This document shows positions 1-64,000 of a DNA stretch of 64,000 bases, piece after piece. Under the pieces are notes generated by a model. It saw only the letters and a list, made by a program, of their open reading frames with translations. It ran no database searches and was not told the DNA's origin. Made by a program: the position numbers and the translations under genes. Each line of letters begins with the position of its first letter. The first letter of the stretch is position 1. This DNA is from Macrostomum lignano (Eukaryota), in NCBI GenBank assembly GCA_002269645.1, contig NIVC01001052.1, positions 124,001 to 188,000 on the forward strand. The letters are read 5' to 3'.

Positions 1-305
1 GCTAATAACGTCGTGCAAAAACATTTACTGCTATTGATAATATAGTATCTAAGAGTTAGGAGTCTTGGTTAATTAATAATTATGTAATTGTTCTGCATTA
101 ATATTTTGCCACTGTTATAATGCCTGCATTCAAAAGCAATACATACAGACTGGACAAACCGTCCATTTTTTCCAGCTTTTTTAAACTGATTTGCCCTCCC
201 TGACGGTAGTGAAGTCAAAGCTTACGTTCACACTTACTTCAGGCCTCTTTAATTAATGTAAAGTCGAATAGATATTAGATATTTTGTCTTAGAAATAGGA
301 TTTTC

Positions 306-2877
306 ATGGAACAGGATGTGGATAGGCATCTTGCTTCTAAATCTAATCATAAGAATAGTGAAATAAGTATAAAATGTACATTTTGTTCATTTTCATGTCA
401 AAGTATTTTTAAGGTTATATCTCATATTAAGTTTACACATTCATTTGGATGTCACTGTTTTACCTGCCCTATCTTAGATTGTTTTTATAGTAGTGGTTCA
501 ATAGAAGCTTTAAGAGCTCATGCTTATCGTATGCATAGTCAACTTACTAATGTTGATTCTTATGTTATGTCTAATTTAGAAAATGTTCTGAAAACTGAGG
601 ATGAAAAAAATGAAACAGTTGAAGTCTGTCCTGATCATTGTCAACCTAGTCTTAGTGGTACCAATGAGCCTAATAATGGCTTAAATGAAGAAAATGAAAG
701 TATTCCAACAAAAATTCCAGAAAAAATAACATGTGATAGGCCTACCCTTCGAGACAATATAAGAAAAAACCTTGCTAAAAACTTTGTATACTATTATTTC
801 AAATGTAAAAATGTATTTTTTATTTCTAAAGAAAAGTCTAATCAGTTATGTGAATTGGTAAAAGAAATGGTTTCACAATTTGCTCATGATTATCTTTGCC
901 TATTTGAACAGTTTTTAAAGGAGGAATATCCATCTTTTAGTAAAAACTTAATTAATAATCAGTTTAATATGCAAGAAATGATTGATATCTCATTAGAATT
1001 TTTATTAACTGATTCAAAGGTCTTTGATATTCTAAAACATCAATATAACTTAGTTCAGCCAATAGAAATTGTCCACCCAGAGACGGGTTCTAAAATCCAA
1101 TATATCCCAATAGCTGAAATGCTTGCTTCAATAATAAAAAATGAACATTTGATGAAATTTTTTGTTGAGCCATGTATCAATAATTGTAACTTTTTTACAT
1201 CAACCTATTTTAAAGAATGTATATCATCATTGGTAACCAGTGACAGTGGGATTTTTTTGAAACTGTACTCAGACGAAATTGAAGTTTGTAATCCAATTGG
1301 ATCAGCCAAGACAAAGCATAAGCTATGTGTTATTTATTATAGTATTCTTAATTTTCCTGAATACTTGAATTCATCATTAGAATTATCTTTCTTGTCAACT
1401 ATTTTTTCTGAGTCTACAATAAAGAAAGCAAGCTTACAATTTTGCTTGTCTCCATTAATTGCTGAGCTTAATGATCTATATTATAAGGAATTTGAAATAA
1501 ATACTTCTTTAACACTGCCTGTTGTGGCTTGCTTTATGACTGGGGATAATCTATCTATGCATCAAATGTTAGGTTTACAGAAATGCTTTTCTAGTGGGTA
1601 TATATGCAGGTTTTGTTATAAGGAATATAGACAGCTTTGTAGTATAGATATTCAATGTTTAGATAAGCTCTTTCAATTTAATTATAGGACCCATTTATCA
1701 AATATCAATGATTCACAACAATTAAACAATGGCTTTGTTAGAAATTCAGCTTTTGAGGGTTTGTCTTATATTGATTTGCAATATTTTTTCCCACCTGATA
1801 TTATGCATGATGATTTGGAAGGATTTTCACATCTGGTTGTGTGTCTTGTACTATTAAATGCTATGGAAAAAAATCATATAAGCATGGAATTTATAAATGA
1901 ACAATTTAGCAAAATTTATGATGTATCACTTCCTAAGCTAAGCAAATATAACATAAAAAACTTTCATTTGCCATGCACTGCTAGTCAAATGATAGTCATC
2001 TTACAATATTTTGGTTTACTTTTTGGGGATTTATTTGATTATGATGATGACATTTGGATATTATTCTGCAACCATAAGCTTTTTCTTAATATTATATTAT
2101 CACCATATTATGATAAGGATGTTGATATTGATTATTTTAAGTTTTTAGTAGCAGTACAACTTGAAACTATATATAAATACACTGACTTTAACCCAAAATA
2201 CAAATGTAAACTACATTACATCTGCCATTATCCAGAATTATACCATTATTTTAGTGGTCTAAGGTATCTTTGGTGCATGCGAAGTGAGGCCCAACATCAG
2301 GTAATAAAGAATATAAGTAGACAATGTAAAAACTATAATAATGTTGCCTTTACATGTGCAAAAAACTTTCAAATTCAGAAGGCTTTAGTTGTTACACATT
2401 TTATGCCCCATGATCTAAAAGAAGCAGTGTAGTAGTATAATTAAAATCAGTTCAATTTTAACAACTCCTGAGAAAATCAAACTAAGTAATATACTCAATG
2501 TCAAATTTGATTCATTAGGCCAGATTTGCTTCTCAACCACAGTTCTAAATTTTAGAGGATTTCATTATAAAACTCCAACACTTAATAAAAGATATTGCTT
2601 GGCTATATTTAAAGATAGCTATATTGATTTAATAATGATTTCTTGCATCATTAAGGTCACAAACAAATGGGTTCTCATTTGCAAAAAGATTAAAGCTACA
2701 TTTTCAACCCATTATAATTGTTATTTATGTACTATTTTAAATGATGACACTATATTTTGTATGCCTAGCCAGCATATTGTTCACCAGCAAGTTCCTCTTA
2801 TGCTTTATCGTGGCCAACTTTATGCTTCATTAAAATACCATCCATATGTTGATATGCTGAATGAAAAGTCAGTTTAA
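306..2877 (+). CDS. EnSpm/CACTA-type transposase with N-terminal C2H2-like zinc fingers; +1 frameshift near 2418
   Basis: Motifs LYSDEIEVCNPIG, GDNLSMH, CRFC, PPDIMHDDLEG, KLHYICHYP and LWCMRSEAQH match animal EnSpm transposases. The 708-aa ORF stops at 2432, but the +1 frame is open from 2419 to 2877 and reads as the usual C-terminal extension. Removing one A from TAAAAG joins the two. Confidence 0.85.
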
Positions 2878-3403
2878 AAAAATAATAGCAATAAAAGTAG
2901 TCTAATATGTTCCAACTTGTAGCTCAATGATATATACTTTTTAGTAAACTTATCAACAAACTTTTTCTGTTATGCCCCAGCAGTTGAATAGTTGTTTTGT
3001 CTGAACTAATTGTGACTTAAATACTTAATAATGTCAGTGCCAAGGCTGCGTGTGGCACCTTGAGGCATGGCAAAGAGTTTAGCACTGGTATGTGCTCTCT
3101 GGCTCTAGCTAAAAACTGGTCTATAGGCATTTGTCTTTTTATGATGGATGGGCTTGCCCGTCCTGACTAGGCTAAGCTTAGCAAGTGTTGGATGCCGGTT
3201 TTGCCATTTCTCGGCCCAAAATGTGCAGTTATACATATTGTATATATTTTCTGCATGCACAAATCATGCAACCAATAGAAAATAGGCGAAAACAAAACAA
3301 AAAAGCTTTGGTAAAACCACACGACATCACTACATTCTTACAGCTTAACAACAATTTTGGACGTAATGTGTCTTACATACCAGATTAACTCTGATGTCCT
3401 TAA

Positions 3404-5031
3404 CATAATTTTTCACTTCTGCTTCGAATCTGCACTGGTGACAAGTCAAGAAAGAAGCTTGTTTGTGCTTCTTCGCTTGACCAGTTGCGATTAAAAGGAT
3501 GCGAGAAGCTCGGCATTGCTGATGCGGATAATGTCCGGATTGTTACCGAAGATGGCTTCGAAATCGATGACGACGATTTAATACCAGAAATTGCAAAGAA
3601 AGCAAAGTTTGTTTACTTTTTGCTTCAAGGCGAGCTTTTGGACTGTGTATCAAAGCCATCAAATGAGACGCCTTTCATGCCCAGCACTCCTGCCAGACAG
3701 CAAGACAGTAGCTCCGAACTTGTAGGATCTACTGGAGTGAGCATGCCAGGTGGAGCAGCTGCTGGTAGCTTACCGTGGCCTGAGGTCTATACCCTGCCTC
3801 GGATGGGCGAATTGAGTGACGCTCTTCGCGAACTTCGGCTCAATCCAGAAAAGGGTGCAGAGTTCAAAGTTAACCCAACATTTGTAAACCGGTTTCTAAA
3901 GTTCATTATTGAGGACGTCTTTCAACAGTTCAAGTCTGAAGACAATCCATATTTGTCTGGTGTTGAAATTCGCGATATCTGCTGTGCCATAATTGCAACC
4001 TATTCTGGCCTCCGGGACGATTCGCCTGAAGGGTTCCGTTTTTGGCGAATTAAGATTTGCCGTCGCTTGAAGGACCTACGCAGCAGAAAGCTTACGTCAT
4101 TCACAAGCCCAATCGTTCTGCAAATGCGTGGCAAGCATGGGAGGAAGCGCAAAGTAACTGCTGCTGCTGCTGCATGTGCTCCCACTGGCGACACTTCAGC
4201 TGATGAATTGGGTGATGATGGTGTCGACGAACCCATTGACGACTCTGGTGATGATGAGCAACCACCATTTGAGCATCGACCAGTCGAGCCCGACTGTCGA
4301 AGTGTCATGAATAAAAGTGTAGATTTTGAAAATGATGGCACCGTACCCCCAGCCATGAACAGCGACGAGAGCGACTGAATTCTGATTTTGGCAGAGTCAG
4401 TATTTCGGAAGTGCTGGATGAAATGCGTGTGCTATTTCCTGTGCGAATTTCACGATGCCAGGATAAAACTGTTGCCGAGGAAGTTGAACTTTACCGACCG
4501 CTAACTTTATTGCCTGTCATTCTTCAAGAGACTCATCTGATGATTGAGGAGTACAATAAAAGCAAGACAGACTATATTTGTGCATCAGGTCCAAATGAGA
4601 TTCGGACTAACATTACGGCAGCGCTGATGAAAATATACAACAATAGAAAACACCTAAAAAACTACAAGTTCTGCAAAAAATATGTGGATGCCGTCGACTC
4701 TGATGACGAAAAATTGTGTGCTGCAGTCTGTCTTCTTCTTGGTCGGCTGAAGATTGATGCCGAGAAGATTTTTTGCGATGGTCTTCCCGTAAGAATTGTT
4801 CGAGACGAGAACAGCAAGTGGTCCGGCGTTTCTGTCAATGGCGCTACCCTGGTGTTTGATAATGCAGCGGATACCGTCATTGTCTTCATCATCGTGTATG
4901 TTGCTTTCAACCTACAGCATGTCCCCTTCCTGGAACCATTCCTCGAGACGATTGAGGTTCTGGCCAAGCTGCGCAGCCGGTCTGCTGTTTCACGTAGCTC
5001 CGCCAAGACTGTTATTGCATCTTTTCTGTAG
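3404..5031 (+). CDS. CACTA ORF2 (TnpA/SAMD3-like accessory protein) with N-terminal CIDE-N-like domain; -1 frameshift near 4345-4349
   Basis: The frame is open from 3404 and reads LLRICTGDKSRKKLVCASSLDQLRLKGCEKLGIADADNVRIVTEDGFEIDDDDLIPEIAKKAKFVYFLLQGE. ORFs 3485-4378 and 4411-5031 join if one C is added to the CCCCC run. No in-frame ATG was seen, so an upstream exon is probably needed. Confidence 0.65.
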
Positions 5032-5739
5032 TTGCTGTTTCATTGCATTGCCTTCATTTTCAAAAACTTTCTTGTGCTCGAGTAGTTTTATCCCTAGATA
5101 TAAGATATTCCTACAGGATAGATAATGGAATAATGGAAATGGCATAATGGAGTTATGGAAATGGTGTATTTTTGCAGACACAATATCATAGTTTATTTAG
5201 TCCATTTTGCGTTCCAAATGTTGGATTTGCATTTTTAGAAATGAGAATGCATTTTTGCACTTTGCAGTTTTTCTGTCTGTGGGATAATAAAAATGAAGGG
5301 TGCACAAAACAAACATTTAATTCAATGGGTATCCATTTGCCACATTATAAAGTCTGTTTAAATCCTTGTTGGAATGTTGTCAAATCGCAGCCGGGGTGTT
5401 CGTGCACTTTTACTTTTTGTGTGTTCTATAATGTGGCTTTCTGTGGACTTTTGTCCAGTCTTCTATGCTATACAAGGTGTGTTTTGTTAACTTTTTTGCA
5501 CATCAAAATGGAAACTGTATGCCTCTGCTTTTCATGTATGCATGCTAGAGCTTTTTACTTTACTGTTGCTGGTGTAAAGACGTTTATAATGTGTACATTA
5601 TATTTTATATGCAACTCATTACTTGCAAGTGATGAGTTGTTAATATTACAGAAAACATTCTTGGCCTTCAGTGACTTCCTTTATTAATTCATGAAATCGA
5701 CCCTCCAAAAGGGCATGCAATGATTGCAATCCTTAAAGC

Positions 5740-6090
5740 TCGGACCCCTCTAAAATAGACCTTTTTTAATTTGGATCTAAAAATGCATATTTTTTAGAGA
5801 GAAATAGTCTTTCAGAGGTCCAAAAATCGACGCTTTGGGCCCTTTAATTTGGACATTTTTCTAACAATTTGGACCTTAAAAAGCGGACCTCAAAAATTGG
5901 ACCTTTTTTAAAAATGGACCTTCAGAGGTCCAAAAATATCGACGCTGCGGACCTTGCAATTTGGACCTTATTCTAACAATTTGGACCTCAAAAATTGGAC
6001 CTTTTTAAAAATGGACCTTCAGAGGTCCAAAAATATCGACGCTGCGGACCTTACAATTTGGACCTTGTGTGGACCTTTTTTTGGACCTTT
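5740..6090. repeat. CACTA subterminal repeats (GGACCT motif, ~76-bp duplicated block)
   Basis: Many GGACCT/AGGTCC copies in both orientations. The block AAAAATTGGACCTTTTT...GGACCTTCAGAGGTCCAAAAATATCGACGCTGCGGACCTT occurs twice. Confidence 0.85.
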
Positions 6091-6349
6091 TTGCACCGCA
6101 GTGCAGAAACAAGTTAAGAAAACGTGATGGACAATGTTATTTTTATACTATGGCATGCACTAAATGGGAATTAAATGTATATAATCGCGGCAGTTTTTTT
6201 CTTTCGCATGGTTTGCAAGTAATAATTATAAAGCAGGAAAGGTAATTTTATATGCTTATTCTCGACTTCTAAAACTTCTAGAACATGTTTCTGATACATG
6301 TGCATTTCACAGACGAAGTACATGTAGATCTAGAGCTACATGTCTAGAG

Positions 6350-7230
6350 CTATCGCGCTCTGTCGGACATCCGCGTGAAGCGTCAATTCGCCGGCGCCTT
6401 CGTCGGCGCGCTTGGAGACCAGTGCGAGGCGGAGTATTCCGACATCAGCACCGCCGTTAGAGCCGCTGTGGAGCAGACCGTCTCGCCAGCGCAGAGACAG
6501 CCAGCGCAGAAATTGCTGCCCGTCTGGCAGATCGACCCGACCATCAGGCAGGCGCGGCTCAACACCGAGCGACTCCGCAGAAACCGGCGGCCCACGGGCG
6601 ACGCTGAAGACGCGTTTGAGCGCCTTCTAGATGAGCGGCAGCAGGCCGCTGTCGACGACGCCGTCTGGTCTACCACTGCAGCCAGCCCTGACGTGAAGAG
6701 CCCGGCAGTGTGGACGGCCGTCCGGACTCTGAAGGGGCTGCCTGACCGCCATAGGGCTCGGCTGTGGCAGCTGGCGGTGGTCGAAACCGTCCAGTTCTAC
6801 AACGCCGAGACGTGGACGCTGACGGCTACGCTACAGAGCGGCAGCTGGACTCAGCGCACTCAGGGCTGCTCCGTGCGGCCTTGCGAGCTGACGAGAGCGT
6901 CGGGACCGAGGCCCTTTACGATCGGGCCAAGCTGCAGCGCCCGTTCATCATCCTGCGCCGGCGGCGACTTCAACTGGCGGGCCACGTGATCCGGGCCGAG
7001 GGCTACTGCCCCCAACCTGTTCAGGACGTCCAGCTCACCTTGCAGAGCCCGTTCAGGCGGGGTCAGGCCCGAACCCGTCGATACGTGGACTGCCTGCTCT
7101 GCGACGCTGGGGCGCCCGACATTACCGACACTTTGTCCGCTCTCAGGCTCTGCGGGGCGCCATCTGACGCACCTTGCTTTGTGACTTTGCTTGCGGGGCT
7201 GCGTAATTTGTTTTTGTTGTTGTTGTGACA
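6350..7230 (+). mobile_element. RTE-like non-LTR retroelement remnant lacking endonuclease and RT core
   Basis: GC-rich island. It encodes RARLWQLAVVETVQFYNAETWTLT and, after a frameshift, LRRRRLQLAGHVIR, both typical of the post-RT region of RTE-type ORFs. It ends in a (TTG)n tail at about 7214-7227. Confidence 0.6.
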
Positions 7231-8622
7231 TGTATATCCGTCGGCAAGGCATGCATGCAACAATTCAAATTAGCATGATGCCTTCGCGTGTTTTGTTAAC
7301 TGTTTGCTGCTAAAGAAACATTTTTAGTTCTCTTCAGTTCTCTGCAGTTACTTCTCTTCTGGATATCAGGAACCACAGCAGACAGGGTCCCACCATATCC
7401 GCATCAGATTTTTTGTTTATTTCTGTTAATTGACTAACGGGAAGTTCTAAGAAAGTTTACATTTGAAAAATTAACCGCAACAAATTGACGGAACAGACGT
7501 ATCAACTCTCTTAATTAAAATTTAACCCGTTGTGAAGTTTTCATTTGGTATTTGCGCTCTTCGCTATGCATTTTGCTTACGAGTCACATCCTAGAAGGTA
7601 GTAGCAGTCGTTGAAATGAATAAATTTTTGCTAAACGGGTTTTTATTTTTGTAAAGACTCTACCGTAACAAAAATAACAAAACGAAAAATGGAATTATCT
7701 ATATTAATAAGTAGAACTGCTATACAACAGATACTTCTCAAAGTTTAATATTTTTGAATATCGATTTGTTGCTTTTATTGTCACTTTTACACGAAATATT
7801 TTCCACAATTAAAATTACATTTCTTTGTTCGAAAGTTAAAACTTTCATTACCATAAAGAGGTCTATCTGTCTGTTGCCTCTTGCCTTGATACAGTTATAT
7901 TTGATAATTTTTGTAGTATTTTTAATATTAAATATGTAGCAGTAGTAGGGCCTATAATTATTTGTTTTTTATCACATCACTAAGAGCAACAGCAAGGCCA
8001 ACAGCTCGGCAACAACATGGTTAGTAAGTAGTAACTTAGTTGTATTGCTAGCCTTAGAAGCCTGTTTGAAAATTCTGGAACTTCATATAACATAAAGTAG
8101 AAGTAGAACCTAAGCCCAGAGATCAATAAATTTGTGTGGAGTACTAGACCAGCGTGCAAGCTGGCAGTGTTTAGTCAGTGTATGAGTAGAATAGCAAATC
8201 AATTTGTTATTTGCTAAAAAGGTCAATTTGCTGAAAGAAATCTGTTTGTTTTGCCAAAAGTTTTGTGATTATAGTCTGTTGTAAAATAAACAATTGAAAA
8301 AAATCAATTTTTTCAAAAAAACTAATAAAAAAATAACAAGGCGGGCAGTGCAAGTAGGCTAAAATGTGTTGAAGGTTAAAATGTTCAAAATTTCCACATT
8401 ATGTGCATTTGCATTAACTAAAGTAGTTTCAATTGAACTATAAATATGATGAGTGTATTTTAGTATTCACTAGGCCTAGCACATTAAGCCCTTAGTTATA
8501 GGGGCATTCAAATTCAAACATATTAAAAACATAGAAACCTTTTTTGGGAATATTTGACTAACTTTCAAAACAATTATTTACTGTTTAAAATTTTATATAT
8601 ACTCAGCAACATTGAAAAGTTG

Positions 8623-9108
8623 CCAGGATGGAATTCTTGCACAAAAATGGCAACGCGTTTTTGCGTTTGGGAATAAAATTGTGAAAAATTGCACAATGCA
8701 AAAAAAATTGCGCACTTGTACAGGCTGCAAAAAATGCGAAAAAAATTGCAAATTATTTTGCAAATGTTTGCACAGTTTAAATTACTGACTTTACTGTATT
8801 AAATGTAGAATTACTACAAAAATGTAACATTTATAGTTTGTTATTTACAAACTGTTCAAATTTAAAATTCTCTACTTAAAAAAACAAAGTCAAAGATAAT
8901 TAGTTTGATATTTATTGTAACGAGTCGTCAAAAAATTCAAGTATGAGACTATCGCAAAACATTTTTTTGACAATTGGTAATGCTAAAAATTGCGCCACTA
9001 AATTTTGTTTAAGATTGTAAAATTGCATTTGGTTCAATGTGGAATTGCGCACCGAAAAAAAGTTGCAATTTTCCATTTTATATGCCATATGCAAGAATTC
9101 TATGCTGG
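8623..9108. mobile_element. MITE with ~19-bp imperfect TIRs
   Basis: CCAGGATGGAATTCTTGCA ... TGCAAGAATTCTATGCTGG, flanked by the direct repeat AAAAGTTG (8615-8622 and 9109-9116). Confidence 0.8.
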
Positions 9109-10477
9109 AAAAGTTGCTATTCTATGTGCCAATGAACAATTTCTCTTGGACTATTCTGAAATAAAAGATGCAAGAAAACTGATTGGGTGGCTTTAATCTC
9201 TCTAAACAAACTTTCACACATTGTATCTTCTCTCCAAGGATAGACCAAGGAGGGCCAAGGGGGCCATGGCCCCCCTTGGCCCTCAGCTCTGGCTCTGCCA
9301 AGGGGGTATTGCTGCCATTGCTGCTGCTGTTGCTGCTGCAACAGACAAGGACTGCTTTAATCTAAGACAAGTTATGAGTAAATAACATTTAAAAATAGTA
9401 ATAAACCCTTTCTATCTCCAATTTAGCAAACCTATACCCATGCTAGAAAAAAAGATAAGCAAAGTAATTTGCTCTTACAATACTACTTAACAGTTAAAAA
9501 ATAACTAACTTATCCATGTGTTGTATGATATTATGGTTGTATTTTCAACTTATAATAGAGCAACTAACACTAGCTTTTAGACAATGCATATATAAGTGTG
9601 GCTCCTTATGAATACTAGTGTTTACTGCATTTATTGTCAGACTGGTGCTCCTATATATACTCCTTGAGTCTTGTAGTTGCTGGCTTTGCAGATTAGCCTA
9701 GACCATTTTAGCTTATACATTTGAGACAATTGGTTATAAAAGCAGACTTTTTTGGTATACGCATAATTAAGCTAGTAATAGAGGCACTTTAACAAAATAT
9801 AATGAAAATGAAATATAAATAATTTTATAAATATAAACAAATTACAATGATCTAAAATTTAAAAGCTGAAATGGATCCTTAAGAAACCTTAAATAGATCT
9901 ATTTAATTCGAATTTTACTATAGCACATTTATATTAATATGATAGTACAAAGTGATTATGATTCTAAATACTTTAAACTTTAGGAAAATGCAAAGCAAAA
10001 TTTTTAACTCTTTTTCTTATATTATAAAAATGTATCAAATTATTTTTTTAAATTTGTCAAAATTGAATAAAATATTGAAATTGAATTATTATTTTTTGTT
10101 TTTTGGGTATGTCACAAAACAAAATTGCAGTTTTGGTCTAAACTAAAGTGTATTTTTGTGATCCTATATAGCTATATGCTTAGGATGAAGTTTTGTGCAT
10201 TAGACAAGCCATCATACTGTATGCATTTAAATGCACTTGATAGAGTATCTATTTTTTAGATTCTAGACCCTATAGCCAAGGTCTAAAATGCACTGAATGT
10301 CTCCTTTCCTGTGCTAAACCATGCCTGCACAATGGCCATTGGCTGCAATAGGGATTTTAGACTAGATTCAAATAATCTAGATTCAATAGTGAGATAACTT
10401 TCCTAATTCTATGAATAAAAAATTGTTAAAATAGTAATATTGTTAAAAATGTTAATAATTTTTTATATTATGTTATC

Positions 10478-11346
10478 ACTACTATATGAACCCGTAAGGC
10501 TTGATTTTGGAGGTGAGGTGGGTGTCAACCCTCCTCGCCTCTCATTGGCTGGCGCCCCGATCACTAGGTGATCGATACCCGTATCGATATCGGCGCTCGG
10601 CGCGCGCGCGCGCCGCAGGCGCCAAGCGCCGCAGGCGACCCTCCCCAGCCGCAGGCGCACCTACCGATATTAGATCCCAATAAATCAATCAGATCCCAAA
10701 TCAATCAGATCCCAAATCAATCAGATCCCAAGCGCACCCTCCCGAGCCGCAGGCGCCCATGCAGCAGGCACCCCGAGTGTACACTCTACCGAGCCGCAGG
10801 CACCCCGAGTGTACACTCTACCGAGCTGCAGGCACCCCGAGTGTACACTCTACCGAGCCAAAGGTACACTCTACCACTCTTCCGATATGTAGTCAACAAT
10901 ATTAGGCTAGTGAAAACTACTTATAGTAGATGAAATTGCGTATATTTACATAAAAAGTAGATAAAACATATTGGTAGGTGTGAATAATGACGCATAATAC
11001 ATATTGGAGCATATGAGCAGCAAAAACACACAATGTAGGTGCATGGGCAGAAATAGACAAAGCAGGTACTGTAGGCGCTACATAGGTGGAAATACACACA
11101 CACAGCAGGTTTACAAAGTGTACTTTCGATACATATCGGATTAATGTATAAAGCGGGTTTACAAGGCATGCATAAGGCGTAGTTGTATAATGCAGGTGCG
11201 CATGTATAATCAGATTATAGGCAAACGCCCAGGTGCAACAGACGCGTAAATAATGTCACACCGACTAAAGAGTAAATATTGTCTAACCCGCAGGTGCATA
11301 AAAATTTTAAACAAAAGCGGTTCGGGGAAATCCCAAAAGGGAGGTT
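10478..11346 (+). repeat. Left terminal inverted repeat (869 bp)
   Basis: Reverse complement of 19028-19919. It contains 16-bp (AGATCCCAAATCAATC) and 32-bp (CCGAGCCGCAGGCACCCCGAGTGTACACTCTA) internal tandem units. Confidence 0.95.
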
Positions 11347-11712
11347 CACGGCCTAATGACCCGATATACTTTCAACACAATTAAACCCACAAGTGGGCTA
11401 GAAAAATGGACAACGTATTTAGATTGCGCTATCAGTACGCTAATCAGCGCAGCAAGTTCATGTCAGGAGTTCTACTCCAAGAGGCGGACCGCTGGGCCAC
11501 AAACCGCCCCAAGGGAATAGGTGTCAAATGGGAGTTTTAACACTTGAGGGGATCCCGCTCAATGTACAGTGGAGGCGCCAAATGAGTAAGGACCCCTAAG
11601 TACAGTGCGGGCGTAAAACCATTTTCATCCCCACGAGTCAAGGGATCCCAAGTGGGCACATAGGGGAATCCCAGGCAGGGAGGCGTAAAAAAGACAGATC
11701 CTTAACTTTCAC

Positions 11713-14700
11713 TCACTCCCGAAAGCCATACGGGCGGCTAGCAGCCCCATACACCCTCTTAGTCATTACGCGCTGGAAAGTCTTGTCCATCTCGAGGGTC
11801 CGGATTGTACAGCTAGCCTTATCGCGCCTGAACTGGGCCTGGGGCAGGCGTACAGTCCCGCCGTGACGCAGAATTTCCTGCAGCTCGTCCTCGCGCTCGG
11901 AAATCTCGGGGGTGACTCTGATGCCCTTGCACTTGAGCACCGAGTACAGTGACCCGTCGGGCTTCTCCACTAAGTACCGGTAGAGCTTGGGGCCTCCCGT
12001 GGTGAACTGTACCATGCGGCAGCCAGCAGGTACCTCGTCAGTCCACTGCCCCAAACTCGAACCGCCCGGAGGCTCGTACTCGCCCGGTGAGCAGCGGTAT
12101 ACAACCCTGGGAGGAGGAGGAGAATAAAGTGTTAAGGGGAGAAAGAGAGACAGAGACGGTTGAAAAAATTACTCACGAATCAGTATCGGCGTAAATGACT
12201 CGGGTTCCTAGGCCCTCCAGAGCCTCGTAGAGTCGCAGCCGGGCGTGGGAGGTGGTGAAAACGCCAATAGGCACATTAGCGTACTTAAACGCCCGCTCGC
12301 CAGCACCGCCAAATCGGGGCTTGTACTCGAGCATCATGAAGCTCTGCCCAATTGGCTCGCACGACTTGACCTTGATCGAGGGTCGGTCAGGCGCTGCAGC
12401 CACGCCTCGTAGCTGTCCACAATCTCTGTGGAGGTCAGGTCGTCGCGCTGGCAGAATTTGCCCCAGAGCCTGCAGGGAAAAATAAATTTTTTTTGTAAGT
12501 AGAAAAACACGGCCCCCACTGCAAGTAGAAAAACTTACGAGTTTAGAAAAATCTTGGCCACAAAGCGCAAGCCAGGATTCTCCTCCACCTTTTCCAGCCG
12601 GACGCCCTCGCGCTCGAAAAAGCTGGCCATGTAGGCAGCCTTGGCGCCCTCAGTCATCCCTGGCGAACCGCTAGACTCGGCTTTGAGCTTTAAAAAAGTG
12701 TTTACATAATCTGCAAACAGACCCGTGCGAGTCTCGGTCCAATAGGCCAGGGCATGAACTGACTGCAGCTTGTAACCCAACTGCAGGGCCTTGTGGAGCT
12801 CTGGGGTCGACCACGTGCCGCGGAGCATTCTCTCAGCGTCAGTGTGTGTACACTCGCTGCTGCACTGGGTCTCCATGCAGACGCGGCAGAGGCCGAAAAC
12901 CAACTTCTTGTTAATCTTGGCGGGCAGTAGCGGGATGTGGAGATTGGTTGGCGGCAGAATCGACACCTCGGCGATGCCAAAATACCGGGCCAGCTGCAGC
13001 TCATCCAGTAGATGAGGCTCGGGGTGGTGTACCGGGTGCCCGACCGGGTACTTGTCAAACTTGTTGACAGTCGGGTAGAGCGACACCTAGGGGATAAGGA
13101 TAAGATAAACTCAAACGCATGTCAACTGTGTGTGTACAAGTGTACAAACTTACCACATCCCGATAGCGCAGCTCTACAGTCTCGGTGGCCTCGGCGTGCG
13201 GGACAAAAGCCTCGGTACGGCCGCCAAACAGGGCTTCCTCCAGGCGAATAGGCTGCTGGACTGGCGCTCCCTCGTCCTGATAGTCGTGCTCCCACAGAAC
13301 ACGCACATTGTATGCAGTGGAGAGCAGCCGGGTGAAGCGCTCGGTCTCTTCATAAATTGCCCGCATTGGCTGGTTCTTGAGCGGGTGCAGCACGTCGCCG
13401 TTGGGGAAGCACTTGGGACAGCCATGGAAGAAACAGCCATGAAACTGCAGCACTGTCCTGGTCTCTGGGTCGAAGCCGTCGACCTTACGGCCCATGGCGA
13501 AAGCCTCGCCGCCAGAATCGGCTGTCCGCAACCGGCCGCCAAACTCGGTTGCATTTAAATGTGCCAGCCAGCACCGCGCCTTGTGCGACTGTACATCGGA
13601 CCGGCGGGAAATCACCCCAAGAGTGTTGGGCTCCATAAACTTGGTGATGAATACCGACATGGCCAAGCCCGCAATGGTGTTGGATTGAACAAATGCGTCC
13701 AGTCCGCAAATGTCCTTAATCAGGCGGGCATATTTCAGGCAGCCTTCCCGCAAAATTAACGTGTCCTGCAGGCAATAGTCCAGGTACGCCTTATTAAAAT
13801 TAAACACCTGTCCCTCCTGCTTGGCCAGCCAGTCGGCGATGGAGTCATGCTGCTTATTCTTCTTCCCGCCGTACATATCAATTGAGCAGTAGGGACCGAC
13901 GTACCCCCAATTTTGAGGCTGATTGAAGACGTGCGGGAAATCTCCTTTGGTCAGTTGGGTGCCCAAACCAAGCGCCTTTGGGAATTGCGCCAGACCAATA
14001 GGGATGAAATTGAGGCTGTCCTTGAAGGTGATCTTGTCGCACTTCATGTACATTAGGCGGCTGTTCTGGAAGATCACCTGCGGCTTCTTCTTGGCCAGTC
14101 CGTTGAGTAGGGCGCCGAGCAGGAGGAATGCGTCATACGCAGAGCCATTGTGCGCAATAGCAATTGCCCCCTGCTTGAACACACTAGTCAGCCAGCAGTA
14201 AAATGCATCGATAGAGTGCGGCCCGACAGATACAAACTCTCGCATCCCACAGGCACAGTCATTGTGCGAGACACAGCTCGTGAAATCCAGCGCCAGATTG
14301 CGTCCCGCAATGCAATTGGCTGAGCTGTGTAGTCCCCCGCACGCGCTGCAGCGGGGCCTGGGGAAGAGTTTGGGACACGCCTCGCAGGAGGTGGCAGCCG
14401 TAACCAAGTGTACCCGGTGCTGCTTGCCAGAGTCCAAGTACGTCTCGAAATCATAGTAAACATACGGGGCGCTAGACTCTTTGGCTTTGGCGGGGTGACA
14501 AAGCACTCGTGGGTGGCAGTTTCGTCGTACTGCTTGCAGACTGGGCACTTGGCATAACCACACTGATGCTCAGGGGGCTGGCCTACTTTTAGTTCTTCTA
14601 GATAGCCACACGTGCCGCAAACGTGGACCGAATCACAGCGCGATCTGCCGGCCTTATTCTTGCGCTTGTGATTTTCTAGGCACTGAGCATTATAGCAATT

Positions 14701-16796
14701 TAGCCCGCAATCATGGCATCTTACATATGCGCGGTTTGCCTTACAGTTGGAGCCCGGAGTCTTGCATGTACTGCAGGCATCAGCGCACTTGTGCTTGGCG
14801 GGTTCGCTATCATAGGCCATCTCGCACTTGGGGCAGTAGTGGTGGCTGCCGAAAAACGCAGGCAGCTTGGTAACCACATTAAAGTGCTGCTCGACCAGGT
14901 GTAGGTGCAGAATCTCGGTGCCAGGCAGGTTGAAGATGCACCTGTTGGCCTCCTCTGCGCGGTACACGCGTACACCAAAATCGCGCCCCGGATGCAGCCG
15001 GTTCAGGGCACGGATCGCTTCGGGCAGTGCATCCACGCCGAAAGGACCAGCCTGCGAGACGGTTTGAAGAGTCTGTGTGGAGGGTAAAATATTTCTTTTA
15101 GTATTCCTTATCGTAAAATTTCTTATCAGAAAATTTTAGTATTCCATGATACTGTGTAAAAATCTTATCAGAAAATATATCTTTTAGTACTCCATGATAC
15201 TGTGTAAAAATTCTTTTAGTATTCCTTATCGTAAAAATTCTTATCAGAAAATTTTAGTATTCCATGATACTGTGTAAAAATTCTTATCGGAAAAATACTA
15301 GAAACTTACCGAGTAGAGACCCGCTTCGATTTGTAGCTCAGCCACCAGCTTAGTCTGCGTGGGCGAATTGGCCTTGATTGTGTGCCACACCTGCTTGGTG
15401 ATGGACTTGGCCACGAATTGCAGGTAGGCGCAGGCCACGACCAGAGCGCGCAGCAGGCATCTCTTGTCCGAGTTGGTGATGCGGACATAGTGCCTGGAGA
15501 AGGCATGCCGCTCTTCTAGATGCTTGTTCTCGAGAGCACATCCACCTCGAGGCACCCAGGCCTTTAGCAGACGGACAGAAAAGTTGCCTGACAATACAGT
15601 GGCATCCGACTGCACAATCTTGTCAATGTGCTTAAACAACAATTCAGCCGTCATGCGGGCTGCACGCACCGGGGGAGTATGGGCTGCTTTGAGCATATTG
15701 TCGCTCTCGAATTTCGCAGCCATGAAATCATCGCCGGCCAAATCTTGCTTGAAAACTTCGAGCATGTCGGCAAACACCTCCCGCAAATCTTCGGTGTTGG
15801 TAATACGCACCACATACTCGACACCCTTTGCCCTAAACTTGGGCAGGTCACGCTGATTATCCAGCCGGGCCGTAAAACCTGCATGGGGGGAATGGGGGAG
15901 TGTGAGTCAGCGCGGGTCTGTGTGGGAAATGGGGGGCGGGATAACTCACCCGGTCCGGTAACAGATTCCGGCTGTGTTGGCGGGACAAACGCGTCTGAAA
16001 AAACACAAGGAGATAAAAAACCAGAAGAATCTGTCATTTTCCTGCCCCAGCGTGTTTCCCCGCCCTAGCCCCAGCAATTTCTTAACAGAGTTTACTCTGC
16101 TGTCCCCGCAGCAACTCTCTGCAATTTCTTATCTGCACCCCCGCTGCAGCCTGTCGCAGCAGTCTTTGTTTACTCACCCCTGCAACTCTCTGTCGCAGCA
16201 ATTTGCACCCCAGCTGCAGCCTGTCTGGGTAGCGCCCTATCTGCAGCCCCAGTCTGTCCCAGCAACTCTCTGCCCCCACCTGGCTGTAACTTGTCTAGCC
16301 TGCCCCAACGATTCTGCAGCAATTTCTTATCTGCCGCAGCACCCTAGCAACTGTCTGTTTTTGCAGCAATTTCTTATCAGCACACCCCTCCCTGTCTAGA
16401 CAACACCCCACCCCAGTCTTTGTTTACTCACCCCTGCAACTCTCTGTCGCAGCAATTTGCACCCCAGCTGCAGCCTGTCTGGACAACACCCCCCTAGCAG
16501 CAATTTCTTATCAGCACACACCCGGCTGAAACTTGTCTAGCCCTCCCCTGCAACTCTCTGTTACAGACCCTGCCGCAGCACCCCACCCTAGCAACTCCAG
16601 TCTAGACCCCTGCAGCTGTCGCAGCAGTCTTTGTTGTTTACTCTGCGGTCCCACAGACCCTGCAGCTGCTGCTGCTGCTCAGCCCCTACCCCCACCCTAG
16701 CAACTACAGTCTAGACAGAAATTAATTAAAACTTACCATAAAGACGTTGCCTCTTGTCAGCCAGAAAGCAGTTGCGGTGGCGCTGCGTTTAGCCAT
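11713..16796 (-). CDS. Protein-primed DNA polymerase B (Polinton type), 7 exons, ~1270 aa, with Cys/His-rich N-terminal region, exonuclease and Vsr-like insert
   Basis: Exons 16796-16737, 15994-15950, 15878-15310, 15051(or 15072)-13154, 13086-12539, 12469-12177 and 12106-11713, all GT-AG. Motifs: YYDFET, IAHNGSAYD, KDSLNF, KGDFPH, YCLQDT, FHGCFFHGC, YRDV|VSLYP, KIFLNS|LWGKF, YADTDS|VVY, GPKLY, KCKG. The model needs three restored single bases (~16766, ~14482, ~12380). The two 5'-most exons are the least certain. Confidence 0.88.
15090..15300. repeat. AT-rich minisatellite inside pPolB intron 3
   Basis: Repeated TTTTAGTA(T/C)TCCATGATACTGTGTAAAAA and TTCTTATC(A/G)(G/T)AAAA units between acceptor and donor. 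Confidence 0.8.
16060..16720. repeat. C-rich mosaic repeats filling pPolB intron 1
   Basis: Recurring GCAGCAATTT, CACCCC and GTCTAGAC motifs. The block CAGTCTTTGTTTACTCACCCCTGCAACTCTCTGTCGCAGCAATTTGCACCCCAGCTGCAGCCTGTCTGG is duplicated (~16160 and ~16414). Confidence 0.7.
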
Positions 16797-16864
16797 TTTG
16801 CAAACAGAGAGTGTGAGAGAGCGAGCGGAGAGAGAAGGATTATCTATCTACCCTGGCTCTGGGG

Positions 16865-16995
16865 GTCTGTATATATACTAAAAAATCTGCTCAGCTCGCC
16901 TGTTATTGGATAAATCGCCAAAAACCAACCAAAATCATCAAAAATCACCCCAAAATCACCACCCACCCCACCCTCCATCCGGGGGTATATAAGGC
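16865..16995. promoter_or_regulatory. Divergent promoter between pPolB (-) and PC4-like gene (+)
   Basis: GTATATATAC at ~16869-16878, about 75 nt before the pPolB ATG. ATTGG (CCAAT on minus) at ~16904. TATATAA at 16986-16992, about 50 nt before ATG 17042. Confidence 0.55.
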
Positions 16996-17041
16996 GCTGC
17001 ACGGCTGTTAGAGAGCTCTCTGCTGCTGCTGCTGCTAAATC

Positions 17042-17583
17042 ATGTCTTCTATCTCTCTATACGAAAACTTTGTGGCGCGGAAGCCCACATTTGAAACTGA
17101 ACACAACTTGATTGAAATTCGGCGTCTCTACACCAACGAGGCCGGAGTGTGGAAGGACGGCTTCCCTGCAATCTACTTGAGCGAGCCAGAGTGGAAGAAG
17201 CTCGACTGCTCGAAGCTGCGCGCCCTGACCTGGAGGCTGCTGCCCGCCTTCACGTGAACAAGCGGGTCCTGTTGGGCAATTTCAAGGCAGTTGAAGCTTC
17301 GCGAGGGAGGATCCGTTTGCTGCGCAATTGGCTCAATCAGGACCCAAAGTTTAATTGGCGCTACACGATCGAATTCACGCCTGAACTGTGGCGCAGGATG
17401 TTTGCCTCCCGTTTGGACAAGCTCTTCAAGCCGGCACCTGAGGCACCCCCTCCAGCCAAGCGAGTCAAGACAGACACGCCTCCGGTAGCAGGGACTGAGG
17501 TGGATGTTCTTCAGCTCGTGGGTCTCAAACCCTACCAATCTCCACCCTGGGAAAATCTGTTTAACGAGGGTTGGGACTGCTAG
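17042..17583 (+). CDS. PC4/Sub1-like ssDNA-binding protein, possibly two PC4-like repeats; -1 frameshift near 17205
   Basis: LIEIRRLYTNEAGVWKDGFPAIYLSEPEWKKL parallels the PC4 core (IDIREYY...G..KPG.KGISL..EQW..L). The overlapping ORF 17149-17583 contains RIRLLRNWLNQDPKFNWRYTIEFTPELWRRM. Confidence 0.55.
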
Positions 17584-17589
17584 TTTCCT

Positions 17590-17630
17590 ATTGGCTCACA
17601 CCGCCTCACTCGATCCGTCTATATAATTAG
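17590..17630 (+). promoter_or_regulatory. Inverted CCAAT and TATA box upstream of ORF 17698
   Basis: ATTGG at ~17590 and TATATAA at ~17620, about 75 nt upstream of the ATG. Confidence 0.45.
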
Positions 17631-17697
17631 TGTTTCCCCTCTCCAGAGAGTCAAACCCTATCTCAGCTCTAATACTTTACTCTCTGTTGATTCTAGC

Positions 17698-18710
17698 ATG
17701 TCCCGCCGAGCTCTATCCAACCTCTGGGATAATAATCGCCCGACTGAAGAGTTAACCAGCCTCGACGGGGATATCCCAGAACACATAGTTCCCCTAGGCA
17801 CTGAAAACAACGGAAGTGATAATTGGGAGGCTGATCAATATCTAGCTTGGGCTATGTCCTATGATAGCGACACCGAGTCTGAAGTTTTTGACCTCCCGCT
17901 GCTGGCTATCGGCGGGGTTGTGAACGGTGCCCCTGCTGCTACTGCCTCCGATTTGACTACCGCCTCAGCCGCCCTCTTTGACGTCTCTGTTGAGGAGCTG
18001 ACCACAACCGGCCCTGCCTCTGCTGCGCCCGTCTCTGCTGCTGCCGCCTCTACTACGCCCGTCTCTGCTGCTGCTTCAACTACCTCCCACCGGGCCTCAA
18101 TATCATCAGCCACTACGCTCCTTCTCTTCGACGACGACGAGGACGAGGATATGTCTGAGGAGATCGCCGTGGTTCGTGAGCGCTTTCCCGCATTGTGGCC
18201 TCATTTTTCCGCGGGGACATTGACTGGTTGAGGTCTCGCCACCCAGGCGGGCTGCCTTCCTAAGCCACCTTTGTCAGAGCCTTTAATCGGGTTCTTGATA
18301 CTTTGGTTGCGAGGGGTGCCGGCCTACGGGAGGTGCTGGAGGCTGAGACTCTGCACCAGGACTGGTTGATGGGGCGCAATTCGTATGCCCCCGACTCGGA
18401 GGCGTACCTGGCCGGTCCGGGAGCACGGCCAACTGCGTGGGATGAGCCCGCCGCATGGCCCTCCAACTGGGAGGAGCACCTTTCGTTGGTGCGCTATACA
18501 GCGTCTCTACGTCTGTGGCGGCTGGAGGACGATTTAGATTTGGTAAGATATTACATTATATACACAACTCATCTAATCATATACCTTGCATATATTCTAT
18601 CTACATTGACTGTTATAATTTCCACATTGCCAGTCATCCGACTACTGCTTCGAGAGCGTGGAGGAAGAGGCCGCGTACGAGACAGCCCTGAGGGAGCGTA
18701 TGGAGATTGA
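17698..18710 (+). CDS. Orphan element-encoded protein(s): acidic Ala/Thr-rich ORF plus downstream ORF with a hydrophobic segment
   Basis: ORF 17698-18231 has an ATG and upstream TATA. The -1 frame is open from 18264 to 18710. They may be one gene broken by a G-run indel near 18213 and a TAA at 18261. Confidence 0.45.
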
Positions 18711-19027
18711 CTGATAAGGGTATTTCTCTTTGTACGCGGTTTGGGGAACCCAACACTGTACACTGGGTAGGTTAGAATGGGCGCTAGCTGGGGGCCTCTA
18801 TGTGTGTATACACGGGGGTTAAAAGACCAATTCTGATAGCTCGCTCCTAGGGAGGAAATTGGCAGAGGGGCCGGCCCAAAAAACTGAAATGGGCTGGCCC
18901 CGGGCTCGAGTCCACCCACCTAAAATATGGAGGGTCATTACAACCTAATGACTCGAAATACTTTCAACGCAATTGTACCTATAAGAGGGTTAGGGCGGCG
19001 GCGGCGGTGGCGAAAACGGGCGGCTAA

Positions 19028-19919
19028 AACCTCCCTTTTGGGATTTCCCCGAACCGCTTTTGTTTAAAATTTTTATGCACCTGCGGGTTAGACAATATTT
19101 ACTCTTTAGTCGGTGTGACATTATTTACGCGTCTGTTGCACCTGGGCGTTTGCCTATAATCTGATTATACATGCGCACCTGCATTATACAACTACGCCTT
19201 ATGCATGCCTTGTAAACCCGCTTTATACATTAATCCGATATGTATCGAAAGTACACTTTGTAAACCTGCTGTGTGTGTGTATTTCCACCTATGTAGCGCC
19301 TACAGTACCTGCTTTGTCTATTTCTGCCCATGCACCTACATTGTGTGTTTTTGCTGCTCATATGCTCCAATATGTATTATGCGTCATTATTCACACCTAC
19401 CAATATGTTTTATCTACTTTTTATGTAAATATACGCAATTTCATCTACTATAAGTAGTTTTCACTAGCCTAATATCGTTGACTACATATCGGAAGAGTGG
19501 TAGAGTGTACATATCGGGAGAGTGGTAGAGTGTACCTTTGGCTCGGTAGAGTGTACACTCGGGGTGCCTGCGGCTCGGTAGAGTGTACACTCGGGTGCCT
19601 GCGGCTCGGTAGAGTGTACACTCGGGGTGCCTGCGGCATGGGCGCCTGCTGCATGGGCGCCTGCGGCTCGGGAGGGTGCGCTTGGGATCTGATTGATTTG
19701 GGATCTGATTGATTTGGGATCTGATTGATTTATTGGGATCTAATATCGGTAGGTGCGCCTGCGGCTGGGGAGGGTCGCCTGCGGCGCGCGCGCGCGCCGA
19801 GCGCCGATATCGATACGGGTATCGATCACCTAGTGATCGGGGCGCCAGCCAATGAGAGGCGAGGAGGGTTGACACCCACCTCACCTCCAAAATCAAGCCT
19901 TACGGGTTCATATAGTAGT
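19028..19919 (-). repeat. Right terminal inverted repeat (892 bp)
   Basis: Matches the left TIR except for sub-repeat copy number. Spurious ORFs 10921-11169 and 19205-19453 translate identically, showing near identity of the unique part. Confidence 0.95.
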
Positions 19920-20516
19920 GTTATCTATCTTATAAAAAGTGAAATGCCAATTTGGTAACTAGAATATAAATTAAAGATATCAAAATGTTAGTTTGATATG
20001 ATAAAGCATTTTATTTAGCCAGCATGTCCTTAATATTAACTAATGCAAGTAGTCTGTCATATGCATGACAGGCCTAGTGTGGTACTGTGATGTGCCATCA
20101 GCTCAGACTTAATTCCAGTCATATTAATTTTGGGGCCAAAAAATATTTCTTGACTTAAATCTGCTTGTACAACTAATGCCCTTAAAGGCCAACCCCAAGT
20201 CACAGTGAAGTTCACAATAAAGTTAGGGTCACTGTATACTCCCATTTGAGTGTGTGCCTATGTGAATGACTGCATATGTATCTGCGCACTTGTTTGTCTG
20301 CTCAAAGAAATCAGTGAAATGGTGCAGTAATGTCTCTTGCTGGTTGTATCACAATGTCGCTTAAAGTGCACTAGGGTGCTGGGTGCACAAAGTCCCATGC
20401 CAATAAAGAATTTATCTCTGTAATGTATACTTTTTATTTAATCAATGATGAACTACCAATGAACAAAATTGTTGATTCCTGCTAAAAGAATCCCATTCAG
20501 CAAAGCAAGCTCAATC

Positions 20517-23500
20517 ATGCCTGTAATGCATGAACGCCCAAAAATGACGCAGACAATGTACCAGTCGCTCAAACGGCACATACTTCGTCAGCGCCAGAAG
20601 GAGGCAGAGATGGTGGCTCTGGACGCCACAAATCAGCGACTACGCGCCGAGCGTGTAGAGATGCGCCGTCAGACAGCGCTGAGCCTGCAGAAAACCGAAG
20701 AGGAAGTCAAACGACTGGAAAAGAAGCTTGAAGAGTTGCGCAAAGAGAAGACGAAGCTGTTTAATCGGTTTAAGGTAGGAATACCCGTTTGTCAATGCTA
20801 GCACATAACCCTGGCTGGCAGTTAATCAATGGCATTATTAGTGGGCTTTTCGCCATAAATATTTTCCGCTGCTAGTGGGGGCGGGGGCAGAGCGTTTTGG
20901 GGGTGTAGGGGGGGGGCAGAGTCCGTTGGGGTGTTTGGTTAGGGGCAGCGTCCCTTGGGGGGGTGTTGGGGGCAGAGTCCCTTGGGTGTGGGGAGGACAG
21001 AGTCCGTTAAGGGTGTGGGGGCAGAGTCCCTTGGGGGTGTGGGGGGGGCAGAGTCCCTTGGGGGTGTGGGGGGGGGCAGAGTCCCTTGGGGGTGTGGAGG
21101 GGCAGAGTCCGTTAAGGGTGTGGGGGGCAGAGTCCCTTGGGGGTGTGGGGGGGCAGAGTCCCTTGGGGGTGTGGGGGGCAGAGTCCGTTAAGGGTGTGGG
21201 GGGCAGAGTCCCTTGGGGGTGTGGGGGGGCAGAGTCCCTTGGGGGTGTGGGGGGGCAGAGTCTCTTGGGGGTGTGGGGGGGGCAGAGTCCGTTAAGGGTG
21301 TGGGGGGGGCAGAGTCTGTTGGGGGGGGTGTGGTGGGCAGAGCGTCCGTTGGTTGTGTGGTGGGCAGAGCGTCCGTTGGGGGTGTGGTGGGCAGAGCGTC
21401 CGTTGTGGGTGTGGGGCAAGCGTCCGTTGTGGGTGTGGGGGCAGAGCTTCCGTTATGGGTGTGGTGGGCAGAGCGTCCGTTGGGGTGTGGTGGGCAGAGC
21501 GTCCGTTGGGGGTGTGGTGGGCAGAGCGTCCGTTGTGGGTGTGGGGGCAAGCGTCCGTAGCGGGTGTGGGGGCAGAGCGTCCGTTGGGGTGTGGTGGGCA
21601 GAGCGTCCGTTGGGGGTGTGGTGGGCAGAGCGTCCGTTGTGGGTGTGGGGGCAAGCGTCCGTAGTGGGTGTGGGGCAGAGCGTCCGTTGGGGGTGTGGTG
21701 GGCAGAGCGTCCGTTGGGGGTGTGGTGGGCAGAGCGTCCGTTGTGGGTGTGGGGGCAAGCGTCCGTAGTGGGTGTGGGGGCAGAGCGTCCGTTGGGGGTG
21801 TGGTGGGCAGAGCGTCCGTTGGGCGTGTGGTGGGCAGAGCGTCCGTTGGTTGTGTGGTGGGCAGAGCGTCGGTCGTGGGTGTGGGGGCAGAGTCTGTTTG
21901 GATGTGGGGGCAGAGCGTCCTGTTGGCCCACATTTTAGCCATAGACAAATTTTCATCAAGAGAAATAAAAGAAGAGAAGAAGAGGGAAGAGACATATGGG
22001 AACTCATTATCACATTATCGGGCTCGCCTAAAGCCTCAGTGACGTAAAAAAGCCAACCAATAATCATTTGCCCCCGATCCTTAATAGTTATCCGATACTC
22101 GAATCCCGTTCGTTCAAACAGGAGGTCTCAGCCGAAGAGTCAAATCAGAAGGAGCGCCAAAAAGAGGCGCAAACTCAACTGCTGCAGCTGTCGCAACAGT
22201 TTCCCCAGTATGGCGCCATCTCTGCCGGGTTGCCGGCGCCTCAATTGCGCGCTCTCGGATACGTGGCTCAGGCTGGCTGTTCAGGTCAGCAGCAGCCGCC
22301 ACCGCCGCCGCCCCCAACACAGCAGCAGCAACAGCAGCAAGTGTCTCTAAAGCGACGCCGCTCGCCCAGTCCTTCGTCTGTAGCGTCGGCTCATTCTAGT
22401 CCAATGTGTCAGGTAAATTTTATGCTTACGTCTATGCAATAAGTTACAGCGGCCCTGACTTTCTGATCAGTACACACCTCTGTGCTTTGGGGATTGGCCT
22501 TTATTGGTTACTAAAGTATTCGCTTAATCGCCACTATTATATCATCCAGGTTAAGCAGAGTTGACAGCGGTTAGTATGAAGTGATACATTTTGGCCTTGA
22601 AAGTTCTGAACCAGTTTAAATGTATTTATCCAGCCAATCAATGCACTCTAACTAGCAGAAACTGAGAACGCGACCACTGCCTCAGCCCATGAGAAACTGT
22701 CGTGTACCATCTAAATTATTCCTCAATGCGAAATACCAAAGATCTATATAAGTTACTGTTATATGAACCACTAAAAATGAAGCTAGAAACTCGCCTTTTG
22801 CTCGCCTACCCGGACAACTGATGCACTGAGAGTCCAGTAGACCAAAGACACCCCCAAACGTAATAAAATTTTTCAAGTACACGTGTTAGTAATGTATTTG
22901 ATGTGATATTCCTCGTTATCTCGCTAATGCATTCAAGTAAAAGCTCCGCAGCCCTGACAGTACGAGTAATAACCTCCGACAGGTCGCCTCAGCCGCTTCT
23001 GTTCTGTCGCAGCAGCAGCAACAGCAGCAATACCGGGTGTCAGTAGCTGGCAAGCTGCCTCCACCCGGCAAGCTGCCTCCGCCGGGGGTTCCGCCGCAAC
23101 AGCAGTTGCCACCGCCGCAGCAGCAGCAACTGCCACCGCCGCCGCCTGTGACGGTGACAAGCCTGGGCTTGAATCCATTCCACGGTCAGCTGCTGTTTGC
23201 CCAGCAGGCGGCCGCTCAGCAGCAGAGCCAGCCTCCGCAGGCCGGCATCAAAGTGTCGCAGGTGCAGCCTCCATTAGCATCTTATCGGGGCTCCATCACT
23301 ACTGGCCAATCGGCTCAGCAGATGCAATTATTGCAACAATTTCAACCTGGCGCCGGATCTGCTTTCGCCGCGCAGCAGCAGCAGCAACAGCAACAACAAC
23401 AGCAACAGCAACAATTGCCGCCGCCAGAACAGCAGTCTGCTGCAGCTGCCGCTGCCGCTGCCGCAGCCGCGTATGCCCGGGCCTATCCCGGTGCTAACCT

Positions 23501-23564
23501 GCCCGGTTTGTTTGCACAGCAACAGCAGCCGCCGCCGCAGCCTCCAAACCGGCGCTTTATGTAG
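20517..23564 (+). CDS. GPS2: G protein pathway suppressor 2-like (N-CoR/SMRT complex subunit), 3 exons, 376 aa
   Basis: Exons 20517-20774, 22122-22412 and 22983-23564, all phase 0 GT-AG. MPVMHERPKMTQTMYQSLKRHI...SLQKTEEEVKRLEKKLEELRKEKTKLF|EVSAEE resembles the GPS2 N-terminal coiled coil. The C-terminus is Q/P/A-rich. Confidence 0.8.
20875..21915. repeat. G-rich minisatellite in GPS2 intron 1 (two related 20-25-bp unit types)
   Basis: GGCAGAGTCCCTTGGGGGTGTGGGG units (~20900-21310), followed by GGGCAGAGCGTCCGTTGGGGGTGTGGT units (~21330-21870). Confidence 0.95.
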
Positions 23565-23641
23565 CTTTATCAGGTGGCTACTATAACTTTCGTAATTCAA
23601 GTCTAGATAAGGCTTTTTGTAAGAAAGTTTATATGGTCTAT

Positions 23642-24065
23642 GTCTACGGTAAACTCACCCCGCAGCGTGCAGGATTGGTTATGTCTATGGTAAACTCACC
23701 CCGCAGCGTGCAGGATTGGTTATGTCTATGGTAAACTCACCCCGCAGCATTGTAGGACTGGTTATGTCTATGGTAAACTCACCCCGCAGCGTGCAAGATT
23801 GGTTTTGTCTATGGTAAACTCACCCCGCAGCGTGCAAGATTGGTTTTGTTTATGGTAAACTCACCCCGCAGCATTGTAGGACTGGTTATGTCTATGGTAA
23901 ACTCACCCCGCAGCGTGCAGGATTGGTTATGTCTATGGTAAACTCACCCCGCAGCGTGCAGGATTGGTTATGTCTATGGTAAATCTTCCCACAGCGTGCG
24001 GGATTGGTTATATCAATGGTAAATTTCCCCGCAGCATGCAGGATTGGTTGTCTGTGGGCTAGCTT
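23642..24065 (+). repeat. 41-42-bp tandem array, ~10 copies
   Basis: Unit GTCTATGGTAAACTCACCCCGCAGCGTGCAGGATTGGTTAT, starting at 23642, 23683, 23724, 23766 and onward. Confidence 0.95.
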
Positions 24066-24154
24066 CATGAGACATAGACTGTGAAATTTATATTTTATCA
24101 ATTTGCACTTAAAACTACAGTAAAGTTTTAATTAATTTTTTATCTTTAGGCTAG

Positions 24155-27100
24155 CAGGGTGTCCGCGCGAAATTCAATATTAATTTCCAGGTTTTTCCAG
24201 GTTTTTCCAGGTTCAAATAAGTAAAGCTCCAGGTTGCTACCTGGTGAAGCTTTATAAAATGAAACGTAAAAAATGAAATGGAAAGTAAAAAATGGGTAAA
24301 ATATACAGTCTATTGTCAATGAGCCGTCCATTAAAACTACAAGACTAACATTGAACGAAACTGAAACTCGCAAAATAGAACATAAAATGGGACATTTATG
24401 GAAGTGAAAATAAAGCAAAATATGCATGACAGTAAACGTTCCGCCAATGTTCAGCAAATAATTATGAGCTTTTTAAGTACTTGTAACTAACTGTCGTCAG
24501 TTACCAAATGTACTTAGGCGAGCCTTTTGCGCAACTCCTCGACACGAGCAAGCGCCTCTGTCTCTTCAGCCAACAGAGCACGTCGCTTAGCTTCGAGCTC
24601 CTGTTCGATTCGGAAAATCTCGTCAGTCGCTTTTCTCTTCTGGGATACGGTGACCGCTGTGTTCGATTTCTCCTCGTCTCGTTTTTCCTCCAAGGCATCA
24701 CGGTAACGCTGCCTGGCCATTCTGACACTAGATAGGAGATTTTTGGAGAGTAAGATGTTCTTGCGGCCACCAGCTACTGTTATAGCATCCTGGACTTGGC
24801 GCAGGGACACCAAAGAATCCTGCAGGAGGTTAGGCACCAGCAAGTCCTTGTTCACAGAAAATCCACTTTCAACAGTGGCATTGCCATGCGACATTATCAA
24901 GACCATGCTTATCGGCTTCCAGAGCGCATCTCTGGCTGCTAGCTGCAAGCCGTGAAGCACACTTGCAGTGGCTTCTGCACCAGCAAGCAGGTTCCAGTAG
25001 AGCGTGTCTACTCGCTCACTCGCGGCATTAAATGCGGCCATTGTTCTCTGAACCTCTGGACTCTCCACAAAAGTCCCAAAACTGCGTTGAGCAAGGTCGC
25101 ACCCATCTGCAGATAGTCGATGACACTCCATGAGGTCCGTAAGTAGCATCCGAAAGCGCTGTTGGCTGACTTCTGGAGAGCTGCAAATGAGTGTTGGCGA
25201 GAGAGAGCTAGCTCCGCGAACAATTGGATATCGAAGAGGCGACTTCTCTAGAAGTTTTTCAATCAATTTGCAGTAGAACTGCTTGCATTCCGAAAGGAAT
25301 TTCAGTTTGTCCTGCTCTGAAATCGTCTTCTCAGCAAGAGCGACACCCAATTCTTTTCGTGCGGCGAATCCAATGTCAATTAACTTTGCTGGCAAAGCAG
25401 CCTTATCCAGTTCCAAATTCGCCAGATCCGACACGGAAGCCTTGGTGACAATCTGTTGCGTAAAATAATAAGACAATATATATACTATGGAACTACAGTT
25501 GAAGTCAGTCGGCTGCATTGAATTACCTACTTACCTCAGGCTTCAAAAAAAGGCGACCAACAGTAAGAACGATGACGCTCAGCTTCTCATAGAGAAAGAC
25601 AAACATCGGCTTCTTTGTCTGAAATTCGAGTAAGAATGGCTCAAGAAGCAGCGAAACACTGCGGAAGAACTGAAGCTTAGCTGAAAGAAGCGGATCCTTG
25701 CACGCATCGCGAATCTCGCCCATCAGTTGACTTCCTTCGCCTTTGACCTTAAATTTAAAGCGCAACGTTTTGACAGCTCCGATTCTGTTTAAACATACAT
25801 ATGTTTTGGCTACTGTGGATAATTAAGATATACAAAAAATGTTTTTCTCACCGCTGCTTTCCGGAGCCACATCTTAAGGTTAGGCAGAATGGCAATTGCT
25901 CGTGAAGCCACAGGAGAATTCTCTAGCCAGCGGACAAGGCAAAACTTCAGTGGAAATTGGGTGTCGTTAGCTTTCGTGAGAGAAATGTACTCAGCTCGAC
26001 GTGCTGGACAGTCCTTAAGAAGCCGGTATAAGCTCCGCAAAAATCTGTTGAGCTCCCATGAAGTTGCAGCATGGCCGCACTGAAAAGCTCGGCTGACGGT
26101 ATGCAAGCCGCATGTCCCAGCTTCAACAGGAACCGGGCTTTCAGGAATAGCAGAAATTTTGCCTTTCAGCAGTCGTAGAGTCTTTAAATTTACATTTGGA
26201 CCGTCCATTGATACTTGTAGTACGGATGAAAGTGGCAGGTTTTTTAAGACGGACTCGAGTGCTTCAAGCAGGTTTTCCGCCTTGGTCGAGCCTAAAAAAG
26301 CAGATCCAAGATACTGGGATTGAACCTGATGGCGTTTGTTATCCCAGAATCGAACATGAACGTCCATCTGACTCTTTTGTGTAATCTTGTTTAGAGCCTC
26401 ATCATAGCAAACTACGATGTCGGTACAGGCAGCCAGGTTCTGGCGCAGCTCTTGCTCGAAGAATGGAGCGAGTCCAAATTTCAGCATGTAGCCAATCTGT
26501 TGGAATGGATGTAGAGTAGGGTTTTTAACTTTAATGTTGCATTAATTTTTAACTAGGTTAAAAATAATTACACAAAATACATAACAATTACATACCTTGT
26601 CTCGGCCCAATGAAAAGTGCTTAGCAATTTCACTATCAGGAAACATATCTTGAAATGTTTCAGGCAGCCCATCAGCCGAACGCATGCTGTAGTTTTTTTC
26701 AGCACAAAACAATGCCCACGTGACTTCAGCCTTCAGGACAGCCTCCCTAGTGAAGTAGTTCAACTTAAGGACAGTAGATTGCTGTGGTTGCTGAAGTGCT
26801 ACTAGTTGTTCTTGAACCGTAACTGTTGCTGTAGATGGCTCCACAGTGTCACTGATACCATCCTTGGGCTTCTGTGACTGCTGCTGAGATGATGACAGCA
26901 TTGCACGAACACTGTACTGGGAACTCACAGCAGTGGCATTCTTTACATGTGTTGACTGGCGCATGTGGCTATCAATTGCAGCTTTGCCCATGTTGCTCAA
27001 CTTGAATTTTTTGTTGCAGACAGCACAAAAAGCAGCAGCTGAATCCCCTGGTGCCTTCTTTAAAAAGGTTGCATATTGTGGAAAACAGTTGGCATTCAGC

Positions 27101-27736
27101 CAAGCATCCAAGAACCTTGACATAATCAGGACTGTGATAGCGCAGTGCTCAGTGCTAGAAGAAAAATTCAGGAAAGCTAGTAGATCGTAGAACACCAGGT
27201 TCAAGTAAACCTCATACAATTCTCTACACTATATAAAACAAACTGTCTTCATTACATAATATGAACTGCTTCTACTAAATTCATCGATCTGAACAAATGT
27301 CAAGACATTACAGTTATAGGGTCTTGTAGATTGATTAAATCTAGATTATTTATTTCTTGTATTATACTAACTGAAGAACAAAATTAAAAGTATAGAATAA
27401 AAGACTTTGCTATAAATATACAATTTAATAAGAATATAACTATACAGGAGAGGTTGTATTTGTAACATACTATGACATGGTAGCAGCATTTTTTAACAAC
27501 AAAGTTTCTATCACATCATATAGCATAATGGCATGCATTACTAAATTATAGTCTATTTCCACTTTCACATTACACAGATCATAGGAAGAATGATAAATTC
27601 CAGGTTTCCCCTCCCACATTGGTGTATTTCCAGGTTTTTTCTTCTGTTTTGGGGCGTTTCCAGGTTTTTCCAGGTTTTTTTGCATTTCCAGGTTTTTCCA
27701 GGTTTTTCCAGGTTTTTCCAGGTCGCGGACACCCTG
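24155..27736 (-). mobile_element. hAT-superfamily DNA transposon (3582 bp) with 6-bp TSD
   Basis: TIR CAGGGTGTCCGCG / CGCGGACACCCTG, flanks GGCTAG (24149-24154 and 27737-27742), subterminal TTTTCCAGG repeats and an internal transposase. Confidence 0.9.
24514..27123 (-). CDS. hAT transposase, 4 exons (27123-26596, 26496-25852, 25784-25535, 25452-24514)
   Basis: BED-like finger (FCAVCNKKF...SHMRQSTH), YDEALN, SMDGPNVN, GTCGLH, RWLEN and C-terminal HGNATVESGFSVNK. The exon 2/3 phase needs one base removed, for example from the A-run near 25859. Confidence 0.82.
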
Positions 27737-27960
27737 GGCTAGTGATGTCTTGAGTTAACGTCTACTACATGTACGTTTAGTCAAATTATACGGTCCAAAT
27801 CTGGCTAAAATTTAATGAAATTGTGCAATTAATAATAATTGCTAATATTTAAAAAATCGATTTCACTGAATATTGCAAATTCTTTATTATGTTTAAAAGA
27901 ACTCAACTAAAATTGGAGGTCTGTATTTGTTGATGTAGTCTTCAGTGCTGATAAATTTTG

Positions 27961-28036
27961 GCCATAGACTATATATAATAAATCAGTGCGGTCCGGTACT
28001 TTTTTCTCCCGACCTTGTTGCATCATAGTCTATGGC
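27961..28036. mobile_element. 76-bp mini-element with 10-bp TIR
   Basis: GCCATAGACT ... AGTCTATGGC; no TSD seen. Confidence 0.4.
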
Positions 28037-28639
28037 TGAACCCCTTACCAACAAGCATATAGTCGTCAAAAAAGCTAGAAAACATCCAGATTGATATTAA
28101 TTGTTTAGGTTAGTGAAAATTTTAGTATATTTAGATTAAAAATATTAGTGCAATTATTTGTCGTTTTTAATTGAGTTGCAAGTAAGCCCTCAATGAACTG
28201 GGGAGTTTATGCTTTATATCTATATTTTACTATGATCTGCAATGCTTGCTAGTCGCTCGATCGAGCTAAGTTACAATTGGATATTTAACTATGGCTTTTA
28301 ATGTTACCGTAACATTACATTTCTGATGTCGGGCGTTTGAACGCAGCTGTACCATGCGATTTTTCAGTGTTTATTAATTATATCGTTAATTGTCTGTATG
28401 CTCGAATATTTTTCGAACTGTAATATCACCGTTGTTGTTAATAAATGCACAATTGTACAGTAATGCTACAGCTTACAGGGCTACCTGTCGCCCTTTTCTA
28501 TTTCTTGCGCTGTAAATGGAAACTTCGAGTTGTTGTGAAATGACTTTGAGTTGTTGATTTTAATATCCGTATTTGGGTATCTTGAAATTCTTAGTCGACT
28601 GTGCTTTGTGGGGGGGGGGGGCTGGCCCTCATGGCTGTG

Positions 28640-28716
28640 AGCGCCGAACGAATCTAGCCTCGCACGGAATCGAACCCAGGACGCGCTTACCTACCGCTGA
28701 GGTACCGGTTCAAGAC
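28640..28716 (-). repeat. tRNA-derived SINE head fragment
   Basis: The minus strand has an A-box-like TACCTCAGCGGTAGG and a B-box GGTTCGATTCC, without a full cloverleaf. Confidence 0.35.
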
Positions 28717-29773
28717 TACAATAATAAATAATATCATTTAACACCACGTCAAAAATAGTTACTGACATGTTCACAAAAATAACAATTAACAACCACTGTG
28801 ACTTGCTTGTGAATTTACGAGCTAAACACGCATAAATTTTTCCTATTTAACTTAATGCATCAATAAGGTATATTGCAAAACACACATTATAAAAAAATTT
28901 TTAACTTTTACCAACAATACGGGGTAATGGTCAGAGAATTGAGCTATGAGAAGCACCGTTATCAATTGAGATAAAAATGCAAATATTGTATAGTACAGTT
29001 TTTAAAAGCTAAATACACGAAATTTTAGCGATTTGTAGCATCTCATCGAGTGCTACAAACTGCACTAGCGAGTTAGGAAGAAGTACTTCTTGTTTACTGA
29101 GTTTCTCAAGCGTCAGAATCGTTTCTAAGCATCTCTCTAACCTCTACTGTTGAGCCTCTCTGACCCGCAGAAATGCGGTCTTACATTTTTGCAGAATCTG
29201 GCCACAGCATTTTGCATCAAAAACGGGTTCCTATTTAAATTGGCCATAAAATCGTTAACATTAGCGGAACGCCGAAACATGCTGCTATGCAATGCGACTA
29301 AACTAAGAGGCGTCCCAGATGTGTTTTTGAAGTCGCTGCAGATAACATGCAAGGTAAATAGGAAAGAAGTGACTCTAGACAACTCTATAACGAACGAGAT
29401 GTCCTATAGTATAAATCGCCAAAAAGAATCACCTAGTTCTAAGAGTAATTTGAGACGTTTCATTGTCTGCGACCTTGGGGCGCTTTTATAATGCTACTTG
29501 GGGCCGTAGAGTCCTATCTGTGACGTGCTAGTGTCGCTGTAGAATCACTGAGTTGCGTCTAAAGAGCATCTGTGTTACGTATCAGATTAAACATGCCAGC
29601 TTTTGAGGGAGTTATTTGTATAAATCACGAGGGCCGAAAATACAAATAACTCCCTCAAAAGGCATGTTTAATCTCGTATAAACCATAGACATAAAGACTT
29701 TACGGGATATTATTGAATATTACCACGGAAATATTGTCACGGAACATTGTCAACGTTCTCAACGCGCATCAAT

Positions 29774-32700
29774 TTAACCAGACCTGCTAACAGAATCGCT
29801 TATCGATTTCACAGCCTTCAACAGTTCCTGCGCCAGCGCTCGACGCCTCTCATTTAGCCGGACATTGGTGGACTTTCCAACAATGTCCACCCCAACTGTC
29901 CGAGCCGTCTCCAACGCCGAAGACAAGTTGGCAATCCAGTCTCTAACAGAGTCGCTTTCAGTGACGCGATGATTTAGCAATTCTGCAATTGGCTCCAAAC
30001 CGATAGACAGACAGTCCACTCCGCCAACGCCTGCGCTAGTAAGAGCTGCCGCTGCCGCATCGCAGGCCTCTGATAAGCCTCTGGCAAAGGCGTCAATAGG
30101 GTCGCTATGGTTACTAATCGAATTCGCAGCATCGACTGGCTGAGGAAGAAGCCCAGTTCCAGCTAGCAGTTGCGTCATCAAGCAGCTCTGCTCCTGCAGT
30201 AGAAACCGCAGCTCGCAGACGAATTCTTCAGATTCGCCGACGCCAGTCCAGACTAATCGGCAGCCGGCGACAGTGGCTGGCGCTACAATCCAGTCAGTGT
30301 TGTCAATTGCGACTCTGTGCAACTGCAGCACCTGCCTCCGAGGCTGCTGCTGCTGTTGATTCTTGCTGTCAATATCGTTAAATAGTTGCGCCCTAATAGA
30401 CGCTATAGACAATCGAGATTGCTGCTGGCGCTCAGGTGAGAATGAATAACGCTGAGTGGATTGCAGTTGGCCCACACAGTCGGCAAGATGCCTTACCGCC
30501 GCTGTAGGTAATGGAAAAGTGTGGCAACGGTAGGTCAGACTAGCTATAGGCACTCATTTCATTTTGATGCCCGCTTAAATAAATCTTACAATATGATTCT
30601 AATTTTGGCCATAGACAAAAGACGACAGCAATGATATCAATGGTCGCCGAGGTCAATAAGCGAGGCACGAAAGAATTTTTGCCCTAGACACTTGGTATTA
30701 ATGGGGATTATAGTTAGCCTAGGCGTGTTGAAACGGGGTGAAACGCACAGCATCCCGCCCGCTGCAATAATCTATGGCCAACTTCAATAAGTAAAAAAAC
30801 TCGTATGCATATAAGTATCTAGTTAATGTTTCTACAACTTGTATATTTTAAAAGTATCTTAGTTCTTAATTCTTAAGAACTAAGATACTTACTTAAGAAC
30901 TTAAGTACTTAATTCTTAGTATCAGTTACTATTTTTGTCAGTTACTCAACGCCCCCTTGACCCCGCTTTCTTCTGACTTTGCCATAGACATTTTCAGCGG
31001 GCCGTGAAACTGACTGAATGCATTGAAGTAAATGGGATTTTACCATAGACAGTCTATATTGGTATAATATGTGATGCATCCCATGCACCCATGCAAATAA
31101 ATTAAATTTACACTGAGACCATAGACGTTCGCCCGGGGCAAGTGGGGGATACATGGATGGAAGCTGGACAAGAAAATTCGTGGAACTTTGCCAGGAAGCA
31201 CACACATGGTTAATATGCGCCAGTTCTAAGACCGGGCTCGGCAAACTCCGGCCCGTGAAGCCTCTCAATCCAGCCCTCGGGTCCATTGAAACTTCGCGAT
31301 ATCAATCCGGTCCGCTCAATAATTGTCTCTTCGCACGCAGTTCTTTCTCTTTCTCTCGCCTCTTCTCTCTCCCCTTCTGTCTCTTCTCATCTTTCTCCTC
31401 TCTTCCCGTTTCGCCTCTCTCTCTCCTCTTCTCTCCCCTCTCTCATCTCACCTCTAATCTTATATCCTTTCTACTTTCCTCTCTCATTTCCTTTCTATGG
31501 CCCGCAGCTATGAGCTGTATTTTCTATTTGGCCCTTGACCCCTGAACTAAGGCCATAGACATTTCGTCTGTGCTGCACAAGTAAAGCTATAACCCCCACA
31601 TGCAGAGCGAAGGCTTCGTATAGACACTTTGTGGAGTTACAGGCCATACACTGCTTGCTCTTTAGTCCATTCGACCTGTCTGCGCTAAACGGTGAATGGC
31701 TAACACAGTAAAACAGTAGTGTTACTGTAAGTTCTTACCACAGAGTAAAAATAATGAAATATCTTACAATTATGATTAATATCAGCTGCCTCCTGCAGCA
31801 GCACAGTCTGCCAATCGCAGTTCAGTAAAGTACCAGCATTCAATTGCAACGCTCCCAGTTGACGATGAAACCGATCTGACTCCGAATTGTTGAAGCGCAA
31901 CTCTATGGTTGCCTGGCAACAACAATCGGTGCCGCTAGTCCGTTGGCACCATGCGATTAGGCGGCGACAACAGCCGCTAGTGCTGAGTTCGCTACCAGAT
32001 ATGCTGATCTCATAGCTGTGCCACAAGTAACTGCTGGCCTCTGCGCTGCTGGATGCCAACGGCAACAGCTGCAGAGAGGCTAACAACTGGCCATTGTGCT
32101 GATTAGTGCCGGAGTTTTGCCTGCCGTATGGGTATTAAAACACTACTGTAGTAACCTGTAGTAATCAGTGAGTGCCCATCTGAGAACTTAAGTTTTATTG
32201 TCATTTTGGATTCGTGCCAATAGGTCGCATATGTAAATATGGTAAAGTATAACTTTAATTAATGTACTCGTAAATGGTAAGATTGGGTTTACAGTGGTAA
32301 GGGACACAAACGTGTGCTAGGGGCTCCAGTGTACATGTGTAAGAGGGCGCCAATGTGTGTTAGAGGGCACCAATGTGTGTGTTAAAGGGCGCAAATATGT
32401 GTATAAGGGTGCGCCTGTGTAGAGGGCGCCAATGTGTGCTAAAGGGCGCCATGTGTGTGTTAGAGGGCACCAATGTGTGTGTTAAAGGGCGCAAATATGT
32501 GTATAAGGGTGCGCCTGTGTAGAGGGCGCCAATGTGTGTTAAAGGGCGCCATGTGTGTGTTAGAGGGCGCCATGTGTGTTAGAGGGCGCCAATGTGTTAG
32601 AGAGATTAAATATGTTGGATGGCACCAATGTGTGTCGGAGCGCCAATGCGTGTGTAGGGGCTTAAGTGTGTGTTATGTCGAGCGATTCAATGCGTGTTAG

Positions 32701-33973
32701 ATAGCGCCAATGAGTGTTAGAGAGCGCCAATGTTTATTGGCGCCATTGTGCATTTAAGGGAGCGCCAAAATGACATCAATTAAAATTTCACAGAAATTCT
32801 CGGAAATTGGCAGCTAACAAGAGTTCTTCACGGACCTGCAAATAAAAGAATTGTAAACTAGTGTAGTGTAGCCTTACCCTGTAAAACTAACATTAGCGCA
32901 GACTAGCCAGTACTGATGAAAGATAAACTGCCTAAGGCTAAGGCATTCCACAGTAACAGGCTCCGATTGTGTAAAAAGCAGGCTGCCAAGAGTCAGCGAC
33001 TGAGCGAGGAAATTAGCCGCAGCCTCATGGTCGCGTAATTCGGCTGAATCAATAATATTAACCATTTCCTGTAATTGTATTTTGCTTAATTTGTAGTTTT
33101 TATCCACAGGTTAAAAAATGTTGACAGTCATGTTGGACACCCTACCGCGTCGCAGATGCTTGCCATCGGGTTCAAGCCATTAAACGTCTGCCTATTCAGA
33201 CTGTTAACAGCCAGACTGAGTATTGACAGCTTTTTAGTGAGAATACTTTCCGCCTCGATTGCGTCAGCCTGATTGGCCTGTGAATAAAAGCGTTAAAGTC
33301 AATTATTATCAGAATATTTTGTATAGCTTACTCTTAATCAGACTTTTAAAACGCCGATAAACATATTGTGCATGTAATTTTTATAGGGGGTTGTAGCTTA
33401 TTGGTTAGATCGGCGTCGGACTCACGACTTGAAGGCCGGGGGTTCGATTCCCGATCCCACTCGGAACAATTTGTGTCCTTGAGCAAGACACTTAACTCCT
33501 TCAGTTCACCCAGCTGTAAAATTGGTACTAGCATTAGCTGGGATAATGGAGGGTGTGTGTAGGGACCCCGCAGTCCTTGAACTGAACAGCCGTACCACCC
33601 GTACGCAGCCTTCAGATGCGCCGCGAAATAGCTGCGACGCGACTGAGCTGTCGGTTGCACATCTGGCCATTAGGGCAATTGCAATCAATCTATATAACTA
33701 TCATTACTTGTACATGTCTGACGGTTAGAAAGTCAGGGCCGATGTACACCCTTTGTCAGCGTGTGTACGCGTGCGTGTCTGCGTACAGAATCGGTGCGCT
33801 TGTACGTAGACTTGCCTCAGCGAAGGAGTTGCGCTCGTTGTGAAGAATTAATATAATTTTAACTGGTCAGCAACTATTGAAATTTTAACAAAATAGTAAT
33901 AACAAACCTGAATTTCAGCCAACAGTGTCTCCTTCATCACCTGTTCGGCAGATTCCTTTCTATCTTTGCTCAT
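29774..33973 (-). CDS. Unrecognised 4-exon host gene, 445 aa
   Basis: Exons 33973-33908, 33068-32878, 32120-31768 and 30501-29774 are GT-AG with matching phases (0, 2, 1). Total 1338 nt, open to the stop, with GC-richer exons. Confidence 0.7.
31229..31546. mobile_element. Degenerate hAT (Charlie-like) MITE with CT-rich interior
   Basis: Starts CCGGGCTCGGCAAACTCCGGCCCG and ends TTGGCCCTTGACCCCTG; TSD not clean. Confidence 0.4.
32333..32770. repeat. Intronic minisatellite, ~21-22-bp unit with higher-order duplication
   Basis: AGAGGGCGCCA(A)TGTGTG(TG)TT units that degrade toward 32770. Confidence 0.9.
33387..33705 (+). mobile_element. tRNA-derived SINE
   Basis: A-box TAGCTTATTGGTTAG, B-box GGTTCGATTCC, then GTGTCCTTGAGCAAGACACTT and CACCCAGCTGTAAAATTGGTAC, a central-domain style common in metazoan SINE2 families. 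Confidence 0.75.
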
Positions 33974-34559
33974 CGTTTGACATACAAAGACTGAAAACAC
34001 CAGTGTCAAGTTTGTGAATGTAGAACTTATTTCATAACTTAATAGAATCATATTATGAGCCAATATGAAATGACTAATTCTAATCAAAGTGAACTTGAGA
34101 TGACCTTGGGTAGTGAGGTAGAGTGAACTCATAGTCATGGACATTTTAAAACAATAATGTGGCGAAGTTAATAGCACAAGCTGAACACACTATTTTTTCA
34201 ATCATTAAGCAAGAATTTCAGTACAATTTATTACATTCTTAAGTCCACGACAAAGCCTATTCATGCACCGTAGCATATTCTCAATCGCTGATAAAGTACC
34301 ATATGCACTTTTAAAATGCTCAAATAGATTTTAACTCGCAAAACGCAGATTGATAAAATAAAATGAATGGCATTACAAAACGTGGGACTTGATACTGGTC
34401 TCAAGCCTAAAGTACATAGATGGAGTTCAGTTAGAGGTGAACCCTCATATATGTGCGCTAATCCAGTATCTTTTAAAAGAGGAGCAGAATTTATTACATT
34501 TCCATTCGACTTTAGACAAAAAAGATAAAAAACCAAGCAATGGCACGAGTTTATTAAAG

Positions 34560-34812
34560 CTAGCCTAGACATAACCAATCCTGAACACTGCGGGCTGAGT
34601 TTAACATAGACAAACATCCTACACGCTGCGGAGTGAGTTTACCATAGAGATAACCAATCCCGCACGCTGCGGGGTTAGTTTACCATAGAGATAACCAATC
34701 CCGCACGCTGCGGGGTGAGTTTACCATAGAGATAACCAATCCCGCACGCTGCGGGGTGAGTTTACCATAGACATAACTAATTCTGTACGCTGCGGGGTGA
34801 GTTTACCATAGA
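34560..34812 (-). repeat. Second array of the 41-bp unit, ~6 copies, inverted relative to 23642-24065
   Basis: GCGGGGTGAGTTTACCATAGAGATAACCAATCCCGCACGCT is the reverse complement of the 23.6-kb unit. Confidence 0.92.
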
Positions 34813-34861
34813 CAACGAATCTTGTACACAGAATCAAGAATAGGCAAGCCTCCTTATAGTC

Positions 34862-35497
34862 CTATCCAAACAAAGTAGCCTCGCTGCGAATATACTCGCC
34901 AATGTCAGCCTGATGGAAGCACACTAACGCCATAGGATCGGCTTTGCGAGACTGCAGCGTAGACTTGGCGGCAACGCCGAATCCCAATGGAGTATCGCTC
35001 ATTGAGTACACAACCAGACCTGCGTATTGCGGCGTTGCGTCAGTGATGCGGCCGAGGCCGGCTTTGGTCACGTGATGCCCGTATAGGAACTGCTGCTCTG
35101 CCGAAGGCTTCAGCCAAATCTTATGCTTAGCATAAGGAGCGAGAAAGTCCAGAGCGGTAACCTACAAGTGAATAAAGGCGTAGAAGCTCTTTGATCTACG
35201 ATTCTGGTTTACAAATGTTAAAAATAAAGGAGGAAGTGACAAGAAACTAACCTGCAAATGAAACTTGTTAGACTTGGTGAATTTGCCCAAACAGGTGCCA
35301 AAGCTGAGTAGCTGCTTTCGCTGTACATTGGCCGCTCGTTTCATTGTGGGCTCAGGGGCATAGTAAACCCGGCAGCGGTGAAGCCGCAGGCAGTACTGCT
35401 GATCGGCACGATTAAGCAGGGCTGTCAGGCTGTCACCGATAAACTTTGACAGCTTCACAAATACCGCCTTTGTCTCGTCTTCTGTCAGTGGCCTCAT
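34862..35497 (-). CDS. NIP7: 60S ribosome biogenesis protein NIP7, 2 exons, 181 aa
   Basis: Exons 35497-35252 and 35161-34862 with a 90-nt GT-AG intron. Reads [10 protein letters not shown]...[16 protein letters not shown]|[31 protein letters not shown]...[11 protein letters not shown]. Confidence 0.97.
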
Positions 35498-38277
35498 TTA
35501 GCGAGTAATGATAGAGCTAGGCTGAAAATGGTATTAATCTTTTGTTGAGCAAATACCAAGTTTAATCTGTTGCATTGTTGCAAATTGTGCATAAGGTTGA
35601 ATAGGATTCTACAGTTATCAAAAATACTTTTGACATCCCTGGCAATGAGGATTCTAGGATTTAAATCTCATTGGATATTATGCCATATAATAAAATTTTT
35701 GCTATACAATGTCAAGATCCTTGAATTTTAGGATCTGGGATTCTGTATGCTTATTATGAGTAGGTTTGATAAGTGATCTATTTGATTTGAATCTGAACCC
35801 AAATTCCTTGAGATGGCAGCAAAAAATTCGAATCCCAATACTAAAAAGGGATTCGATAGGGGTTAAGCTGACAAACCCATTAGAATTTTGCTTCTCTTCT
35901 TGTTAGTTCTTGTTAATCAATTTTACTCTTTTTGCATCAAAATAAATTCGTTAAAACTGTCTCTTGTCTATGGGGTTTTTATTCTGTAGCCCACCTTGCT
36001 CCACCACATCGGTGTTTGCATCTGGCTTCTTTTATGCTCCAACCATGGAAATATTGCGCTTATCTGGTTTTTAACTAAGTGCTGTAAACATAAGAATTAC
36101 GTACTCTATTTACATTTACAACTATTTGCAGACAGGAATCGATCTGTCTTCCTGTTTGCCTTCCTTCCTTATATGATAATCACGAATTCCGGATTATTTT
36201 TATTATAATTTCCCTGAACAACCATAAGCTTATAGGACTACTAAGTCATCATACAACAACGAAATTTCACAAGACACTGTTGCTCCTTTGGAAAAGGATG
36301 AAAGTAAAATCGCGCTTGTGATTTTGACATTTGACTGACATGAGAGTCACATGCCCTAAAGTCACATGCTGAAAGTGAGTGGCACAAGAAGAGTATGCAA
36401 GAAATATCAATGCAAATATGCGAAGCAAATATTCCTGGACTCAACAGTACCAAAACCTATAAAGCAGTCTCTTAGGAAAGGTTTTTTATCTCCCAACAGA
36501 TGATATCCTCATATCTTAAACTGACAGTTTAAAGAGCTGATCAAGGAAATGGAGTCTTCATGCTTTGTTGATGAAGCTAACAAGAAAAGATGTTGAATTG
36601 CTATGGTTTTTTTGCTGCCTTGAATTTTGGGACCTCAGATGCTTCTTCTGGGCACTTCTACTATCAATGCAACAAATGCTAATATAATTACAGATGTAAT
36701 TTTTGAGCTTGCTCTTGAGAGCTGCTTAACTTTTTTTCGTTATGGGCTCCGCTGGCTATTTGAGAGCAACCTACATATTTAGGTGTTTCTTCCACTGGGA
36801 CTGGGCTAGCATCCCAACTGCAATTCTAGGACAGCAATAATGGTCCTTGCCTAGCCACTTGTTGTTATGGCTAGTTCGTAGGTTGGCAACCTATTTATTA
36901 ATTATACTTTACAACCTTTTCTATTTTGAATAAAGTGTGTTCCATGTTTAATCTGCGTCTTCATTTGAATGCCCATTCCCATCCTCCTTGCTATCCACCA
37001 ACCCTTCTTACTATTTCTTCTATCCTCCTTGCCATTCCATTCCTAGGCCTAGGATAAGTAGATTAAGAATATAGGTAAAGTAGGCTAGTTGTTGATGGTA
37101 TGTGGTGAGTAGCGTAGCTACTCCGTGTTAGCAAACGCGTCGGGTAGGGGCCGCCCCCGGGCCTGTGGGCTCTCCATTGTGCGTGCTATGTTTGGCGGGG
37201 TGGTGGGTGCTTGAGTCCCCCCACCCAGGCCCTTGGGAGTTTTTTAGGCTGCGCGGGGCTGCCTTGGCCTAGCTACCCTGCCTTGCATTTGCAAGTCCAA
37301 TTTTTTTATCCTGTTTTATTTTCCCCCTTTTAAAGCCACTTTTTCCTTCATTTGCCTTTGTTTTAAAGCCACATTTGCCTTCGTATTGAGCTCATCAAAA
37401 TATATTTGACCAATCCTTGGGGCCTGTTCCGCCCGGGTTCGTCTCCCTCGCCTGTGTCGGCCTTCGCCTTCCTTCCTCGACATTGTTCGTTGAATGGAGA
37501 TTGAGGTTAAAACCTGGTTTTGTAGTATATGAGCTAATGAGGTATATCTGCTTCAGTAGAGGGTTTATGCCTCTGGTAGAGTGTGGTTTTCACTACCTTG
37601 GTCTGGGGGAAGCAGATAATGGGCCTAGTTCCTAGTTGCCTAAAGGCTTTTTATAACCTGGTTGGGTGCCACCCAGGGCCTGATTTGTTTCAAGCATTTA
37701 TTTTTTAACCTAGCATACAACACAAACTTGACAAAAACTTGACTGATACTATCAAAATGGGTAAAACTTGCCTTGCCAAGTTTAGCTAGATACTTTAAAT
37801 ACAATCTAAAATGTCAAATGAGGCATGATGGTCAGTCAAGATATTTTATTAATTTGCAGTACTCAAATCTATCCTGTCATTTTAACATTTCAGCAGTGCT
37901 GAGTGCTGCACAAAAACTCACATTGGAATGTATATTGCCAAGAGTAGCAATAGGGGTACAGTGATGTTATAATGTATTTTCTAATTGTAATTTGTTCAGT
38001 TGAATATGCATTTCAGATAAAGCACACAAACTGAGCATTGGGTTTGCAAATTTGCTACAAAATTGACAGGCTCAAAAGGTTTGTAGATAGGAAAAATCTT
38101 GAAATTGTTCAAGACCACAAGATTACATTGGGGAAAGTGAGTCAAAAGCTTGAGTATCTAGTATATACTAGTGAATGAAGACGCTGTCGTCTTCAAAGGT
38201 GGGACGATGGTTTATATTGTGTCCATTATTGTTTATGGCTATGACATCTATTTATTTAACCTAAATTGAGAGCTAAA

Positions 38278-41200
38278 AAGCCCCCCACGCTCCTGGCATT
38301 AGTTAGTCTAGTGGTATAGTGGGGGACTGGCCGCCCCCCACGCCCCTGGCATTAGTTAGTCTAGTGGTATAGTGGGGGCTGGCCGCCCCCCACGCCCCTG
38401 GCATTAGTTAGTCTAGTGGTATAGTGGGGGGCTGGCCGCCCCCCACGCCCCTGGCATTTGTTAGTCTAGTGGTATAGTGGGGGGCTGGCCGCCCCCACGC
38501 CCCTGGCATTTATTAGTCTAGTGGTATAGTGGGGGGCTCGCCGCCCCCCACGCCCCTGGCATTAGTTAGTCTAAGTGGTATAGTGGGGGCTGGCCACCCC
38601 CACGCCCCTGGCATTAGTTAGTCTAGTGGTATAGTGGGTGGCTGGCCGCCCCCACGCCCCTGGCATTAGTTAGTCTAGTGGTATAGTGGGGGCTGGCCGC
38701 CCCCACGCCCCTGGCATTAGTTAGTCTAGTGGTATAGTGGGGGCTGGCCGCCCCCCACGCCCCTGGCATTAGTTAGTCTAGTGGTATAGTGGGGGGCTGG
38801 CCGCCCCCACGCCCCTGGCATTAGTTAGTCTAGTGGTATAGTGGTATAGTGGGGGGCTAGCCGCCCCCCACGCCCCTGGCATTAGTTAGTCTAGTGGTAT
38901 AGTGGGGGGCTGGCCGCCCCCCACGCCCCTGGCATTAGTTAGTCTAGTGGTATAGTGGGGGGCTGGCCGCCCCCCACGCCCCTGGCATTAGTTAGTCTAG
39001 TGGTATAGTGGGGGCTGGCCACCCCCACGCCCCTGGCATTAGTTAGTCTAGTGGTATAGTGGGGGGCTGGCCACCCCCACGCCCCTGGCATTAGTTAGTC
39101 TAGTGGTATAGTGGGGGGCTGGCCGCCCCCACGCCCCTGGCATTAGTTAGTCTAGTGGTATAGTGGGGGGCTGGCCGCCCCCACGCCCCTGGCATTAGTT
39201 AGTCTAGTGGTATAGTGGGGGGCTGGCCGCCCCCACGCCCCTGGCATTAGTTAGTCTAAGTGGTATAGTGGGGGCTGGCCGCCCCCCACGCCCCTGGCAT
39301 TAGTTAGTCTAGTGGTATAGTGGGGGCTGGCCGCCCCCCACGCCCCTGGCATTAGTTAGTCTAGTGGTATAGTGGGGGCTGGCCGCCCCCACGCCCCTGG
39401 CATTAGTTAGTCTAAGTGGTATAGTGGGGGCTGGCCGCCCCCCACGCCCCTGGCATTAGTTAGTCTAGTGGTATAGTGGGGGGCTGGCCACCCCCACGCC
39501 CCTGGCATTAGTTAGTCTAGTGGTATAGTGGGGGCTGGCCGCCCCCCACGCCCCTGGCATTTATTAGTCTAGTGGTATAGTGGGGGCTCGCCGCCCCCCA
39601 CGCCCCTGGCATTAGTTAGTCTAAGTGGTATAGTGGGGGCTGGCCGCCCCCCACGCCCCTGGCATTAGTTAGTCTAGTGGTATAGTGGTATAGTGGGGGC
39701 TGGCCGCCCCCCACACCCTGGCATTAGTTAGTCTAGTGGTATAGTAGGGGGCTGGCCGCCCCCCACGCCCCTGGCATTAGTTAGTCTAGTGGTATAGTGG
39801 GGGCTGGCCGCCCCCACGCCCCTGGCATTAGTTAGTCTAGTGGTATAGTGGGGGGCTGGCCGCCCCCACGCCCCTGGCATTAGTTAGTCTAAGTGGTATA
39901 GTGGGGGGCTTGCCGCCCCCCACGCCCCTGGCATTAGTTAGTCTAGTGGTATAGTGGGGGGCTGGCCACCCCCCACGCCCCTGGCATTAGTTAGTCTAGT
40001 GGTATAGTGGGGGGCTGGCCGCCCCCCACGCCCCTGGCATTAGTTAGTCTAGTGGTATAGTGGGGGGCTGGCCGCCCCCACGCCCCTGGCATTAGTTAGT
40101 CTAGTGGTATAGTGGGGGGCTGGCCGCCCCCACGCCCCTGGCATTAGTTAGTCTAAGTGGTATAGTGGGGGGCTGCCGCCCCCACGCCCCTGGCATTAGT
40201 TAGTCTAGTGGTATAGTGGGGGCTGGCCGCCCCCCACGCCCCTGGCATTAGTTAGTCTAGTGGTATAGTGGTATAGTGGGGGGCTAGCCGCCCCCACGCC
40301 CCTGGCATTAGTTAGTCTAGTGGTATAGTAGGGGGCTGGCCGCCCCCCACGCCCCTGGCATTAGTTAGTCTAGTGGTATAGTAGGGGGCTGGCCGCCCCC
40401 ACGCCCCTGGCATTTATTAGTCTAGTGGTATAGTGGGGGGCTAGCCGCCCCCACGCCCCTGGCATTAGTTAGTCTAGTGGTATAGTGGGGGGCTGGCCGC
40501 CCCCACGCCCCTGGCATTAGTTAGTCTAGTGGTATAGTGGGGGGCTGGCCACCCCCACGCCCCTGGCATTAGTTAGTCTAGTGGTATAGTGGGGGGCTGG
40601 CCACCCCCCACGCCCCTGGCATTAGTTAGTCTAGTGGTATAGTGGGGGCTGGCCGCCCCCCACGCCCCTGGCATTAGTTAGTCTAGTGGTATAGTGGGGG
40701 GCTGGCCGCCCCCCACGCCCCTGGCATTAGTTAGTCTAGTGGTATAGTGGGGGGCTGGCCGCCCCCACGCCCCTGGCATTAGTTAGTCTAAGTGGTATAG
40801 TGGGGGGCTGGCCGCCCCCCACGCCCCTGGCATTAGTTAGTCTAGTGGTATAGTGGGGGCTGGCCGCCCCCCACGCCCCTGGCATTAGTTAGTCTAGTGG
40901 TATAGTGGGGGGCTGGCCGCCCCCACGCCCCTGGCATTAGTTAGTCTAAGTGGTATAGTGGGGGGCTGGCCGCCCCCCACGCCCCTGGCATTAGTTAGTC
41001 TAGTGGTATAGTGGGGGCTGGCCACCCCCACGCCCCTGGCATTAGTTAGTCTAGTGGTATAGTGGGGGGCTGGCCGCCCCCACGCCCCTGGCATTTATTA
41101 GTCTAGTGGTATAGTGGGGGCTCGCCGCCCCCCACGCCCCTGGCATTAGTTAGTCTAAGTGGTATAGTGGGGGGCTGGCCGCCCCCCACGCCCCTGGCAT

Positions 41201-41975
41201 TAGTTAGTCTAGTGGTATAGTGGTATAGTGGGGGGCTGGCCGCCCCCCACACACCTGGCATTAGTTAGTCTAGTGGTATAGTAGGGGGCTGGCCGCCCCC
41301 ACGCCCCTGGCATTAGTTAGTCTAGTGGTATAGTGGGGGGCTGGCCGCCCCCCACGCCCCTGGCATTAGTTAGTCTAGTGGTATAGTGGGGGGCTGGCCG
41401 CCCCCACGCCCCTGGCATTAGTTAGTCTAAGTGGTATAGTGGGGGGCTGGCCGCCCCCCACGCCCCTGGCATTAGTTAGTCTAGTGGTATAGTGGGGGCT
41501 GGCCACCCCCCACGCCCCTGGCATTAGTTAGTCTAGTGGTATAGTGGGGGCTGGCCGCCCCCCACGCCCCTGGCATTAGTTAGTCTAGTGGTATAGTGGG
41601 GGGCTGGCCGCCCCCACGCCCCTGGCATTAGTTAGTCTAGTGTATAGTAGGGGGCTGGCCGCCCCCCACGCCCCTGGCATTTATTAGTCTAGTGGTATAG
41701 TGGGGTCTGGCCGCCCCCCACGCCCCTGGCATTAGTTTCTCTAGTGGTATAGTGGGGGGCTGGCCGCCCCCCACGCCCCTGGCATTAGTTAGTCTAGTGG
41801 TATAGTGGGGGGCTGGCCGCCCCCACGCCACTGGCATTAGTTAGTCTAGTGGTATAGTGGGGGGCTGGCCGCCCCCCACACCCCTGGCATTAGTTTCTCT
41901 AGTGGTATAGTGGGGAGTTGGCCGCCCCACGCCCCTGGCATTAGTTTGTCTAGTGGTATAGTGGAGGGCTGGCCG
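38278..41975. repeat. Satellite array, ~52-54-bp unit, roughly 70 copies
   Basis: Unit GGCATTAGTTAGTCTAGTGGTATAGTGGGGG(G)CTGGCCGCCCCC(C)ACGCCCCT; variation lies mostly in G/C run length. Confidence 0.98.
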
Positions 41976-42275
41976 CCCCCACACCCCCGCTCCCCCACCC
42001 CTCCCGCGCGTTGTTGTTGGGGAGGGTGGTTGTTGTTGTGGGGTTTGCGTAACGTGGGGGCTGCCGCCCCCACACCCCCGCTCCCCACCCCTCCCGCGCG
42101 TTGTTGTTGGGGAGGGTGGTTGTTGTTGTGGGGTTTGCGTAACGTGGGGGCTGCCGCCCCCACACCCCCGCTCCCCCACCCCTCCCGCACATTGTTGTTG
42201 GGGAGGGTGGTTGTTGTTGTGGGGTTTGCGTAACGTGGGGCTGCCGCCCCCACACCCCCGCTCCCCCACCCCACC
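41975..42275. repeat. ~90-bp tandem repeat, ~3 copies
   Basis: CCCCACACCCCCGCTCCCC...GTTGTTGTTGGGGAGGGTGGTTGTTGTTGTGGGGTTTGCGTAACGTGGGGGCTGCCG. Confidence 0.9.
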
Positions 42276-45200
42276 CCTCCGCAACTTTTCCCACCTCTAA
42301 CTCATCTTTTTAGCATGCTAAAACTGCTTGTAAGCCTTTGGCGACCGCGCAACACATGATACTTGCCGATATGTATCGTAATATTCTTTCTGCACTAACA
42401 AATCATCTGTGCCGCACTTTCAGCTTCACTCTTACTCTTTAATAAGGTATAGAAGGAAAGGAAAATTAAACAATCAATATTAAATTATATTCAAGTGAAA
42501 GAGAATTGAAAATACTAATAAATCCGTTCCTGCTAAAAAATTAAATATAAAAAAAACTTGGCCCACTTGGGATTCGAACCCGTGTTTAGGCCATTTACAA
42601 AGCAACTGCCTTCGGCCCCGATCCATCTCTTACTTAAGCGAAGCTCTACAGTGCACGCCGTTTATATCGAATATTCCCTATGGTAGCCACTTTTACGATT
42701 TTTGCTGCTTTTTCATACATTTCTGCTCGCTGCATCGCAGCGCCTTCATCTAAAAATGCGAGTCGCATGTCGTTACAGAGATAACATCAAGGCGCATTCA
42801 TCTAATGCATTTTTAAAGTATGTCAACAAATTTTACGCCTCCTAGGCGCCAAATTGTGCATTTTCACCTGTTCTGACAGGTATTCAAACAGGTATTAAGA
42901 CCTATTAACTTAAGAATCAGTTTTCAAAACTAATTTAGTTGCACAGTGCATCCATAGTGCTGTTTTTAGACACCAAAATTGAGTCTCTAGGCCTTGCCAA
43001 TGCAGAGTTATTAGCAAAAGTATGCTCAAAATTTGCCCAAAAATAGCCTTCTCAAAATTCGGAGCCAATTTTCTCAAAAATACGAATTTTCCAGCCATAT
43101 TGGCGTATGACCGGTGTAACTTCATCTATTCGACTAAACAATATTGAAAATGCAGAAAAATCGGTGCGCAAAATTTCTTATTTTTCCACTTCAAAGTTTG
43201 TACCCCAAAATGGGCCGTTTTTCACTTAACAGGTAAAAAGTACCTGTTAACAGGGGTTTTTTCAGGAGTGTCTTATGTCATTCAAAAGGGCATCCGATGG
43301 GCTACAATTTGACGCCATACTCGAAAAACTTTGCCCCATTTTAAAAAAATTTCCTTAACAACGTCTGATTTTCTGCAGTGCCCCCGGCCTCTTTTTTCCC
43401 TGGTTTTCGGGTCACTGCTCAGCACAGGTAGGTCCAAATGCTTAGAAAATTTAGGAAAACAAATTTCCATATGTTTGACACATCGTGTTAAAGTCTCACC
43501 ACTGTAGCATAAAACACTTTTTCAAGTTTGAGGACTACTTTTTTAAAACGTGACCCAATTTTTTGAAAATGTCGTTTTTAGGCACTCTTTGGCACCTGGG
43601 CAGGTTATTGATGGCCCAATAAGCCAAATCTCGATGTTTCCGAATAGAAGACATCTATTTGAGTAATTTGGTGTAGAAATATTAAAAAATAAAGTTTTTA
43701 ATCTCGACGAGATAGGCCTCACAAAAGTGCACTAAAAATTTGTACTTTTAAAGTGCAGATAGGCAGCCATGTGAAAAGTACATTTTAGCCCTAAAAACTA
43801 TAGCGCATCAAACAGCCCCAGGTGTTATTGACGCTATGAGGCAGCTCAAAGGCCGCGCTATCGCGCGTCCTTTTCGCTGCGGTGAGGCAAAGTTGGAAAA
43901 AATGCCAATTTTTCGACCTCAAAAAACACGTTTTTTGTACTTTTAGCCTAGACGTTAAAGTACAATAAAAAAATCCATTTCTGATCATTGTAGCGTTCGA
44001 ATGCCCGCGTTTACTGAGCCAGCCCGCTAAGCGCTGCCATATTCTCAATCCTTATTTTTTGAGATCAAAGTTTTTGACAAAGTCGAAAAAACGCAGTTTT
44101 TGGTTGCCATGGCAACCAAAACGCATTGCCATGGCAACCAACTATTGTGCATCCGATAGCGCTAGGTCTTTGACACATTTTGGCAAAAACCGTTTGTAAA
44201 TTGGTCGTACCGTTTTTTATTGGCAGCGTTTAAAAGTTGAAAAACGTCATTTTTAGTGTGTGCAACCACGTTACATCTTATCAGGGACGATTTCGCAAAA
44301 GTAAGCACCATAGAAAAAAATTCTCGCTTCGCTCGCCTTTTTTTCTATACTACTTACTGGCTCATCGTCCCACAACTAGTGATTGTATGATATAAATGCG
44401 TTGATTAAAAAGATTTTAAAAGGTTTTCCCCATTTTCTTCCCTAACCTCCCAGCTATCCCCTTGACAAATGACAATTCCTACACTCCCCTTTTTCTGTTG
44501 TGCCCTGAAGAATTGCTTCCCCATTGTTACTTTTTTAGGGTGCAATTGCAATATATTTTATGTGAATTTTATAAAACAAAATACTTGACTCTGCTATAGC
44601 TTTCTTATTGTCATGCTATCTATCATTTATCAAAGTATCTTAGCTGGAAAGACTGGGTGGTAATACATCCTACATTATTTGCTTCCCTGGTGGCAAAATT
44701 ATCATTTTGGAAACCTTCAATGTGAATGACATCATGGAATGATCAAGCTTCATAGCAGTAAAGTCTCTTGTCTCAATGTGAAATTTTTGAAAAAATATTA
44801 TAACTTGTTATGCAATTGCCTTATAGTGAATTGCAGTTTAACTTATAACTACTATTTTATCCCTATTTTATTTACCATATTTGTTGTGCTTCATTGTCTA
44901 ATTACTTTCAATACTAATTATTTCACACATTCATAGCAAGTATTTTCTAGCTCAGTCAATGATAGTGAAACAAAGGAACTATCTATTGATAAACTACACT
45001 TGGTAGGTCTAAGTAAATTAATAACATGTTCCTCAAAGCAAGCTTAATTGTATATTAGTGTTTCAGTTTCATGTATCCTAATATTATCTATGCCATCTTT
45101 GGCTTGCATTGTCTATTCAGTATAGAAACCAAGCAATGCTTTTTGTTGCCCTGCATGCTCAGATGCTAATGTTTCTCATTTGCAGCTTGCATTTGAGCAA

Positions 45201-46429
45201 TGCACTAACAATCTTTGTAACAATAAAACTAAATTTGCTAGAAAGTTGGGGGGAATGACAAAGAGGATAGGGGAGTAAGGGAAGGGCAAGGAGGATGGGG
45301 AAAGAGGGGAATGGTAGCCTAGGAAGTGTGGGAAGATTAGCAAAGAAGATGCATAAAGAAAAAAGAATAGAAAGAAAATAGAAAGATAGCAAGAAGAATA
45401 GAAGAGGAGAGGAATGGCTAGCAAGAATGATAGGGAAGAGGAATAGTAGGAAGGGTAGAAAAGAGAAATAGCAAAGAGAATGGGACCATAGTTTGGAACA
45501 GTTGATGTGTACCCAGGAAAAAATGACCGATTTTTTTGTGTATGCTGATGTACATGTACACTAAATACATTACTTTATGCAAAGCTTCAAATTGTCAATT
45601 TTGTAATGGTAAAGTTAAAAACAAAGAATAATTTTTATTTTTATATATTTGCCTAATTTTTCATATATATTAAGATAAAAAATTGTGAATTTTTGTAAAA
45701 ATATCAATTTGTTACCTTGTAAAAAAGGGAAATCAGTTTTGCATTAAATGGTTATCAAATTTTACAATTATAATACATAGACAACTATTGTGACTATTAT
45801 TGAAATATAATTTTCTACATTTTTAGTGTATGTCACATACCAAAATATTAAATATGTACACCAAATGGCAAAAGCCCAAACTCACTTTTTGTATGCCAAT
45901 ATATACGCCAAATTTTTTGGGTGTACCTTGGAAATTTCCAGCATACATGCCTTCTTCTGGACTATGGGAATGGGAGTAGAATGGCAAAGTCTAAGGATAG
46001 GTAAGAAAATGTTAGAATGTGGGAGAAGAGAAGAATGATAATAAATAAAGGTGGGAAAATGGCAGAAAAAGGGAATGAAAAAGAGTGGCATAGATCATAA
46101 ATAAAAGGAGAATAGTTATATAGAACAAGCTGTTGAAACCCGTGGATTTTGAACCCGGGGAATTCCAATCCCCGGAAATATTTGTGCATGTGCTTTGAGA
46201 TCTGAGGCCATACTCAAACAAAAACTTGTTAATAGTTAGTAGTATAGAGTAAACATAAAATGGAGTACATTCGTGTAAAATTAGGATTTGAGGCAAACAT
46301 TTGATATTGTTGGCTGGGGTAGTTGGCTGCGCAGAATGTCGGGCAATGTCTGTCTGACTCTAAAACATGTATTGGCAAACTCTGGCCTCTGCCTCTGACT
46401 CTCCCTACGTACCTTGGATCGATTGCAAT

Positions 46430-46707
46430 TTGTATCTTCTTTTCTGTTTCCTCTCTTCTCTCTCGTCCCTCGTCTCTCCTTTCTTCTCTTTCTCCTCTCC
46501 TCTCTCCCCCTTTTCTTTCGTCTCTTCCTTCTCCTCTCTACTCTTTATTATCTCTCTTTCCACTCAGCTCTTTTCTTGTTTTATCTCTCCTCTCTCCCCT
46601 CGTCTCTCGTCTCTTCCCTCACCTCTCTCGTCTGCTCTCTCATCTCTCCTTTCTCTTCTTTTATCTTTTCTCTCTTATCTCTTCTCGTTTCTCTCTGCTC
46701 TGCTCTG

Positions 46708-46762
<55 letters not shown>

Positions 46763-47890
46763 CCTCTTTCTCTCTCTTTTATCTCTCCTCTCCCATCTCT
46801 CTTCTCCTCTCTACTCTCTCCCCTCTTCATTCTCCTCTTTCCTCTTCTCTCTCCTCACTCCTTCTCTCTCCCTGTCTCTCCTCTCTCCTCTAGTCTCTGT
46901 AATCTCTTCCCTCTTCTCTCTCCTCTGTTCTCTCTACTCTCCCATCTCTCGTCTTTTTACCCTCATCTCTGCTCTCTCATCTGTCATCTTTACTCTCTTA
47001 TACGTTCTCTCACTTATCTCCTCTGTACTCTTCTCTTTCACCTCTTCTGACTCCTCTCTTTCCTTTTTCCTTTCTCCTCTTCTCTTCCCTCTTCTATACT
47101 GTCTCCCTCTCTTGCCTTCTCTCTTCTCTCTCTCCACTCTCTCCTCCTTTATCTCTCTCATCTCACTTCTCATCTCTCCTTCGTCTGATCACTCTCATCT
47201 TTGCTCTCTCATCCCCCTCGCTCTTCTGTCATCTTTACTCTCCTCTTTCCTGTGTACTCTTCTCTTTCCCCTCTTCTGACTCCTCTCTTTCCTTACTCCT
47301 CTTTTCTTTTCTCTTCCCTCTTCTGTACTCTCTCTCCTCTAGTATCTTCTCTCGTCTCTCTGCACTCTCCAGTCTCCTCTCACCTTTTTAATCTCTCATC
47401 TTTACTCTCTCATCTCTCCTTTTATTTGTCTCATCTCTACAATCTCATCTCTTTTCTCTCTCCTCCTCTTCCCTTTGCTCTCTCATCTCTCCTTTCTCCC
47501 CTATTCTTTCACCACTCTCTTATCTCTATCTCTTCTCTTCTCACTCCTCTCTCCCCCTCTTTTCTCCTCTCTTCTCTATCCTTTCTACTCTCTCCTCTCT
47601 AATCTCTCCTCTCCTCTTGACCCTCTGTCATCTTCTTTCTGCTCTCTCGTCTCTACTCTCTTCTCAATCTTCTCTACTCTCCTCTCTCATCGATCATCTG
47701 TCTCATCTCTCCCCTCTTCTCACCTTTACTCTTTCCTCTCCCTCCTTTCTCCCCTACTCTCGCTTCTTCCTCCCTTCTTCTTTGCTCTCTCCTCACCACT
47801 TGTATCTCCTCTTATCTTCCATGTTTTTTCTTACCCCTCTCGATCGCCTCTCCTTCCTCTCTTCTAATAGTCTATTCCTTCTCCTTTCCA
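46430..47890. repeat. ~1.45-kb polypyrimidine (CT-rich) low-complexity tract including (CT)n
   Basis: Almost only C/T on the + strand, with pure (CT)n at ~46715-46760. Confidence 0.97.
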
Positions 47891-48429
47891 CCGTTCCACT
47901 CTCATCTGGCCCGCACATAAGCTGGATTCTTTATCTGGCTTTTGAAGTAAAAGTCTACCGATCCCTGCTTCGAAAGCCAGTTTGTGGGACGTACTACTCT
48001 CATCGTTGTTCTCATGCTTTGATCATGTTATCTTTCTTGCCAATTTGCAGTCCTGAAAGGAATTTGTGTATCTTCAGCTCCACTGCAGTCTGCATCAGTC
48101 TAACAACCAAGGAAATACGCATTTCTTAGGAGGCCATTTAAATTTAAAAGTACCTTTAAGAGAAACTTAAAATTTTCATGGTGTGACTAATTTAGTAGGG
48201 TTCAATCGCATTGCATCGCCTTTTCATAAATCTTCCGCTTTTACAAACCAGCATGCTGGATTACCTTGATTTGCCAATTGCCATCCACTGTTAAACTGCT
48301 GCAGAGCTTGCCTATACAGAGGACAATGCTACTCACTAAGCTGTTATGGATGGCTAAACGTAGCCTCTCCACGGGGGTGCAGAGAAGGCTATAAAAAATG
48401 TATTCCAAAACACTGTACATTCGCTATGT

Positions 48430-49120
48430 ATTGTACATTGAGCCCTATCGCCTGACCCTTCGTCTGGGCTGGGGGAATGAGTGAGTTGAGCGCCACAAAC
48501 AACAGAAAAAGCAGACAAACTTCACATGCTTACAGTTTCTTTTTTGGTTGAGTTACAGAGTTGAAAATTTACATTTAGATAGAGAATGAGTCAATGAAGA
48601 ATTGTGTTAAGTTTGAAGTCAATCGCTTTACGTGGAGCAAACTTATGGCAGCTGAAAGTTAGTCAATTTTGAAACCCCTTTTACACATCTGGGCCCAGAT
48701 CGGGAAAGAGAGGCGGGCGGAGGTTGGGGTGGTTGCTACGCTGAAAAAAACAGCCTAATTTTAAAAGTGCACAGCACCGCTCAGGATTAACTTTGAGACT
48801 CGAAATTTTACATAATTGTGCCACAATAGTCGAAGATTGTTTGTGTCAAATTTGAAGAGAATCGGTAAAAGTGGAGCGGCGCTATGGAGGATTTAGTGAA
48901 AAATCGCGTATTTTGAGCAGTTTTTTGTACTTTTAGGTAGGAAGACATGAGTCTAGGAAATTTAAAGGTAGCCTAAGACATTCTCCGTAGTAAGTTTAGG
49001 GTGGGTGTAAAGTTTGGTGTCATTTGGTTGTGCGGTTTGGGAGTCCATAGCGAACGAAATTGTCCACACACAGACAGACACACACACAGACACACAGAGT
49101 TTTGATTTTTATAGGTAGAG
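48430..49120 (+). mobile_element. Probable non-autonomous Helitron/HINE-like element
   Basis: 5' hairpin-like AGCCC...GGGCT and a 3' (CA/CAGA)n microsatellite followed by TTTTATAGGTAGAGAT, an end pattern seen in such families. Confidence 0.4.
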
Positions 49121-49227
49121 ATAGGTAAAGGAAAAATGATAAGAAAGATAAGGGGATACAAGAAAGGCTAGCTATCCTTTCCTTAGATGGCTAACCTATT
49201 GCAATTTTTTATCTATAAGAAATTTCG

Positions 49228-49811
49228 CAACTACTGTTAGCGACAATTTGGATATACCAGCTAAGATGACCACAAGTTACAAGTGAAATTGCTAGTACCA
49301 TCATCAAGCAACAAGCTCAAATTAATAAATGAAGTATATAATAACCAATTTTTGCCAACTTGTTTTTGCCAGCAATATTTTGATAAATGCACCTTCAACT
49401 TCTAATAATAAGTACTAATAAACTAACTGTCTGATGTTAAATACTTTGTTATTTGCCAGCTCTACTGTTTTTATGCTGCCTAAAATAGCTAATTATTGTT
49501 TTTTCTTCCCATATAGAATATTTAGATATCCAATAGAAAGTTGGACATCTTTGATATGTAACTTTTTTGGTTGCAGGAATGTCCCTAATACATATCCAAT
49601 TTTTATGATCTTCTAAAGAAGCTTGTTTCTACAAAAATTGTGAACAGATAATACGTGTATTATTATTTTTTTATTCCACCATTTTTGTAGAAACAAGCTT
49701 CTTTTAGAGGATGATAAAATTGGATACATATCAATAAGGACGTTCTTACAACTAAAAAAATTATGCATCAGAGATGTCTAATTTTCTATTGGATATGTAA
49801 TTTTGCTATGT
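49228..49811. repeat. Repeat copy 1 with internal foldback (arms ~49511-49640 and ~49680-49811)
   Basis: GAAGCTTGTTTCTACAAAAAT / ATTTTTGTAGAAACAAGCTTC and ATATCCAATAGAAA / TTTCTATTGGATAT. Confidence 0.75.
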
Positions 49812-52800
49812 GGGCTTATTGCTTAAAATATATCAAAATTATTAATTATTAATTCATTTGTCTATGGTAATTTGTTGTAATTTAATGTCTTCAATGTGAT
49901 CTTTCTCTCATTCTTACTTACTACTGATGATATCTTATAGAGCCACTGAGCTAGATATTCTTCTTTCCTTTTTCAAAGAAATAAAGGTTTCTCTTCCATT
50001 TAGCAAATTGACTGCAAAAACTCAACTAGCATCTAATACACCATTTTCCATTCAATTTAAACAAAACTTGCATTCTATTTTAGCAAGCTGACATTCAATT
50101 TCATCATTCTATATTTAGACCCTACCTATTTCAACATAATTCCAATTTATTAAGGACCCAATAAATTTTATCAAGCAGCATTCAATTTTGGTAATCCTAT
50201 ATTTTATTTTGTATCAAAGTAAGAGCATTCATTTTGTCTATGGACAAAACTTGCTCTTGCATGCAGATTTCCTATTCAATTTTGGCATGCAGCATTCAAT
50301 TTCAATATAACATTTTGGTTGGTGCAATTTTTTAGTATATACTGTATCAATCTTCAGAAGCCCCTTTCAAGCTAAGAACAAATACTATAGCTGTTTGAGG
50401 CTTTCTATAGTATCCCTCTTTAAACTTAGTGCTCTCTTTTAAGTTTGCTTTTAGAAAACAATTTTGTTTAATATATGAGCATGCACTAAATTCATTTTGA
50501 AAAGATATTACTGTACAAAAAAGAAGAATGAGTCAGAATGACAAGGAAATGTTTGAAGAAGCAGGATATAAAAAAAAATTGGTGACAAAGATAATGATGT
50601 TGAACCTGGGGTCCATTATAAAAGAGTCCGATAGAGATAGAACCTACCTTCTTAATGTGCTTGAAAAAGGATAAGATTATGTCCATCTGGTATAAATTAT
50701 AAAGTTGCTTTTGCCTCTACTCTCATATTTTCATATTGAAAATGAATGCACCATATCAAAATTGAATAAGAAATCTGCATGTAAAAACAAGTTGGAATAC
50801 AAAAAGGTTTAAGCCTAGTTGCCTATATAATTCCCAACAATCTAAAGCCCAAAGGCAAAACCTTCTTGAACCCCTAGTCAGTCAGCCAATTAACTGTCTT
50901 AGAAATAGCTATAGATTTGCATTTTATTAAGCAGTGCTAAAATCAATGCATGTTAAACCAATTAATAAGCTCTACTCAACAATCTAAAAGACAATAGGCC
51001 TACTATAATATTTGACCTACCAATGAAGGTCAGATGAAAAGGCTTTCTAAATAAAAGGCAACAATTGTTGACCTAGTATAATATATCATATACCCTATGA
51101 ATATACCCTAGGCCTGGTATAATTCTATTGCTAGACTAGGTCCTAGGTTATCATGTGAATGTGCATTTAAATTGAGAGCTTATTTCCTATCCAGTGTATA
51201 AGTATATGTTCTACATTAAAAGTGGCAAATTAGGCCTACCTAGCTACAACCATATGTGAAGGCTTTAGCTTTGTAAGCCACAATGGTATTGGTAGATTAA
51301 GTTTATGGTTTTAGACTTTGATAAATGATCATAGTCACAAGTGGCAAAGCCATGAGTAATTACTAATCATTATTATATTCAAAAAAATAGAAATATATTA
51401 TTATAGACCTTATACACTATCATTTTTGGTTGATCATTAAGAAATACCATTAAGTCACACCATTAAGGAACAGCATTATTATTTTGTGCCATAGATATAC
51501 ATAGTAGGTTTAATAGGACACTAAGCTCTCTTGTGTCAGGAAGATAGCCTTTTTCATGGAAAATTCCAATGCAAGACAGTTAGACATACAACATGCCAGT
51601 GCATTCCAGCACAACAGCAGGCAAGGGAGAAAAATCTAGCACAGTACATTGCAAGACAAAAAATGGCACAATTTGGTACAAGACAAAAGCTTCCAATTAG
51701 ACAATATTTTCTCTGATAGAAAATTAGCATATAATTTCTTTTTATTAGCACTTTTGTTTGCCACAAATTGCTGGTGTATTGATACCTTTTTTAATTAATT
51801 TAATTAACAGGTCATTGGTCAGATTGTTGACCACATTCCATTTTGTCATATTGGATGATAAAGTGACCAGAAGCAAAGTAGCTTTGAAAAATAATATGAT
51901 GAAGTGACCAAATATTTTGTTATGCTGGATACTTTGTCATCAACCAATCAATCTATGAGATTTGAGTTAGTATAAAACTATTTTTTGTTTTTATTAACTA
52001 TAAGCATAGTAAGCAAAACCAATCAATCGAGAGGTTTTATCAATTGAGATGACAAAATGACTGGGATCATTAGGATTCCAAGTAAATATGTTTAATTGCC
52101 ATATTAATTCACTCGGAAGTTGGAACTAATATAATTGGTGGATAACAAAATGACTCTATTAAGGTAGTGCATGCTAATTAAGATGACAAACTGACCCTAG
52201 TCAAAGTGAGCACCCCAGACACCCCAGATGATGAAATGGCAGATGACAGAATGACTAGGAACCCATTTACATTGCATTTTCTATGAAACAGATTCAAATA
52301 CAAGTTTTACCAGTATTTTTCAAATGGAAAATTATTGATTTTTTGTTTTCTTTCAAAAAGTTGTGGTACACAGTGCAAGCAAACTTTTTTGATAAGAATA
52401 GTTCTGGCACATGGCCCAAACAAACTTTTTTAATAGGATTTATTCTGGCGAATGGCGCAATCAAACTTTTTTAATAGGATTCATTCTGGTGCAGGCATGC
52501 CATGATCCTGACTATGGCTCTTATGGAGTTTTAGACAAAGCCTAAAGACTAGTCTAAAGTCTGCAAGGAGAGAAGGTTGATAAATAGTCACTGACTGTCT
52601 TGTTTAAGTAATTAAAGAACTAGGCATAAGAAGTGACTAAGAGAAATAAAAAAAATTAAGTGAAAATGCTTTTAATCAACTGGAAGAATCTACCAGACAA
52701 TAGTTTAGATGGTGTCTTATTGGCTGAACTAAACTTTCTGAATAAACTAAGCTCTGTGAACTATAGTTCCAATAAAATTATAGAGAATATTATTAAATTT

Positions 52801-52859
52801 CTAACTACACTTGAGACTGCAGGCTGAAGTGTGATACTGATAAGACCCTAAAGAATTCT

Positions 52860-53305
52860 GCAACTACTATTGTATTAGCAACAATTTGGATATACCAACC
52901 AACTAAGATGACCACAAGTTACAAATGAAATTGCTAGTACCATCATCAAGTAGCAAGCTTAAATTAATATATGAAGTATATAATAGGCCTAGGCCCTAAC
53001 CAATGTTTGCCAACTAATATTTTGATGAATGCACCTTCAACTTCTAATAATAAGTACTAATAAAATAATTGTCTAATGCTAAATACTTTGTTATTTGTCA
53101 GCTTTATTGTTTTTATGCTGCTTAATATAGCTAATTATTGTTTTTTCTTCCTATATAGCAAAAATTACATATCCAATAGAAAGTTGGATATCTCCAATAT
53201 AACTTTTTGGTTGCAGGAATGTCCCTGATATATATCCATTTTATGATCTTCTAAAAGAAGCTTGTTTCTACAAAAATTGTGAATAGATAATATTTATATT
53301 ATTCA
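52860..53305. repeat. Repeat copy 2 (direct, diverged copy of 49228-49670)
   Basis: Shares GCAACTACT...CAATTTGGATATACC...CTAAGATGACCACAAGTTACAA through GCTTGTTTCTACAAAAATTGTGAA, with only one foldback arm. Confidence 0.8.
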
Positions 53306-53594
53306 TTTTTAGTTTGACCTTAAATATTTAGTTATAGGCCTAGACTATAATTTAACTAGGGCCTAGGACTAGAAATGGTCAACAAAATGAAAAAAATTAA
53401 ATTGTGGGTTGATGGTCATTTTGTCTGCTGCCAGTTTGTCTGGCCTTCTTTTGTCTACAAAAATACAAGGCAGTTGTTATTTGTCCAGTGACCGGACAAA
53501 TAGCCTTTTTGCTATTTGTCCGGTTAAATTGCTAACACAAGTATCATTTGTTTCACTAGGCCCTATTTGATTCACTATGATGTCATGCAAAACA

Positions 53595-53626
<32 letters not shown>

Positions 53627-54044
53627 AGTTGGCTCAGGCAAGAAGCCTGTTTGGCCAATATATTTCTATGTATTTAAGATTGCTTCAGGAATAGGAGACA
53701 ATATTTTAGCACTAGTTATTTAATTATGATTAGTACGAGTTTTGCAAAATGGTATTTGAAAGAACGCGGAAAAGTTATTAACGATACTTGGACGACTAAC
53801 GAAGCGAAAGAAAAAGCAAGGAGTTAAAAAAAGTATTGCAGTTAATAAAAGTAAAAACGAAAGAAAAATGAACAAAAACGAACTTCGAAGGGACTTTACG
53901 TTAAGCGAATGACGACGATTTAAATAGGTATTAGATAGGAAACTAATTAAATACTAATTAAGTGCTAATTAAGTAGGAAATTAAAAATGGGAAAGGCGGA
54001 TTTATTTCACTGCTGATATGTCTGTTTCAGTTTGCATAACTGTT

Positions 54045-57000
54045 TTAGCTATTCATGACTTCATATATTTTAGCTACACCAGTGAGCTCTTTTCTGACTC
54101 TTTTTTCATTTGTAGCATATCCTAACTTGTGTACTTGCTTGTCATTTAGGAGGTACTGACAGAAGTATTTTTTTCTGAACTTTTCGGTTTGTGGACATTC
54201 GGTCAAGTAGTGTAGGATATCGGAACCATTTCTCGCTCCACACAGTCTACATGGTTCATGAGAGAAAATGTTGGGTGTAATTTCGCATTTCAGTTTTAGG
54301 AGGGTTGTTAGGAATTTTTTGTTTCTAAAAGTGCATGGAAAGTAATCTGAAAGGTCAGGCCTGCAGATTTTTTTGTAGAGATAGGCGTTTTTATAGAGTT
54401 TAATATGTTGCTGATTCTCTAGCTTTTGGCTAAGTTCTCTTTCTCTGTGTATCTTGAGGTGCTTTTTCACTAGGTATTTCTCGTTATTAAAGCTTTGGGA
54501 AAGTTTATCTTCAGTTAGTGCTTTTAAGTCTATACTTTCCAGTTTCTTTAGTATATTTGTTTTCCATGGATTTTTTTGGCTGGTGTTTGAGTAGAAAATT
54601 TCTAGTGTCGTTTGGCAAAGTTTTTGATGTCTAATCTTCAGCCAGTAGGTAAGATAGGTTTTAGCAATTCGTTGGGAGATTGGAGTAAGCTCAAGTTCTG
54701 ATGATATCACACTGTTGCTAGCAAATTTTGGTAGATTGAGGAGATATTTGTAGAATTTCAGCTGAATGTTATCAATAGCTTTTGTTTCAGAAATGGTAGC
54801 CAGAGGGCCCCAGAGCTCACAGCCGTACGTGATAACGGGGGTGACAAGCGCGTCGAATAGTCTGCGAATGAGTGTGATGTCCAGGGACGTATTTTTTACC
54901 TTGTGGAGTAGGGAAAACATAGCTGAATAACCCTGCTTAGTTTGATGTTCAATACATTTTTTAAAGCTGTTTTTTGGTTCAAAAATAATTCCCAGGTATT
55001 TAAATTCATTTACTTCCTCTATTTCTTGGTTGTCGTAGATTATTTTTGTAGCAAAACTTTCTGTGTCATTTTTTTGTCTGGTACTGCCCTGCATAAACTT
55101 TGTTTTGCTTGCATTAACTTTCAAGTAGTTTTGCTTGCAGTAATTTTCCATAGTTGTAAATGTGTCTTGAAGTTCATCTTTGTTTTTAGCTAGAATGGCT
55201 TGATCGTCCGCAAAGAGCAGGATGAGTGGGAAAGCAGATCTCGTAAGAGAGCGCCTAGCGCTAGAGAGTTCAAGATATTCAACAATGTCGTCAATATATA
55301 GTTCAAAAAGGATGGTAGAGAGAGGGTTACCTTGAAGAACACCTTTAGATATTGGGATTGGCTGGGTTTCATCATCATCATCATCTTTCTTTAGAATGAA
55401 ACAGGCATTTTTATGCATGTTCTTGATAAGTTCTGTCATTTGACCTTTAATACCTTGGTTATCCGTTTTGTGCCAAAGGGTCGGTTGATTTAAGCTATCG
55501 AAGGCTTTTTCATAGTCAACAAAACCGATAAAGAGTTCATTTTTGTTGTAGATGGACTGGTTTATAATGTTGTAAAGATTAAAACATTGGTCGATTGTGC
55601 TGTGATTGGGCTTGAAACCGTATTGGTATTTTGATATAAGATTGTTAGCATATGCTAGGTTTTCAAGTCTGGATTTAATAATTTGGCAAAAGAGCTTGCC
55701 AAAAATTGGTTGAATGCAGATTCCTCTGTAATTGTTGGGGTCGGCACTGCTGCCTTTGTTTTTATAAATCGGATGAAGAGTATTTGTAATCCAACTAGTT
55801 GGAAAGGTTCCTTGTTTGAGTGCTTCGTTGAAAAGTGAGCATAGGAGGTCAGTAAGTTCGTTTTCAAGGTATTTGAGTGTTTCTACATATACTTTATCAT
55901 GCCCAGGTGCTTTGTCGGTTTTGAGCTTTTTAATATGTTTTATAACTTCTTCTTTGGTGAATGGGGCATTGAAATCCTCTAAATTAGTCAGAATAGGGTT
56001 GTCAAGGTGAAGATTGTATGCTAGTCTAATGCTGCTGTCTTGTTCAGTTACAAGATTTTGAAAGTGTATGACAAATTTTTCGTCAATTGCTGCATTGTTA
56101 TTGGGGCGGTTATGTGGTTTCAGTAATTGCCAAAGCTGTCTTGTATCATTTTGAATATAAGCCTGGTTGATCATGTTTTCTGCACACAGTATTGATTCAT
56201 GTTTCCAAGAAATCAAGCTTTTTTCATATGTTTTTTTAAGCTGTATTTTGGATGCGAGGTTGCTACTTGTGGGGAACATCTTATATCTTCTGCTGGCATG
56301 CCTGGTGGCATTTCTCAGGTCTTTAAGAAATTGTGGCAATGCTGAACAGAGAGGGTTTTTTGTTTCTACTGTGATTTTACTTTGGATTTGCTGAACTTTC
56401 TTGCTTAAATTATGGATGAAAGCTGGGTTTTGCATGTCGAGATTTGGGATTTTATTCTCCAGATCCTTTAGATCATCTGAGAAGCAATTGATATGTTTTT
56501 CTTGTTGTGGGGTGGGTTTATCTAGTTTTCTTAATATCCGGAATTTTGTTCTTTGGTTATTGGTTGCTTGTTTTGTTTCTGTAATCTCTGCTGTGAATTT
56601 ACATGATAATGAGAGTATAATTTGATTGTGGTCACTAAGGTAAGTATGGTTTCTTACTTTAAAGTCTTCAAAGTGCTCAAGTAAGTTGCTAGAGACAAAA
56701 CAGAGGTCAATTACAGATGAACCAGTTTTGGAGATAAAGGTAAGTGTTCCAGTTGCATCAGATAGGGATCTACCATTGATTATATGCAAGTTATATGAGT
56801 TTGTGATTTGGTTTAATAATCTACCACTTTTACAGGTTTTTTTGTCTTGGCTTTGCCTATAGAGTGAGATATTTTTTGCCTTTAAAGTGCTTATTCTATG
56901 CAAATCTATATGATCAGTATTGTAAGTATGTGCATTAAAATCTCCCACCAGGATTATGTTTTCTTCAGAATGATGTGCATCAAGTATTAGTGCTAACTGT

Positions 57001-57629
57001 TCCCAAGACTCTTCTTCATAGTATTTTGAAGATGTTGGTGGTATGTAAGAGTTGATAACAGTGAAATTTTTGCTTTTGTCCTTTTTGTTTTTAAAGTTTA
57101 ATGTCAAAAAATTGTTGTAATTATTGAATGACTCAGTCACATTGAAATGTGTTTCTAGTGATTTTTTATAAGCAGTCAGTAGGCCGCCAGATGCCCTACC
57201 AGTAGAACTGCTTCCTTTTTTGTTTGCAGACTTTTGGAAAATTGTGTAGTTGTCACGCAATTTGTCAGTGCTGAGAAGCCTATCATTGCTTTTTGTGTCA
57301 ATTATCCAAGTTTCTTGAAGGCAGAAAATATCATGCTTAAAAATTGGTTCAGCTTCTAACAATTCAAGCTTGGGAATCATCACTGAGTCTTTTATAGTAT
57401 AAAGTCCTGTAATATTCCAACTGCTAATTGTGAAATTTTGTTTAATCTTTTTAATATTGAGTTCAGAGAGTTTTGATTTAGTGTTTTGAGATATTTTTAT
57501 GTTCCTATGAGTGATACTATTATTAATCAAGATAAGATAATCTCTAGTGTACTGAATCCGCTTCTTTTTAGTCCTATTAGCATCAGTAGATTTATTAATA
57601 CATCTAGTATCAAAAAGGTCGGAAGTCAA
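54045..57629 (-). CDS. LINE ORF2: AP endonuclease + reverse transcriptase + C-terminal CCHC finger
   Basis: Uninterrupted 1194-codon frame with WNITGL, CLQETW, GDFNAH, SDHNQI, KAPGHD, NYRGI, QYGF, DYEKAFDS, GVLQGNPLS, LFADD and CRLCG...HYLTECP. Confidence 0.95.
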   Translation of the reverse strand: MTSDLFDTRCINKSTDANRTKKKRIQYTRDYLILINNSITHRNIKISQNTKSKLSELNIKKIKQNFTISSWNITGLYTIKDSVMIPKLELLEAEPIFKHDIFCLQETWIIDTKSNDRLLSTDKLRDNYTIFQKSANKKGSSSTGRASGGLLTAYKKSLETHFNVTESFNNYNNFLTLNFKNKKDKSKNFTVINSYIPPTSSKYYEEESWEQLALILDAHHSEENIILVGDFNAHTYNTDHIDLHRISTLKAKNISLYRQSQDKKTCKSGRLLNQITNSYNLHIINGRSLSDATGTLTFISKTGSSVIDLCFVSSNLLEHFEDFKVRNHTYLSDHNQIILSLSCKFTAEITETKQATNNQRTKFRILRKLDKPTPQQEKHINCFSDDLKDLENKIPNLDMQNPAFIHNLSKKVQQIQSKITVETKNPLCSALPQFLKDLRNATRHASRRYKMFPTSSNLASKIQLKKTYEKSLISWKHESILCAENMINQAYIQNDTRQLWQLLKPHNRPNNNAAIDEKFVIHFQNLVTEQDSSIRLAYNLHLDNPILTNLEDFNAPFTKEEVIKHIKKLKTDKAPGHDKVYVETLKYLENELTDLLCSLFNEALKQGTFPTSWITNTLHPIYKNKGSSADPNNYRGICIQPIFGKLFCQIIKSRLENLAYANNLISKYQYGFKPNHSTIDQCFNLYNIINQSIYNKNELFIGFVDYEKAFDSLNQPTLWHKTDNQGIKGQMTELIKNMHKNACFILKKDDDDDETQPIPISKGVLQGNPLSTILFELYIDDIVEYLELSSARRSLTRSAFPLILLFADDQAILAKNKDELQDTFTTMENYCKQNYLKVNASKTKFMQGSTRQKNDTESFATKIIYDNQEIEEVNEFKYLGIIFEPKNSFKKCIEHQTKQGYSAMFSLLHKVKNTSLDITLIRRLFDALVTPVITYGCELWGPLATISETKAIDNIQLKFYKYLLNLPKFASNSVISSELELTPISQRIAKTYLTYWLKIRHQKLCQTTLEIFYSNTSQKNPWKTNILKKLESIDLKALTEDKLSQSFNNEKYLVKKHLKIHRERELSQKLENQQHIKLYKNAYLYKKICRPDLSDYFPCTFRNKKFLTTLLKLKCEITPNIFSHEPCRLCGARNGSDILHYLTECPQTEKFRKKYFCQYLLNDKQVHKLGYATNEKRVRKELTGVAKIYEVMNS

Positions 57630-57677
57630 TGAAGTTCAAAAAGCTTTGATGAAGGGGACTCCCTTCTTATATGCAAT

Positions 57678-58520
57678 TCAAATGTTTTTCTCACCATCTT
57701 CTTTCCGTTTTTTCAGCTCTTTGATGACCTTCTGCTTGTACGTACGTTCCTTCTCTGTTAGGTCGTTCTCTATTCTGACTCTTTGATAGGCAGAACCAGT
57801 TTCCCGCAGGTTTTTTAGGTTGCCGAAGAAAGCTGCTTTGTCACTTTCGTTTGCAAGGCGAACAACCAGGGGCCTCGGCCGGTTGCTAAAAGGTTGCTCA
57901 CGGCCAAGTCGTTTGGTGGCGATAATTGGCACTGTTGATGGGGTGATCTTCAGTCCATCTCGTAGCAAGTTCTCAAGCTCCTCCGTCTCTTGCAATCCGA
58001 AAATTATTATATTATTTTTTTTAACATTTCGCAGATTCACTTCTTCTACAATCTCATCGAAGCTTATGTCGTACGTTATTGTTTGTTTGCCATTTTCGAT
58101 TGACTCGAGCTCGGCGATGCGTTCCTCCAGGGCGTCCAGTTTAGTATTGATGGCTTTTAATTGCTCTATGTTGTTGATGAGCGCACGCGCGTGCACCTTA
58201 CAGTCGCGACAGGTCCAGATGAGCCCATTGTTGCTGGGGCCATTAGCGATTGCGGTAAACACAGGCTTGGCTAGTCCAGAGCAGGCCTGGTGGCACCAGC
58301 GGTGACAGCTCTCGCACTCGATGCCCTCGTGGACTTCAACGTTGCAAGCAAGGCAGCTACTGTCCTCGGTCTCTCGTCGGGATTTGGATCGCGGCGGAAG
58401 GGATGCACCTGTTGGTGAAACATCGTGGACTTCCGTGTCATTTTTTCGTTTGCCTTTTTGCGACATGTCGTTCTCGGATTGTGCGTTTTCATTTGACATT
58501 TGAAACATCCAATGAAACAT
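57678..58520 (-). CDS. LINE ORF1: PHD finger + coiled coil + RRM-like region
   Basis: CLACNVEVHEGIECESCHRWCHQACSGL...WTCRDC; NNIIIFGLQE...RLGR...RPRPLVVRL...RIENDLT. Confidence 0.9.
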   Translation of the reverse strand: MFHWMFQMSNENAQSENDMSQKGKRKNDTEVHDVSPTGASLPPRSKSRRETEDSSCLACNVEVHEGIECESCHRWCHQACSGLAKPVFTAIANGPSNNGLIWTCRDCKVHARALINNIEQLKAINTKLDALEERIAELESIENGKQTITYDISFDEIVEEVNLRNVKKNNIIIFGLQETEELENLLRDGLKITPSTVPIIATKRLGREQPFSNRPRPLVVRLANESDKAAFFGNLKNLRETGSAYQRVRIENDLTEKERTYKQKVIKELKKRKEDGEKNI

Positions 58521-59865
58521 TTTTCATTGGATGTTTAAATTAAATATAATACTTCTTTGAAATGTTGCAACAAACAAAACTACGCATACAAAAGAGACAT
58601 CTCACAATGACTCTTTGCAGGACTTGCAATATCTTATTATAAAAAGTAGACTAACTAGTTATGTAGCTATATTTTACTTTTTCTTTTTGAAAAAGTCGTT
58701 TTGTCTGCCGGCCAACAAGAAGGCGGTAGACGAAATGATGACCAAAAGAAATTTCTTGATAAAAAATTTACCTGACAAAATAACATTCACTATTTCACAC
58801 ACCCTAGGCTTATTCGAATTAGTTGCTTTATATTTATAAATAAGTCGACGAAATGAGGAATTGAAGCTCGATTAAAATAAAAGATGTCACATTTTTTAAA
58901 GACCTGACCCAATGTCAATGAAGTGCTATACAGGCTATTTATAGGCCTAAAAGCCTAGGCCTAAAAAGCTTTTTATGAAGATTGGTTCTAGAACCTGGTC
59001 GAACCAGAATAATTCCAATTACCAATTCCAGAACTAGGGGCCTAGAATTGGCAGGAAAATGATAGGCCTAAGCTTCAAACCCATTTTTCTTTGTCATTCT
59101 TTATAATTTAATTTTGTCTTTCTTTGTCTTTGGCTTTATCTTGGATAGCCTATAACAAAAAACAGAGTTCTAAAAATATATCAATCATAAAAATTGAAGA
59201 TTTCAAATATATATTGTAGGCTAGGCCCTACTGTTAAAATGTAAACATAATAATGGTCATGGATAGATCAATAAAATTTCTCAATCTCAAACTAAATTCT
59301 AGAACTGGATCACATCATCACGATCACAGTTCTGGATCTAGAACCAATTCTGAAAATGGAATAGAGTTTAATAGATAATGTGAAAAGCTTAGAACCAATT
59401 CTTAGGCCTAGGGCCTATTCTAAAATAGCCCAGGTAATATGAAAAGTCATTTTAAGCTTAGGTAGGCCTAACTTAGGCCTAGACCTAGTCTTGACCTAAG
59501 TATACATAAAGTCAAATACAACTTAGTTATAATATATGGATAAGGGCTATCAAGTTAGTTGCTATTATATTTAATTGGTAAAAAAATACTAATTGCTGGA
59601 ATAGTTATTTATTTGCTTTTTATTTTTCTATACTCTATCTGCTAAGTTAAAAAAAAGAAATGGGATCACAGTTGCTAGCAATGACAGGTATTTTTTAGAT
59701 GAAATGTTCCATGAATATGTTTTTGTCAACTAGGCCTATTTAGACAGAAACATCTTTATGGTCTGCTAGTACAATCAAAGAAGGCAGCAAGGCCATTGAT
59801 AAGGCCTACTAGAGCTTGGCAGCTAGATGGCTCTATGAGTAGGCCCCTATCTATCATATATACGC

Positions 59866-60011
59866 AACCTTGGAAATCACTCAGCCATTTCTATTGGCAA
59901 AATACACATGTAAGTCACTATTGGTTAAGAGAAGTCACATGACTATTATTCTGTCCAATAGTGATTTACATGTGTGTTGCCAATAGAAATGGCTAGGTGA
60001 ATCCTTAGGTT
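59866..60011. mobile_element. Small foldback/MITE-like hairpin
   Basis: AGCCATTTCTATTGGCAA...TACACATGTAAGTCACTATTGG / CCAATAGTGATTTACATGTGTG...TTGCCAATAGAAATGGCT. Confidence 0.65.
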
Positions 60012-60207
60012 ATGCCCAAGCCTAATCATGGTATGCATGGCATGGTAGCATTTATGGCATAACTATGGTTTTGTTTGTTATATTATTTCTTATTTCAAAT
60101 TTGTTCCAGCGCACATAGAAATGGCACATTATATTATTTTAAGTTCAAAAAAGATGACCCACCACCAAAAAAGTTCAAATTAGAGTTCGAACTTACGAGA
60201 AAGATAA

Positions 60208-61064
60208 TTAGACGGGATAATAGTGTGACACCCAGTAGAGAAAGTTGCCAAACACATTCCGTGGATATAGACGGTGCCACAGAAATTCCTGCAGATAAGT
60301 TTCAAATAGACCATCACTCGTCCCATACATGTTGCGAAACTTTGCCATTTGCCTTGTAATGCGCCCATGTTTCCTCAATAATGTTTGTATATACCGTTGG
60401 GTCCTAGGGTCCACAAAATGGAGCCAGTAGTTTACAGACGCATGATTTGGCAGTGCATTGTATGCAGCCCAACCATCTGCGATGATTCGTCATAGCCTTC
60501 AATGGCCTTCACGGTAGGCTCCAACATGATATTTGCGATGAAAAAACTTGGACTTGTCTACTTCGACTTCTTGGCCAGGGCCGCCCAGCTCAACAGGGTG
60601 ATCTAGCAGGTACTGGGCACAAATGTCTCGACAGAAGTTACCCCAGTTGGCAACAGCATTGGGCGACAAGATGCAACACTGGCATTGGATTTCGTCGAAC
60701 TGGACTCTCACAGACCACCAGTAGATATAGTCAACAATTTGCTGCAGGGTCAAATGTCTGGCTTCAAAAAAAGATCCCTTCCTTATAGAAACTTGGGCAC
60801 GACAGTCTTTGCAGGCCTAGGCCAAGTTATCAATAAACCGGGCACCTTCTCAGCGTTGCAAACGCATTTGAGCACCCGGCTTGCATCCACACTGCTGTTC
60901 ATTGGCAAGCAGCCTGTAGGTGGCCAACCAACGAAAGTAGCCAGCGTATCTGTTGTCACGGCTGCCAGGTCCCTTATTGTGAGGTCCAGTTGGCACAGCT
61001 TTGCAGGTGGATGCAAATTGCCTACCGGAATGATCGTCGTAGGAGCTGATGGTCGTCTAGCCAT
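60208..61064 (-). pseudogene. Merlin (IS1016/ISXO2-like) transposase pseudogene with internal deletion
   Basis: GIFFEARHLTLQQIVDYIYWW, ELGGPGQEVEVDKSKFFHRKY, IIADGWAAY, FVDP and YLQEFLWHR. It has stops and frameshifts, and the segment between RKY and ADGW is missing. Confidence 0.8.
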
Positions 61065-62144
61065 TTCTATGTGCACTGGAATGAATTTGAAACAAGAAAT
61101 AATATAACAAAGGAAACCATAGTTATGCCGCATTTACCTCGTATCTTGGTCTCTATGGTCTTAATGGAGCTAACTGCACTGATATAAGCATTATAACTTT
61201 CCTAAGGTCAGGCATTAACATAGTAGCATTGGCCTTGGCAACCTTGCTAGGGCCTAGATTATACACTTCAAGCTGAGTGGCTTTTGGGATGCCTTCTGCC
61301 TGAGGCTAAGAAATGTTACTTTTATATAAGATGTCTCTGAGCCCTTAGCAGCTTATTCCCAGGTGCAATGGGCTAGAAACTGTGCTTGTCAGGCTATTAG
61401 ACCAAAATCTAGCTATAGTTGGGTTTGTTGCTTGCTAGCAAATAGCCCCTAATTGAAGAAATGGCACATCTATGAGGGTAAGTCATGGGAGAGGTCTATA
61501 ATAACAAGGCAATGACAATGTTGCTGGCCCTACAAGAAAAGTAGGCCAGATAGACAATGAACCAAGAGTAGGCTAAGCAGAAAGGCAAGAACACTAAAAA
61601 AGCAAGAACATAGCAAAAAGGGAAAGGCAAGGAAGAGAACAGAGGCAGCCAAAAGGAGAAAAAAAGGAAAGAGAGAGAAAGAGGGAGAGCTGCAATTAGT
61701 AGCAGTCAGTAGCCCAAGAAGGCATGGAAACTGCTAACTAAAGTGGGGCATCTAATTATATAAACTAATAGTAAAAGAAGCACTTTTGCACATAACTGAA
61801 AAAAATTTGGCATGAATAGAAGTTGAAAATTTGATATAATATAAATCTATAAAAATTCTACTAGGGATTCTTTTGTAAAACTAATTTTGACTATACTTTT
61901 TATAATTCTATAAGCCAATACCCTATATATTATGTTTTATATATAACCACTAGATCTAAGACTGCATAAATCCTTATACCAGAGCATATAGATGCTTAAT
62001 ACCTTAGAGTTGTAAGTCTAGATAACCAATCTGATTAGACTTTTGAATGCTGATTGAAGTGATCATTTGTAGCCTTTTATAGGCTTTTGCCACTTTTTTT
62101 ATAAATGCTATATATAAAACTTCTGTATGCTAGATGGTATATGA

Positions 62145-62856
62145 TAGAGCTGTCAAAATTAGAGATTTTATTCAAGACGAGATTCGAGACGAGAAAGGCT
62201 TATAAGTCAAGAATTTCGAGACGAGACAAGTCAAAGTAAATCTAAAAAATATATTTCAGAATTGCATCTTGTCTTGCTCTTATCTTGTCTTATCTTGTCT
62301 TAAATTTCTTGATAAGATACTATTCTAAAGTATATTTTTTAGATTTTCCAGAATACTTTCTTAATTCTAGTTTTAATTCTTTGCTATTTAGTATTTATTT
62401 ATAAGCATTTATGCTTGTAGCGTATAGGCCCTTGGCTTTGGCCCTACTATGTCTATTACTAATTTGTCAAAAGACCTATGTAGATTGTCTTCGAGTCTGC
62501 TGTGATACACCTTGCCGCAGAACTGAATAAATAACTAAAAGAGCGCATATGCAATGCAAACTCGTATATAACAACGTTCGTTAAATAACTAATATTGCTC
62601 GACATTGGCTAGACTTTATCATTTTACCATTTGAAAATTGCCCTATCAAGCGTGTTACAACAAACAGTTTTATTTATATGAAAATTTGCTACCCTTTTTA
62701 TATCTTATCACTTAAAAGCTTTTGAAAAAAAGGTATCAGAAAAATTCTTGAATCTTGTCTCGAATTTCTTGACAAAATTCGAGATTTCTAGAGACGAGAA
62801 AAAATGTCGAGATCTTGTTTTGAATCTTGTCTCATTGAGATCTCGTGACAGCTCTA
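62145..62856. mobile_element. hAT-type MITE (712 bp)
   Basis: TIR TAGAGCTGTCA / TGACAGCTCTA, perfect 8-bp TSD GTATATGA (62137-62144 and 62857-62864), and internal GAGACGAGA/TCTTGTCTC repeats. Confidence 0.92.
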
Positions 62857-64000
62857 GTATATGATAGTATATATAGAATCAAAAATAATTAAAAGTCAAA
62901 TTGTTTCAAATGGAAAATTATATAACTTATATATCTAAGATTTTTGAAAGTTTGTGCACTTTGTTATATTGACGAAATTGTCAATAATTCAAATTATTCA
63001 TTTCCTTGACCTAAGGCCATAATAGTATAGAGATTCATATAACTTACTATCTCTCAGGCCAATTCCTTTGTTATAGCAAATACCAATTGGATTTGGCACT
63101 CATAAATGCAAACATAGGCATGAAATATAGGCATGACAAAATGGTATAAATGTGCAATAATCTATAGAAATGTTTTTGATCTTATAGGAAAAATCAAAGG
63201 AATTGATTATAAAATGACAACTAGTATTCACATAGGTTTAGATTGGGACTGTTAGGGGCTCTGCCAAATCATGGTGACAGAGGAAATCCTAAAAGAGTTG
63301 TGCAACATGCAGTTGAGCATTGTCCTGTTAGGCTCTAGCTTTGACTGCACTTTTCCTAGGCTCATTGCATGCCCTATAGACACTCAATGGTTTTAAGACT
63401 GACTTTGAATGAGTTTTTCTTGTAGCAAGCCAGTTTTTTAGTAGCTGTTTTTTATGGCCATTTTTGATTTAAGTGAAAAATTATGGAATAATAGCTTTTT
63501 TAGCAGAGTTATAGATTAAACGACAAGAATTTTGCTCCACCCAAAGTATTAAATGTAGCCAATCTAGAACAGCATATTGTTTTTTTCTCTAATTACTCTA
63601 TTTCAAAGGGTTGTCCAAAAAAGGTTACTTTTTCTTATAACTCAAACAATATTCATGAGGCCATAGGCTCAAAGTCAAATTTAATATTTTTATAAAGTAA
63701 AAGTAGGCCTATCATTATTATTGAATGAACAAATATAACAATGTTGGCAAAATCTACAAAGTAGACAAAATGTCAAAACATTATTATATATCAAAAGTTA
63801 AGGTCAAAGCATAAACTCAATTGCTAGCATTCCAATTGTCACAATGGCCATTTGCAAGCTTAGTAGGATGTCCCATAGCCAAAGAATGCATTTAGAAATT
63901 GGTATATATTGACCTAAAGAAAAGTATATAGTTATAAATGGTATGCCTTGTAGATATTAATAAAAAATCAGACTATTGTCATAATTGAATATATTCGACA

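Follow-up and report, generated by a model that had tools for sequence, protein, structure and literature searches.

How a Polinton-like element that encodes a polymerase and lacks integrase and capsid genes persists in a genome is the question raised by a 9,442-bp element at positions 10478-19919 of the window, that is, of the whole 64,000-nucleotide stretch of Macrostomum lignano contig NIVC01001052.1 that was analyzed. Polintons are defined by polymerase and integrase on one molecule, and the original prediction was that this element may be a satellite-like replicon that depends on a helper Polinton. The element is likely the replication segment (R) of a two-part system, with its partner, a structural segment of family S2, elsewhere in the genome.

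Structure and genes of the element

The element, a copy of family A, has the termini 5'-ACTACTA...TAGTAGT-3' and is flanked by two copies of the TSD GTTATC (Table 1). The alignment of the two TIRs, covering 869 nt of the left arm, shows only 2 substitutions, the remaining difference consisting of 57 gap positions in repeat units. The predicted 9.4-kb length, long near-identical TIRs and perfect 6-bp TSD are confirmed, as is the lack of an integrase or capsid gene. The minus-strand pPolB gene matches PF03175 in two exons (E 1e-13 and 1e-12), and its N terminus is similar to that of the family B polymerase described below. The domain names given for its long exon are what we take the motifs there to indicate. 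Beside these motifs, passages of PMC11071308 and PMC10748475 were used in the naming, and the terminal-protein region is predicted from its position, following a passage of the former. For the 5' part of the gene only the 3' joint was seen, with no long frame there in 8 copies. Five pPolB introns and the orphan-gene intron are spliced out in contigs of two or three of the three sequencing runs treated as RNA and in none from the DNA run; treating these runs as RNA is a guess, since none is recorded as such, and is supported by their splice joints. The splice sites of three pPolB introns lie at matching positions in family B. R appears to be transcribed and spliced.

A profile of five sequences of the PC4-like ORF matches human PC4 (E 2.7e-6), as expected from the initial assignment, and the first nine structure matches of its model (pLDDT 76) are all PC4/Sub1, none reaching E 0.001. 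The tandem PC4-fold product is likely a single-strand DNA-binding protein. The orphan gene (pN/pS = 0.27) has no usable match in Pfam, PHROGs or Atlas. The profile comparison with integrase and capsid alignments that had been suggested for it gave no match (HH probability 0.4% and 0.3%, respectively), so that it belongs to neither family. All three predicted genes are present, but their frames are broken in the studied copy, in pPolB as given in Table 1, in the PC4 gene at 17200-17250 and in the orphan gene at 18190-18260. The same positions are open in other A copies and in sequencing-run contigs; either genuine mutation or faulty assembly may account for the breaks.

Table 1. Features of the element and its insertion site in window coordinates
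Feature	Position	Strand	Basis
Left 6-bp TSD, GTTATC	10472..10477	.	DNA-run contig joining 10470 to 19919 fits empty site
Left TIR, ~870 bp	10478..11346	+	TIR alignment
Terminal 32 nt, ACTACTA and block-variable nt 8-27; probably the origin and the site of integrase action	10478..10509	+	Haplotype analysis
Subterminal 23 nt, exact match to S1 (structural segment of the other system)	10505..10527	+	Sequence comparison
pPolB last exon, polymerase C-terminal part	11713..12106	-	Splice joint in run contigs
pPolB exon with LWGKF and YADTDS motifs; frame break near 12380	12177..12469	-	Motifs, splice joint
pPolB exon, palm region, PF03175	12539..13086	-	Profile match, splice joint
pPolB long exon: C-terminal part of vOTU-like domain, Cys-rich region, exonuclease, VSR-like insert; frame break near 14490	13154..15072	-	
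pPolB exon: predicted terminal-protein region and vOTU-like Cys motif	15310..15878	-	Splice joint
pPolB 5' part: small exon ending 15950 (joint seen), inferred first exon ~16738-16797, inferred long intron between	15950..16797	-	
Tandem PC4-fold protein, broken in studied copy	17042..17583	+	Profile and predicted structure
Orphan gene, two exons, intron 18543-18633; acidic low-complexity N-terminal half; broken in studied copy	17698..18714	+	
Right TIR	19028..19919	-	TIR alignment
Right 6-bp TSD, GTTATC	19920..19925	.	Sequence

Polymerase-only and structural families

Family A comprises about 67 loci, a lower bound like all locus counts given here (the genome searches scored the best 138 of 148, 135 of 440 and 113 of 1570 candidates). 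Both ends and an individual 6-bp TSD were found in 18 of 19 other fetched copies, in agreement with the proposal that the element is multi-copy and not a one-off deletion. A second family, B, with ~68% polymerase identity to A, was ruled out as the helper of A, being likewise polymerase-only (9.5-9.9 kb when insertion-free); the PC4 gene is recognizable in none of the first seven B copies fetched. The integrase and virion genes are found in two further families, S1 and S2, of 10-10.5 kb (S2, 10.5 kb) and at least ~62-64 loci together, which encode an integrase, a double-jelly-roll capsid and a putative minor capsid, putative protease and putative ATPase. The integrase exceeds the Pfam rve cut-off; a search of the genome with the rve profile was dominated by long-ORF retroelement-like matches. 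The capsid is matched to double-jelly-roll capsids by Foldseek (E 6e-12, from a low-confidence model with pLDDT 50) and to PF21738 clusters with an Atlas score of 0.98. Motifs and position are the basis for naming the protease, minor capsid and ATPase: ORFs adjoining the capsid gene carry Walker A/B and His/Cys motifs, which we take to mark the ATPase and protease, and show 25-40% similarity to genes of the complete Polintons found in this genome. A PDB search with the protease gave no match, and the PF04665 profile gave 0 matches in the genome. Metagenomic relatives of S exist (capsid 47-78%, integrase 68-71%), but none turned up on the viral and metagenome contigs scanned. Among nine distant pPolB2 contigs examined in IMG/VR, an integrase lies nearby in two and an S capsid match in none.

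In every copy with both ends found a TSD is present (A 18/18, B 7/7, S1 7/7, S2 7/7). Across the element classes the end motifs are ACTACTA, ACTACGTA or ACTACTT, and this ACTAC type differs from the vertebrate Maverick ends (AGT)2, (AG)3 or (AC)3A given in section 7 of PMC8097293. Insertion-free sizes cluster at ~8-10.6 kb. Left and right TIRs differ by a median of only 0.33% in A and 0.85% in S2, indicating that these copies are recent.

The two halves were not found joined. No pPolB2 match was obtained in any of 21 fetched S loci. When 20 S loci were searched with the full marker set, pPolB1, pPolB2 and PC4 all gave no match at E<=0.01, and of 64 S loci none has one of the 105 pPolB2 loci within 25 kb; conversely, no S genes were found in A or B elements. 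Against ~160 half loci, these lower-bound searches returned no whole Polinton joining an A/B polymerase to S genes. Long S2-ended loci were rejected as a monopartite parent, C56 having no Polinton genes and C2210 and C4 being S2 copies with insertions, and the single candidate with S2 ends 18.4 kb apart contains no Polinton genes. The helper with ACTACT ends that had been postulated thus has a counterpart in S2, which has the same ends, an integrase and a capsid, but it is not a complete element. Because S2 lacks both the polymerase and the PC4 gene, the satellite relationship to a complete helper is not borne out and the dependence looks mutual.

Complete Polintons do occur in the genome: two of their families have PF21738 capsids, and in others the capsid identity is 30-35%. 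They carry a different polymerase, pPolB1, have AGTAG ends where read, and their integrases are far from those of S1 and S2 in the tree; both groups were rejected as helper on account of their other ends, own pPolB1 and distant integrases. In one of four 30-35% capsid loci checked (C1390), no polymerase is present within the fetched stretch.

Matching termini and gene-less palindromes

The first ~27 nt divide all classes into two systems, A with S2 and B with S1, although this pairing does not hold throughout, since nt 28-50 tie A to S1 and not to S2. Over these 27 nt in 114 ends, the mean nearest-neighbor distance is 2.6 for A-S2 and 3.4 for B-S1 compared with 13.3 for A-S1 and 11.9 for B-S2. 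Four exact 27-nt haplotypes are common to A and S2, and one end of an S2 copy (G000:C633:252528) is identical to the end of the studied element over 32 nt. No exact 27-nt haplotype common to B and S1 is present among the fetched ends; these two families have a 136-nt internal stretch in common (88%). All 57 S2-type ends found genome-wide start with ACTACTA (control 0). A and S2 have only the terminal ~32 nt in common and their TIR bodies differ, which argues against a recent origin of both by deletion from a single parent. In the loci examined, the S and R segments carry the complementary gene sets and matching termini by which a multipartite virus is recognized.

Gene-less palindromic elements with the same ends as R and S have 6-bp TSDs in 14 of 17 cases, and since they carry no genes, the integrase would act on them in trans. 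Three palindromes (C1580, C1190 and C356) have inverted, not direct, flanks and may be fold-back assembly artifacts.

Selection and divergence

Within families, pN/pS is 0.06-0.07 for the A pPolB, 0.06 and 0.09 for the S2 and S1 capsids, and 0.14 and 0.24 for the integrases, as obtained from non-independent pairwise counts on copies chosen for open frames. By this measure both halves are under purifying selection. Between the systems dS is saturated (>=1.7), and the capsids of S1 and S2 nevertheless retain 88% identity. The S1 and S2 integrases are sisters in the tree (99/93) and the A and B polymerases fall in one clade (1.0). Judged from these trees and distances, two R/S pairs have diverged in parallel to synonymous saturation.

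Discussion

We consider it probable that these elements constitute a bipartite Polinton, in which a replication segment (R) and an integrase/virion segment (S) complement each other in trans, with particles and co-replication forming the inferred part of the cycle. After excision, the terminal-protein/pPolB and PC4 proteins of R would replicate any linear DNA with the cognate terminal sequence, presumably by protein-primed strand displacement, and the S integrase would insert any DNA with cognate ends. The S capsid, protease and ATPase would package molecules of ~10 kb, possibly one per particle. Terminus exchange between co-replicating molecules could give rise to the mosaic end haplotypes of R and S, and snap-back errors to the palindromic satellites. 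A stronger reading is possible, though to us a little short of probable: the elements would be a multipartite dsDNA virus that is still active, integrates and has a double-jelly-roll capsid. Its ~10-kb segments, one for replication and one for integrase and virion, would be packaged apart from each other, would co-replicate and would constantly swap a hypervariable 20-nt terminal "password" that separates the two co-resident systems and is tracked by palindromic defective satellites.

The split can also be accepted without the virus. A two-component DNA transposon, whose halves complement each other only in the germline nucleus and no longer make infectious particles, is rather unlikely. It would fit the high copy numbers, the fact that all evidence comes from integrated copies, and the spliceosomal introns of pPolB; a passage of PMC8097293 describes vertebrate Mavericks that are intact as lacking introns. 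However, a passage of the same source argues that genes copied only through trans complementation drift neutrally, and the low capsid pN/pS among recent copies, together with the conservation of the capsid between systems at saturated dS, is difficult to reconcile with such drift; the clustering of insertion-free sizes is also as expected from a packaging limit.

We regard it as improbable that A and S2, and likewise B and S1, arose by independent deletions from a full-length Polinton which persists in the genome and is absent from the assembly or the scored matches. Non-autonomous Polinton derivatives exist, the searches give lower bounds, and a rare full-length parent could escape an assembly fragmented into 5,269 contigs, but this explanation has to accommodate the restriction of A-S2 similarity to the extreme termini, the excess of half over whole loci, the gene-less 18.4-kb candidate, and an identical split in two systems separated by saturated dS. 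That R borrows its integrase and S its polymerase from complete Polintons, with no special tie between R and S, is more improbable still, for although complete Polintons are abundant and one A copy is nested inside one of them, those read have AGTAG ends, their own pPolB1 and integrases distant from those of S1 and S2, and the exact A-S2 terminal haplotypes would be left unexplained.

Bidnaviridae have an ssDNA genome, a parvovirus-type capsid and no known integrase; S, unlike them, has genes for an rve integrase and for a capsid of the double-jelly-roll type. To our knowledge, bidnaviruses and Drosophila Vesanto virus are without both an integrase and a double-jelly-roll capsid. The Acheta domesticus segmented densovirus is an ssDNA parvovirus with rolling-hairpin replication and is not known to have an integrase, whereas one is present on S. 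The proposed bipartite Polinton resembles bidnaviruses and Vesanto virus in that the genome is segmented, one segment encodes a pPolB related to that of Polintons, and the termini of the segments match; these viruses are described as ssDNA and parvovirus-like in sections of PMC8502044 and PMC8363768, whereas here the integrase and the Polinton morphogenesis set are kept and both segments integrate. The densovirus is alike in the split of a normally monopartite lineage into a replication and a capsid segment, one per particle, as outlined in part of PMC10267136. Among Polintons/Mavericks (Polintoviricetes; adintoviruses), the pPolB2 class with VSR insert is alike in having a pPolB with an N-terminal extension and VSR-like insert, an rve integrase whose tail is chromo-like and a double-jelly-roll capsid, and also in its long TIRs, 6-bp TSD and purifying selection (section 7 and passages of PMC8097293, and passages of PMC10748475 and PMC11071308). 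They form one molecule of 12.7-24.6 kb with the integrase on the pPolB element, and vertebrate Maverick modules are divided otherwise, with ATPase, PM and PZ accompanying pPolB, whereas here two molecules of ~9.5 and ~10.5 kb integrate separately and the integrase is on S only. Other pPolB replicons without capsid genes are the cytoplasmic linear plasmids and those Polintons from which the morphogenesis module has been lost (parts of PMC11071308 and PMC4028283), but here that module survives on a polymerase-less partner, and R has also lost the integrase and yet integrates.

No description of a bipartite Polinton, or of Polintons from Macrostomum lignano, was found among the papers searched. 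At least one large survey, in the relevant part of PMC10748475, counted only integrase-linked pPolB genes; under such a count a split system would escape notice or pass for two sorts of decayed copy. If the multipartite-virus reading is true, polymerase-only Polinton-like elements of other animals would be overlooked halves of similar split viruses. A split Polinton offers a natural parallel for the origin of segmented pPolB viruses such as bidnaviruses and, as far as indirect evidence goes, makes the strongest kind of case for a polymerase and an integrase of Polintons that work in trans on a terminal signal of ~30 nt. Macrostomum lignano, under whose name database proteins of 95-99% identity are filed, is a laboratory flatworm, and since R appears to be transcribed and spliced, whether animal Polintons form virions can be examined by observation in culture.

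Results

Structure and splicing of the window element

The original observation of a TIR-bounded 9.4-kb element with a 6-bp TSD is borne out by the ends and TSD listed in the table and by TIRs of ~870 bp, which differ between left and right by two substitutions and some repeat-unit indels.

Features of the polymerase-only element in the window
Feature	Position and length	Strand	Ends	TSD	Match
A element	10478-19919, 9,442 bp		ACTACTA...TAGTAGT	GTTATC	
Protein-primed DNA polymerase B (pPolB)		minus			PF03175
Tandem PC4-fold protein					
Orphan gene					

All three genes carry frame breaks in this copy, and Macrostomum lignano database proteins are 95–99% identical to those of the element. Five introns in pPolB and one in the orphan gene are absent from contigs of two to three of three runs presumed to be RNA, a status that is a guess; contigs of the DNA run hold none of the pPolB or orphan splice joints. 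A DNA-run contig joins both flanks of the element, consistent with an empty site. In a contig of the DNA run X1, window positions 10530 and 19870 are separated by 40 letters of other sequence, which points to a miniature derivative of ~140 bp. Elsewhere in the window are two minisatellite arrays and other long ORFs that resemble transposons or LINEs in appearance (279-5028, 24517-27228, 54048-58523, 20840-21930, 38200-41900), and a further element may be delimited by the inverted repeats at about 23640-23980 and 34620-34815.

Two polymerase-only families

With the TIR as query, 40 matches were scored among 171 candidates in the genome, mostly in pairs ~8.1 kb apart. Both ends and an own perfect 6-bp TSD were present in 18/19 fetched copies of this family (A; 8.7–10.1 kb), so the expected further copies with different TSDs exist and the element is not single-copy. 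Of 21 copies, 4–5 have open reading frames in each of the five pPolB exons tested, although frameshifts in short exons may escape this test. The 142 matches of a pPolB search were sorted by eye into at least 67 A loci, at least 33 loci of a second polymerase-only family (B) and at least five others, genome searches being lower bounds. The B polymerase is ~68% identical to that of A, and B elements are TIR-bounded with a 6-bp TSD and ends ACTACGTA, measure 9.5–9.9 kb when insertion-free and contain no integrase or capsid genes. A recognisable PC4 gene was absent from the first seven B copies fetched; a B subtype keeps the A layout, in which pPolB faces away from PC4 and from a low-complexity ORF, and has an extra dUTPase-like gene (L070 on G000:C2132, L074 and L203). 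On C2132 this gene is duplicated inside 2.2-kb TIRs, flanking an apparent insertion that we take to be THAP/P-element-like, and at G000:C157:54556-84000 (L074-L076) several B-type polymerase copies, rearranged and in part inverted, are clustered in 30 kb. In the pPolB phylogeny proposed originally, the A and B polymerases group together in a clade with FastTree support of 1.0 (26 rows), their relatives being of the pPolB2 type, and splice sites of three introns lie at matching positions in the two families. A third family, now decayed, is 10.3 kb long with ACTACTT ends and a TSD.

Probable partner families with integrase and capsid genes

A helper with the same ACTACT ends had also been envisaged. 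A capsid search first yielded complete Polintons (15 and 18.5 kb) that have AGTAG termini and encode a pPolB1-type polymerase. Next to one of them was an ACTAC end, and behind it lay genes for an integrase and a capsid as well as protease-like and ATPase-like genes. The capsid of this ACTAC-ended locus, used as query, retrieved two families, S1 (at least 33 loci; fetched copies ~10.1–10.4 kb) and S2 (at least 29 loci; ~10.5 kb), with TIRs of 0.4–0.8 kb and 6-bp TSDs in 14/14 copies with both ends found. Their genes, all on the same strand, are several unknown ORFs, an integrase, a putative minor capsid, a small basic protein, a major capsid, a putative protease and a putative ATPase; an additional S2 ORF is presumably Fic-like, by motif. 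The integrase scores above the rve cut-off, and the capsid, with an Atlas score of 0.98, is modelled as a double-jelly-roll fold (Foldseek E 6e-12; model pLDDT 50). No match was found to pPolB2 in 21/21 fetched S loci or to pPolB1 and PC4 markers in 20/20 tested, and when 64 S loci were compared with 105 pPolB2 loci, no pair lay within 25 kb and the closest was separated by 48 kb. The helper is recovered in part: S2 has the integrase, capsid and matching end, but it has no polymerase, and all candidate loci for a full-length parent failed on examination, in searches that give lower bounds.

Metagenomic proteins close to S (P0121-P0124, P0127-P0132; capsids 47–78%, integrases 68–71%) place the S lineage outside this genome as well. 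An IMG/VR contig of 13,142 bp (L142) has 101-bp terminal inverted repeats and pPolB2, and no match to S integrase or capsid.

Shared ends link the halves

The first 27 nt of 114 ends from fetched loci form two groups: ACTACTA, comprising A, S2 and A-type palindromes (gene-less elements with the same ends), and ACTACGTA, comprising B, S1 and B-type palindromes. Over these positions the mean nearest-neighbour distance from A is 2.6 to S2 versus 13.3 to S1, and from B 3.4 to S1 versus 11.9 to S2. Four exact haplotypes among the 114 ends are common to A and S2, and none to B and S1. The window element's end equals one S2 end over 32 nt, and past ~32 nt the A and S2 TIRs are unrelated; genome-wide, 57/57 S2-type ends start ACTACTA. 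Both ends of an element are identical in 35/48 elements, despite high variability of nt 8–27, where the four-gamete test fails at 110/190 site pairs. This hypervariable, recombining stretch (window 10485-10504) varies in blocks of 6–7 nt, with nt 1–7 and those beyond nt 27 fixed; candidate causes are host silencing, satellites and keeping systems apart. A subterminal motif of A and S1 occurs on 303 ends genome-wide (control, 0). Since A shares nt 28–50 with S1, and B shares a 136-nt stretch with S1, the sequences suggest past exchange between the systems A+S2 and B+S1.

Palindromes and nested insertions

Many same-ended elements are near-perfect palindromes of 6–9.4 kb with no recognised genes. 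A direct 6-bp TSD flanks 14/17 palindromes with both ends, and integrase and polymerase are therefore dispensable in cis for insertion. The non-polymerase side of B is the source of B-type palindromes; in those of the A type, TIR ends of A are joined to segments with ~70% similarity to the TIR of S2. The palindromes resemble snap-back defective replicons, and many of the 303 motif-bearing ends may belong to them. Palindromes with system-specific ends include L078 (G000:C1300:61235-69728), L069, L134-L137 and L061-L064.

Polinton classes are nested in one another (L098/L117 on G000:C4072, L118, L046, L071-L073): an A copy interrupts a capsid gene belonging to another Polinton family, a Polinton of 15 kb contains one of 18 kb, and an A-type palindrome contains one of 12 kb. 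The 12-kb Polinton (L071-L072, G000:C106 insert) retains a remnant of pPolB1 and has a PC4 gene of its own, along with putative ORFs that we take to be like DEDD exonuclease and TBP.

Selection and age

Within A, pN/pS for pPolB is 0.06–0.07 (8 and 15 copies). The other within-family values are 0.42 (PC4), 0.27 (orphan), 0.06 (S2 capsid), 0.09 (S1 capsid), and 0.14 and 0.24 (integrases); all the copies used had been selected for open frames. The present copies are young: left and right TIRs differ by a median of 0.33% in A, 0.85% in S2 and 1.6% in S1. Between systems, dS runs from 1.7 to saturated, with identities of 88% for capsid, 82% for integrase and 55–71% for pPolB exons. The S1 and S2 integrases are sisters (support 99/93) within a clade that also holds six integrases from metagenomes; those of the complete Polintons lie far off in the same tree (28 rows). 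Together with the between-system dS, this sister relationship makes it likely that the split is older than the divergence of the two systems.

Discussion

The replication segment R (A or B) and S (S1 or S2) have complementary genes and shared ends and integrate independently; R is spliced, and both halves are constrained. We consider it quite probable that R and S depend on each other as a pair, and the chances that particles are still made are roughly even. By analogy with known Polinton biology, including the terminal protein and vOTU domains (PMC11071308), R would provide protein-primed replication for every molecule with a cognate end, and S would provide integration and packaging. If ends are exchanged during strand-displacement replication, the two ends of one molecule would become alike and end sequences would be redistributed among molecules.

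Vertebrate Mavericks, according to PMC8097293, are single molecules of 12.7–24.6 kb with intronless genes and AGT/AG/AC end motifs, whereas here there are two molecules and a spliced pPolB. Matching segment termini are common to the R/S pair and to the segmented pPolB viruses of PMC8502044 and PMC8363768, the bidnaviruses and Vesanto virus. A split parvovirus is on record (PMC10267136), and Polintons without a virion module through loss are described (PMC4028283). No description of a bipartite Polinton was found in the literature searched. The definition of a Polinton fits neither half alone; R and S together would work like one Polinton.
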